Of a stretch of 64,000 nt of DNA, positions 1 to 64,000 are shown one piece after another (the stretch's first letter is position 1; every line of letters begins with the position of its first letter). Under the pieces are notes generated by a model that ran no database searches, had not been told where the DNA came from, and saw nothing but the letters and a program-made list of their open reading frames with translations. The position numbers and the translations under genes are program-made. The DNA is taken from the NCBI RefSeq assembly GCF_023055435.1, contig NW_025964001.1, forward strand, positions 35,588,001 to 35,652,000, given 5' to 3'. This DNA is from Haliotis rufescens. Its lineage: Eukaryota.

Positions 1-149
1 TTGATACTCTCAATGTTGATGTTAATGCATAAGGACACCCAAAATATAGTTCGGAGAAACTGTTTAACGCGGAGGATTTATTATGATTTCAAATATTTAT
101 GATATGCATAAATGCTCAGCTTTCTGAATATCAAAACGTTTAGTAGTTC

Positions 150-580
150 AGGTACCTCCAAGAAGAATCCCGCAAGTTAAAAAGGTATCGGTTCGCTGTT
201 TCGGGAACGTCCGTGACATGGAGGGCGGGACGATCCCATCGTGACGAATGGGGACAATCCCAAAGAACCTCCTGTACAGCGAGCTCGCGTACAACAAGAG
301 GGCACCTGGACGTCTTTATCGATGATTCAAATATATATACGTGAGGCTTGAGGGGGCTCGACTGGTGCCAGAAACTCGACGCCTATCACGGGAGATGGAG
401 GCAGGAACTCATGTGAGGACTCAAGAGAGCCGAGGCCAAGCTGGAGCAAGTTGCTGAGGATAAATGACCTCGGATTCAAGAGTTCAACTCCACGAGATTC
501 TATCTACAGGTGTAGCCACTTCAATAGGGATTGTCTTTTGCGAGTAAGCTTGTACAGCCGCTCTGCCAATGCCAATTAAC
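150..580 (+). mobile_element. Degraded 3' fragment of an RTE-like non-LTR retrotransposon
   Basis: Decayed frame reads TIPKNLLYSELAYNKRAPGR (~255-315) and CSHFNRDCLLRVSLYSR (~510-562). These resemble the RIPKxLLYGEL...GRP and C-terminal CxxCxRDCxSRIGLxSH motifs of RTE-clade LINEs. Many stops and frameshifts; boundaries approximate. Confidence 0.55.
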
Positions 581-1040
581 TTTCTACCAAGATTGATGGA
601 TGCCTACACACACAAAATGGAAAAGAATACAAGCCCTGACCACCCTGTACAGAGAAGAATATATCAAAGTGTCCAACGGATACAGTTCGTTATTTTTATT
701 AATTGTAATAGTTGAGCACCTGTTTATGTTGGATAAGAAAGTTGAACCCCTTTACCTCAAGAAATAAATGCTGCAACGGGGGCATTTTGGGCAATTGATT
801 TTCGGAGGGGGGAGGGGTTGGGGGGGGGGGGGGGGGGCTTAGTTGCCCCCTTAGTTGAGTTGACAACATATGTATCCTATTCTCAGAGACCATATACCGA
901 TATATGGTCTCTGCTATTCTTAAAACAGTACTTAGATGTAAAACAATTCAATAGCTTTAGTAAATGGGTATTTATGTTTTCTTATCACTTTTAGTATCTA
1001 TTTCTGTCAATCCTGGTTGGTGTAACATTATTTATCCTGA

Positions 1041-1302
1041 GACCGCCTCCGTGGTCTAGTGGTAGTGCGCCCGGAGAGCGGAAGGTCCGGGGTTCGATCC
1101 CCAGCCGCGTCATACCAAAATACGTTAAAAGATGGTACTTGTTGTTACCCTGTCTGGCGCTCGGCATTAAGGGGCTAAAACAAGGACTGGTCTGCTCGGA
1201 GTCAGTATACTGTGTCTGAGTGGGATATTCATGTTAAACTGCGGCATGGTAACTCAGTGTGCTAGCACTATAAATCCGCATCAGTCCGGACTAGTACAAG
1301 CA

Positions 1303-1369
<67 letters not shown>

Positions 1370-1442
1370 ATGCACGTCGCTATATAAGTGCAATAATCTT
1401 GGACGCGACGTTTAACCCAATTTCACCTCACCTCACCTCACC
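1041..1442 (+). mobile_element. tRNA-derived SINE, family A (Meta/MESC-like core)
   Basis: A-box GTGGTCTAGTGG and B-box GGTTCGATCCC, followed by a core CATACCAAAATACGTTAAAAGATGGTACTTG...GGCGCTCGGCATTAAGGG, an internal (CA)n and a (CACCT)n tail. Imperfect 13-bp TSD ttatttatcctga/ttataaatcctga. Further copies at 1885-2210 and 15630-16040. Confidence 0.85.
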
Positions 1443-1842
1443 TTATAAATCCTGAATGAAAATACAGTTGTTGGTCCTCTTCACGCAGGGATCTTCAAAG
1501 GTAAGGTGTTAAATGCCCCTATGAACAGTATATCAGTTATATCGAGAGGCTTAAGCTCAAAGTGAAAGCAAAGCCCAAAGTGATGCACACCGTCCATATA
1601 TGAAAGATAGGTTTGAACACAGCAATTATTGGAGACATTCAAACGCTCATGCACGAGCCATGCGATATGACGTCATTGATGGGGGCCTATGGACGTGCAA
1701 TGTGTTACTGCACGTGCATCCTGTGCAGCTGTACACAGCATGTGCAACTCAAAATTCGCTGTCACTTTTGAAAGCATGATCTGTGGTCATTCAAAAATTC
1801 AAAACTTCTCAGGCGCAGACACAAGCATATCACAAGCAAATC

Positions 1843-3194
1843 ATGCCAAGATTGACAGCTGCACAGCGTCACGAAGCCATTGGAGATGAGGTGAAATTGG
1901 GTTTAACGTCGCGTCCAAGATTATTGCACTTATATAGCGACGTGCATGCACGTGTGTGTGTGTGTGGCTGCTTGTACTAGTCCGGACTGATGCCGATTTA
2001 TAGTGCTAGCTCACCGAGATACCATGCCGCAGTTTAACATGAATACCCCACTCAGACACAGTAAAACGACTCCGAGCCGACCAGTCCTTGTTTTAGCCCC
2101 TTAATGTCGAGCGCCAGACAGGGTAACAACAAATACCATCTTTTAACGTCTTTTGGTATGACGCGTCCGGGGATCGAACCCCGGACCTTCCGCTCTCCGG
2201 GCGGACGCTTGAAGCCATTGGAATGATCCGAGCGGGAATGAGGCAACAACAGGTAGCAACACATTTCCATTGCCATCGTAACACGATATCGGCATTGGTG
2301 AGGCGTTATCAGAACACAAATGACGTTGCCGACCACCCACGTTCAGGACGTCCCCGAGTAACGACGCCAAGACAGGATAGATGGATTCGAGTTACACATC
2401 TCCGACACAGGTTCCAAACGGCAGTAACGACGTCCCAGACAATTCCTGGAATGCGCCATATCCATCCAAACACTGTCAGGAATCGTTTACGTCAGTACGG
2501 GATTCGACCACGACGCCCTGCCATACGTCCCAACCTGACACACCGTCATCGAGTCAACCGTCTAAGATGGTGTTGAAATCATGTTCGCCAACCTCGAATA
2601 TGGTGGAGAAATGTTGTCTTTACAGATGAATCGTGGTTCAACATTTCCCACAGTGACGGGCGCCAACTTGTCTACCGGCGTTTGGGAGAACGTTATGCAC
2701 GCAACTGTATTGTGGAGAGGAATCGTTTTGGAGGTGGCTCTGTGATGATTTGGGGTTGGATAACAGCACGGCACCGAACCCCTTTGGTGGTTGTTCAGGG
2801 CAATCTCACCGGTGTTGGCTACAGAGATCAGATTCTGAGGCCTGTGGTCATTCCTTTCCTGCAACGTCATGGCCCGGGATTGACATTTCAACAGGACAAC
2901 GCTCGTCCTCACACGGCTAGGGTCGCAATGGATTTCCTTCACCATAACAATGTCATGTTACTGCCATGGCCTGCAATTTCTCCAGATCTCTCCCCAATAG
3001 AGCATGTGTGGGATGAAATGGAGCGCCGTCTGCGTCGTCTTCCACATCCTCCAGGTAACGTCCGTGACTTGGCACAGGATTTGAGAAGGATATGGCAGGC
3101 CATTCCCCAGGCCTTCTATGCCCCTTTGGTTGACTCCATGCGTCGCCGATGCACTGCTGTGATTCACGCACAGGGTGGTCATACCCGTTATTGA
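1843..3194 (+). pseudogene. Tc1/mariner DD34E transposase, disrupted by a SINE insertion and a nonsense codon
   Basis: Frame MPRLTAAQRHEAIG|MIRAG..., paired-like HTH with GRPR, VFTDES, FQQDNARPH, SPDLSPIEHVW (34 residues between D and E) and a GGHTRY end. SINE inserted at 1885-2210; TGA at 2574-2576. A Tc1-like right end lies near 3390, but no matching left TIR was found. Confidence 0.92.
1885..2210 (-). mobile_element. Family A SINE nested in the Tc1 transposase
   Basis: Reverse complement of 1041-1442, slightly 5'-truncated. Perfect 12-bp TSD GAAGCCATTGGA at 1873-1884 and 2211-2222. Confidence 0.92.
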
Positions 3195-3486
3195 CTTTGT
3201 GACTTTGTCGTTTGACCCCCTACTCCATTTTGATCTTCTGACGTCATAGTAACAGATGTTGTTCAGGCCCCGCTGACATTTTCTTATGGTCCGATCATTC
3301 AGCTGCTACAGCGTCTGCATCATTTTCTTGCTCTGTTGTATTTCAATCCAGAATATATTTTCTCCGTACACAGTTTCTTTATGTGGCTAGTATACTTAGT
3401 TTCTTATAATATGTAAGCTTATATCTGTACACGTTTGTTTGTATGTAAAACATGAACCTCTCTTTACTTCCTCGCTTCCTCAACAG

Positions 3487-6400
3487 GAAAACACTATGGC
3501 TTCATTGAAACTGAAGCTCATTTATCACATATAAGGTCGAGCCCCACACCAACGAGTATAACTACAACTACAACTACGACTACGACTACTACCTCAACAA
3601 CTACTGTTGCGCCTAGAATAACAGATCCACGTAAGTTGTCATATGCAATACAGTTCATACTGTTACTCCTAATGTTTCAAGAACAATGTACTTATGGGTT
3701 TTTTTCAATTGGAAAATTCACACGCACATGCGTTTCGGGAACGTATAATGTTATAGGTAAAAAATAGTACATGTTATTTTGATAATCTTCATCATGAAAA
3801 CCCGCAGGCAGGCCATTTTATGTAAATGTAATTCCTAGCTGCGGGTGGGTTATATTTTATGTTACACTTGGTCTGTTGAGACATAAGTTCCGCTAATTGT
3901 CGGATCAATTTCAAATAAAATTGTTTGTGGCGTCAAGTCAAAGGACGTCACGTGGCTTTGAACCGCTTTGCAAACAATGAAAAGAATTGAACAATTGGAA
4001 CAAACTTAGCCACCCAACAAAAACCAAAATTCAAAAACAAAAAACAAAATTCTAACGCTCTAACGCAGTTCCACAATTATTTAATCTCAATGGGCAATGT
4101 CGAACTGTTTCACAAAGTCCCGACTCCCTTTAAGTTCCCGTTATCGTCAATGCTAACCAATGATGGTGAAAACCGTCGGGTTGTTTTTGGGGGGGATAAA
4201 CATCCCAGGCATCAGTTTCTTAACTAAGGATTGATGTACAACTGCATAACACACAACTGCTTGACATGTAGTCCTAGTGGTCTAAGTAGTTGTACGTGAA
4301 CTCTTTTCACTATGCAGGTAAGTAAGGTAGTATAGACTTGAAAAGGATCATTACTCCTTTCATCGCACCAGTGAATCCACCTCAGTTGGGAGATTATAAA
4401 ATTCGTTACTTTGGGAAAAAAGGACTGAGAGGGTACATGTATAGCTTTGTCTGAAAGGAAAACAAATCGATCGCGAATGGACCCAAATCCTGTTGCGTTA
4501 AGCGAACAAGACTGGGAAGAGCTTCCAGTCACTCCAGTAAAGTACAATGGATAGACGAATGGTGTTTAAAGTTGTTCTTGTAGGAACTTTGTTATATTTT
4601 TCTATGACGTTTTCTCAAAAGCTCCAAGTGAGCAAACAGTCCTTAGCTGTAACTGGCTAATCGTCACGGATATTTACCTCGAGTTTCAGAATTTGAACAA
4701 AGTAAGTGAAAAGGCTTGTCAATTTGCTTGGGTAGATTACTTTTACAGCTGGAACATTACCTACTGCGTCTTTTAAACAACATTAACTCACTTCACTAGA
4801 GTAAAAACATAAGAAATATAATATCCCATCTCGTCTAACCTTTCAGTGGAACGTATTATTCCCATTGGAACCACCCAGTACAAAGCTTCTGTAAAAACTG
4901 GAAATCAGGACAAGGCTAGCACGGATTCAAGTGTAACCTTCATAATCCGCGGGGCAAAGGGACAAGTCGAGCACCTCCTTGACGTTCCATTCGTTAATGA
5001 CTTTCAACAGAACGCTGAGGACACCTTTACTGTAAGTTGAACTTCGCAGTTGCTTCTGTTTAATCCTTTTTACAGCTTAAAGGTTTATATCTTGGTATCA
5101 ATGTCACATTATGTAGACAACATGATACCGTAGAGCATCAAAGTCTTACTGAACAATAGGCGTCAATATGATAATATATATGATACAGAAATGTTTGGTG
5201 TAAAGCATTAAATTCTAGATTTAAAACAGGGTTACAATTTTCAAAAAGTGTTCGCTGGATATCATGAACAGAAATGTGTTATAAATTAAATTGTTTGACT
5301 CCTTTCTCAGGGGACAGACAATTAAACAGATAGGCAGGCTTCACAAAAATCGCTTTGATTGTAACGAAGGCATATTATGTCTTTGAAGAAGATACCTTTT
5401 TGGATTGAATGTTTTTTTGTACTTTCCTGGGAGTTTGTTGTGTTTACCAAGCCGATTATGCGGCTACATTGCCTTTAATTATCTTTGTGACATGTTTAGT
5501 TAGTTGTAGGACTCAACACAGGTGTACCTTTTGGGGGGATTTTTAAGGTTTGAGCTTGTTTTGTCCATGTTCTTTTTCATGTAATTCTCTTAAATGCATC
5601 ATTTGTATGTTGACATAATCTCATCTACTATTGTCAGACTGAGGAAGGGGGTATTTGGCATGAATGGTTTTGGCATGAGGAGTAAGGCACTAATTTCTTT
5701 TCATCATTAAATGAATAATGATGAAAATGAATAAGTGCTTTACTCCTCGGCATTTACACAGAAAATATTTTTAATATCAATGCTGACAGTTAGTTTTCTG
5801 GAGCATTTTTTTCACATTTTGAACTATCACTTGTATATTCGGTTGAGTGAGTGAGTGGGTAGGGTTTTTGAACGCCGCCTTTAACAGCATCCTAGAAATA
5901 TCACGGCGGGGGACATTAGAAACTGGCTTTACACATAGTACCCATGAGGGGAATCGAACCCAGATCATCGGCATAACGAGCGAACGCTTTAAAAACTAGG
6001 CAACCCCACCGCCCCTTCAGGTGAGCAACAGTGCCGTGTCACTAATGTTTACATCTGAACATGTTATACAAAAGGTTGTTTGTGTTTAAACAGTATTTTC
6101 CAGAAAGTTATCTCTTTGATTCTGTATTATCTAGAAGTTGTTGATTTGTCCACCATGTTGTTGGATTGGCAGGCGGTGACAGGTTAAAGGGGAAGTGTAC
6201 ACGCAAAAATCACTTTCTTTCTTTTTCTAAACAAAACGCAATTTTAGAATTAATAAGTATCTGTGTTTGAAAATATACACTAATTTTTTTTCACAGTGAA
6301 AGTAGGAAGCTCACAATAGTGTTAAAATGATATGCCGTTATGAGGCCTTCGTTTTACGAGCGAAATAGGCCTGAGTTATCCCCCTTAGATTATGACGTAA

Positions 6401-8542
6401 TTGGTGCCAATTCAACTGGGTCCCTGTCTTTTCTCAACGCAAAAGATATCAAGGACCAGTTTGCGGTAAAACAACATGGTCTACGACACACTCCGGCGCA
6501 GTGGTGACTCAGCATAACACAATTCTGGCTGGCATCTGAGACGCTAGAATCACAAAACTGTACCTACACCACGTGAAGCGGCTCTAACAAAGCATGATGA
6601 CGTCATAATGTTTATCAATTGGCACCAATGACGTCATATTGCAAGGGGCATAAGCCATGGTGTTTTTGTTATCGAAATAGAACACTTGGTAAATGTGAAA
6701 AATATAAATAGTTTTAATGCAAAAAATATGTTAATTAAATATGATGTTTTTTATATTTTTGTCTATGACACTTCTATGTTAACACTTTTAATGTGGAAAA
6801 AGTACAAGAAAAATTGGTTCATTTCCGTGTGAACTTGCCCTTTAAATGGATTGGATGGTCAGGCTCGGGGACATGGTTGATGGCTTGTCATCGTTAGGCG
6901 TTGTTCATGATATTAATGATTTATCTGACTTGGATTATGTTGAGGCCCCTAATATTATTATTGCTTACTGCGACCATAGGCAACAAAGAAATAAACTGAA
7001 AATATTTTAGTAAAACTAAAATTTCTCTGTCTTTGATGAAACATCGGTAACTGAAATCATTTTATTAACAATTCATTTGAAAGTGATCTGTTTGAACAAT
7101 ATTGTTAGCTATGAATTATTGTTCGTTATCAATTATTATATGTGTATTTACCCAATCATCTGCAACCAAGGATGATGATAATGATTATGTTAATCAACCA
7201 ACTCAGATTCTATTTATTTTTCGTTTTCAGTTTAACGAAAAGGACGTTGGACACATAGTAGATTTGAGACTTCATGTTGTCAGATTTGGCTTTGACCCTT
7301 CCTGGTATTGCGAAAAGGTAATTCTTCTTGGAAAAGAATACATATTTACTAAATGTTTTCTTGTTTTTTTAAAGAACTTTAGCTTTCCATCCAACACACC
7401 ATTAGGGAGAAGTTCATAAGTTCGATGCTGGATGCAAATTGAATTTCCTTGATCTTGGAATGAACACTGTCAGCATCCCCTTTGTTGAAATACAACAATG
7501 ATCGTGACAAATTAAAAATCTCACTTCTGGTGTGATCTTATAAATGTTACATAATAAAAAAAAGATGCAATTGTTGTTTGATTATTTTTCCTTCTTTTAT
7601 TTATCTATTTTGTGTTCTTTTTCTTTTCTTTTTTTTCGTGCGGGGGAGGGAAGGGAGGGGGGCGGAGGGGAGTTGATTGAACATGGCGGTGGGCCGTCCT
7701 GGTGAGTCACTGGTTGAAGAGTCAGCTCGTAAGTGCTTATAACACTCTTATTATTATGCGCACATCATTTTTTCTTTCAAAGTTATACCGCACTGGACAA
7801 ATGTTTTCCAAACCAGAAGTGATGTTATTAAACTGGAAGTGTTTATTGTTTTGTTTATTTAGGTAGCTAGAGGCACAGTATTGTGGTACTCGGCATGCGT
7901 TGTGGATGTGATGCCATTATCTACGTGTCAATAAGGATAACAATTTATGGATGAACAACTTCTTTATTACAATTAAGAGCAGGTTCTAACACCGTTAAAA
8001 AGCAAGTGATACGTGTCAGGTTAACGTGAGGAGGAAGTCCCTAAGTAACGCAGGTCATAGTAGTTTACAACTTTGGTGAAATCAACGTATGTTGGTGACA
8101 AAGGATTCTAATTTGGACGAATATAAGATCTGGGGAGACAAGGGTGTCAATCGTGTAACCGAAAAAGATCAGCGGATCATGACACGACTAGGAGACAATT
8201 CTGGACGGCGAATTGAGATGCCTTCTGTGCTCAAGATGACCATGCTTGGCAACTTGATGATCATTAATTAATGCATTGGGAAAATAATTCGAGCCTGATA
8301 GCTTGACTGAAATATAGCAGAAATAATATGCTTGTTATTACGCCTTTGAAGCAGTGTTATATCATCATTTATCGTTTCATTCCATTCAGGTGATGTTAAC
8401 AACTCATACACACAAGAAGTATGGCATCAAGACAAGTATGTTTATATCGACGGTGAAAAAATGGTTTGCGCCTGATGTTGGATTGGACTTTTTCAGAATA
8501 GACGCAGACGAAAAGGCGATACATTTTACAAAAATACAGTGA
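3487..8542 (+). CDS. Gene A (3' exons): Thr-rich linker + C-terminal PLAT/LH2 domain protein
   Basis: Phase-compatible GT-AG exons: 3487-3630 (SSPTPTSITTTTTTTTTTSTTTVAP), 4847-5031 (YKASVKTGNQDKASTDSSVTFIIRGAKG...NDFQQNAEDTF, a PLAT signature), 7231-7317 (DVGHIVDLRL...PSWYCEK) and 8390-8542 (stop). The 5' end is unresolved; a 33-bp candidate exon lies at 1468-1500. Confidence 0.8.
5845..6016 (-). mobile_element. tRNA-derived SINE, family C
   Basis: Head GGGGCGGTGGGGTTGCCTAG...GGTTCGATTCCC and an (ACTC)n tail. Other copies at ~23383-23486, 25281-25447, 55097-55261, 59445-59618 and 63665-63735. Confidence 0.8.
6188..6841. mobile_element. Non-autonomous DNA transposon (Kolobok-like MITE) with TTAA target duplication
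   Basis: TTAA at 6184-6187 and 6842-6845; imperfect TIRs AGGGGAAGTGTACACG / AGGGCAAGTTCACACG. Absent from copy 2, which shows a single TTAA at the empty site (~25615). Confidence 0.8.
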
Positions 8543-10004
8543 CTAGATATAAAAACAAAAATATCTTCTTTTAAAATGTACGTAATGTTTACAACACGTT
8601 TCTCAATACATTTATTTAAAACAAATGCCCCTCAAATGCACAGGCTTTCCTGATTTGCAAAATCACAAAAACACAAAGTGTACATTTTGAACGAACAATA
8701 AATCGGAAACCGGAAACGATTAAACCATGCAAATAACAACTGAGGAAGAGCCGATATTAAGATCGGTAAGGTGTGTGCACATTTGGCGTATAATGTAAAA
8801 TTTGAAGTCCTTGGTATCAGATCAACAACTATCCAGATGTAAGTCCTGATTATATCATAACCATTGTGGCATACATTACATACTGGACCACATTTACTGT
8901 CCAAGATTTACGGCGATACCTAACATTTTATTAAATTTATGTTTCGTTCCTTTTCGTTATCTCCTGCTGTCTTCTCACTAATTCGGACCCCTGTTAAACC
9001 GGCCACACAGTAGCCCGGTTTAGACAAATTCCCTTACATAAAAGCGAAAAGATCCTTTTTTGTAAATAAAAGCCACTCTTTTATTCAAGAGCAACATATT
9101 TGCTTATTTATTTTAAGAAAGCTTATGACTATGTTGTTAGAAATGCATTATTGGATAGAATATCATACGTTGGTGTTGGAGATTAACTGTTGAATGTCTT
9201 AATATCGCTATGTAAGGATGTGTGTTTTTGCTTTAATGTGAATCCTGGTTTCAAACAGACATAAAGATGACTGTCACAAATACTCTTTTCTGTTGTAAAT
9301 CACAGTCTTTGCTCGTACCATCTTTTCTTGCTGAAAATGAGGCCGAATTATGTCTGTTGCTAGATGCAGTTGAAAAATAGTATTGGAGAAGGAAGCGTGA
9401 TATCAACAGGTTGAAGGTCAGAGGTTGTACATTTCAGAAACCGGTCCATAGTGCAGACGAAGTATGACTTAATGTTAGAAACAATGTAATAGGGTCAATG
9501 AAAAGCTATACTTATCGTGTTGTACTGTTTACAGAACATCCCGATTATACAGCAATGCAGGCGCAGCTACACAATCGAACAATAGGACCCAAGGTTTACT
9601 TTTGATGGTATGGTCTCTCAGGCTTAAAGATCAGACTGAATGTCTAAACTGTTAATGCTGTTCAGAATAGGGCAATTAGATTTATTTTTCTAGGGTGAAA
9701 TATGTCCAAAATGTGATTTGAGATGGATATACAATGTTGTATGACAGTACACATACATTTCTAGATATTGGTGACGTTTTACGTGTCAAATGGACTGAAT
9801 ATATAATGGATAAGAAACATTTGAATAAAATTAACGATTTCAAAAAAGGAAAGTTCAAGAAAGGGTGTTTTATTGACAAATTAATTTTATCTTCTGAAAC
9901 GAAGCGTGTATGTATTAATACGTACTTATGCTCTGAACAAGGAACAAAGTCACTAAGGTTGAAATGAAAAATTTTAAAAAATCAAAATGTTTAGAGTTGG
10001 CACG

Positions 10005-10285
10005 GGGATCGGGGTGGGGGCAGTCCTCTAAGGCGCCGTAATTTTCTGTGCAGAGTTGCGTTCTTTGGCCACGCCAGAAACCTATGATCGTGAGTCCATA
10101 TCCCGGTTCGCCCCGACCATGTGTCTGGATTTGTCATCATAGTACACGTGCTAGTGAGTTTCATCAAAGTGGTAAACGACTGAAACTTCAACACTTCGGG
10201 CTTTCCTGCCAAGCTGACACGCCGTGATATAAATGGAATACTATTCAAAACAGCGTTAAACACAACACACTCACTCACTCTCTCA
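10005..10285 (+). mobile_element. tRNA-derived SINE, family B
   Basis: Family consensus GTGGCCCAGTCGTCTAAGGCGC...GTGGGTTCGAATCCC...GCTGACACGCCGTGATAT...(ACTC)n, somewhat decayed in this copy. Other full or partial copies at ~16435, 17930, 19185, 22086, 38913, 44181, 45770, 47025, 51057, 52845, 53143, 54333, 56050 and 62300. Confidence 0.8.
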
Positions 10286-11279
10286 CCAACTGTTCAGATG
10301 AGATTGAGAGGGGGGCATCTGTATTGTTTTACCACGGATGTTTTAAGATGGCAGAAGGGAAGATCCTGGAGAAAATGGTATTAGAATAGATTTCGGTAGT
10401 TTTATCTTATCTTCCTAGAAGAGTTTTTTTTGGATCCACGATTTTGCCAACTGATTTTTGCTAGGTAGATTATTACTTGTATGTATATTTATAAGAGCAT
10501 AAATACTTAAACACACAATGAAATATTTCCAGGGGCAACTAGAAAGTGGAGATACAGACTGTTTACATACCTACGTGAGACTTGTGTAAAATGTCGTTCC
10601 ATTAGGTGTAACTAAATACTCGCTGTTTCTATAACATAGCCTCAAATACAGAATTACACTTTGAGTACTCAAATCATAGATATGATTATTCATGATGTCT
10701 TGGGTTTGGTCTCGATCACATTACCGTGGAGATGACTAATCAATCAGGAATGTGCCTTTCAAGGAAACAGGAGACATCAAGTATTCTCACTGAACTGCTC
10801 ATGCTGTCAGATGTTTAGTGACCTAGTCATATAATTTTCACCGTTATTTCGCCTTACACGGCCAGAAGTATCTGTTTCGTTTCATAGTTTCGAATGAGGT
10901 CACGATCTATAGACGTCCCATGAAGAACCATTGTTCAAATCTTTGTTTAATTCGGGACAATCACAGCAGTTTCCAATCATTAAAGTTGAACTATTGGTAA
11001 CTACCCGAACACCCGTCATATGTCATTACTTTGTTAAATGTTAAGGTCCCTTTAAGGCTGAAGGAAAATAGTCGGCAATATGAAATGTTTTCGTATGTAG
11101 CTATTGCTTTGTTGTTGCCACATTTGTTATATTGTAGCAATATTGTAGCAATATTGTAGGCAACTTTTAGCACAGATTTAGTATCATCATGAAACTGTTT
11201 TTGTTGCTTATTGTTTTGTTATAGCCTATGAATTTATTTCATATTTTTTTATATGTGTAGCTTGTCTTTTGCAAAATCA

Positions 11280-13360
11280 TTGTAGCCTCGGGTTTAAAAG
11301 GTCAATATTTTCCCTTGTAGCCATGTGTTTCAAATGTCCGCAGGTTACCTCATAGCCATGTGTGTAAAATACCCATTTCTTTGATGTAACTATGGGTTTA
11401 AATTATCAATTGATTTCATGCAGCCATGGGTTTTGGAGACAATTTGCTTCAACTAAACTAACAATCAAAGTTTCACCATCAAAGGCTTGGTTGCGTCACT
11501 TGAGACACTTTCTGGTAGACATTCACGGGAATGTGCTAAATATGACACTGTTTTGTCAACATGATTCGCGATCCTTGCTATGACCTTGGCATGGATTTTT
11601 CACAACTCCTGACAAACCAGTACTTTGATAAGTACTGGCGTTGACGTTTTGAATTTAAAGTGTCCATAGTATTCATTGTGGCCATTGGTTTTGTGTGTCC
11701 ATTGGTTTTGTGTGTCCATTGCTTTCAATGTAACCATGGATGTAGTATATCAATTACTTTCATTGCTTGTATGGGTTTAGTTTGTCTATTGCTTTCATTG
11801 CCAGCATCGGTTTTAGTGTGTAAATTACTTTCATTGTAAACATGGATTTAGTGTATGAACTACGTTCAATGTTAGCGTGGATTTAGTGTTTCCACGGGTT
11901 ACACTGTAACCATCGGCTTTAGTGTGTCAGTTACTTCCATTGTAGCCGGGGTTTAGTGTCTCCATGGGTTTTGCTGTAACCATAGATTTGAGGGTGCCAA
12001 TTACTTTCATTTTGGCCACGGGTTTGGTGTGTCCATTGCTTTCATTGCAGCCATGGGTTAGGTGTGTTCATTGCATTCATTGTAGCCTTTGGTTAAGTGC
12101 GTCAATGGGTTTAGCGTACCCATTACTTTCATTGTAGCCATTGGTTTAGTTTTTCCATTGTTTTCATTGTAGTCATGGCTTTAGTACATCCATGGGTTGA
12201 GTGTGTCCATTGCTTTCATTGAAGCCATGGGTTTAGTGTTTCCATTGTTTTCATTGTAGTCATGGCTTTAGTACATCCATGGGTTGAGTGTGTCCATTGC
12301 TTTCATTGTAGTCATGGGTTTAGTACATCCATGGGTTAACTGTGTCCATTGTTTTCATTGTAGCCATTTGTTTAGTACATCCATGGGTTTAGTGTGTCCA
12401 TTGCTTTCATTGTAGCCATTGGTTAAGTGCGTCCATCGGTTAAGTGTGTCCATTGCTTTCATTGTAGCCATGGGTTTAGTGTGTCCATTGCTTTCATTGT
12501 AGCCATATGTTCAGTGTGTCCATTGCTTTCATTGTAGCTATGGGTTAGGTGTGTTCATTGCATTCATTGTAGCCATTGCTTAAGTGCGTCCATGGGTTTA
12601 ATGTGTCCATTGCTTTCATTGCAGCCATGGGTTCAGTGTGTCCATTGCTTTCATTGAAGCCATGGGTTTAGTGTGTCCATTGATTTCATTGTAGTCATGG
12701 CTTTAGTACATCCATGGGTTGAGTGTGTCCATTGCTTTCATTGTAGTCATGGGTTTAGTACATCCATGGGTTAACTGTGTCCATTGTTTTCATTGTAGCC
12801 ATTTGTTTAGTACATCCATGGGTTTAGTGTGTCCATTGCTTTCATTGTAGCCATTGGTTAAGTGCGTCCATCGGTTAAGTGTGTCCATTGCTTTCATTGT
12901 AGCCATGGGTTTAGTGTGTCCATTGCTTTCATTGTAGCCATGGGTTTAGTGTGTCCATTGCTTTCATTGTAGCTATGGGTTAGGTGTGTTCATTGCATTC
13001 ATTGTAGCCATTGCTTAAGTGCGTCCATGGGTTTAGTGTGTCCATTGCTTTCATTGCAGCCATGGGTTCAGTGTGTCCATTGCTTTCATTGAAGCCATGG
13101 GTTTAGTGTGTCCATTGATTTCATTGTAGCCATTGGTCAAGTGCGTCCATGGGTTCAGTGTGTCCACTGCTTTCATTGCAGTCATGGGTTTAGTGTGTCC
13201 ATTGTTTTCATTGTAGCCATGGGTAAGTGCGTCCATGGATTTAGTGTGTCCATTGCTTTCATGGTAGCAATGGGTTTAGTGTTCCCATAGGTTTTGTGTG
13301 TCGAATGTTTTCATTGCAGCCATGGCTGTTATGTGTCTATTGCTTTAACTTTAACCATCG
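11280..13360. repeat. Satellite/minisatellite array (~35-bp unit GTGTGTCCATTGCTTTCATTGTAGCCATGGGTTTA with ~17-bp subunits)
   Basis: Directly visible tandem repeats, degenerate at the edges. The paralogous array is at 40390-41790. Confidence 0.9.
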
Positions 13361-13966
13361 AGTGTTATTTGTTTTATGTGCATCTATCTATGCAATTGGG
13401 ATACGATGATATGCATCAACCAAGTCAGCGAGCCTGACCACCCGATCCCGCTAGTTGCCTCTTGCGACAAGCAAGGGTTGCTGAAGACCCATTCTCCACC
13501 TGGATCTTCACGGGTTCATTGCTATAGTTAAAGTGCCAGAACAAAGACAGAACCCAGATAATACTTTTTATCCAATACCTCTGATATAACTGTACACAGT
13601 CTGACGTCTAACCATAGTTGTCGTTGATCTAAGATGATGAGGTATCAGATACGTACATTGTCTTGAATAATGTATAGAAATGAAATCATTGCCAATAACG
13701 TAGAGCTAAATGATAATCTAAGTGGCCCATAAATCTATTTCCAATATCCGAACATTCACATAAGCCATAACGATAAGTACCAGCGAGTGCATTAGGGCTT
13801 AAATTACTGTCACCCTCGAAACCAAGATGAAGGAGTTTCTCGCCTGCAAGAAGCCCACGACGAGCCTGAGAAGCAAGAAGCGACTGACATAAACGAGTAA
13901 CGAGGATGATATAAGGGTAATCCGATTCTAACACATTTTGTTTACATCAGCAGTAATGTGTGTAAG

Positions 13967-14013
<47 letters not shown>

Positions 14014-14267
14014 ATACGCGTGTGTATCGTTTGAACAGTTATAATGACGCCCCATCTAGCACATGATGTAGTTTGCGGTAGACTTTCATAATTGATAATA
14101 ATTGTGATATTTTAGCCGTACTAAAGTCATTTCCATACTTTGGAAGTCATTTGTCAAAATTGAAAGGCATTCTTGAAAGTCCAAACTAATATCACGTGAT
14201 GTTACTAATTGATACAAGATATGAAGTATGTAGAAAGAGCTTCACAATCGTTGGACTTCTCGGAGAA

Positions 14268-15074
14268 ATGGGGAGTATTGTACTCCTAAGAATGTATATG
14301 AGTCTTTTGGGCACCTCGGTAGTGTCATCGCTGGTCCTTTCTTGTATGTTTTCGCAATCAAATATAGAAGACGATGCATGGAATGAGAGGAGGATGGACC
14401 AACCAAGATCCCGTCTCCAGTGTACCGAAGTTTGTCTGAGGGATGAGAGATGCAGAGGAATCCAATTCAGGAGATCGGAATGCAACATCACTGACCAGGC
14501 CGTTACAGCGAGTGCCCTCGGGGGGCCAATCAGGTATTATAGATTTAGGTGTTGCGAACTGGGAACGGCTACGAAATCTGCGACGCCACCGTCGAAGACG
14601 TCTTTACATCTCAGACTAACAACAGCGATGCCACTCACAGCGTCACCTAAGCTAGCTACCACGATGCGGATATCGAAACGGCTTGCATCAAAATCACCGC
14701 CTCTCCCACCAGTTTCAACAGTTTCAAGGCAAAGAAATATGTCAATTTCATCGGACATCGTAGCAGTATCGCCGCCTGCAATGGCAGAAAAAACAAACCC
14801 ATTTGTGACTCAACTAACGTCAATCTCCAAAACAGCTTCAACAATACCGATGGAAACTGCGGTGGCAACTACAGGTGATATATGTCCAAGAATATGAATC
14901 ATAAATTTTGCACTTTAGAATATTGCAAACAATATTTCCAACCAAAGGAGAGGAATGCTAGTCAAGGGTCGCGAATACCTGCGTTTTAACTGAGACCAAA
15001 CGCATCATTACAATTCCTCATCATTCAGTGGCATAACGTTTCAAAGGAAAATATATGAAATATAATGAAAATAA

Positions 15075-15162
<88 letters not shown>

Positions 15163-18100
15163 ATTATTACAATCAACATAGTGTGATGTTCATTCCTATT
15201 ATAGCCAAAGTGTGGTATTTTGAAGTATTCCCTTACGTTTTCCAATTACAGAGAGTCAATGTGCCCTTTATACCATAACCGTCAAAACAGGAACGGATAA
15301 TGGGGCTGGTACCAACTCCTTTGTTCTGCTCAGTCTCCTGGGGAGCCAAGGGAACTTCACACATGAATTAGGAAGCGTCGACGGTGATGACTTTGAATCT
15401 GGTTTTACAGACATATTCCAGGTATCATTAATACGTATTTTTTTACTTCATATCAAATGACCCTCCCAGATATTCATTACATTTCCAGAGACCGTAACTC
15501 CGGATGGAGAGGATGAGAACCTCTAGGACTAACATTATATTCGTGTTCATGTCATACTTTGTTTCACGACACTCGTGTAGTAAACATAGTATAACATGAA
15601 CATGAATATAAAATTGTCTATGTATTGTGAGTTGAGGTGAAATGGGGTTTAACGTCGCGTCCAAGATTATTGCACTTATATAGCGACGTGCATGCACGTG
15701 TATGTGTGTGTGGCTACTAGCCTACTAGTGTACTAGTCCGGACTGATGCCGATTTATAGTGCTAGCACACTGAGATACCATGCCGCAGATTTAACATGAA
15801 TACCCAACTCAGACACAGTAAACTGACACCGAGCCGACCAGTCCTTGTTTTAGTCCCTTAATGCCGAGCGTCAGACAGGGTAACAACCAGTACCATCTTT
15901 TAACGTCTTTTGGTATGACGCGGCAGGGTAACAACAAGTACCATCTTTTAAGTTCTTTTGGTATGACGCGGCCGGGGATCGAACCCCGGACCTTCCGCAC
16001 TCTGGGCGCACGCTCTACCATTAGACCACGGAGGCCGTCCCTATGTATTGTGCAAAACACTTCAATTTATCTTGTCCCCTGCGTGCTGGTCTTTCTTTTC
16101 ACACAAATTCAGACCCCATGCCCGATATGACTATCGTAACTTTGGCCTGGGATCAGAAAATATATAACTTTATGGATACCAACTTCAGGTGTATTGCATT
16201 TTGAGACCTTTCGATGTAGATTCTTACACCGTTATCAAGCCGAGTGACTACAACCAAGTAGTAAGATGTATAGAGAAATGATATGTTGTTTTAAGCAGGA
16301 AATTAAAATCAACATCAACAGATAATGTATAACAAGTAGCACACAGATACTTTTATGAAGCCAGATCTTCAGTAAGAATAAAACTATTGAACAAGCTGAT
16401 TGAGTTCTATTATTTAAACTAGTTTTTATGTTATGCCAGAAACCTATGATTGTGGGTTCGAATCCCGGGTCGCCCCGATTATGTTTCTAGGTTTGTCAGC
16501 AACATACCCGTGCTTGTGGGTTTCACCGCAGTGGTAAACGTCTGAGACCTGCATCACTTCGGGTTTTCCTCCCACATTAAGCTGACACGCCGGGATTTTA
16601 CTGGAATAATGCTAAAAACTTCACATGTTCTCACCAACTTAAAGAATCAAACGGTTTACCTGGGATAATCTTCCTGAAGTTTGAACTGATGAGTTCATGA
16701 ATAATTTGATAATTAGTTATAGTTTTCTAATTGATTCTTAACTTCTTATTTTCTAAATGATATACCACGTTTTCTTATAATCTGGTTATCTGCAAACTTC
16801 CTTTACCTTCATCATCGCGGATATATCATTTTGAGGCTACGTCTTGTTCCTTTATCGTCATCTTCAACATTCAGCTGATGAAGGGGCAAGAACTACCCTT
16901 GAAACACTGGGTACAGGAATACAGAAGCTGAATCTTCTTGTATCATGTGCCTCTTGATTGACTATCATTCTCTATTGTTATTACAGTTTGGGGATGAATG
17001 TATTGGTGAGATGGTGGACATGACTTTGAAGGTCATACCTTTCGGTGTATCGCCAGCATGGCAACTAGAATGGGTTCGTATTTTGCCACCATCATTATTT
17101 AACAGTACATTTGCGGTAAAACATGAATAATATTTGCATTTCTTTTCCATCATACTCATGTCATTTGAGATGTCAAAGCATGTCTCGATCTTTCTTTCAA
17201 ACAAATACAACCAAGATTCTCGGGAGCAAAAGTCCATCAATGTCCCAATGGCATGCGTGATGTAAGAACCGATTGAAGAGGCTCAGTTATGGGTCTGTTC
17301 CAAACTCGAATGTTATCAGTTCGACATGCTATACTTTCTCTACACTGAAAACATGTCATGTTTATCTCCATTTTACCATGGCACAATTGGGAAGTGGTTT
17401 AAGTCTCATGTTTTAAGTGGACTGGATTTTGGTTTTGTGAATTTGACCGTAATCGACACAAGTTAATTTTCACACATTTAGATCTGCGAGAGATCAATTT
17501 ACTAATTATGATGTAAATGTAATTGCGAAACTTACGCTGATTGGAGAGGGTACAGTGATAAATGTAGTCTAACATATTGTTTTACGTTTAATTTTCAGTA
17601 TATTTAGCAACTATCAATCGTACACCCATGCATGTGCTGTTCCAATAAGACTTTTAAAAGACATACTAATTAAACTGTAAGTGAACAAAAGATTGTCTGA
17701 TACCAGAACGACGTTATAGTATATATTGCATTTGTATGGTCATATATAGCGTTAATCATTCGTAGGAAACATGATTTGCAACATATGACGAAAACCGAAT
17801 TTGCTCTGCGATTTCAAAACACGATGGGTAGTAGTAGACATGCACACGGAAAAGGCTTAACTGTTTGACGCTGTAACTCTGTTGTACTAAAGTACGCTCA
17901 ACTGATCATGACGATAAATGTCGTAGTGCTCTCGCCATTCGCTGTGCAGAGTTGCGCCCCTTGGACACGCCAGATACCTCTGATAGTGGGTTCGAATCCC
18001 GGATCGCCGTAATTCTGTTTATAGGTTTGTCAGTACCATACCCGTGCTAGTCAATTCAGTGGAGTAATGGTCTTGTCTTCTGAACCTCATGATCAGATGC

Positions 18101-19801
18101 TGTCTTCACTATTGATCAGATGTTATCTTCACCAAGCTAGACGTGTCTGACGTTGACGTCGAAGCAAAATATGGTTGTCTTGTTGACATAACGTCATAAT
18201 TATATCATGAGCATGTGTTCATAAATCACCATCAAATAGTAATGGTACCAGGTGTTTGCGAAAAGGTGAGCGTATCCTGCCCACCGGTGGCACCCGCCAC
18301 AAACACATGCAAAGGCAAGTCAATTGTTCACCTGAAAAAAAACACGGGAACTCATGGTACAAGTCAAAATAGGGAATTGCACCGCGTGTTTTGTCACTGA
18401 TGCGTCAAATTTGTGAATGACCTCCACATGTCTACCATAAAACTGAAAGTTTTACTGGGGCCTTGAATGTTGTAACCTTGATCCAACAACCTCTGAGCAA
18501 GAGGCGAATGATGCTCTTTGAAATCTTGGTAGAAAGAGCACGCTCGATTGTATCTCAAAGTTGTGAAATGTAGACACCAAACTATTAAGGCTTGAGCTGC
18601 TGGAATATTGCTCGACATGAAGGGAAAGTTGACTATTTGAAAGTCAAAGTCACCCCTCTTGTCATACAGTCTATATAGCATGTTATAGGACACGGTGATA
18701 TTTAAATTTATATGTAAACAAACATTGTGTTAGCAAAAGTTTCAAAAAAATATATCGCATATGAAAAGCCACCAAACAGTAATAGATACCCAGTATGATT
18801 AATTGTCTAATTACATATTCAATAGATGGTCAAATTGTACATAAGATTGTAACCGAAACTACACTACAGTTTCGAGTATATGTTGTTAGTGAATTGACTA
18901 GGGCTTCATCTTAAATAAAGTATTAGTTAAATTCAGTTATGATTGATGGTATTTCATCACAGATTTTCAGTGATCCATTCATATCATTTTGCTGACACTG
19001 CTATTTTGCCTTTAACGCCCATTAGAATCTGTTTCAGCAGAACATCGTGACCGATAATCGAGACTCGTTGTTCTCTGTCGTTGGCATTTCATATGGCTAT
19101 GTATGTTTGGCAATTTTAGTTATGTTAATATGTAAACCTACTGCAGAGTGATGCCATTTTCTTGTGTAAAAATATATAAAAGGCGTGGCAATTCGCCGCG
19201 TTGAGAGATGTGCAGGGTTGAGTCCCTCTGGGAACGTCAGAAACCTATAATCGTGGGTTCGAATCCCGGTTCGCCCCGATTCTGTTTATAGGTTTGTCAG
19301 CACCATACCCATTCTAACTGATGGCTGTCCTTCCACATTAAACTGACACGCCGTGATATAACTGAAAGAGTGTTCAAAGGGGCGTAAAATCCAAAACTCA
19401 CTCACAATAACATTGGGCTAAAAGGCAAAATAGCTGTGAAAATTATGTCAATGGTCCCTCAAATGGCATTTTGTATTTCAACCAGATACTTTCTTTATTA
19501 AAAACTATTTGTATATTGAAAATTTTTAAAAAAAATTATACATTTTCTGTGACAATACATCTATATTATTAAAGAATAGCAAATGGTCTGTCAGGTTTTA
19601 CCGAAACAAACGTCAGACAGAATACTTATTTTTCAGATCACAGTACAGATCAACATCTTCAGTGAAGGTGGACCCTCTAACACAACAACATACATAGCCG
19701 ACGTGAACTCCTGGCTGGCTTGCGCCTGGAATCCGTTTGTACCTGAGCCAGATGAACGGACATTACCGTTCAGGAAACTTCCGATATCCACTAAGGACTA
19801 G
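14268..19801 (+). CDS. Gene B copy 1: secreted PAN/Apple-like + Ser/Thr/Pro-rich + PLAT domain protein (342 aa)
   Basis: Exon 14268-14874: hydrophobic signal-like N-terminus, RSRLQCTEVCLRDERCRGIQFRRSEC...YY PAN pattern and an S/T/P stalk. Exon 15252-15421: YTITVKTGTDNGAGTNS...DDFESGFTDIF (PLAT). Exons 16987-17073 and 19637-19801 (stop). Phases 1/0/0 give an open 1029-nt CDS; AATAAA at ~19944. Confidence 0.82.
15630..16040 (-). mobile_element. Family A SINE with an internal duplication of its core
   Basis: 12-bp TSD CTATGTATTGTG (15618-15629, 16041-16052). About 48 bp of core is duplicated near 15876-15970. Not present in copy 2. Confidence 0.88.
18240..18700 (-). mobile_element. Degraded retroelement RT C-terminal fragment (Penelope-like)
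   Basis: LYDKRGDFDFQIVNFPFMSSNIPA...RYNRACSFYQDF...LLDQGY motif, frameshifted. Paralogous fragment at 46080-46530. Confidence 0.65.
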
Positions 19802-21517
19802 GGAGGATGAAGACAAGACAGTCAGGCATCACTGTCAAACGTTAGTCCTTCGAACCGAGTTGATCTGCTCATGTAGTCTTTCTCTCTGGAAACAGTGTTC
19901 ATGATGCGGACATATACCTAAACTAATTATCGTTTGCAGCAGAAATAAACTACTTCCGAAACCAATTGTCATAATTATGTTAAACATATTAATTACCCTT
20001 CCCAACTCGTCATTCTTTTTATGATTTAATGTGTCTTAATATAATTTCTTTAACAAACTACGATATACACAGTATGCTTTAACGAGCTTTGGGTGGTTTT
20101 CAGTCATGACGCTGCCTTGGTAGATAAGCGTTCAATCAACGTAACATTTTCATGGAGATTGGCAGACCTGCCCAGGCTGTGGCATGTGCTGTGTCTTCAT
20201 GGGTATCACACACAACACGTCAACTGAGACCTCTCGATATTCTGCCGAACAGATTCCATTTGGCGTAAAGGGCAAAATAACGGTGAAAATTTTAGGCATG
20301 GATCACTGAAAATCAGTGATGAGAACAGATGTTCGCGAAAAGGATAATCATCTCCCTCCACACCGGTAACACCCGTGACTCACAGAATTTGCATAAATAT
20401 GCCCATCCAAGTGTCTTCCTAATAACGGCGGGGGACACACATCGTAGTCCATGTGGGGAATGGAATCTGGGTCTTTGAAGTGACGAGAGAATACAATAGG
20501 AGAAGAAACAAAGAACAAAGATGACGAACTAAAGAATACATATGCATTTACTTTAAAAATCTACACAGTCCGTTTACAAAGACTCTACTCAGTATTGTCC
20601 CCTACATCTGTATTGTGTGTCAAGAAGCAATATGTTTTGTTTTTATTAATCAACATTACAGTCTTTACTTCTGACTTGCAAAGAGGTTATTTCAAAGCTA
20701 TAAACATTTAGGGTTACTTAAAGTTCCTTTTTCAAGATTGACAAATCCATTTCACAATATTATCTTTCCTCCAAAAAAACACAAACGTTATCAAAACGTC
20801 TCCAGGCGCCCAGACACTAGTCATGCAACCGTAATCATGATACCCATCCCAAACACAATCATGATACTCGTATCAAACACAGCACCACCGAATAAGCATT
20901 TCTTGCGTTGTTAGCCACCATAAACCATGGGAGTGTACTCTCTTTTAAGAGGCAGTGTATTTCCCTGCTAATCAAGTTTCATCTCAAACGTTCCAGTATA
21001 TCTACTTCCCTCTTGTCAATATCAAAATGACCTTTAATCGTGTTCGAGTCATCGAAATTAAAAAAGAACAAAAAAACAGCTTAAATAAAGATTGTTTCGA
21101 TAATGATTTTCTTTGCCGCGGTCATCAATATTCAATTTCTGTAACGATGTTCATGTTCGCATGCAAACGAGTAAGGGCCAGGAGAAGCGGTGTTTGATAG
21201 TACGTCTCAGTGTTAAGGTCGATTAAAATTGATTGAAATTCTTTGATAAGCATTTCTTACGAGTTGACTGGTGACAACATAGACACAATTTATGGAACTC
21301 AACTTCTGTAATATGCTATTTTAGCGACGTTTCAGTCTTGCTTGACAACGGAAGTGTGTGTTATCCATAAATTGTGTCCTCGTTGTCAATCATGAATTGC
21401 TGAGGCCTTGCTGAGGCCCCTATAGCGGACATATTCGCGGGGTCTCAAATACGACATCACCCCCTATGCAATATCACAGAGATGTTCTTGGTGGAAAGAG
21501 CCATATTGTTCATCCAA

Positions 21518-21637
21518 TCACGTCGCCTTCATATCCCACTGTTGTTTGGGATTGTTATTGTCACAGTCTGAAAGAAATACTGCGGGTGCACTGGTGAGGC
21601 ACTGATTTAACTCCGGGTGACGGATTAAGCCTGTTTC
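21518..21637 (-). pseudogene. Orphan duplicated terminal exon of the GALNT gene
   Basis: Same peptide as 49555-49674 ([39 protein letters not shown]). The upstream GALNT exons are absent from copy 1. Confidence 0.85.
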
Positions 21638-22085
21638 CTGAAATGATATAAAGGATAATGGTAGCAACATGTGTTGGGTATCCGATGCCCGGAAATTTCA
21701 TATGGAACCGTCAGCCGGATTCACTCATGGAACATTTCCGTGCATTGAATACTTATTGATTCGCAAATCGGAAAACGATTGTATTTTTAGTGAGGATAAG
21801 TTATATGGATGAACAACGTTTCGGTTCTTACACCGTTATCTTGTAAAGAGCGACTGACGGGATCGTCTGGTCAGACTCGCTGACTTGGTTGATACATGTT
21901 ATCGTATCCCAATTGCGTAGTTCGAGGCTCATGATGGCAATCACTGGATTGTCTGGTCCAGATTCAATTATTTACAGACCGCCGTCATATAGCTTGAGTG
22001 CGGCTTTAAACAAGAAAACAAACAAACATTGAGCTGTGACACCACCACTGTACCATGGCGTCCTGACGAATAAACACGGGAAGAG

Positions 22086-22371
22086 TGAGTGTGAGTGAGT
22101 GAGTTGGGTTTAACGCCGCTTTTCACAGTATTCCAGTTATATCACGGCGCGTCAGCTTAATGTGGGAGGAAAGCCCCAAGTGATGCAGGTCTCAGACGTT
22201 TATAAATTCGGTGAAACCCACGAGCAAGGGTATGGTGCTGACAAACCTAGAAACATAATCGGGGCGACCCGGGATTCGAACCCACAATCATAGATTTTTG
22301 GCGAGCCCAAGGAACGCAACCCTGCACAGCGAATCGTGGCGCCTTAGACGACTGGGCCAACCGTGCCCCCG
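22086..22371 (-). mobile_element. Family B SINE
   Basis: Full-length reverse-complement copy with tRNA-like head and (ACTC)n tail. Confidence 0.85.
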
Positions 22372-22982
22372 GAATATTGTTGAGTGCGACATTAAAAACA
22401 CACAAACAAAGGGTTGTTAAACCATATCTGTGATTCGTATATTCGGTAATCACTCATAATGATCAGGTGGTTATAATATGTGATCAGGCTAACTGTGTCT
22501 GATTTGTTTTGTTCATACTATCAACCACTGGTGTACTTAGATCCCCTGGCTCCCAACGTGTGAAGCCCATTTCTGGTGTCCCCCGCCGTGATATTGCTGG
22601 AATATTGCTATTGTATAACTGGTAATATAAAACGGGTCCTGACAAAACAGGGTTGTTACAATTGTTGAACTTGTTATATCCAAACACTAGTATCTCCCAG
22701 GTAGCGGTAGCTTGTTTCTTCACTTAAGATATCGGACCCCTTTTAATCCAGAGTACTTTTAGTTCCGGCCCATGTCAGACAGGCTCGGTTCTTATTCCTT
22801 TCGTATCGGTGTACCGGGGCTGACGAGAAAGGGCGTTTCAGTTTAGAAAAAAAAACAGTGGTCATAAATAATGGGGAAATATTAAATGTAGCTGGTCAGT
22901 TTCTGCTATTGTGAAACAAATATGCAAGACACCGGCTGATATTTACTTGCTCTCAATAACTACCCGATTCTTAACTTAACCC

Positions 22983-23382
22983 GGTACCTTGAAAGATAGC
23001 TGGAAGTTTTCCCTTAATAGAGAACATACGGTACCTTGAAAGATAGCTGGAAGTTTTCCCTTAATAGAGAACATACTGTACCTTGAAAGATAGCTGGGAG
23101 TTTTTCCTCAATAGAGAACATACGGTACCTTGAAAGATAGCTGGAAGTTTTCCCTTAATGAAGAACATACGGTACCTTGAAAGATAGCTGGAAGTTTTCC
23201 CTTAATAGAGAACATACGGTACCTTGAAAGATAGCTTGAAGTTTTCTCTTAATAGAGAACATACGGTACCTTGAAAGATAGTTGGAAGTTTTCTCTTAGT
23301 AGAGAACATGCGGTACCTTGAAAGACAGTTGGAAGTTTTCTCTTAATAGAGAACATACGGTACCTTGAAAGACAGCTGGAAG
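22983..23382. repeat. 47-bp minisatellite (~8.5 units) derived from the GALNT exon 7 donor junction
   Basis: Unit GGTACCTTGAAAGATAGCTGGAAGTTTTCCCTTAATAGAGAACATAC, the same as at 55625-55935. Confidence 0.92.
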
Positions 23383-24281
23383 ACACCAGAAATGGGCTTC
23401 ACACATTGTACCCATGTCGGGAATCGAACCCGGGTCTTCGGAGTGACGTGCGAACGCTTTAACCACTAGGCTACCCTACCGCCCCCAATAGTTGAGGAGG
23501 ACCTGCTCAATGATCTGAGCATTTGTAGTATTGCCATATTCTAGGAGAGGAACTTATCAGTCAACAATGCGTTTTCCTCAAGCAATTTTAGAATCCTTAA
23601 TAAAGCTATCACATCCCCAGATGGTGAAAACCGTCCGGTTGGGGATTTCTGGATGAACATCCCAGGCATCAGTTTCTTAACTAAGGATTGTTGTACAACT
23701 GCATAACACACAACTGCTTGACATGTAGTCCTAGTGGTCTAAGAAGTTGTACATGAACTCTTTTCACTATGCAGGTTAGCAAGGTAGTATAGACTTGAAA
23801 AGGATCATTACTCCTTTCATCACACCAGTGAATCCACCTCAGTTGGGAGATTATAAAGCTCGTTACTTTGGGAAAAAAGGACAGAGAGGGTACCGTGTAT
23901 AGCTTTGTCTGAAAGGAAACAAATCGATCGCAAATGGGCCCAAATCCTGTTGCGTTAAGCGAACAAGTCTGGGGAGAGCTTCCAGTCACTCCAGTAAAGT
24001 ACAATGCATACTGTAGGAACTTTGTTATATTTTTCTATGACGTTTTCCCAAAAGCTCCTAGTCAGCAAACAGTCCTTAGCTGTAACTGGCTAATCGTCAC
24101 GGATATTTACCTCGAGTTTCAAAATTTGAACGAAAATAAGTGAAAAAGGCTTGTCAATTTGCTTGGGTAGATTACTTATACAGCTGGAACATTACCTACT
24201 GCGTCTTTTAAACAACAATAACTCGCTTCGCTAGAGTAATAACATAAGAAATATAATATCCCATCTCGTCTAGCCTGTCAG

Positions 24282-27064
24282 TGGAACGAATTATTCCCAT
24301 TGGAACCACCCAGTACAAAGCTTCTGTAAAAACTGGAAATCAGGACAAGGCTAGCACGGATTCAAGTGTAACCTTCATAATCCGCGGGGCAAAGGGACAA
24401 GTCGAGCACCTCCTTGACGTTCCACACGTTGATGACTTTCAACAGAACGCTCAGGAGACCTTTACTGTAAGTTGAACTTCGCAGTTGCTTCTGTTTAATC
24501 CTTTTTACAGCTTAAAGGTATATCTTGGTATCAATGTCACATTATGTAGACAACATGATACCGTAGCGCATCAAAGTCTAACTGAACAATAGGCGTCAGA
24601 ATGATAATATATATGATACAGCAATGTTTGGTGTGAAGCATTAAATTCTAGATTTAAAACAGGGTTAAATTTTCAAAAAGTGTTCGCTGGATATCATGAA
24701 CAGAAATGTGTTATAAATTAAATTGATTGACTCCTTCTTTCACAGAGGACAGAAAATTAAACAGATAGGCAGTCTTCACAAAAATCGCTATTATTGTAAC
24801 GAAGGCATATTATGTCTTTGAAGAAGGTACCTTTTTGGTTTGAATGTTTTTTTGTACTTTCCTGGGAGTTTGTTGTGTTTACCAAGCCGATTATGCGGCT
24901 ACATTGCCTTTAATTATCTTTGTGACATGTTTAGTTAGTTGTAGGACTCAACACAGGTGTACCTTTTGGGGGGATTTTTAAGGTTTGAGCTTGTTTTGTC
25001 CATGTTCTTTTTCATGTAATTCTCTTAAATGCATCATTTGTATGTTGACATAATCGCATCTACTATGGCCAGACTGAGGAAGGGGGTATTTGGCATGAAT
25101 GGTTTTGGCATGTGGAGTAAGGCACTAATTTCTTTTCATTATTAAATAAATAATGATGAAAATGAATAAGTGCTTTACTCCTCGGCATTTACACAGAAAA
25201 TATTTTTAATATCAATGCTGACAGCAAGTTTTCTTGAGTGACTTTTTTCACATTGTGAACTATCACTTGTATATTCAGTTGAGTGAGTGAGTAAGTAGGG
25301 TTTTTTAACGCCGCCTTTAACAGCATCCTAGCAATATGACGGCAGTGGACACCAGAAACCGGCATCACACATAGTACACATGAATCGAACCCAGGTCATC
25401 GGCATAACGAGCGGACGCTTAAAAAACTAGGCAACCCCACCGCCGCTTCAGGTGAGCCGCAGTGCCGTGTCACTAATGTTTACATCTGAACATGTTGTAC
25501 AAAAGGTTGTTTGTTTTTAAACAGTATTTTCCAGAAAGTTATCTCTTTGATTCTGTATTATCTAAAGGTTGTTGATTTGTCCACCATGCTGTTGGATTGG
25601 CAGGTGATGATAGGTTAACTGGATCGGATGGTCAGGCTCGGGGACATGGTTGATGGCTTGTCATCGTAAGGCGTTGTACACGATATTAATGATTTATCTG
25701 ACTTGGATTATGTTGAGGCCTCGAATATTATTATTGCTTACTGCGACCATAGGCAACAAAGAAATAAACTAAAAATACTTCAGTAAAATTAAACTTTCTC
25801 TCTCTGTGATGAAACATCGGTAACTGAAACCATTTCATTAACAATTCATTTGAAAGTAACGTCAGTGATCTGTTTGAACAATATTGTTAGCTATGAATTA
25901 TTGTTTGTTATTCATTAGTATATGTGTATATACCCAATCATCTGCAACCAAGGATGATAATGATTATGTTCATCAACCAACTCAGATTCTATTTATTTTT
26001 CGTTTCTAGTTTAACGAAAAGGACGTTGGACACATAGTGGATTTGAGACTTCATGTTGTCAGATTTGGATTTGACCCTGCCTGGTATTGCGAAAAGGTAA
26101 TTCTTCTTGGAAAAAAATACATATTTGCTAAATGTTTTCTTGTTTTTTTTCAAGAACTTTAGCTTTCCAACCAACACTCCATTATTGAGAAGTTCATAAG
26201 TTAGATTCTGGATGCAAATGGAATTTCCTTGATCTTGGAATGAACACTGTCAGCATCCCCATTGCAAAATACAACAATGATCAGGACAAATTAAAAATCT
26301 CAGTGATTAAAGAGTCAGCTCGGAAGTAAGTGCTTATAACATTCTTATTAAGGTAGCTCATACGCACATCACCTTTTCTTTCAAAGTTGTACCGCACTGG
26401 ACAAATGTTTTCCCAACCAGAAGTGATATTATTAAACTGGAAGTGTTTATTATTTTGTTTATCAAGGTAGCTAGAGGCACAGTATTGTGGTACTCGGCCT
26501 CCGTTGTGGATTAGAATTTATGGATGACTAATTTCTTTATTACAATGAAGAGCGACGTTTCGGTGTAGGTTTAACACCGTTATCAAGCAAGTGATACGTG
26601 TCAGGTTAACGTGAGGAGCAAGTCCTTAACTGACGCAGGTCATAGAAGTTTACAACTTTGGTGAAATCAACGTATGTTGGTGACAAAGGATTATAATTTG
26701 GACAAATATAAGATCTGGGGAGACAAGGGTGTTAATCGTGTTACCGAAAAAGATCAGCGGATCATGACACGACTAGGAGACGATTCTGTACGGCGAATTG
26801 AGATGCCTTCTGTGCTAAAGATGACCATGCTTGGCAACTTGATGATCATTAATTAATGCATTAGGAAAAAAATTCGAGCCTGATACCTTGACTGAAATAT
26901 AGCAGAAATAATACGCTTGTTATTACGCCTTTGAAGCAGTGTCATATCATCATTTATCGTTTCATTCCATTCAGATGATGTTAACAACTCATACACACGA
27001 GAAGTTTGGCATCAAGACAAGTATGTATATATACAAGATAAAAAACAAAAATATCTTCTTTTAA
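24282..27064 (+). pseudogene. Gene A copy 2: 5'-truncated PLAT gene with a deletion in the last exon
   Basis: Exons 24282-24466, 26010-26096 and 26975-27064. The Thr-rich exon lies outside the duplication and is missing. About 100 bp of the terminal exon is deleted, giving MMLTTHTHEKFGIKTSMYIYKIKNKNIFF*. Confidence 0.8.
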
Positions 27065-28454
27065 AATGTACGTAATGTTTACAAAACTTTTCTCAATACA
27101 TTTATTTAAAACAAAAGCCCCTCAAATGCACAGGCTTTCCTGATTTGCAAAAACACAAAGTGTACATTTTGAACGAACAATAAATCGGAAACCGGAAACG
27201 ATTAAACCATGCAAATAACAACTGAGGAAGAGCCGATATTAAGATCGGTAAGGTGTCTGCACATTTGGCGTATAATGTAAAATTGGAAGTCCTTGGTATC
27301 AGATCAACAACTATCCAGATGTAAGTCCTGATTATATCATAACCATTGTGGCATACATTACATACTGGACCACATTTACTGTCCCAAATTTACGGCGATA
27401 CCTAACATTTTATTTAATTAATGTTTAGTTCCTGTTTCGTTATCTCCTGCTGTATTCTCACTTATTCGGACCCCTGTTAAACCGGCCACACAGTAGCCCG
27501 GTTTAGACAAATTCCCTTACATAAAAGCGAAAAGAACGTTTTTGTAAATAAAAGCCACTCTTCCCTTCAAGAGCAACATATTTGCTTTTCTATTTTAAGA
27601 AAGCTTATGACTATGTAGTTAGAAATGCATTATTGGATAGAATATCATACGTTGGTGTTGGAGATTAACTGTTGAATGTCTTAATATCTCTATGTAAGGA
27701 TGTGTGCTTTTGCTTTAATGTGAATCCTGGTTTCAAACAGACATAAAGATGACTGTCACAAATACTCTTTTCTGTTGTAAATCACAGTCTTTGCTCGTAC
27801 CATCTTTTCTTGCTGAAAATGAGGACGAATTATGTCTGGTGTTGGATGCAGTTCAAAAATAGTATTGGAGAAGGAAGCGTAATATCAACAGGTTAAAGGT
27901 CAGAGGTTGTACATTTCAGAAACCGGTCCATAGTGCAGACGAAGTATGACTTAATGTTAGAAACAATGTTATAGGGTCAATGAAAAGCTATACCTATCGT
28001 GTTGTACTGTTTACAGAACATCCCGATTATACAGCAATGCAGGCGCAGCTACACAATCGAACAACATGACCCAAGGTTTACTTTTGATTGTATGGTCTCT
28101 CAGGCTTAAAGGTCAGACTTGAATGTCTGAACTGTTAATGCTGTTCAGAATAGGGCAATTAGATTTCTTTTTCTTTGGTCGGTGAAATATTTCCAAAATG
28201 TGATTTGAGATGGATATACAATGTTGTATGACAGTACATAATCATTTCTAGATATTGGTGACGTTTAATGTGTCAAATGGACTGAATATATAATGGATAA
28301 GAAACATACGAATAAAATTAACGATTTCAAAAAAGGAAAGTTGAAGAAAGGGTGTTTTATTGACTTTGAACATGTGTTGAATACACCTTAATGAATTGAC
28401 AAATTAATTTTGTCTTCTGAAACGAAGCGTGTTTGTATTTTATACGTACTTATG

Positions 28455-28883
28455 AGTACGGTCACGTGACCTGCGCATGCACGCGGGGGATGATGGGACC
28501 TGCGCGCGCATCCAAGATGGCGGCCCATCCGTTTCCGGTGGCGCGCGCCTCCAAGATGGCGTTGCATCCGTTTCCGATGGCGTGCGCCTCCAAGAGGACT
28601 GTACCTCCGTTTCCGGTGGCGTGCGCCTCCAAGAGGGCTGCGCATCCGTTTCCGGTGGCGCGCGCCTCCAAGAGGGCGTCGCCTCCGTTTCCGTGGGAGG
28701 AGGAGGAGGGAAGGGAAGGGGTAAAAAACCCAGAGAAGCGGTAGTAAAAGGTGAACAAGAAACGAGTTTTGTTGTTGTTGTTGTTCTAAACATAGAAAAG
28801 GCGGTGGTGGTGGAGGGAGGGAGGAGGAGGGAGGAGGAGTGATGGAGGGAGAATGAGGGAGGTGGGAGGGGAGTCGGGTTCTT
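28455..28883 (+). repeat. Left terminal inverted repeat (77-bp deletion after the terminal AGTA; five 39-bp GC-rich units)
   Basis: Reverse complement of 38327-38800, except for the deletion and the repeat-unit content. Confidence 0.9.
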
Positions 28884-29600
28884 CGTTTTGTTTTGTTTTG
28901 GCTGGTGTGTGGCGATGGCATGTTGAGATGATAGCTTACTGAGACGAGGTTATGATACACAGTCGACGACTCTGCCACTTTGTTGCTAGGTTGACGTCAT
29001 ATCGGCGAAGGATTTTGCAACAACATGTCACAAATCATGTCATCGGGTATGGTGATGTGTTTGTAAACTTTGAGGTGTAAGGTTTCGTTCCACAAGGCGA
29101 TCGTGTATTGTAGCCACTATGACAGTTGTTCGTCTTAGTTAAAAGTCGGTGAGTTGCGAATTTAAAGGTGCTAAAGGTGTTGCCTGAATTCTAAAGGTGA
29201 ATCGACAGGCACAGACATGAATGTGGTGTAGGAATGCAGGAAGCGCTCAGATGTCGATCTTGTTTTGTTTTTTTTGGTTTTTAACTGGGGTTGTGCATGA
29301 CAATTTCCAACCTAAAAAGACAACATAACACTACTATTTGTTCAACTTTTTTTTAATCCCCCGCTCACATGAACCAACACAACAAAACAAAATTTACAGG
29401 ATTAGGGGCGTCCCTGTGATTTTTGTGAACATGAACGTATGTACACGTATGTGAACGTATGTACAGTTTGAAAAAAAAGAACTTTTGCCACTTTGGTAGT
29501 GAACGTATGTACATTCCTAAAACGCAGTGAACGTATGTACACTCCTCAAACAGGAACGTTGACAGTCAGGTGATCGTAGGTTCAGTGAACAAGTGTCAGG

Positions 29601-30178
29601 TCAATAAGGGCAGAAAGGTTGATTCTTTTGATGAAGGGTACGCATCTGGGCACTCAGTCGAAAGGCTGGCATATCATTCACAGGAACGGAGGTAGACACT
29701 TTGGTATGAAACCATGCTAATACCGTGGCATCATTCTTGGCGGTGTCCTTCCAGTCCAACGTATCTGACACTTGATTAAAAGTCCACCCACGCACGCGAT
29801 ATGTCAACATGTAGAGACAGTACACGCCACACAACGTGCTGTATCCATGTTGTAAGGGGCGTGTATTCCATCGTTGTTGAATCTGACCCATGCGATTCAA
29901 TGTCTCTTTAAACAGGGGTAATGAATACAGTCCATAGCTATCCATCATTTCCACGGATCCAGGAACTGGACGATAGATGCTCACCCAGTGTGTGCCAGGT
30001 TGATCGCTTAAATCTGTGTTGACCACGTAGGCTTTTGGGTAAAGGGGTCATCTTGTTGCCACCCCAGTCTGGCAAAGTCATCTCTGGCCAGGGTGCCCCG
30101 GTAGATGGCATGAAGTGGTTCGTCATCAGCCACGAGGGCTTCTAAATCCAAGCTGCTCAACCCGAGTGGTTCATCCAT
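29601..30178 (-). pseudogene. Adenain-like cysteine protease (Polinton PRO)
   Basis: VNTD...PGTHWVSIY (His), MDSYG (Asp), LQ...STLCGVYC (Gln, Cys). The N-terminal part (MDEPLGLSS...) is in another frame, implying a frameshift near 30040. Confidence 0.85.
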
Positions 30179-30230
30179 GTTCCCTTGTAGGAGGAGAAAA
30201 GTGTGGCATGATCGTCTGTCGCTGCTCTTT

Positions 30231-31559
30231 TTATACCATCATCGCATTCCGGAAACGATCTATTTCCAGAACATTTTCGTACTCCTCAAAGCAGATGAGG
30301 GTGACTGGGTTCTCGAGAGCTTGTCCAAACTGGATTTCCAAACCCAGCTTGCCAGTGTGTCGAGGATAGTTAATGCCTTCATCAGCGCCAAGGTCTGGGG
30401 TGAGATCCACCACCCACAAGGTGTAACCCTGAGTAAAGGCATTAGGAGTCAGTTCACAGGTCTCAGGTTGCCATAGCTGCCCCATGTTTCGGAACAGACT
30501 CATGTAGATTTGTTTTAAACTGGCACTGTTGTTGCTGAAGTCACTTTTCATTTCCATCCCATGGACTTCCTGGCCATTGACTTTGAGCTTCATCATGGTG
30601 ACATGGTTGTGTTTGAAGTTGTATGGATTCTTCTCTTTGCTTCCTACATAGGCACTATTGTCCACCAGTCCCAGGACCACGCGTTTTGGTAATTGGCCAC
30701 CGATGAGCTGATCCTTGTGAAAGTCTCTACCATCTGTGGGGATGTCATGGGCTGTCACTCCCACACATGAAAGGGGATACTTGGCAGTCACCCCTGCATT
30801 CAGACTGGACACGTGCGCTTCTCGGACAGCAGGATCGATGTTGAGTTGACGAACATAGAATTCTGCTTTGGTCAGGGCTAGTTTGTAGACACCATCAGCA
30901 GCACACATGAAGAAGAACTCATCGGGACTTCATAGCAATTCCAGTTTCATAGGGACACCATCCAACAGATTGCGTTCTTGAAGAAACAGGTCACAGTGTA
31001 GACGTCCTGTCAGTTCCACTTCTTTGATGGGCACGATAAGATCACGTCGCGTTCTGACACCTGTGTTTCTTACGTTTGCAACTGCATCAGGATTGAAGGC
31101 GTCCATTTTACCAGCACTATTGGTGAACCATCCAGGACATTGAAGGTGAGATGTTTTGGCTCCTGTACCATAACTCAGAAGGGTTTCCAAGTAGGCTCTG
31201 TAAGGGTAAGTGCCCATGGTGGGCGTGATCTCCAACTGATTGTGTCCCACTTGCAGCCGCACTTCGCGAATCAGGGAATGCATCACATTGTTGACTGTCG
31301 ATACAGGGTTATCCGCTAGAACGGTATCTGTGCCATCATCTTTCGTCGCACGTAGACATACTCTCAGGTAGCACTGTTTCAAATCAATGTAAGCATTCAC
31401 GGGATTGGAAATGTTAAACTAGAGTGGTCCTGCCACAGAGGGTGGTGCCAAGGGACTATAGCGAATCCACTGACCCTCTTGCACCGAGGTGGACACAGGG
31501 GGTACAGTAAAGAGATCCAACTGGGCCTTTGAACATTCGCAAGCATCTCGGCGCATCAT
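30231..31559 (-). pseudogene. Major capsid protein (double jelly-roll, Polinton PY/hexon)
   Basis: ECSKAQLDLFTVPPVSTSV start; YPYRAYLETLLSYG, GRLHCDLFLQERNLLDGV, GQLPKRVVLGLV, NPYNFKH, DLTPD, YENVLEID. In-frame TAG at ~31420 and a frameshift at ~30925. Confidence 0.88.
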
Positions 31560-31634
31560 GATGATGGATATTCCTCCCTTTTCTCTGCCTTGAAGGACGT
31601 CTGGTCAGGTTAAAAGGCTGATGAGGACTGGCCT

Positions 31635-32012
31635 TTAAACCATTTTTCTTTTCCTTTTACACTGTTTCTGGTGGGTAATGGTGGTGGTTGGGACGACTTT
31701 ACGTCTTTTAGGGGGTCTCGGCTCCTCACGTTCCTCCAAGACATCCATCAGGGCTGCTGTGCCACGATGTTTCAGACTCTCTGACCATTTGCGTTTGCCT
31801 GCAACCACATCACTCACCAACCCAGGCAGGATCTTTTTACCCATCTTGAGCACCGATGTTCCGGCAGATTTAAGGAAAGGCAACGCCATCTTCAAGATAC
31901 CTCCGAGACCACTGCCACGTTGATGATATCGTCCTTTGTATACTTTGATGCCACTCCCATGCTGGCCAAACTGTCCTCGATTCATCTGGTGTGCCAATGC
32001 GTGTCCCAACAT
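31635..32012 (-). CDS. Small basic Polinton virion/core protein
   Basis: YKGRYHQRGSGLGGILKMALPFLK amphipathic motif of the kind found next to the MCP in Mavericks. K/R-rich C-terminus with NLS-like PPKRRKV; Gly-Gly adenain-type site LGG. Confidence 0.7.
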   Translation of the reverse strand: MLGHALAHQMNRGQFGQHGSGIKVYKGRYHQRGSGLGGILKMALPFLKSAGTSVLKMGKKILPGLVSDVVAGKRKWSESLKHRGTAALMDVLEEREEPRPPKRRKVVPTTTITHQKQCKRKRKMV

Positions 32013-32025
32013 GTTGCTTTTTGCT

Positions 32026-33070
32026 TTAGTAGCGGCGTCTGAAGTGAAGTGTCACGATGGCTTCCCCGATTTGAAATGCCACGGGTCGCCCCGTGTCGTC
32101 CATGATATAGAGTTTAATACCGTCAAAGGAACCATAACGCAGCCCGAGTGAGTGAATGTGCTGAGGGCTTTTAATCACCACACGTCTTGCATCATCTTCT
32201 TTGACACAGGCACGTAGATCAGCAAGTGAGCCATCGTATTGCCCACAATTTGATCTTCGACCAGGTTGGTGTAGATGTACACAGTATCAAATCCTGACAG
32301 ACGATGCGCTTTTGTATCACCTGTGATTTCTACATAGCCACTTGTCATTGGAGTAGCCCCCACTTGCCACTGGGCCAAGGCACTCAAGGGAACGGGCGTC
32401 TCTGTGTAGGTTTTATAGTCCTCCTCGCCGAGGATCGGTAGTTGAACAAATCCAAGCATTCTCAAGAGTGGACTTGGCATGATCACTTCCGTGGAATAGA
32501 GTGGTCCACCAGTATTTCCCATGAGAGGATGATTGATTGCTACTTCTTGAGGGGCTTGGAATCGCACCTTTCCATCTTCAAGCATGTCAAATCGAAGACT
32601 ATCTTTGGGATACATGACATCAATGACAAACCGTCTTCCATCACTTTGGACGCTGTCTGAGGGCTGTTCTTTCAAGACATCCGTAATATGTTCCTGAATC
32701 AAACGGTTGAGGGTTTTCACCAAATCTTCAGATGAATAGACGCCTTTCTCGATTGGAATCTTCTTGCTTTCGTAACAGACGATACCATACTGTGGCTGTG
32801 GTATAGCGCTCCCTGCGCTTTCATACACAAGGGTGTCTTTTTTCAGTTTGAGGTTCAGCGCAAACCAGTCAAAGGGTGGAGCGACGTTGTACCATGTCAT
32901 CGGAAAGTGAATTTCGCTGACGCCCACCTCCAACTGTTGGCGATCCAGATGCAGAGGATAAGGCAACTTGATTTCATACGCATTGACGGTGTTGTTTGGA
33001 TAGATGTCCATGGAGGCATCACTGGGCAGGGTCATGTAAAAGTCTTGTTTCGAAAAAAGGTGGCAGCCAT
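32026..33070 (-). pseudogene. Minor capsid protein (penton, Polinton PX)
   Basis: FYMTLPSDASMDIYPNNT...LEVGVSEIHFP.TWYNV and YIYTNLVEDQIVGNTMAHLL. After a frameshift at ~32180 it continues FDGIKLYIMDDTGRPVAFQIGEAIVTLHFRRRY*. Confidence 0.85.
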
Positions 33071-33081
33071 GATGACGTGAG

Positions 33082-33537
33082 TTAGGGTAGAAAACTCTGG
33101 GTGGATGAGGTATCAAGTTGAAGTCTTCTGGTGGGTGGGGTCGTCGTGGGTGTGCCTGGTGAGGCGGCAAAGGTGGGTGGTGGAAGTATGTATCCCAAAC
33201 AACTGGAGAGCAGGGCTGTCCACAACTGTTTCTCTCCGTGATCCAAGGCCAACTGTACCATGCTTATGATGATCACGCCATATATCACAATGATCTGAGC
33301 AAAAAACACGACTTCACTGCATGGTAAAGTCATGCCAAAACAACACCAAGGTGAGTGTCGGCGCTGGTGATGACGTGGTGCAGCAGCAAGGGGTGGTTCA
33401 TCGGTATGCTGAGAGGCTTCTCTGCAGGGGTGGTGACAGGGGGGGGTGGTTCTGTAATCGCGTGTGTCCACCCTCTGAATGAGTCTGAGAGACAGCATGC
33501 TCCTTAATTTATCTGTAAATGATCTGCAAGGATCCAC
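33082..33537 (-). CDS. Small two-TM membrane protein typical of Mavericks
   Basis: EVVFFAQIIVIYGVIIISMVQL...LWTALLSSCLGYILPPP. True start uncertain. Confidence 0.6.
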   Translation of the reverse strand: MDPCRSFTDKLRSMLSLRLIQRVDTRDYRTTPPCHHPCREASQHTDEPPLAAAPRHHQRRHSPWCCFGMTLPCSEVVFFAQIIVIYGVIIISMVQLALDHGEKQLWTALLSSCLGYILPPPTFAASPGTPTTTPPTRRLQLDTSSTQSFLP

Positions 33538-34670
33538 GAATTAAAACTGGCAGGGTAGCCAGTCCATTTCACCAAGACCTCTTCTTGACCCTGTTTTGGT
33601 CCTGGACGTCTTTTCAGCACGCGATCCACGGCATACACATCGTCTGCTTTCAAGATGGGTTGTATTTCTTCAGGGTAAAAGGTTCCTTGGAGGACTTCAC
33701 CATGATCATCTTTGATCCGGTACACAGGAGGTGTTCTCCCTGTCACCAACCGGTCCATCGTAAACAGTTCAGTGGTCCAATTGGGGAGATAACCTTTCTC
33801 AAAGGTGCCTTTGGTTTTGTTCAGACGTACACGGGTGCCCGGCAGTATAAGAGAGGGGGATCTTGTCTTGGGGGACGACAGTCTTTGTGTTGTTATTTTC
33901 TTTTTGCGCTGCAGCCGTTGTTGTTGTTGTTTTTCCTCCATGTAGTCTAACACCCGAATTTCTGACAGGGGATCTCCTGGGAGGACGTCCACAGGTCGCT
34001 GGCCAATGGTCCGATGCACACGACGCTTGTACGACTTGATCAACTGGGGTAAGACTTTCAAATAGTGTCTGGTCCCATGCTGTGTAAAGTATCGCCACAT
34101 TTTATTTTTCAGAGTCCTTTGAAACCGTTCCACCACGGCTGCATTCGTTTCAGGATTTTGACTTGTGTAGAAATGAATGCCATGCTTCGTCATGAGAGCC
34201 TGGAAAGGACGGTTGACAAATTCTCTGCCTTTGTCTGTTGCAATTGAGCAGGGATTCGACCTTTGGCTTGTTGCATCAGCAAGGTTTGAAAACCTTCGGT
34301 CAAAGCAGAACTGCTCTTGGCCTTCAGGGGTTGCACCCATGCCATCTTTTGAAAACACATCGATCACGCACAGCAGATATTTGAATCCTTGGTTGTCATC
34401 TTGAAAGGCAATCATATCACTCAAGTCTGCTTGCCACAGTTCATCGACCCCTCCCACACGATAGTGGTCTCTCGGAAAGGAGCGTCTGGCTGGTTTGTGC
34501 AAGGTGTAGGTACTTTTGGTTTGCAACCAACGCTTGATTTGACTTTGCGATGGTATGGTTTTCTTCTTGCTTTTACTGGTTCTTGCATCTTAAGCGTGGA
34601 TGCGTGCTGCTTTCCACAAAGGTCGCCAGCCTCCAAAACTTTTTTTTCTTAGGTGGTGCTAAAGGGTATC
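33504..34670 (-). pseudogene. Retroviral-like c-integrase with C-terminal chromodomain
   Basis: SFGG...WLQTKSTYTLHKPARR, WQADLSDM, YLLCVIDVFSK, TDKGREF, AVVERFQRTLK, FEKGYLPNWT.E.F, FYPEEIQ, and a chromodomain (VLVKWTGYPASFNSWI). N-terminal TAA at ~34590 and two compensating internal frameshifts. Confidence 0.92.
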
Positions 34671-34709
34671 CATGAACCTCGCCTGTTGATGAATCTGTCC
34701 TGTTTGGTA

Positions 34710-35513
34710 TCAGATGGAGTCGGGGTCATCAACCATGGGGTTGGCATCACATCTTTTTCTTCTTCTTATGCTTATGGATCCAGCTGCCGCCTCCTTCTTC
34801 TTCTTCTCTCTTTGTGACTTTGTGGGGAGAACGTGGGGTGGGGGAACTGGGTTATGGGTGTTTTTGGTCGGGCGTGAGGATGTTGTTGTTGTTGTTGCTG
34901 CTGCTTCTGCGTCCATTGCCATCGTTGAGGATATCAATCATTTCATGAGGGACATGACTTTTGGCCAAATGGTGACCCAAAATGGTCAAACCTGCAGGCC
35001 CCTCTTTGGTTTTCCAGTGACGCACTAAATCGTTTATCAAGTCCACCATGTGTGTGCCAGGGACGGGTTTCCCTTCCACGTTCAGGGTTCCCACTGGAGT
35101 CCAACTCAAGTCGGGATTGTTTTGAATCCTTGTCATCAAATTCATGGCTTTACTGGAACACTCATGACCACTTCGTCTATCACTTGTTGAGGAGGGGCAG
35201 GTCTACCTGTGGTGTCCATCATTGAGGGTGATGGTGGTGGTATTGGTAGCGTCACTTTGGGTAGTAGTGGTTTGATGGCGTTGTTGTTGCTGTTGTTGTT
35301 GTTGTTGTGCTGTTGGCGCTGCAACTCTAGCATGCGTTGCAGCAGTTGGTTGTATTCTTGTTCCTGCATGTGAAAAGGCTGCTGTGACCTCTGCATCAAC
35401 CCGTCCATCTCTTCCAAATTTTGAAGACGTTTCTTTTCCAAGAGAGGGATGTGAAGTGTCTGACTTTGCCATGTGTCTTCAAGCACCAACACCATTTTGC
35501 GTGCGTACTTCAT
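34710..35513 (-). pseudogene. Conserved Maverick protein of unknown function (frameshifted)
   Basis: MKYARKMVLV start, a coiled-coil/Q-N-rich middle, then LSWTPVGTLNVEGKPVPGTHMVDLINDLVRH in another frame. Confidence 0.6.
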
Positions 35514-35562
35514 GGTGGCACACCACACACTGATCCCAACCTTCCTGGTGTCAGACCATTTA

Positions 35563-35893
35563 TTACTTTCCTCCAAACAAGGAGGCTAGGGCAGAACCAA
35601 TAAGAGGGATGAGTCCTCCTAATAATCCTCCTCCATGTTGAAGAAGTTTATGTTTCTTGCTTAGAGGTACTTGTTTTTTACATGAGCGTGTTCAAGACTT
35701 TACCGTGTCGTTGCAAGTTTTGACGTTGAGTCGTGGTCATGGGAATATTGCCTGCATACAAGTTCACCACACATTCACAAAGGGCATGGATGAGATCAGT
35801 GGGAGCATGTTTGAGAATGGCTTTCCGCATAGCTGGAGCAGCAGCACACAAATGACACAGAGTGTGTTTCTGTTTCCTGAGGCACTGAGACAT
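35563..35893 (-). pseudogene. Conserved small Maverick virion protein with an adenain-type LQHGG/G site (frameshift ~35680)
   Basis: RKAILKHAPTDLIHALCECVVNLYAGNIP...LQRH, then in the shifted frame KQVPLSKKHKLLQHGGGLLGGLIPLIGSALASLFGGK*. Confidence 0.7.
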
Positions 35894-35953
35894 CTTTCCT
35901 GCATGGAGGTGTTAGCCTGAATGAGGCACCTGATCTGCAACTTCTCTCTTTTA

Positions 35954-36102
35954 TCAGGCAGTGGCAGGAGGGAGTTGCAACTGTTGATCTGCCTTCTTGG
36001 ACTTTCTTTGGGTCCGCATGTGCACCAATCGTCTGAGAGCATCAGCTTGATACGCATTCATGAGATTTTCATGGGCCTTTACTTTTGGCTTAGTAGACGT
36101 CG

Positions 36103-36133
<31 letters not shown>

Positions 36134-36884
36134 AAGTCGGTGGCGCCTGGTGTTACCCTGTTTGAGGAGTGGTGCTTGAAGATAGTGTTGCCATTGCAAC
36201 AGAATGCGTGTCAAGACCCCTGCAAGTGTTCCACTACCACTACGTTGTATCAGGTAGCCAAGACGTTCATCCATAGGCAGCCGTGGATCGACAATTTTAG
36301 TCAGGATGTCATTATGTCTCTGCAACCACGTCTTATGTTGAGCTTTCAATGGGATGTGCCCTGCTCTCAGGTTTCGCACAACAATCGCAAACCACTGCAA
36401 AAGACGATTTCTTCCTTTGACGGCAAGGGTTGTCGCATCCCTTGTCGGAAAAATAGATGGTCTCTTGTCTTTTTTCTTCTTCTTTCGTGGGGACTCCTGC
36501 TGCTGCAGACGTTGAAAGCGTTGAAGATCGAGTGGGGGCGAGGGTGCAGATGAGAAAGGGTGTTGTTGTTGTTCCTGACGATGCTTGTTCAAGGGTACCA
36601 TTGAAGAGTAAGATGGCCCTGCATTGAAGATCATGTGGTGGCCAGGGTGGCGAGGGTGCTGATGATGTTGAAGGACGTGGTGGTGGCTGCTGCTGACGAT
36701 GCATGTTCACTGGTACCATTGAAGAGGGAGACGATCCTGGTGGTGAAGGAGTCTTGTGAAATGCAGAGGTCACAAGTCCCTGTAGCGATGAGGGGGAGAC
36801 CATACTGTCATAGACATCATTCATCATCTCTTTGTCTTTGTTCTTTCCCTTCGTAGGATGAGCCTGTTTCCGTCTTTGCCCCAT
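35954..36884 (-). pseudogene. Low-complexity basic protein containing a paralogue of the adjacent virion protein
   Basis: Two overlapping ORFs (36333-36884 and 35954-36634) joined across an internal ~120-bp repeat (SSMVPVNMHRQ / SSMVPLNKHRQ). Contains NLRAGHIP...LQRH...LIQRSGSGTLAG. Confidence 0.5.
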
Positions 36885-36949
36885 GATGGATGTAGGACAA
36901 CTGAAGGAAGGTCTGGGAGTTCACCTGCTTTTATGAAAGTCTCTCCATC

Positions 36950-37654
36950 TCATAGGATTGGCACATACACGTGGGGAAATTCGGATCTCGAAAACAGGCG
37001 GGCATGTATGCGATGGTTTTGCAACGTGGTGGGCTTCAAATCCAAGAACAGGTAAGTGTAAGGCCCTCGGGTGGCGTCTTCATAGGCTTCACGCAGAAAA
37101 GGAACTTTGCCTGGAAACACCTGGCGAGCCAGACTGTCGATCTGCGATGCATCTCTCGGATTTTTAAAGAGAACCATGTAGTGAGCATTCAGACTGATGG
37201 TGCGATGTTGCGGCGATTGAGCAAACAAGTTCTGAGTGAGATACAGCACGGATGTACTTCGGTGATGACTTTTCTTGGTGAACCATCGCAGCACTTCCAT
37301 TTCTTCTTCTTTTGGATTGTCCCCAAGCAAATCATCGATTACCAGCCAATGCGGGGCCACCCCTTTTTCAGGTAAGGCACGATCCGCTTCTTTTATGCTC
37401 TGCACAAACTCAAGAGCGACCCCTAAGCGGTCTGCCATCTCTTCCAGCTCATGATGAAGCGGTTGCCATTCACTGTACACCCACACGATGCGATGGTGTG
37501 GCGTATCCAACACCTTGGGGCAATGCATCTGTTCCATACATGATTTCACAAAGGAACTTTTTCCTGATCCCGTGGGTCCCGCAATGAACATCATAAAAGG
37601 ATGGCGTAGGGTCAAAGGGGTGGTCATGACCTCTTCATCATCATGTGATGCCAT
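36950..37654 (-). CDS. A32/FtsK-like DNA packaging ATPase (Polinton ATP)
   Basis: Walker A AGPTGSGKS, Walker B WLVIDD, SHHRSTSVLYLTQNLF, RTISLNAHYMVLFKNPRD, YLFLDL. Frame intact. Confidence 0.93.
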   Translation of the reverse strand: MASHDDEEVMTTPLTLRHPFMMFIAGPTGSGKSSFVKSCMEQMHCPKVLDTPHHRIVWVYSEWQPLHHELEEMADRLGVALEFVQSIKEADRALPEKGVAPHWLVIDDLLGDNPKEEEMEVLRWFTKKSHHRSTSVLYLTQNLFAQSPQHRTISLNAHYMVLFKNPRDASQIDSLARQVFPGKVPFLREAYEDATRGPYTYLFLDLKPTTLQNHRIHARLFSRSEFPHVYVPIL

Positions 37655-37844
37655 CCTGTGTTCTGGCTGACTGACACCAGGCAACTGATCCTTTCAAGCA
37701 TGACCTTTCTCTTTTATCTATTTTTTTTCCCTCTCTCTCCCATGACCCATACAATTTCTTATGAAAAAGATACACAACGGCCAGTCCGATTTAGAAAACC
37801 GGGCTCAGACCAGGTGTCAGAATGGACTCCTCAGCATGATGTGT

Positions 37845-37895
37845 TTTCGACCAATCAGGAAGCAGGGTGTCAGTGCCTCTCCTATAAAAAGAGTG
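37845..37895 (+). promoter_or_regulatory. Candidate Pol II promoter (CCAAT box + TATA box) inside the Maverick
   Basis: CCAATCAG at 37851 and CTATAAAAAG at 37882, ~60 bp upstream of ACCATG at 37943. Confidence 0.5.
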
Positions 37896-37942
37896 AAGCC
37901 ACGCACATCGTCACAGTCCGAGCACTGAAGGAGAGATCAACC

Positions 37943-38203
37943 ATGTCGTCTCGATGCAGCTGTCTGACGTGCCAGACGAACAGTCAACAATGCCTGCGGA
38001 GGAGGAAAGTCTATTCATGGACAATAGTCGGCTACCCACGGGGTGAATCGGAGACGATCCTATCGCAGAGCCAACACTGGTTTAAGAACAAGTCTGAGGC
38101 TATGGCAGCATTACGACAAACTATTCAACGCGGAATTGACATACCCAATTGTTGGGGTGGTCCGTATTATTATCTAGTATCGGGATCAAGGAAAGTAATG
38201 TAA
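37943..38203 (+). CDS. Small Cys-containing orphan protein (86 aa), divergently oriented in the Maverick
   Basis: Open frame MSSRCSCLTCQ...NCWGGPYYYLVSGSRKVM* downstream of CCAAT/TATA. No recognisable family. Confidence 0.5.
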   Translation: MSSRCSCLTCQTNSQQCLRRRKVYSWTIVGYPRGESETILSQSQHWFKNKSEAMAALRQTIQRGIDIPNCWGGPYYYLVSGSRKVM

Positions 38204-38326
38204 TCAAGAAGACAACCCTTGTCCAGCTTGTTTCCAGTTTGTTTTCCAACGGCCCTTTTCAGGGCCACCCATCTCTCCTGAAAGAACGCTTTCATCCTTT
38301 GCTTTGACGACCCTCAAACCCAAACA

Positions 38327-38800
38327 AAGAACCCGACTCCCCTGCCGCCTCCCTCCCTCCCTCCTTCTCCCTCCCTCCCTCCTCCTCCCTCCTCCTCCCT
38401 CCCTCCACCACCACCGCCTTTTCGATGTTTAGAACAACAACAACAAAACTCTTTTCTTGTTCACCTTTTACGACCTCTTCTCTGGGTTTTTCCCCCCTTC
38501 CCTTCCCTCCTCCTCCTCCACCGGAAACGGAGGCGACGCCCTCTTGGAGGTGCGCGCGCCACCGGACACGGAGGCGACGCCCTCTTGGAGGTGCGCGCCA
38601 CCGGAAACGGATGCGCAGCCCTCTTGGAGGCGCACGCCACCGGTAACGGATGAGCCGCCATCTTGGAGGCGCGCGCAGGTCCCATCATGCCCCGCGCGCA
38701 TGCGCAGGTCACGTGACCGGAAGTGACGTCACAGAGGTCACGTGATCCTCTCGACCAATCAGAAGCCAGGAGCGGCCCTGGACCGATGCTACCAACTACT
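38327..38800 (-). repeat. Right terminal inverted repeat (intact end AGTAGT on the minus strand; four 39-bp units)
   Basis: Inverted counterpart of 28455-28883. Confidence 0.9.
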
Positions 38801-40389
38801 CTTATGCTTTGAACAAGGAACAAAGTCACTAAGGTTGAAATGAAAGAATTAAAAAAAATCAAAATGTAACCATGGAACAGAGAAACTATTCTAACTGTTT
38901 AGAGTGGGCACGGGGATCGGGGTGGGGACAGTCCTCTAAGGCGCTGCAATTTTCTGTGCAGAGTTGCGTTCTTTGGCCACGCGATCGTGAGTCCAAATCC
39001 CGGTTCGCCCCGGTTATGTGTCTGGATTTGTCATCATAATACCCGTGCTAGTGGGTTTCATCAAAGTGGTAAACGACTGAAACTTCAACACTTCGGGCTT
39101 TCCTCCCAAGCTGACACGCCGTGATATGAATAGAATACTATTCAAAACAGGGTTAAACACAACACACTCACTCACTCTCTCACCAACTGTTCAGATGAAA
39201 TTGAGAGGAGGGCATCTGTATTGTTTCACCACGGGTGTTTTAAGATGGCAGAAGGGAAGATCCTGGAGAAAATGGTATCTGAATAGATTTTCGTAGTTTT
39301 ATCTTATCTTCCTAGAAGAGTTTATTTTGGATCCACGATTTTGCCGACTGATTTTGGCTAGGTAGATTATTACTTGTATGTATATTTATAAGAGCATAAA
39401 AACTTAAACACACAATGAAATATTTCCAGGGACAACTAGAAAGTGGAGATACAGACTGTTTACATACCTACGTGAGACTTGTGTAAAATGTCGTTCCATT
39501 AGGTGTAACTAAATACTCGCTCTTTCTATAACATAGCCTCAAATGCAGAATTGCACTTTGAGTACGCAAATCATAGATATGATTATTCATGATGTCTTGG
39601 GTTTGGTCTCGATCACATTACCGTGGAGATGACTAATCAATCAGGAATGTGCCTTTCAATGAAACAGGAGACGTCAAGTATTCTCACTGAACTGCTGATA
39701 CTGTCAGATTTTCAGTGATCTAATCATATAATTTTCACCGTTATTTCGGCTTACACGGCCAGTAGTATCTGTTTCGGCAGGTAATACGATTGTATTGATT
39801 CTCTGATGTTGATGTTTCATATTTTCGAATGAGGTCAAGATCTATAGACGTCCCATGAAGAACCAATGTTCAAATCTTTGTTTAATTCGGGACAATCACA
39901 GCAGTTTCCAATCATTAAAGTTGAACTATTGATAACTACCCGAACACCCGTCATATGTCGTTACTTTGTTAAACTTTGTTAAACTTTCAATGAAAGTTTC
40001 ACCATCAAAGGCTTGGTTGCGTCACTTGAGACACTTTCTGGTAGACATTCAGGGGAATGTGCTAAATATGACACTGTTTTGTCAACATAATTCGCGATCC
40101 TTGCTATGACCTTGGCATGGATTTTTCACAACTCCTGACAAACCAGTACTTTGATAACCTGGCGGATCATTCATCGTATTATCAATCATGGTATTGTCAA
40201 ACAGACATGTTTTAATGAACATTGCGTAAAAGGCGGGTCCTACCGGTAGGGCAGGATATGTTTTCCTTTTCCAAATGTCATCGTGCTTGTCAGTGATCCA
40301 TAAATTTCCATCACTAGTTTGCCTGTGACACCCTATGGAATCTGTTTAAGGAGATTTTCGAGACTATTCTCTGGCGTTGACGTTTTGAA

Positions 40390-41790
40390 TTTAAAGTGTC
40401 CATAGTATTCATTGTGGCCATTGGTTTTGTGTGTCCATTGCTCTCAAAGTAACCATGGATGCAGTATGTCAATTACTTTCATTGCTCGTATGGGTTAAGT
40501 TTGTCCATTGCTTTCATTGCCAGCATCGGTTTTAGTGTGTAAATTACTTTCATTGTAAGCATGGATTTAGTGTATCAACTACGTTCAATGTAAGTGTGGG
40601 TTTAGTGTTTCCACGGGTTACACTGTATCAATCGGTTTTAGTGTGTCAGTTACTTCCATTGTAGCCGTGGTTAAGTGTCTCCATGGGTTTTGCTGTAACC
40701 ATAGATTTGAGTGTGCCATTGCTTTCATTGTAGCCAGGGGTGTAGTGTGTCCATCGCTTTCATTGTAGCCATAGGTTAAGTGCGTCCATGGATTTAGTGT
40801 GCCCATTGCTCTCATTGTAGCCATGGGTTTGTGTGTCATTGTAGCCATTGGTTTAGTTTGTCCATTGCTTTCATTGTAGTTATTGGTTTAGTGTGTCCAT
40901 GGGTTTAGTGTGTCATCGTAGCCATTGGTTTAGTGTGTCATTTTAGCCATGGGTTCAGTGTGTCATTGTAGCCATTGGTTTAGTGTGTCCATTGCTTTCA
41001 TTGTAGCCATTGATTAAGTGCGTCCATGGGTTTAGTGTTTCAATTGTTTTTATTGTAGCCATGGGTTTAGTGTGTCCATTGCTTTCATTGTAGCCATTGG
41101 TTAAGTGTGTCCATTGCTTTCATTGTAGCCATTGGATTAGTGTGCCCATTGCTTTCATTGTAACCATTGGTTAAGTGCGTCCATGGGTTTAGTGTGTCAA
41201 TTGCTTTTATTGTAGCCATGGGTTTAGTGTGTCCATTGCTTTCATTGTAGCCATTGGTTAAGTGTGTCCATTGCTTTCATTGTAGCCATTGGTTAAGTGC
41301 GTCCATTGCTTTCATTGAAGCCATTGGTGAAAGTGCGTCCATGGGTTTATTGTGTCCTTTGCTTTCATTGTAGCCATGGGTTTAGTGTTCCAATAGTGTG
41401 TCATCGTAGCCATTGGTTTAGTGTGTCATTGTAGCCATGGGTTTAGTGTGTCATTGTAGCCATTGGTTTAGTGTGTCCATTGCTTTCATTGTAGCCATTG
41501 ATTAAGTGCGTCCATGGGTTTAGTGTGTCAATTGCTTTTATTGTAGCCATGGGTTTAGTGTGTCCATTGCTTTTATTGTAGCCATTAGTTAAGTGCGTCC
41601 ATGGGTTTAGTGTGTCCATTGCTTTCATTGTAGCCATTGGTTTAGTGTGTCCATTGCTTTTATTGTAGCCATTGGTTAAGTGCGTCCATGGGTTTAGTGT
41701 GTCCATTGCTTTCATTGTAGCCATTGGTTTTGTGTGTCCATTGCTTTCATTGCAGCCATGGCTTTTATGTGTCCATTGCTTTAACTTTAA
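40390..41790. repeat. Satellite array, paralogue of 11280-13360
   Basis: Same ~35-bp unit, with a different length and unit order. Confidence 0.9.
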
Positions 41791-42625
41791 CCATTGATTG
41801 TTATTTGCTTTATGTGCACCGATCTGTGCAATTGGGATACGATGACATGCATCAACCAAGTCAGCGAACCTGACCACCCGATCCCGCTAGCCTCCTCTTT
41901 CGACAAGTATGGGTTGCTATTTTCCACCTGGATCTTCACGGGTTCATTGCTATAGTAAAAGTGTCAGAACAAAGAACGAACCCAGATAATACTTTTTTTT
42001 CCAATACCTCTGATATAACTGTATTCTGTTTTACCGTATGGCTTTTACATAGTTATCGTTGATCTAAGATGATGAGGTATAAGATACGTTCATTTTCTTG
42101 AATAATGTATAGAAATGAAATCATTGCCAATAACGTAGAGCTAAATGATAATCTAAGTGGCCCATAAATCCATTCCCAATATCCGAACATTCACATAAGC
42201 CATAACGATAAGTACCAGCGAGTGCATTAGGGCCTAAATTACTGTCACCCTCGAAACCAAGATGAAGGAGTTCAGCGTTTCTCGCCTGCAACAAGCCCAC
42301 GACGAGCCTGAGAAGCAAGAAGCGACAGACATAAACGAGTAAGGAAGGTGATGTAATGCGTGCGTGCGTGCGTGCGCGTGTGTGTCGTTTAAACAGTTAT
42401 AATGACGCCCCATCTAGCACATGATATAGTTTGCGGTAGACTTTCATAATTGATTATAATTGTGATATTTTAGCCGTACTAAAGTCATTTCCATACTATG
42501 GAAGTCATTTGTCAAAATTGAAAGGCATTCTTAAAAGTCGAAACTTATATCACGTGATGTTACTCAGTGATACAAGATATGAAGTATGTAGAAAGAGCTT
42601 CACAATCGTTGGACTTCTCGGAGAA

Positions 42626-45600
42626 ATGGGGAGCATTCTACTCCTAAGACTGTATGTGAGTCTTTTGGGCACCTCGGAAGTGTCATCGCTGGTCCTTTCT
42701 TGTATGTTTTCGCAATCAAATATAGAAGACGATGCATGGAATGAGAGGAGGATGGACCAACCAAGATCCCGTCTCCAGTGTACCGAAGTTTGTCTGAGGG
42801 ACGAGAGATGCAGAGGAATCCGATTCAGGAGATCGGAATGCAACATCACTGACCAGGCCGTTACAGCGAGTGCCCTCGGGGGGCCAATCAGGTATTATAG
42901 ATTCAGGTGTTGCGAACTGGGAACGGCTACGGCATCTGCAACGCCACCGTCGAGGACGTCTTTAGATCATAGACTAACAACAGCGATGCCACTCACACCG
43001 TCACCTAAGCTAGGTACCACGATGGTGATATCGAAACGGCTTGCATCAAAATCACCGCCGCCTCTCACACCCAAGGCGCATTTTTCAACAGTTTCAAGGC
43101 AAAGAAATATGTCAATTTCAACGGACATCGTAGTAGTATCGCCGCCTGCAATGGCAGATAAAACAAACCCATTTGTGACTCAACTAATGTCAATCTCCAG
43201 AACAGCATCAACAGCACCGACGGAAACTGCGGTGGCAACTACAGGTGATATATGTCCAAGAATATGAATCATAAATTTCCAACCAAAGGAGAGGAATGCT
43301 AGTCAAGGGTCGCNNNNNNNNNNNNNNNNNNNNNNNNNNNNNNNNNNNNNNNNNNNNNNNNNNNNNNNNNNNNNNNNNNNNNNNNNNNNNNNNNNNNNNN
43401 NNNNNNNNNNNNNNNNNNNNNNNNNNNNNNNNNNNNNNNNNNNNNNNNNNNNNNNNNNNNNNNNNNNNNNNNNNNNNNNNNNNNNNNNNNNNNNTGTGTG
43501 AGATGTTCAGTCCTGTTATAGCCAAAGTGTGGTATTTTGAAGTATTCCCTCACGTTTTCCAATTGCAGAGAGTCCATGTGCCCTTTATAACATAACCGTC
43601 AAAACAGGAACGGATAGAGGGGCTGGTACCAACTCCAATGTTCTGCTCAGTCTCCTGGGGAGCCAAGGGAACTTCACACATGAATTAGAAAACGTCGACG
43701 GTGATGACTTTGAATCTGGTTGTACAGACATATTCCAGGTATCATTAATACGTATTTTTTTACTTCATATCAAATGACCCTCCCAGATATTCATTACATT
43801 TCCAGACACCGTAACTCCGGATGGAGAGGATGAGAACCAAGGACAACGTCGTTATATCGGGAGTTCGATATTCACATGATATAAAAAGTTGTATCATTAA
43901 AGGGAACTTCTAGAGGATTTGGATAATTGGGAGACGATCATAATGTGTTTTTGATAATTGAGGTTTTCGTTAAGTATTCGATCACCTGAAAATCCTTTTG
44001 GAAGCCATTGTTTTATCGACAGTTCGATATCCACATGATATATGGGATGTTTTTGATGCACTATTGTACTGAAAATGACAACATTCCTAAAATTGGTGTT
44101 TGCCCTTCAGAACTGGTTCTATTTGTCTGATGTTTAATGCTAAAATTTAATAAGGTCCTCACCTAATGCTTGTCATATTAGGGCCCAGTCGTCTAAGGCG
44201 CCGCGACTCGCTGTGCATAGTTGCGTCCCACGCCAGAAACCTCTGATTGTGGGTTCGAATCCCGGGTCGCCCCGATTATGTTTCGAGGTTTGTCAGCACC
44301 ATACCCGTGCTTGTGGGTTTCACCGAAGTGGTAAACTTCAGAGATCTGCATCACTTCGGGTTTTCCTCCCACATTAAGCTGACACGCCGTGATATAACTG
44401 GAATAATGCTCAAAGCGGCGTTTACCACAACTCGCTCACTCCTATGTTCTCACCAACTTCAAGAATCGAACGGTTTACCTGGGATAATCTTCCTGAAGTT
44501 TGAACTGATGAGTTCATGAATTATTTGCTAATGAGTTATAGATTTCTAATTGATTCTTAACTTCTTATTTTCTAAATGATATACCCCGTTTTCTTATAAT
44601 CTGGTTATCTGCAAATTTCCTTTACCTTCATCATCGCGGATATATCATTTTGAGGCAACGTCTTGTTCCGTTATCGTCATCTTCATCATTCAGCTGATGA
44701 AGGGGCAAGAACTACCCTTGAAACACTGGGTACAGCAATACAGAAGCTGAATCTTCTTGTATCATGTGCCTCTTGATTGACTATCATTCTCTATTGTTAT
44801 TACAGTTTGGGGATGAATGTATTGGTGAGATGGTGAACATGACTTTGAAGGTCATACCTTCCGGTGTATCGCCAGCATGGCAACTAGAATGGGTTCGTAT
44901 TTTGCCACCATCATTATTTAACAGTACATTTGCGTTAAAACATGAATAATATTTGAATTTCTTTTCCATCGTACTCATGTCATTTGACATGTCAAAGCAT
45001 CTGTCTTGCACGATGTGTGCGCATAGGAACACTTCTCGATCTTTCTTTCAAACAAATACAACCAAGATTCTGGGGAGCAAAAGTCCATCAATGTCCCAAT
45101 GGCATGCGTGATGAAAGAACCGATTGAAGAGGTTCAGTTATGTGCCTGTTTCAAACTCGAATGTTATCAGCTCGACATGCTATACTTTCTCTACACTGAA
45201 AACATGTCATGTTTATCTCCATTTTACCATGGCACAATTGGGAAGTGGCGTGGCATGGTTTAAGTCTCATGTTTTAAGTGGATTTGATTTTGGTTTTGTG
45301 AATTTGACCGTAATCGCCACAAGTTAATTTTCTCACATTTAGATCTGCGAGAGATGAATTTACTAATTATGATGTAAATTTAATTGCAAAACTTACGCTG
45401 ATTGAAAAAGGTACAGTGATAAATGCAGTCTAACATATTGTTTTACGTTTAATTTTCAGTATATTTAGTAACTTTCAATCGTACACCCATACATGTGCTG
45501 TTCCAATAAGACTTTTAAAAGACATACTAATTAAACTGTAAGTGAACAAAAGATTGTCTGATACCAGAACGACGTTATAGTATATATTGCATTTGTAAGG

Positions 45601-47674
45601 TCATATATAGCGTTAATCATTCGTAGGAAACATGATTTGCAACATATGACGAAAACCGAATTTGCTCTGCGATTTCAAAACACGATGGGTAGTAGTCTTA
45701 ACTGTTTGACGCTGCAACTCTGTTGTACTAAAGTACGCTCCATTGATCACGACGATAAATGTCGTAGTGCTCTCGCCATTCGCTGTGCAGAGTTGCGCCC
45801 CTTGGACACGCCAGATACCTCTGATAGTGGGTTCGAATCCCGGATCGCCGTAATTCTGTTTATAGGTTTGTCAGTACCATACCCGTGCTAGTGAATTCAG
45901 TGGAGTAATGGTCTTGTCTTCTGAACCTCATGATCAGATGCTGTCTTCACTATTGATCAGATGTTATCTTCACCAAGCTAGACGTGTCTGACGTTGACGT
46001 CGAAGCAAAATATGGTTGTCTTGTTGACATAACGTCATAATTATATCATGAGCATGTGTTCATAAATCACCATCAAATAGTAATGGTACCAGGTGTTGGC
46101 GAAAAGGTGAGCGTATCCTGCCCACCGGTGGCACTCGCCACAAACACATGCAAAGGCAAGTCAATTGTTCACCTGGAAAAAACACGGGAACTCATGGTAC
46201 AAGTCACAATAGGGAATTGCACCGCGTGTTTTGTCACCGATGCGTCAAATTTGTGAATGACCTCCACGTGTCTACCATAAAACTTTTTGAAAGCTTTACT
46301 GGGGCCTTGAATGTTGTAACCTTGATCAAACAATTTCTGAGCAAGAGTCGCATGATGCTCTTTGAAATCTTGGTAGAAAGAGCATGCTCGATTGTATCTC
46401 AAAGTTGTCAAACCAAACGATTAAGGCTTGAGCTGCTGGAATATTGCTCGACATGAAGGGAAAGTTGACTATTGGAAAGTGAAAGTCACCTCTCTTGTCA
46501 TACAGTCTATATAGCATGTTATAGGACACGGTGATATTTAAATTTATATGTAAACAAACATTGTGTCAGCAAAAGTTTCAAAAAATATATCGCATATGAA
46601 AAGCCACCAAACAGTAATAGATACCCAGTATGATTAATTTTGTTATTACATATTCAATAGATGGTCAAATTGTACATAAGATTGTAACCGAAACTACACT
46701 ACAGTTTCGACTATATATTGTTAGTGAATTGACCAGAGCTACATCTTAAATAAAGTACAAGTATGTAATTTACTAGTTAATTCAGTTATGATTAATGGCA
46801 GTTCATCACTGATTTTCAGTGATCCATTCATATCATTTTGCTGACACTGCTATTTTGCCTTTAGAATCTGTTTCAGCCGAACATCGTGACCGATAATCGA
46901 GACTCGTTGTTCTCTGTCGTTGGCATTTTATATAGTAATGTATGTTTGGCAATTTTAGTTATGTTCATATGTAAACCTACTGCAGAGTGATTCCATTTTG
47001 TTGTGTAAAAATATATAAAAGGCGTGGCAATTCGCCGCGTTGAGAGATGTGCATAGTTGAGTCCCTCTGGGAACGCCAGAAACCTATAATCGTGGGTTCG
47101 AATCCCGGTTCGCCCCGATTCTGTTTATAGGTTTGTCAGCACCATACCCATTCTAACTGATGGCTGTCCTTCCACATTAAACTGACACGCCGTGATATAA
47201 CTGAAAGAGTGTTCAAAGGGGCGTAAAATCCAAAACTCACTCACAATACCATTGGGCGTAAAGGCAAAATAGCTGTGAAAATTATGTCAATGGTCCCTCA
47301 AATGGCATTTTGTATTTCAACCAGATACTTTCTTTATTAAAAACTATTTGTATATTGAAAATATCTATCATTTTTTAGACATTTTCTGTGACAATACATC
47401 CATATTATTTTCGATAAAATACAAAACCCCAAACCACTCACCCAAAGAATAGCAAATGGTCTGTCAGGTTTTACCGAAACAAACGTCAGACAGAATACTT
47501 ATTTTTCAGATCACGGTACAGATCAACATCTTCAGTGAAGGGGGACCCTCTAACACAACAACATACACAGCCGACGTGAACTCCTGGCTGGCTTGCACCT
47601 GGAATCCGTTTGTACCTGAGCCAGATGAACGGACATTACCCTTCAGGAAACTTCCGATATCCACTAAGGACTAG
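42626..47674 (+). CDS. Gene B copy 2: secreted PAN/Apple-like + mucin-like + PLAT protein (346 aa)
   Basis: Exons 42626-43244, 43569-43738, 44806-44892 and 47510-47674. Open 1041-nt CDS with splice sites conserved relative to copy 1. Confidence 0.82.
43314..43494. other. Assembly gap (N run)
   Basis: Run of N. The corresponding interval in copy 1 contains the (GA)n microsatellite at ~15089-15158. Confidence 0.99.
46080..46530 (-). mobile_element. Degraded Penelope-like RT fragment (duplicate of 18240-18700)
   Basis: LYDKRGDFHFPIVNFPFMSSNIPA...RYNRACSFYQDF...KAFKKFYGRH. Confidence 0.65.
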
Positions 47675-48696
47675 GGAGGATGAAGACAAGTCAGTCAGGC
47701 ATCACTGTCAAACGTTAGTCCTTCGAACCGAGTTGATCTGCTCATGTAGTCTTTCTCTCTGGAAACAGTGTTCATGATGCGGACATATACCTAAACTAAT
47801 TATCGTTTGCAGCAGAAAATAAACTACTTCCGAAACCAATTGTCATAATTATGTTAAACATAATTACCCTTCCCAACTCGTCATTCTTTTTATGATTTAA
47901 TGTGTCTTAATAGAATTTCTTTAACAAACTACGATATACATAGTATGCTTTAACGTGCTTTGGGTGGTTTTCAGTGCATGACGCTGCCTTGGTAGATAAG
48001 CGTTCAATCAACGTAACATTTTCATGGAGATTGGCAGACCTGCCCAGGCTGTGGCATGTGCTGTGTCTTCATGGGTATCACACACAACACGTCAACTGAC
48101 ACCTCTCGATTATCTGCCGAACAGATTCCATTTGGCGTAAAGGGCAAAATAACGGTGAAAATTTTAGGCATGGATCACTGAAAATCAGTGATGAGAACAG
48201 GTGTTCGCGAAAAGGATAATCATCTCCCTCCCCACCGGTAACACCCGTGACTCACAGAATTTGCATAAATATGCCCATCCAAGTGTCTTTCTAATAACAG
48301 CGGGGGACACACATCGTAGTCCATGTGGGGAATGGAATCTGGGTCTTTGAAGTGACGAGAGAATACAATAGGAGAAGAAACAAAGAACAAAGATGACGAA
48401 CTAAAGAATACATATGCATTTACTTTAAAAATGTACACAGTCTTTACAAAGACTCTACTCAGTATCGTCCCAGACATCTGTATTGTGTGTCAAGAAGCAA
48501 TATGTTTTGTTTTTATTAATCAACATTACAGTCTTTACTTCCGACTTGCAAAGAGGTTATTTCAAAGCTTTAAAAATTTAGAGTTACTTAAAGATCCTTT
48601 TTCAAGATTTACAAATCCACTTCACAATATTATTTCCGAAAAAAGACAAACGTTATCAAAACGTCTCTAGGCGCCGAAACACTAGTACTGCAAACG

Positions 48697-48842
48697 TAAT
48701 CATGATACCCATCCCAAACACAATCATGATACCCGTCCCAAACACAATCATGATACCCGTCCCAAACACAATCATGATACACGTCCCAAACACAATCATG
48801 ATACACGTCCCAAACACAATCATGATACTCGTATCAAACACA
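48697..48842. repeat. 24-bp minisatellite (CCCAAACACAATCATGATACACGT, ~6 units)
   Basis: Tandem units are visible; only ~2 units at the paralogous site (~20830-20880). Confidence 0.85.
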
Positions 48843-49554
48843 GCACCACCGAATAAGCATTTCTTGCGTTGTTAGCCACCATAAACCATGGGAGTGTACT
48901 CTCTTTTAAGAGGCAGTGTATTTCCCTGCTAATCAAGTTTCATCTCAAACGTTCCAGTATATCTTCTTCCCTCTTGTCAATATCAGAATGATCATTAATC
49001 GTGTTGGAGTCATCGAAATTAAAAAGAAAAAAAAACCCAGCTTAAATAAAGATTGTTTCGATAATGATTTTCTTTGCCGCAGTCATTAATATTCAATCTC
49101 TAGATCTGTAACGATGTTCGCAAGCAAACGAGTAAGGGTCAGGAAAGGCGGTGGTTGATAGTACGAGCAACGTTCCATGCCTTTTGGGTACGAGGACAAA
49201 TTATCATCCCTCGGGGCCCGTTTTACAAAGCGTTGCGGCAATCTCAGTGTTAAGGTCTATTAAAATTGATTGAAATTCTTTGATAGGCATTTCTTACGAG
49301 TTGACTGGTGACAACGTAGACACAATTTATGGAATTAACTTCTGTAATATGCTATTTTAGTGACGTTTCAGTCTTTGCTTGACAACGGAAGTGTGTGTTA
49401 TCCATAAATTGTGTCCTCGTTGTCAATCATGAATTGCTGAGGCCTTGTTGAGGCCCCTATAGCGGACATATTCGCGGGGTCTCAAATACGACATCACCCC
49501 CAATGCAATATCACAGAGATGTTCTTGGTGGAAAGAGCCATATTGTTCATCCAA

Positions 49555-52500
49555 TCACGTCGCCTTCATATCCCACTGTTGTTTGGGATTGTTATTGTCA
49601 CAGTCTGAAAGAAATACTGCGGGTGCACTGGTGAGGCACTGATTTAACTCCGGGTGACGGATTAAGCCTGTTTCCTGAAATGATATAAAGGATAATGGTA
49701 GCAACATGTGTTGTGTATCCGATGCCCGGAAATTTCATATGGAACCGTCAGCCGGAATTACTAATGGAACATTTCCGCGCATTGAAAACTTATTGATTCG
49801 CAAATCGGAAAACGATTGTATTTCTAGTGAGGATAAGATATATGGATGAACAACATTTTGGTTCTTACACCGTTATCAAGCAAGAACCTACACCGAAACG
49901 TCGATCCTAATTGTACTAATGAAGCCGTTTATCCATATATCTTATCTTAACAAAGTACTTCAACCCACTCACTCACACTCACTCTTCCCGTGTGTAGTCG
50001 CCAGGACGCCATGGTACAGTGGTGGTGTTACAGCTAAATGTTTGTTTGTTTTCTTGTTGAAAGCCGCACTCAAGCTATATGACGGCGGTCTGTAAATAAA
50101 TGAATCTGGACCAGACTCGCTGACTTGGTTGATGCATGTCATCGATCCTAATTGCGGGGATCGATGCTCATGATATCAGTCACTTGAATGTCTGGTCCAG
50201 ACTCGATTATTTACAGATCGACGTTATATAGATGGTATATTGCTGAGTGCGGCGTTAAACAACAAACAAACAAACAAACAAACAAAGCATACATTGAGAA
50301 GTTCACCAGAATGGCTTTTGATATAAGATATAGAAACACGAGTTGATAAAAGATTAAAACTCTTATGCTTGCCGAGGATTTTTTAACTTTTATCGACGAG
50401 TGTTGATATATTTGACATAAAAAAGCACGAGGGTGAGATTCTACTTATCATCCAAAATCAATCTTTTTCAGTTTTCAGTAATAACCAGTGTCTTTAGCGT
50501 AATAGGAAACAGCTAACCCGCTTCATTGGCAGCGAGATTATAAATTAGTGATGTCATTCATATGTGATGTCATGGCTACAAATGATGTTACAATGGTGTT
50601 TCAAAGCGTTGTGATGCAATTGTATTGATGCGATCTCGCTTGATCACCCAAGCGATATCTCCTTTCGAAGCGTGATTTGGATGATAAATTCATTCCTGTT
50701 CCAAAACTTTCATTACCTGATTCCAGTCCCAAGGATGACTGCTTCCATCAGGACATTTGGGAAACGTTAATACTTTTGTTTGCTTTGTGAAAACCAGGCA
50801 GAATTCCCCCGTGGATATCTGTCCTGCAGTATTGTATCTGAACACCTGAAACATGACACATTTTATTAGAGTCGGCGGATGTTTTGGTTATGTATTTGAT
50901 TATGGATTAGAGATGGACACACACAAATATCTACTCAAGAAAACAGTAAATGTAATTATGTGTATGAGGAGTACTGGACATCATGTCTACGAGTGGATAA
51001 ACTCAATCTAGCGAACCAAGCACCGTTACGTTTTCTAGCCCGTTCAAGAAATATGTAGTGAGTGAGTGAGTTGTGTTAAACGCCGCTTTGAGCATTATTC
51101 CAGTTATATCACGGCGTGTCAGCTTAATGTGGGAGGAAAGCCCCAAGTGATGCAGGTCTCAGACGTTTACAAATTCGGTGAAACCCACGAGCACGGGTAC
51201 GGTGCTGACAAACCTAGAAACATAATCGAGGCGAACCGGGATTCGAACCCACAATCATAGGTTTCTGGCGTGCCCATGGGACGCAACTCTGCACAGCGAA
51301 TCGCGGCGCTTTAGACGACTGGGCCACCCGTGCCCCCGGAATATTGTTGGGTGCGGCAATAAAAGCATACAAACAAAGGGTTGTTTATCGATATCTGTGA
51401 TTCGTTTATTCGGTAATTCGTTGATGAATAATAATAGGCTACCCCGATAAAAGAGGACATAATATGAAGTTGTATTAATTGTTGGATACAAGCACAAAAT
51501 CAGCAGTAGATTTGGAATGTTATCAAGCTGTTCCGTTTTTAGTAGGTAGGGGCACGCGCAGACGTCGACTTGACGCCGTAATTCGCTTAGCAGAGTTGCG
51601 TCCTTGGGTGTGAGGTATCCTCAGATCATGGGAACGCAACTCTGCACAGTGAATCGCGGCGCCTTAGACGACTGGGCCACCCGTGCCCCCCGTGCCCCCC
51701 AGTACATCTGTACTGCGGAATCAAAATAACAACATGTTCTACCATAACTTGGGTAAATAGCAAAAGTTGAATTATATATATTGTAAAAGTTATTAATTAT
51801 TCAGAGAGCCTACGCCCCAAACAAACACTCATCACACCGCCCCTCGATTATCAAATTGTGCCTCCTTAATAGGCTTGAATTCTTTCAAGAAAAGGATAGG
51901 ACATTTGAGGCATGTGTGTGCTTTTAGAAAATTATTTTATTATATATGATAACAATGTGATATGATGATACATGTGATATATATGATCATATTTACTTTG
52001 CCATGAGGACGAGTAAATGTCTTACCCCGCCACCACAGTAACCGATTATTAAACTGGATCCTTTCGCTAGGCACTGGCTTCCATGTCGCTCATGGATCTG
52101 GAACACAATTATGTTACATTTTTGTATGTGCAAATTATTTACATGAACACCTCGTGTCATTACTGATGTTCAGTGATCCATTCATATAATTTTCAACGCG
52201 ATTTTGTTTTTGACGCTCTTTGGAATCTGTTTTGCCAGATAATTGAGACTGGCCATGCCTCGGCGTTGAGGTTTTATATTAAATATTTCCATTTGCGAAC
52301 ACATTATTTTCGCCATTTTCGCATTCAAACAAAACAACCACAGATACTTTATCAACTATGAATAAATTTCTGGGTAACTCTGTACACGTCTTCTACGGAA
52401 GCCTTTTAGGGCCATTTGGTTTGTTTTTTAAATTCGATACTATCTTGAAATTTCAAGATCCTAAGTTGAAATTTCAAGAAACTAAGTTGAAATTTCAAGA

Positions 52501-53847
52501 TACTATCTTGAAATTTCAAGATACTAAGTTGAAATTTCAAGATACAGAAGTTGAAGTTTCAAGATATTAAGTTGAAATTTCAAGATACTTAGTTGAAATT
52601 TCAAGATACAGAAGTTGAAATTTCAAGATACTTAGTTGAAATTTCAAGATAGTATCTTGTATTCCAAGATAGTATCTTGAAATTTCAACTTAGTTTCTTG
52701 AAATTTCAACTAAATATCTTGAAATTTCTAGATAGTATCGAAAAAAAAATTAAAAACACATGGCCCTAAAAGGCTTCCGTAGATTTCAGAACTATCTCAA
52801 GTAAATGTTAGTATTGTCTGACCCATACGGGGAATCGAACCTGAGTGAATGGGTGAAACGCAGCTTTGAACATTGTTCCAATTATATCACGCTGTGTCAG
52901 CTTGATGTGGGAGGAAAGTGATGCAGGCCTTAGACGTTTATCACTCAGGTGAACCCCACAGCGCATGTATGGTGAGACAAACCCATAAACATAATCGGGG
53001 CGAACCGTGATTCGAACCCACGGTCATATGTTTCTAGCATCCATAAGGGTCATTTGTCTTGAACGACAATTAGGTGAAATATGGTTTCAATATCGTAATT
53101 TGTGTTCGAACAGATTTGTGTCTCTCAAACACTACGACTAGGTGAGTGAGTTGGGTTTAACACCGCTTTGGACAGTATTCCAGTTGCATCACGGTGGATC
53201 AGCTTAATGTTGGGGGAAAGCCCGAAGTGATGCAGGTCTTAGACGTTTACCACTTTGGTGAAATCCACGAGCACGGGTATGGTGCTGACAAACCTAAAAA
53301 GTATACAGATCGAACAGGGTTTCTGTCCAAGGGACGCAACTCTGCACAGCAAATTGCCGTGCCGCCCCCTCGAACCTGAGTCTTCAGTGTGACGAGCCAG
53401 CGCGTTCAACACACGGCTAAACAACCGCCACACGATTCTATGCATATTGTAACGTGCATACTTACATTTCCCCACGCTTTGTTTGGTGGGGGTAGTGGAA
53501 AATATTCCAGAATGCCATAGGCTACATTGTCCAAGTACCATTTGAAGCTCCTACATCCCAGCCTCTTCCTGAGTTCCAACTGGTCTGTGACATTCACCTC
53601 GTGTGCGTGTTGTCGTACGTTTGGTTCACGAATGTAGAAATATTCCTTGTACTCATCCATCCACCCCTCCACAACACGTAGATAATTCTATCATGAGAAC
53701 AAATTCATATTAATTCATGTTAAATTCATATGTATTAACAACATTTGTTAGTTTATTCACATTTCCTAATGCTTAAACAAACAAGCAAGAATATTTCACG
53801 ATGATGATGAACGCTTTAAGCACTAGGCTACCCCACCGCCATGCTGC

Positions 53848-53887
<40 letters not shown>

Positions 53888-55021
53888 AATGATGATGATG
53901 ATGATGATGATGGTGATGGTGATGATGATGATTATGATTATGATAGTGGTAGATGGAAACAAATATTTCATATTAATGGAATTTGATGTGAAAACACAAA
54001 TTGTTGTACTCACGTGTTTTATAATAGACATTTTGATGGGCTTCTTTTTATTAATATTGAGCGAATACGGCATTGTAGAATGGTAGACGTGTCCTACCCT
54101 CGAACAGGGCACCATCTCCATGCTACCCCCACACATCCATTGCTGGAAAACAACAGTTGACATTCAGTGAAGTCAAATTACTCCGTTCTCTAGTTGTATG
54201 GATAACCCTAACTTCCACACGGTTGTTTTTGATAACGTGCATACAAATATACATACAAAGGGTCATTGATTGATTGGTCCAGACTCGATTATTTACAGAC
54301 CGCAGCGCTGTCATATAGCTGGAATATTGTTGAATGAGTGAGTTGGGTTTAACGCCGCTTTTTAACAGTATTACAGTTATATCGCGGCGTGCCAGCTTAA
54401 TGTGGGAGGAAAGCCCCAAGTGATGCAGGTCTCAGACGTTTACCACTTCGGTGAAACCTACGAGCAAGGGTATGGTGCTGACAAACCTAGAAACATAATC
54501 GAGGCGAACCGGGATTCGTACCCACAATCATAGGTTTCTGGCGTGCCCATGGGACGCAACTCTGCACAGCGAATCGCGGCGCTTTAGACGACTGGGCCAC
54601 CCGTGCCCCCGGAATATTGTTGGGTGCGGCGTTAAAAGCATACAAACAAAGGGTTGTTTATCGATATCTGTGATTCGTTTATTCGGTAATTCGTTGATGA
54701 AAAATAATAGGCTACCCCGATAAAAGAGGACATAATATGAAGTTGTATTAATTGTTGGATACAAGCACAAAATCAGCAGTAGATTTGGAATGTTAACAAG
54801 CTGTTCTGTTTTTAGTAGGTAGGGGCAGACGTCGACTTGACGCCGTAATTCGCTTAACAGAGTTGCGTCCTTTGGTGTGAGGTATCCTCAGATCATGGGA
54901 TCGACTCAATATTCACCCTGATTTTTAGTGTTGCATTGATTGTCACCACCATTAACCATTTTTGTAATGGGAACTAAACCAAGGTTGACCAAGATATCGC
55001 TTAAATCTTAGTGAGACTTAT

Positions 55022-55053
<32 letters not shown>

Positions 55054-57045
55054 TTTTGGGGGGGGGGGGGCTCAAATGAGATTCCCTCTCATTTGTAGGG
55101 TAGCCTTGTGGTTAAAGCGTTCGCTCATCACGCCGAGGACCCGGGTTTGATTCTAGACATGGGTACAATGTGTGAAGCTCATTTCTGATGTCCCCCGCCG
55201 TGATATTGCTGGAATTTTGCTAAAAGTGGCGTAAAACCATACTCACTCACTCACACTCACTTAAAATTGTACTGTATAACTAGTAATATATATCGTGTCC
55301 TGACAAAACGGGGTATTTACAACTGTTGAACATGTTATATCCAAACACTTGTATCTCCCAGGTAGCTTGTTTCTTCACTTAAGATCTCGGACCCCTTTTA
55401 ATCCAGAATACTTTTAGTTCCGGCCCTTGTCAGACAGGCTCGGTTCTTATTCCTTTCGTATCGGTGTACCGGGGCTGACGAGAAGGGGCGTTTTAGTTTA
55501 GAAAAAAAAGTAGTCATAAGTAATGGGGAATTATTAAATGTAGCTGGACCGTTTCTGCTATTGTGAAACAATTACGCAAGACACCGGCTCATAATAACTA
55601 CCTGATTCTTAACAGGGAACATACGGTACCTGAAAGATAGCTGGAAGTTTTCTCTTAATAGAGAACATACGGTACCCTGAATGACAGCTGGAAGTTTTCA
55701 CTTAATAGAGAACATACGGTACCTTGAAAGATAGCTGGAAGTTTTCTCTTAAAAGAGAACATACGGTACCTTGAAAGACAGCTGGAAGTTTTCACTTAAT
55801 AGAGAACATACGGTACCTTGAAAGACAGCGGGAAGTTTTCTTTTAATAGAGAACATACGGTACCTTGAAAGACAGCTGGAAGTTTTCACTTAATAGAGAA
55901 CATACGGTACCTTGAAAGACAGCTGGAAGTTTTCTCCTCCCCACACCAGTAAGTTGTCATCGTAACCTCCGATATCAAAGAAGTGTTTGCGATCGACAGC
56001 AAACAGCCCACCGGCGTGTGTTGGTGTACTGCAACGTTACCATAATTTGTGTGAGTGAGGATTAACGTCTCAGTATTATATTGCCGCGTGTCAGCTTAAC
56101 GTGGGATGAAAACCTGAAGTGATGCAGGTGTTAACCACTAGACGTTAACACACGGGCTACACATAAGACGTCGACAGAATTTTATACAGTTTCAATATAT
56201 ATTATTTATGTCAAATTTTGTCTCGTCACGATATAGCTGAAATATTCCCGATGTGACGTTAAACTTTAACTCACTCACTCACTCACACATATAAGATGCT
56301 TAAAACCAAGGATCAGAATCATGGAGAATCTGGGGTTCGAACCCTCAATCGGCGGATCCTGTCACAACTAAGGGGTGTAACTCAAAACGAATTGCGATGC
56401 TGAAGGTGACTTGCACCCCGTTCCCCGTTTTTTCTTTATAACGATAAAATTCACAAACACAAAGCAGTTTCCACAATCATAAGAAAACAAATCATTGATC
56501 TGTATTCTAGAATGGGTAATTATGACAGGTCTCAATTCCATTTACGGAAACCGTGCGTTTCTATTTAACAGAGTCCGGACAAAAGAGGTCGTTGTATTTA
56601 CCCATAAGGTTCTGAGTTGTGTTTCCATGTGGCCGCTTGCTCCTTATCAGACGCATACATCTCTTTATACAGAAGGCCCCAGTCGAACACGCCCTTCACC
56701 ATCTTGGTGAATATATTGTTGTAGGAGAAGTCTTTGTAGCTGATGACGTCAACGGTCGGTTGTACCAACGTCGATCTGGGGAAATAGATAACCATACAAG
56801 TTGATACGACAGATAGTATGATTAGTAAAAGTCTTTTCCCGATTATGAAAACATCGGAAAGATGAGATTTCCGGACTTTGGGGAACTTTCGGTGTTATAG
56901 TCCGAAGCGCCATGGTCTAAAGTAGATACTCTGTTTGTCTCGAACTAGTGATATCACGATAGATTATTTGATGGTTCCAAAGATTTAGGGACGGACCTAC
57001 CTAGGGATTGGGGTGGGGATGTGTGTAGAGGTGGGGGCGTGTGGT

Positions 57046-57082
<37 letters not shown>

Positions 57083-59332
57083 GGAGTTTGTCTAAAGATA
57101 AGATATTTTTCAAATGTACAAGATTTATTAAATCAAAACTATGAGCCTTAATATTTTTTAAAGAAAACCAACTTTCAACAATGAAATTTGTGTGACAGAC
57201 AATTGTTTCTATCCGACAATAGGAAGCATAATTATTTTTTTCAACAATTTATATTTGTTTATAAATCCAGCCTTTGGACACTTTGTCTAACTCTCGATGT
57301 GGTTCAACTACATTAACAGGTCACGTCATGTAATCACATCTGAAGATATTAATTCATCCGCTTCCACGTACGTGACAATTTGTTCTATATAAAATCAACC
57401 TGAGGAGGTTTCGCTTCGATTCTCAAACCACTTCAAGATTGTAAATGAACATATGGCAAGGAAGGTAACAAAAATGAAGTACCTGTTAAGTGCAATCCTG
57501 TGAAGCAAGGGCGGTAACCAGTTCACGTTACATTCACAGTGAGAATCAAGCACTATAAAGACATCTCCAGTTGCCTCCCTTGCTCCCCTCATCCGGGCAC
57601 CTATGAGCCCCAGCCTTTCTTCGTTTCGGTACAATTTGACCAACCCGTTGAAACGCTGGATGTAGGATTCTAGTGGTTTTTGAAGATGACCTGAAACATT
57701 TTCACTAGAAATTATATGTGCAGCCTGAGATTCGACAGCTTAACTCGAAGTAGTTCAGAAACAGGTGTCTCAATACAGCCAAACACCGTTGTGTCGAAGT
57801 TGAAGGGACCTACGTAAATACTTTCGACACAACCGAAATGAACGAATGCGCAGGAACCAAACCTTTACTTCGAGAAAACCATATGTTCGACACAGCGGTT
57901 TTGACTGTATTTTACAGAACCCATGGAACTCACTCCTGTTCAGAACAAAGGGGTCTCAGACCAGGTTCGGATTCTATAATTATCCGGCTATTGTGATATA
58001 GCTGGAATACATCACACTTATTGATCAGATTGTGTCCGCGTGTTCACCATCCTTCAGCCGAAGCAGGCCATGTGTAGGTAATGTATGCAATAAACATAGC
58101 ATACACATGTAGGAATCACCGATACAATCTCAAGGACTATTCTCTACCCATTGTGCTTGCATCGTCCACAAGGACCACCTCCTTCAGGAGCGAGGACGGG
58201 GATCTGTTAATGACGCTGTGGACAGTCCTCAGGAGGGTCGTGTTGCCTTCGTTGTAGAAAACGATCACCACAGAGGCACTGGGCAGATTGGTCGGGTAGT
58301 GCCAGAACACGCATCTGGAATAGCAAAGGATGGCATTACTGTGACACCGCATCATCATCCTGTTACATTTTCACACATGTTTAAAATGAAGAAAGAATGT
58401 TAAATCTACTACGAGAACTTTACAAAAGCAAAATCTTTGCACTTGAATATTAAAGTTTGCTTGACGTCATGCTTTGCAATGTCCATGCAATATTTATAAA
58501 GCGTAATGAAAGATCTGGAAACATTTGACTAAGGTGTAACCTAGACTTACTGCTTGGGTCTGGTGTCAAGAATCGTGCGATTCAGGGATATCCTGTCACT
58601 CACTGACATATCACAGCCATAATCACGCATTGACGAGTAGTCCGATCTCTCAACCTTCACAGGTCGTCCGCCCTCACCTTGTGTATATAAAAACAGATCA
58701 CCGTTTGGTATTCAGAAGAGCACACGTCTCAACAGTAAAAAGGGTAAAATGACACGTTCGCTGCTAAGACGTGGATCATCGACTTCAGAGTGGTATATTT
58801 ATCATATATTTTGTGTTTAAATAAGTATGTATGTTATTGCTCCAAACGAATGATGAACCACACGCGTAACCATTGGTAATTGTATACCATGCTCTGTTAA
58901 TGAGAGTGTATCATTGCGTGAACAACTGAAAGATAACGTTTTGTGCTATATATACGGAGTGGTTTCAAAACGTTTTAAGCCTTGCATACAACTGAAAAAA
59001 TTGTCATGACCTTTAATCAGTTCAACACACAAAGTACTGTCTCCTTCTGTCTCCTGTTTTCGAGTAAATATGGTGGATGGTATGGAAGCTCGTATGAAAG
59101 TCACGCCTCGGTTTGGGTGACCCGAAGTGTTTCCACTCCATTGATTCTTGTTTACTCTTGTGAGGGGGGGGGGGGGGGGGGGTATACACTGGGGGTAGGT
59201 AAACACTGTTTGTTCACCATTTAATTTGTTGGCGAAAGAATTTTATGGCATCGTGACGTCACTTCGTAAAATAATTGTGTGCACCCATTTTGTAACATTA
59301 TCTGCACAGATGTATTAAATGCAGCGCATTTA

Positions 59333-59383
<51 letters not shown>

Positions 59384-62300
59384 TTTATCCTTTTCAATGC
59401 TGAGAAGCAGTGGGACTTAGAGAAATCAGTTATCATTGGACTGAGTGAGTGAGTGACTGAGTATGGTTTTACGCCGCTTTTAGCAATATTCCAACAACAT
59501 CACGGCAGGGGACACCAGAAATGGGCTTCACACATTGTACCCTTGTTGTCGGGAATCGAACCCGGGTCTTCGGCGTGACGAGCCAACGCTTTAACCACTA
59601 GGCTACCCGACCGCCCCCATCATTGGACTGAATAACGCCAACTTGTGAATGATTACACAACAAACGCAGGTCAATATTAAATACGTCACACAACCTACAA
59701 CCTACACGTGGCAGCCGGGCTAAAACATTTCTGACATCCCTTCCCACTGATGTCACTGAGAAAAATAAATATACTTGACTGTGAAGGAATGATGGTCCTT
59801 GCTGAATCCTCAGTCAGTGGGATATACACAGCACAGCTTTGTCCTCTTAATCATACAATTATTTGTGCGTTCTACTGAGTATTTGTTTCCCGGGCAACAG
59901 ATGGTATTTTTTATCAAGAAAAGTATTCATACGCAGTGATAAGTCCAGAATTTCCCATTTAAAGTCCGGGAATAACATTTAACCACGTTATTCAATCATA
60001 TTGCATGAATTCATTTTACAATCGTTTTATTTTTGCTACCGATATATGTAATTTTTGGAGACACTCAAACAGCTGTCACTCATTCATAACTAGTTTCTAT
60101 AGATACTGCTGGTTTCAAACCTACCAGGTCCTGTGCCAACCGCCTCCGCCGGAGGTTCAAAGTTGCCCGTCACTCCTTCCTTATAAACCGATTCCATTGA
60201 CGCAGCAAGATGCTGTCCGGGTTTGTCGCCCAAGAAAAATGGCGCAGAGGCCAGCTGTTAAGTTGAACCATTATTGTTTGATGAAGTGTTATTGTATCAA
60301 CAGCAATATTATTATAAAATGCATACTTTTCAGGTATTGGAGTATTCAAATAAACTGCTGAGAAAAAAAGAAACTAAAACACCCATGTTTAATAGTGTTT
60401 AATGAGCATCGATGCATGCAATTGGGAAACGAAGATATGCATCAATCAAGTCAGCGAGCCTGACCACCCGATCTCGTTAGTTGCCTCTTAGATTTTTGAT
60501 GATGTCAGAATTTGAAAGTTTGACATCAGTAATTCCTTCGGGTTTCTTTATGATATCAGGAATTCATTTAATGACATTTTCCTTTCATATCACTAAAGAA
60601 TGGATAATATCATTGAAACATTACTGATAGCATTCAATAAATAGTGATAAATGAAAGGAATAAGCGATATCCCTATATTGATAATAAATGCTAAATATGG
60701 TTTGACATAAATCCGAAAGAAACATCTCTGATAGAATTCTGTTGCATTTTCTATCGCTGCTGAAAAGAAGTTTGTTTGTTTGACGCTGCACTCTGCAGTA
60801 TCCCTGCCACATGTATACGGCGGCGGTCTGTGAATGATGGAATCTGGACTAGACAATTTAGTGATTTATATCATGAGCATCGACCTAGACATTTCGGATA
60901 CGATGCCTTGCATCAACCAAGTCTGCGAGCCTACCAGTCGATCTCGCCAGCAGTCTCTTAAGACAAGCATTGGTTCCTGGATACCAATTCTAAACCGGAT
61001 CTCCACAGGGCGCTAAGAAGTACTTTCAAAGGCAGTGTCAGCATTGATGTGCCATAACACTGAAAATTTGTCATCATTTTATGTACATGTCCCAGTATAG
61101 CTTGCATGACCTACAATGTTACAGTAAATGATATATGTTCTCAAATGTGTTGAATATGTTGGGTTATTTTTCAGAAAGGTATTGTGCTTGAAGAATTCAA
61201 GAAGAGACTACCTTATGACTTGATTTTATTGTAAATTCAGGCAGTAGTGTATTATATATTAACGTCTCCTTGACTTTAGAGGGACTAATAATTAAATGTC
61301 ACATGTGGCTGATTTAGAATTAATTCAAGAAATAAATTATAATCAGTGTGGGTTTTTTTAAAGTATGTTCTTTCACTGTTCATTTGATAACACTATTTAT
61401 GGATACGCCTGTTGACACAACCCTGCCTTCAAATTGATCCTCCCTTGTCTACATTATGCATCAATTATCAACACGTACTTAACCCTAAGCAGGCAGTCCT
61501 GTTCCACAAATGTTAAATAAACTACAATGAAATAAATGGTGTGATTGTCTCCCCATGACCCTACGCCGATGACTGATGTACCAATTTATACACTTCCCCT
61601 TCAAGTAAATTAAGTTGCATATTTGTTATTTGATCCATGCTTCACAAATTACCTTACCTTCTGCGTACCGTTTCACTAAGCGACCATAGGATTACCAGTA
61701 CAAAAATCCTATAATATAACATAGACTCCCGAAAGTCATCCCTCACAAAATATAACATAGACTTCCGACTATCATACCTCCTATAATATAACATGATAGA
61801 TATCGACTGTTATAACTCCAATAACATAACAAAGAGTTCTGACTGTCGTAACCCCTACAATATGACACCGACTTACGACTATAGCAACTCATATAATAGA
61901 CCACAGACTTCCGACTGTCATAAACCTTATAATATAACATACACTGTCATAATATAACATAGACGCACAATGGCGTTACCCCTACAACGTACATTGACTT
62001 CCCACTATCGCAACTCCTAAACAAAATATAAACTTCCGACTGTCATAAATCATATACTATACAATAGACTTACGACTGTAGTAACTTCTATGACATACAT
62101 GTAACATAGGCGATGCGGGGCATTTGTAACTGTAGTTCTGGTGCATTTTCTCACGTCATGTCGATATTAGTCTAACCTTGCCACCCGTGAAAATCCGGGT
62201 AAGAATAGGTCTTCATCAGCCCGTGCTTGTCGTAGGTGGCGCCTAACGGGATCAGGCTCGCTGACTTGGCTTGGTGCATGTCATCGAATACCAATTGCTG

Positions 62301-62825
62301 GGGGGCATGGGTGGCCCAGTCGTCTAAGGCGTCGCAATTCGCAGTGCAGAGTTGCGTCCCTTGGGCACGCCAGGGACCTATGATTGTGGGTTCGAATCCC
62401 TGTTCGCCCCGATTATGTTTTAGGTTTGTCAGCACCATACCCGTGCTCGTGGGTTTCACCGAAGTGGTAAACGTCTAAGACTTTCCTCCCACATTAAGCT
62501 GACACGCCGTGATATGACTGGAATACTGTTAAAAGCGGCGTTAAACACAAACTCACTCACTCACCAATTGCTTGGATCGATGCTCATGATATCAGTCACT
62601 GGATTGTATGGTCCAGACTCGATTATTTACAGACCGCCTTCATATACCTGGAAGAGTGCCGAGTGCGGCGTTAAACAACCAAACAAATCTTACCTTGCCA
62701 AATGCTATGTTTTCGTGAAGTCGTTCTACGTTTATATAGTTGAATAGTAGTCCCAACATGCCGAGGAAAAGAAAACCTAAGATCCATGTTTTCATGGAAC
62801 GTCTCCTACACGTACACCCCAGCAT
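49555..62825 (-). CDS. GALNT7: Polypeptide N-acetylgalactosaminyltransferase (GALNT7-like), 12 exons, 575 aa
   Basis: Exons: 62694-62825 (type II TM), 60125-60254 (GNFEP...GPG), 58551-58677, 58148-58314 ([10 protein letters not shown]...LLRTVHSV...LVDDAS), 57483-57690 (LDSHCEC, DxH motif), 56602-56775, 55911-56028 ([10 protein letters not shown]...[11 protein letters not shown]), 54014-54142 (WMCGG...PCSRVGHVY), 53466-53687, then the ricin-B lectin exons 52026-52097, 50717-50845 and 49555-49674. All GT-AG; lengths sum to 1728 nt. Subfamily assignment rests on motifs only. Confidence 0.88.
51057..51635. repeat. ~580-bp intragenic direct repeat (family B SINE plus flank), second copy at 54333-54900
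   Basis: Near-identical sequence continues beyond the SINE (AAAGGGTTGTTTATCGATATCTG...GGTATCCTCAGATCATGGGA) in two different GALNT introns. Confidence 0.85.
52392..52783. mobile_element. Foldback-type MITE with 24-bp TIRs and internal inverted 21-bp arrays
   Basis: TCTACGGAAGCCTTTTAGGGCCAT ... ATGGCCCTAAAAGGCTTCCGTAGA. Internal AAGTTGAAATTTCAAGATACT units switch orientation at ~52660. Confidence 0.8.
53847..53945. repeat. (GAT)n microsatellite
   Basis: Directly visible. Confidence 0.95.
55625..55935. repeat. 47-bp minisatellite overlapping the GALNT exon 7 splice donor (~6.5 units)
   Basis: The last unit runs into the coding exon at 55911. Confidence 0.92.
57776..57907. mobile_element. Small Tc1/pogo-type MITE with TA duplication
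   Basis: TA-CAGCCAAACACCGTTGTGTCGAA ... TTCGACACAGCGGTTTTGACTG-TA, imperfect TIRs. Confidence 0.65.
59445..59618 (-). mobile_element. Family C SINE with a 13-bp TSD
   Basis: ATCATTGGACTGA at 59432-59444 and 59619-59631. Confidence 0.9.
61690..62110. repeat. Degenerate ~35-bp tandem repeat (CTATAATATAACATAGACTTCCGACT...)
   Basis: Recurrent AATATAACATAGAC / GACTTCCGACT motifs. Confidence 0.7.
62180..62688 (+). mobile_element. Family D SINE interrupted by a nested family B SINE (62300-62563)
   Basis: Family D body (CAGGCTCGCTGACTTGG...CCAGACTCGATTATTTACAGACCG...(AAAC)n) split by SINE B with TSD ACCAATTGCT. Other D copies at ~13390, 21860, 41820, 50100, 60410 and 60770. Confidence 0.78.
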
Positions 62826-64000
62826 CTGGTCTGAAAGAGGCGATGCTTGTGTTAAGACTGCATAGGTGATTAAGGATGATTGGATTTTTTTTTCACCTTT
62901 TGTGTATTATCAAAGTCACAAAATGTGTAACATGTGAAATTATGTGCCTTATCTTGGAACAACGGTTGTGGTTGGTTTTTTGATTGACGAAAGTTGGACA
63001 GGCGCGGGGTTTTATTGTTTTTATATGCTTTTGTTTGTATGTGAATTGCGAAGTTTCAAAGGCAAAAAATGTTTTAGGCAGTTACTAGTGTGTTGGGTTC
63101 GAAAGAACACATTCGATATATGCCAATGTTATTTCAAAGATTCATTTATTTTTTGAAGTTATAATCTAGATCGCACTCCAATGACCTCGAGCAGATTTAC
63201 TGAGAGATGCAAAGAAAATGTTTTTTGTGGTTATCAACTCTGCGGGAAATAAAAATTTTAAATAATATATTCCCTTTTGATAAATATGTTTTATTGATTA
63301 TTTCAGTGTTTGTAACAGATGCTCGGTAATTTGACACACAATGTGTGTTGTCATCGATACTACTTTTAGATATTGCTTTTATGTGCCTAGCTCCGAGGCG
63401 CAATTCGTTTCTTCTGTGGTTATCGATTATTGATTCAACATCTGCACATACAAATGGGTCAACACAAACATTTTGTAATTATACAGGCCAAAATATAGCT
63501 TTAATCATCGTCAAGCAAACATGTTGATTTAACATAAACATGTAACTGCGATCATGTTTAAGAATGGCTTTGATATGTTGCTTAGAATATCGGGTATAAA
63601 TATTGCATTCCAGGGTTTTATGCTCGGGTAATCATTAATTTATTCCCAAAAATAAATATCACAGTGGAGACACCAGAAAAGGGCTTCCCACATTGTACCC
63701 ATGTGGGGAATTGAACCCAGGTCTTCAGTGTGACAAGAGAAGACAGAATACAAACAAGAGAATACCTATTTATTTACTTTAAAAACGAACACAGTCCTTT
63801 GACAAACATTTTACTCACTATCGTCCCTGACAGCTGTATTGTGAAACAAGAAGCAATATATTTTGTTTTTATTAATCTACATTACATAGTTTTCGCTGTC
63901 GGTTTCATTACTTCCGACTTACAGACAAGATTTTCAAATCTATCAAATTAAGAGTGAGGTAAAGTCCCTCTTTCAACATTGACAAATCTATTTCACAATA

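Follow-up and report, generated by a model that had tools for sequence, protein, structure and literature searches.

Origin of a polymerase-less element in an abalone genome

In the 64-kb stretch of Haliotis rufescens DNA analysed here (the window), positions 28455-38800 hold a 10.3-kb element with a Polinton virion module and integrase, in which no polymerase gene (pPolB) was found. The question raised by this locus is whether such an element moved in this form, with a polymerase supplied by a helper, or whether it is the remains of a complete element. The sequence-only reading of the window had posed this as a choice between deletion and a helper-dependent satellite. Our analysis indicates that the element is most likely a fossil deletion derivative and not a new kind of helper-dependent virus, with the loss of pPolB after insertion as our main reading (probability roughly 45%). 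Deletion is at least as likely as the other choice. Helper-dependence before insertion has an insect precedent (bioRxiv 10.1101/2025.02.07.637071).

Insertion site and termini

The boundaries and non-coding parts of the element, together with its empty insertion site, are as follows:

9925-9930: the insertion site in its empty state, a single CTTATG without insertion in the second copy of the host duplication
28449-28454: left target-site duplication, CTTATG
28455-28895, plus strand: left terminal inverted repeat (TIR); its terminus is AGTA alone, after which 77 nt are missing; 39-bp array at 28502-28693, 4.9 copies
28896-29600: non-coding left arm, 705 bp, in which a 14-15 bp motif occurs four times (29432-29541)
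38204-38314: 111-bp spacer from ORF167 to the right TIR, by gene order and spacing the most likely slot of the missing pPolB
38315-38800, minus strand: complete right TIR with ACTACT at its end; its 39-bp array has 4.0 copies (38518-38676)
38801-38806: right target-site duplication, CTTATG

The insertion is genuine. A tandem near-duplicate of about 19.5 kb lies inside the window, and its two host copies align on both flanks of the element (8542-9930 with 27033-28454, and 9925-11044 with 38801-39982). The perfect 6-bp target-site duplication described earlier is thereby confirmed: because the aligned host duplicate has one CTTATG and lacks the element, the occurrence of this hexamer on both sides of the element is not due to chance. 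The host duplicates differ at 404 of 10135 sites (4.0%). Beside the site, the element-bearing copy is short of 81-654 bp that the other copy has at four of the five block junctions checked, the fifth being the element itself.

An assembly artefact, in which the pPolB arm of a repetitive element would have been collapsed or two haplotypes would have been placed in tandem as host copies, is very improbable. An N gap at 43314-43494, the near-duplicate and the repetitive nature of the family are what such an error would draw on. However, the element itself contains no N or break, the target-site duplication and the empty site are concordant, and the in-frame stops are substitutions. Moreover, the insertion would be real even if the host copies were haplotypes.

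The TIRs measure about 440 bp (left) and about 490 bp (right), with a 39-bp array in each. The earlier statement that both ends are present holds for the TIR pair and for the complete right end, whose ACTACT motif matches Polinton ends (PMC8097293), and fails for the left terminus, where positions 5-81, as numbered against the right end, are missing. The TIR pair differs at 32 of 396 sites (8%), exceeding the 4% of the host (P about 0.001), and chimeric ends were considered on these grounds. This idea was dropped, as 8 of 148 sites differ outside the 39-bp array and purine runs (5.4%; P 0.24 against 4%, 0.03 against 2.5%). The left arm gave no Pfam match below E 0.06.

Gene content

From right to left, the genes of the element are:

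37700-38203, plus strand: ORF167, open, 167 aa, head-to-head with the ATPase gene
36950-37654, minus strand: A32/FtsK-like packaging ATPase, open, 234 aa, with Walker A and Walker B (Pox_A32 E 3.5e-5)
35954-36884, minus strand: low-complexity accessory gene with an internal duplication, in two overlapping frames
35563-35893, minus strand: PM / cupiennin-like small gene, one presumed frame switch near 35690
34852-35513, minus strand: PZ-position gene, one presumed frame switch near 35145, named from gene order (PMC8097293) and from family motifs
33504-34673, minus strand: integrase of the retroviral type (rve, E 1.9e-8) that carries a chromodomain at its C-terminus (Chromo, E 9.4e-8)
33082-33498, minus strand: probable membrane protein, small and hydrophobic, open, 138 aa
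32026-33035, minus strand: probable penton (minor capsid protein), judged by its position and by family motifs, one presumed frame switch between about 32175 and 32286
31635-32012, minus strand: open gene for a basic core protein of 125 aa at the PW position, named from gene order
30231-31559, minus strand: major capsid protein of the double jelly-roll type; of its 442 codons, numbers 47 and 210 are in-frame stops
29601-30178, minus strand: adenovirus-like maturation protease with His, Asp and Cys motifs (Peptidase_C5 E 0.046), one presumed frame switch near 30040

The gene list given by the sequence-only reading stands for the ATPase, the integrase, which also carries a chromodomain, the major capsid protein and the protease. 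The names penton, core, membrane protein, and PM and PZ for the small virion genes, are ones that we assume from gene order and family motifs; none was confirmed by a library search. That all genes lie on one strand is correct except for the plus-strand ORF167, and the minus-strand accessory gene at 35954-36884 had been omitted.

At 92% identity, the capsid protein matches a gene model of Haliotis cracherodii. Its structure model (pLDDT 83) has a double jelly roll fold, for which the best Foldseek matches were the capsids of Sputnik, iridovirus, PBCV-1 and mavirus (top E 1.4e-15). PDB sequence searches with the capsid returned no match, and fold comparison alone succeeded. The core protein matches parts of the abalone gene models P0159 and P0152 at 87% and 97%, and in both its gene adjoins the capsid gene as it does in the element. 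The top matches of the ATPase were at 71% and 48%, and the PM / cupiennin-like gene weakly matched the tail of the ATPase gene model P0065 (E 0.004). For the penton, by its position a candidate for the single jelly-roll minor capsid protein, the best Pfam match had E 0.19, with no match in NCBIfam and PHROGs, and the accessory gene had no informative family match in these three libraries. Judging from the cupiennin-like gene, we take the virion module to be probably that of a Beta-type adintovirus (Starrett 2021, PMC8502044).

Decay of the element

About seven of the 11 genes look broken, namely those for capsid, integrase, penton and protease and three small genes. The frame switches in the penton, the protease and the three small genes are presumed from family motifs. 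In the integrase, two apparent stops fall in the first 30 codons and a stretch at about 34235-34345, in the core, appears out of frame; this break is placed only by family motifs and by the 35 positions missing between the IS481 matches at 88-159 and 195-282, and no integrase model matched the out-of-frame piece when searched alone. The sequence-only reading had overlooked the decay of this copy, with its two capsid stops, the genes that look broken and the loss in the left TIR. The proposal of an element that makes its own capsid and integrates does not apply to this copy in its present state, given the damage to its capsid, penton, protease and integrase genes and its shortened left terminus.

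Decay was estimated from stops and from frame breaks at about 1% each (95% range 0.3-3%). The capsid carries 11 private differences in 279 conserved columns, compared with 6 in 274 for its closest relative. Because the decay of the element lies within the 4.0% divergence of the duplicates, an insertion after the host duplication fits these values.

Absence and presumed former position of the polymerase

pPolB is absent, as had been noted before. The HMM search suggested at that time was carried out with DNA_pol_B_2 and with helicase/primase models, giving no match in the six frames of the element or in the 12 frame readings of the two candidate junctions; a divergent stub of less than about 40 codons, or a terminal-protein/OTU part perhaps outside the Pfam model, could be missed by it. 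Scanning for pPolB motifs returned isolated chance matches of 5-6 residues only. A substitute replicase (SF1/SF3 helicase, primase, PolA) was found neither in six frames nor in any of the 15 ORF pieces, where only weak P-loop matches of the ATPase appeared. Furthermore, none of 271 proteins compared had a pPolB motif, and thus no gene model fuses the ATPase or the capsid to a polymerase.

The sequence-only reading had noted about 700 bp between the protease and the left TIR. This spacing is right (705 bp), but by gene order a pPolB slot there is less likely, and the empty slot more likely lies between ATPase/ORF167 and the right TIR. The pPolB-to-integrase distance expected here would be 3.0-3.6 kb. 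For abalone, a published table lists 169 rows with pPolB and integrase from three assemblies, 24 of them with a high-scoring integrase (PMC10748475 Suppl. Table 3). The integrase is downstream of pPolB in 23 of these 24, with 8 of them at 1.9-3.5 kb; the table gives no integrase strand, and a convergent arrangement may underlie 10 of the 23 spacings (4.9-6.8 kb), which leaves a slot beside the protease some probability. The leading candidates for the full-length parent in this table are two H. rubra rows, QXJH01000122.1 (119807-127608, spacing 3477 bp) and QXJH01000445.1 (3120 bp).

ORF167 is open and located at the expected position of pPolB, so that it could be imagined as an unrecognised replication factor of the element itself, e.g. 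a free-standing terminal protein or an origin-binding protein. Its tail, with a predicted strand-helix-strand and Gly-Pro-Tyr near the end, is loosely like the terminal-protein fold (PMC11161782). However, no significant relative was found in the homologue search, Pfam, NCBIfam or PHROGs, and the best ESM Atlas values (0.81 and 0.83) are at chance level. The single-sequence model is poor (pLDDT 37.6), a fold search with it had 0 matches at E <= 0.001, and a polymerase or helicase would be a far longer protein. We consider this the least probable of all explanations.

Probable loss of the polymerase after or before insertion

According to our main reading, the parent would have been a full-length abalone Polinton (Maverick/adintovirus-type), copied by its own terminal-protein-fused pPolB. 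The rve integrase would have inserted this parent into one of the two duplicated host segments, which created the 6-bp duplication. Decay without selection would have followed, with stops and frame breaks accumulating and the left terminus losing 77 nt, and a multi-kilobase deletion from ORF167 to the right TIR would have taken the arm with pPolB. The present copy would be unable to replicate, build a capsid or integrate.

The many broken genes and a decay of about 1% within the 4.0% of the host argue for such a loss after insertion. The copy is also prone to deletion, both in its left TIR and at the neighbouring host junctions, and pPolB-bearing elements with integrase are numerous in abalone assemblies, 8 of the 23 with a downstream integrase having about the expected spacing. 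On the other hand, pPolB was lost cleanly: nothing of it is seen, the ATPase and ORF167 are open, the inner edges of the TIRs are intact, and the spacers are just 111 bp (right) and 705 bp (left), whereas a random deletion would often leave a stub. In addition, the neighbouring host deletions are below 1 kb and at least 4 kb would be needed. The apparently amplified PolB-lacking Polintons reported in Pieris, the multiple copies of the capsid family in abalone (clusters with 14 and 18 members) and the finding that no row of the PMC10748475 table could be tied to the element's family by sequence also weigh against it.

The clean loss, with neighbours and TIR inner edges intact, points instead to a polymerase arm lost before insertion, which we regard as a possible though less probable course of events. 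A deletion variant with both TIRs would have been copied in trans, a full-length sibling providing terminal protein and polymerase. Resembling a defective interfering genome, it would have integrated and later decayed, belonging to a short-lived non-autonomous subfamily and not to a lasting lineage. Candidate helpers are the pPolB and integrase elements listed for abalone genomes; because the terminal protein is predicted as part of pPolB (PMC11161782), one helper gene would supply both functions. Precedents come from Pieris mannii, where two TIR-flanked polB-lacking polintons occur beside complete relatives and a further group has polB replaced by an LTR element, both sets being interpreted as still active (bioRxiv 10.1101/2025.02.07.637071). 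Against this, the variant is known from one copy, the loss of most of the terminal motif at the left end requires a separate deletion, and Anolis has no apparent non-autonomous Polinton copies (PMC3014272).

Relatives in abalone

The capsid relatives form an abalone-specific group with 69-92% identity, falling to about 40% outside it. Annotated abalone capsid genes named 'F54H12.2-like' (P0152, P0153, P0154, P0157, P0159, P0160) are of the same family as the element's capsid (50-92% identical). In P0153 and P0159 internal stretches are missing, which is what splicing of a gene model around breaks would produce.

This group, the compact layout on nearly one strand, and the small share of pPolB-linked rows with the element's integrase class (13 of 125 and 8 of 41 per assembly; PMC10748475 Suppl. 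Table 3) in a family that looks multi-copy would suit a stable, Haliotis-wide polymerase-less lineage. Such a satellite-like lineage would keep its capsid, packaging and integrase genes under selection, while another Polinton or a virus would supply terminal protein and polymerase. In its extended form, the element would be a decayed member of a long-lived lineage with the protease, too, under purifying selection, the helper would be a co-resident endogenous Polinton, and ORF167 possibly a recruiter of the helper's polymerase. We judge both forms unlikely. As a rule, a protein-primed origin is matched with the polymerase it belongs to, and no intact polymerase-less copy was seen. Also, decayed full-length copies are absent from the PMC10748475 table because it requires a long open pPolB.

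The Jeong table (PMC10748475) has no rows for GCA_022045235, GCA_022045225 and GCA_023055435, and the adintovirus supplement has 0 entries for Haliotis, abalone or Mollusca. A GTDB bacterial/archaeal scan for relatives yielded 13 pattern matches that come down to one locus, a 926-bp contig without neighbours.

As a lone dead copy the locus is of little weight: degraded Polintons are normal, accounting for 96% of loci in a vertebrate survey (PMC8097293), and polB-lacking ones are already known from insects. It is useful as a test case with clear bounds: the insertion is dated, an empty site lies close by, and the family is multi-copy in public chromosome-scale abalone assemblies. Polinton surveys such as PMC10748475 are unable to count polymerase-less members because pPolB is their starting point. 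Sister copies with the same junction would indicate trans-replication of protein-primed elements in a mollusc, and intact polymerase-less copies recurring across species would indicate a satellite of an endogenous virus.

Comparison with known systems

A Polinton origin of the element is supported by the features shared with Polintons/Mavericks (Barreat & Katzourakis 2021, PMC8097293): TIRs of about 450 bp, the ACTACT motif at the right end, the 6-bp target-site duplication, an rve-chromo integrase, an A32-like ATPase, a double jelly-roll capsid and the protease. The gene order, with ATP-PM-PZ and INT-mCP-PW-MCP-PRO modules and the penton as candidate mCP, is shared as well, both modules lying on one strand as in X. 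tropicalis. Unlike intact Polintons, the element lacks pPolB, has a shortened left terminus and most of its genes broken, and measures 10.3 kb against 12.7-24.6 kb for intact vertebrate Polintons (PMC8097293).

Polinton-like viruses and Tlr1 likewise have a double jelly-roll capsid module without pPolB, and Tlr1 also an rve integrase. However, they possess a substitute replicase (helicase, primase-helicase, PolA; PMC11161782), which was not found in the element, and the element's capsid is, unlike theirs, of the animal Polinton type. The polB-lacking polintons of Pieris mannii (Pannagram) resemble the element in being TIR-flanked, without polB and with virion genes kept; for them and for the LTR-replaced group, complete relatives are present in the same species. 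The Pieris elements are multi-copy with LINE or LTR cargo, whereas the abalone element is cargo-free, has a mollusc host and is known from one locus.

Insertion into one copy of a duplicated host segment

The element (28455-38800) is flanked on both sides by CTTATG. Comparison of the window with itself showed that a host segment of ~19.5 kb occurs twice, at roughly 4162-21840 and 23620-49877. The first host copy aligns with both flanks of the element and there contains a single CTTATG (9925-9930). Therefore, the CTTATG pair is a genuine TSD, left by insertion of the element into one of the two host copies, in agreement with the 6-bp TSD described in the sequence-only reading. As the host flanks match this empty duplicate, nothing has been displaced directly outside the TIRs. 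Between these host copies, 404 of 10135 aligned sites differ (4.0%) and indels are numerous. The pair may reflect a genuine tandem duplication or two haplotypes placed one after the other, and either way one copy has the empty site.

Features in and around the element
2127-3194: presumably a Tc1/mariner-like transposase, interrupted by a stop
10013-10290, 22087-22450, 38906-39188, 44182-44458, 51057-51417, 54331-54690 and 62301-62564, both orientations: seven copies in the window of a dispersed SINE- or MITE-like repeat (~260-360 bp)
11677-13346 and 40522-41783: large minisatellite with 17-, 35- and 52-bp periods, one per host copy
14190-14897 and 42440-43267: duplicated host ORF, which we take to encode a Cys-rich PAN/apple-like stretch and a Ser/Thr/Pro-rich tail
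38315-38800: right TIR, ending in ACTACT
43314-43494: assembly gap of 181 N within the second copy of the duplicated host gene region

ACTACT is given as the most frequent Maverick end motif in the text of PMC8097293. The left TIR retains AGTA and the next 77 nt are missing; a 39-bp array lies inside both TIRs alike. The left junction (28445-28459) reads GTACT-TATG-AGTAC, a 5-bp inverted pair spanning the TSD, which is possibly due to chance or a repair trace at the truncated left end. The TIRs differ at 32 of 396 sites, a seeming excess of divergence that was rejected, being mostly gone outside repeats (8/148). One dispersed-repeat copy lies 100 bp from the right end of the element, and its counterpart is present at the empty site. 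CpG observed/expected was 0.59 in the element core (29601-38203), about 1.0 in the TIRs and 0.80-0.88 in the host flanks.

Gene content and decay

Read from the right, the minus-strand genes begin with an ATPase, a low-complexity accessory gene and the PM-like and PZ-like genes. Next come the integrase, a gene for a small hydrophobic protein, the probable penton and a basic core protein, and the series closes with the major capsid protein and the protease. The labels PM, PZ, penton, core and membrane protein are our assumption, taken from gene position and family motifs. ORF167 (37700-38203, 167 aa) is on the opposite (plus) strand, in head-to-head orientation to the ATPase; the packing on one strand proposed earlier thus holds from ATPase to protease and fails for ORF167.

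The ATPase matches Pox_A32 and has 5725 relatives at E <= 0.001 (best 71% identical). A Polinton-type packaging ATPase, 42% identical, was also seen on a 926-bp contig of a SUP05 bacterial assembly (L001:188-760, the single locus from a scan of bacterial and archaeal genomes), probably a eukaryotic or viral contaminant. In the case of the integrase, Pfam matches to rve and Chromo were obtained. The capsid protein, with X at its two stops, gave a good predicted fold (pLDDT 83) matching Sputnik, iridovirus, PBCV-1 and mavirus capsids. The protease has a weak Pfam match and retains its His, Asp and Cys motifs. Downstream of it, four copies of TGAACGTATGTACA (29432-29541), a motif absent from the rest of the window, are possibly a regulatory or binding site.

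The nearest capsid proteins are abalone gene models: H. cracherodii at 92% (14-sequence cluster) and 77% identity, H. rufescens at 88% across 56% of the length and H. asinina at 73% (18 sequences), the same gene possibly being counted more than once in these clusters. Nine matches range from 50 to 92%, after which identity drops to about 40%. These matches point to a Haliotis host. Core and capsid proteins are fused in two abalone gene models, so that core/capsid adjacency is common to the element and those copies.

Comparison with the 92%-identical relatives places stops at codons 47 and 210 of the capsid gene. In the integrase, two stops appear to lie close to the start and part of the core is out of frame, and the penton, protease, PM, PZ and accessory genes each appear, from the sequence, to contain one frame switch. 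Open frames persist in four genes: those for the ATPase, the hydrophobic protein and the core protein, and ORF167. The sequence-only reading overlooked this decay, and its picture of an element that makes its own capsid and integrates does not apply to the present copy. Four stops over about 7900 coding sites correspond to ~1.2% decay (0.3-3.0%), and the seven frame breaks, once scaled to the indel rate of the host, to about 1% (0.4-2.2%). Both figures are rough, as the frames of some segments were assigned by eye and assembly errors may account for part of the frame breaks. Decay of ~1% fits an insertion later than the host duplication.

Absence and probable former position of the polymerase

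Six-frame Pfam scans of the element recovered rve, Chromo, Pox_A32 and Capsid_N, and no DNA_pol_B_2, helicase or primase, although a remnant of a few dozen codons might escape. The six-frame HMM search proposed earlier upheld the absence of pPolB. Nothing relevant was found in twelve frame readings of two candidate junctions, and a pPolB motif scan gave isolated short matches only. On the minus strand, a 41-codon reading (38173-38313) begins at an ATG just inside the right TIR and overlaps the end of ORF167; it may be what the deletion left of a gene, and has no identifiable relative (E 0.035 to an unnamed PHROG). Misassembly as the origin of the missing gene is improbable.

Vertebrate Mavericks, as described in the text of PMC8097293, have the modules pPolB-ATP-PM-PZ and INT-mCP-PW-MCP-PRO, which share a strand in X. 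tropicalis. Because the element carries the other seven genes in this order, the empty pPolB slot probably lies upstream of the ATPase. Between ATPase and right TIR there is ORF167 plus 111 bp, and nothing else; that ORF167 has a hidden replication role is very improbable.

GCA_003343065 is presumably H. rufescens. Supplementary Table 3 of PMC10748475, which tabulates pPolB genes linked to integrases, has 125 rows for GCA_003343065, 41 for H. rubra and 3 for H. laevigata, and the supplement legend names an H. rufescens pPolB2. From these rows we retained 24 and left out the 145 whose integrase scored below 280, most of them a pPolB directly next to a shorter integrase; judging from its length, the integrase of the element would belong to the kept class (at least 280). 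In this table, which is without integrase strand and has no row tied by sequence to the element's family, the integrase lies downstream of pPolB in 23 of the 24 kept rows, at 1.9-3.5 kb in 8 and 4.9-6.8 kb in 10, the expectation for the element being 3.0-3.6 kb. These abalone rows suggest that likely parents or helpers exist in abalone.

Timing of the presumed loss

An intact Polinton would be copied by pPolB carrying its own terminal protein, a role predicted from models for the N-terminal domain in the text of PMC11161782. The ATPase would load the copied DNA into a DJR capsid that the protease matures, and the integrase would carry out the insertion. The element is a product of integration for which the means for every step are now gone. 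We tentatively favor loss of pPolB after insertion (probability roughly 0.45), based on the general decay, the TIR deletion and the missing host stretches, 81-654 bp being absent from the element-bearing host copy at 4 of 5 junctions checked. Loss before insertion is a possible though weaker candidate: there is no pPolB remnant, the neighbours are intact, the spacers are very short, and no multi-kilobase host deletion occurs near the element. A stable satellite lineage without polymerase, raised earlier beside a pPolB deletion, is unlikely. The polymerase-less insertion is real and its limits are well defined, but one decayed copy is insufficient to show a satellite virus.

Comparison with known elements

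No report of a polymerase-less or non-autonomous mollusc Polinton was found, most subscription journals and Repbase lying outside the coverage. In Pieris mannii, TIR-flanked polintons without polB occur beside complete relatives, and in a second group polB is replaced by an LTR element (Pannagram, bioRxiv 10.1101/2025.02.07.637071); the closeness of this precedent is judged from the preprint's text, and its figures and supplements may bear on it. That text reads the polB-lacking polintons as still active and questions their means of movement. PLVs and Tlr1 also lack pPolB but carry other replicases, according to the text of PMC11161782. Since the element lacks pPolB, the strict Polinton criterion, it is classed as a defective insertion derived from a Polinton, which is not a new kind.
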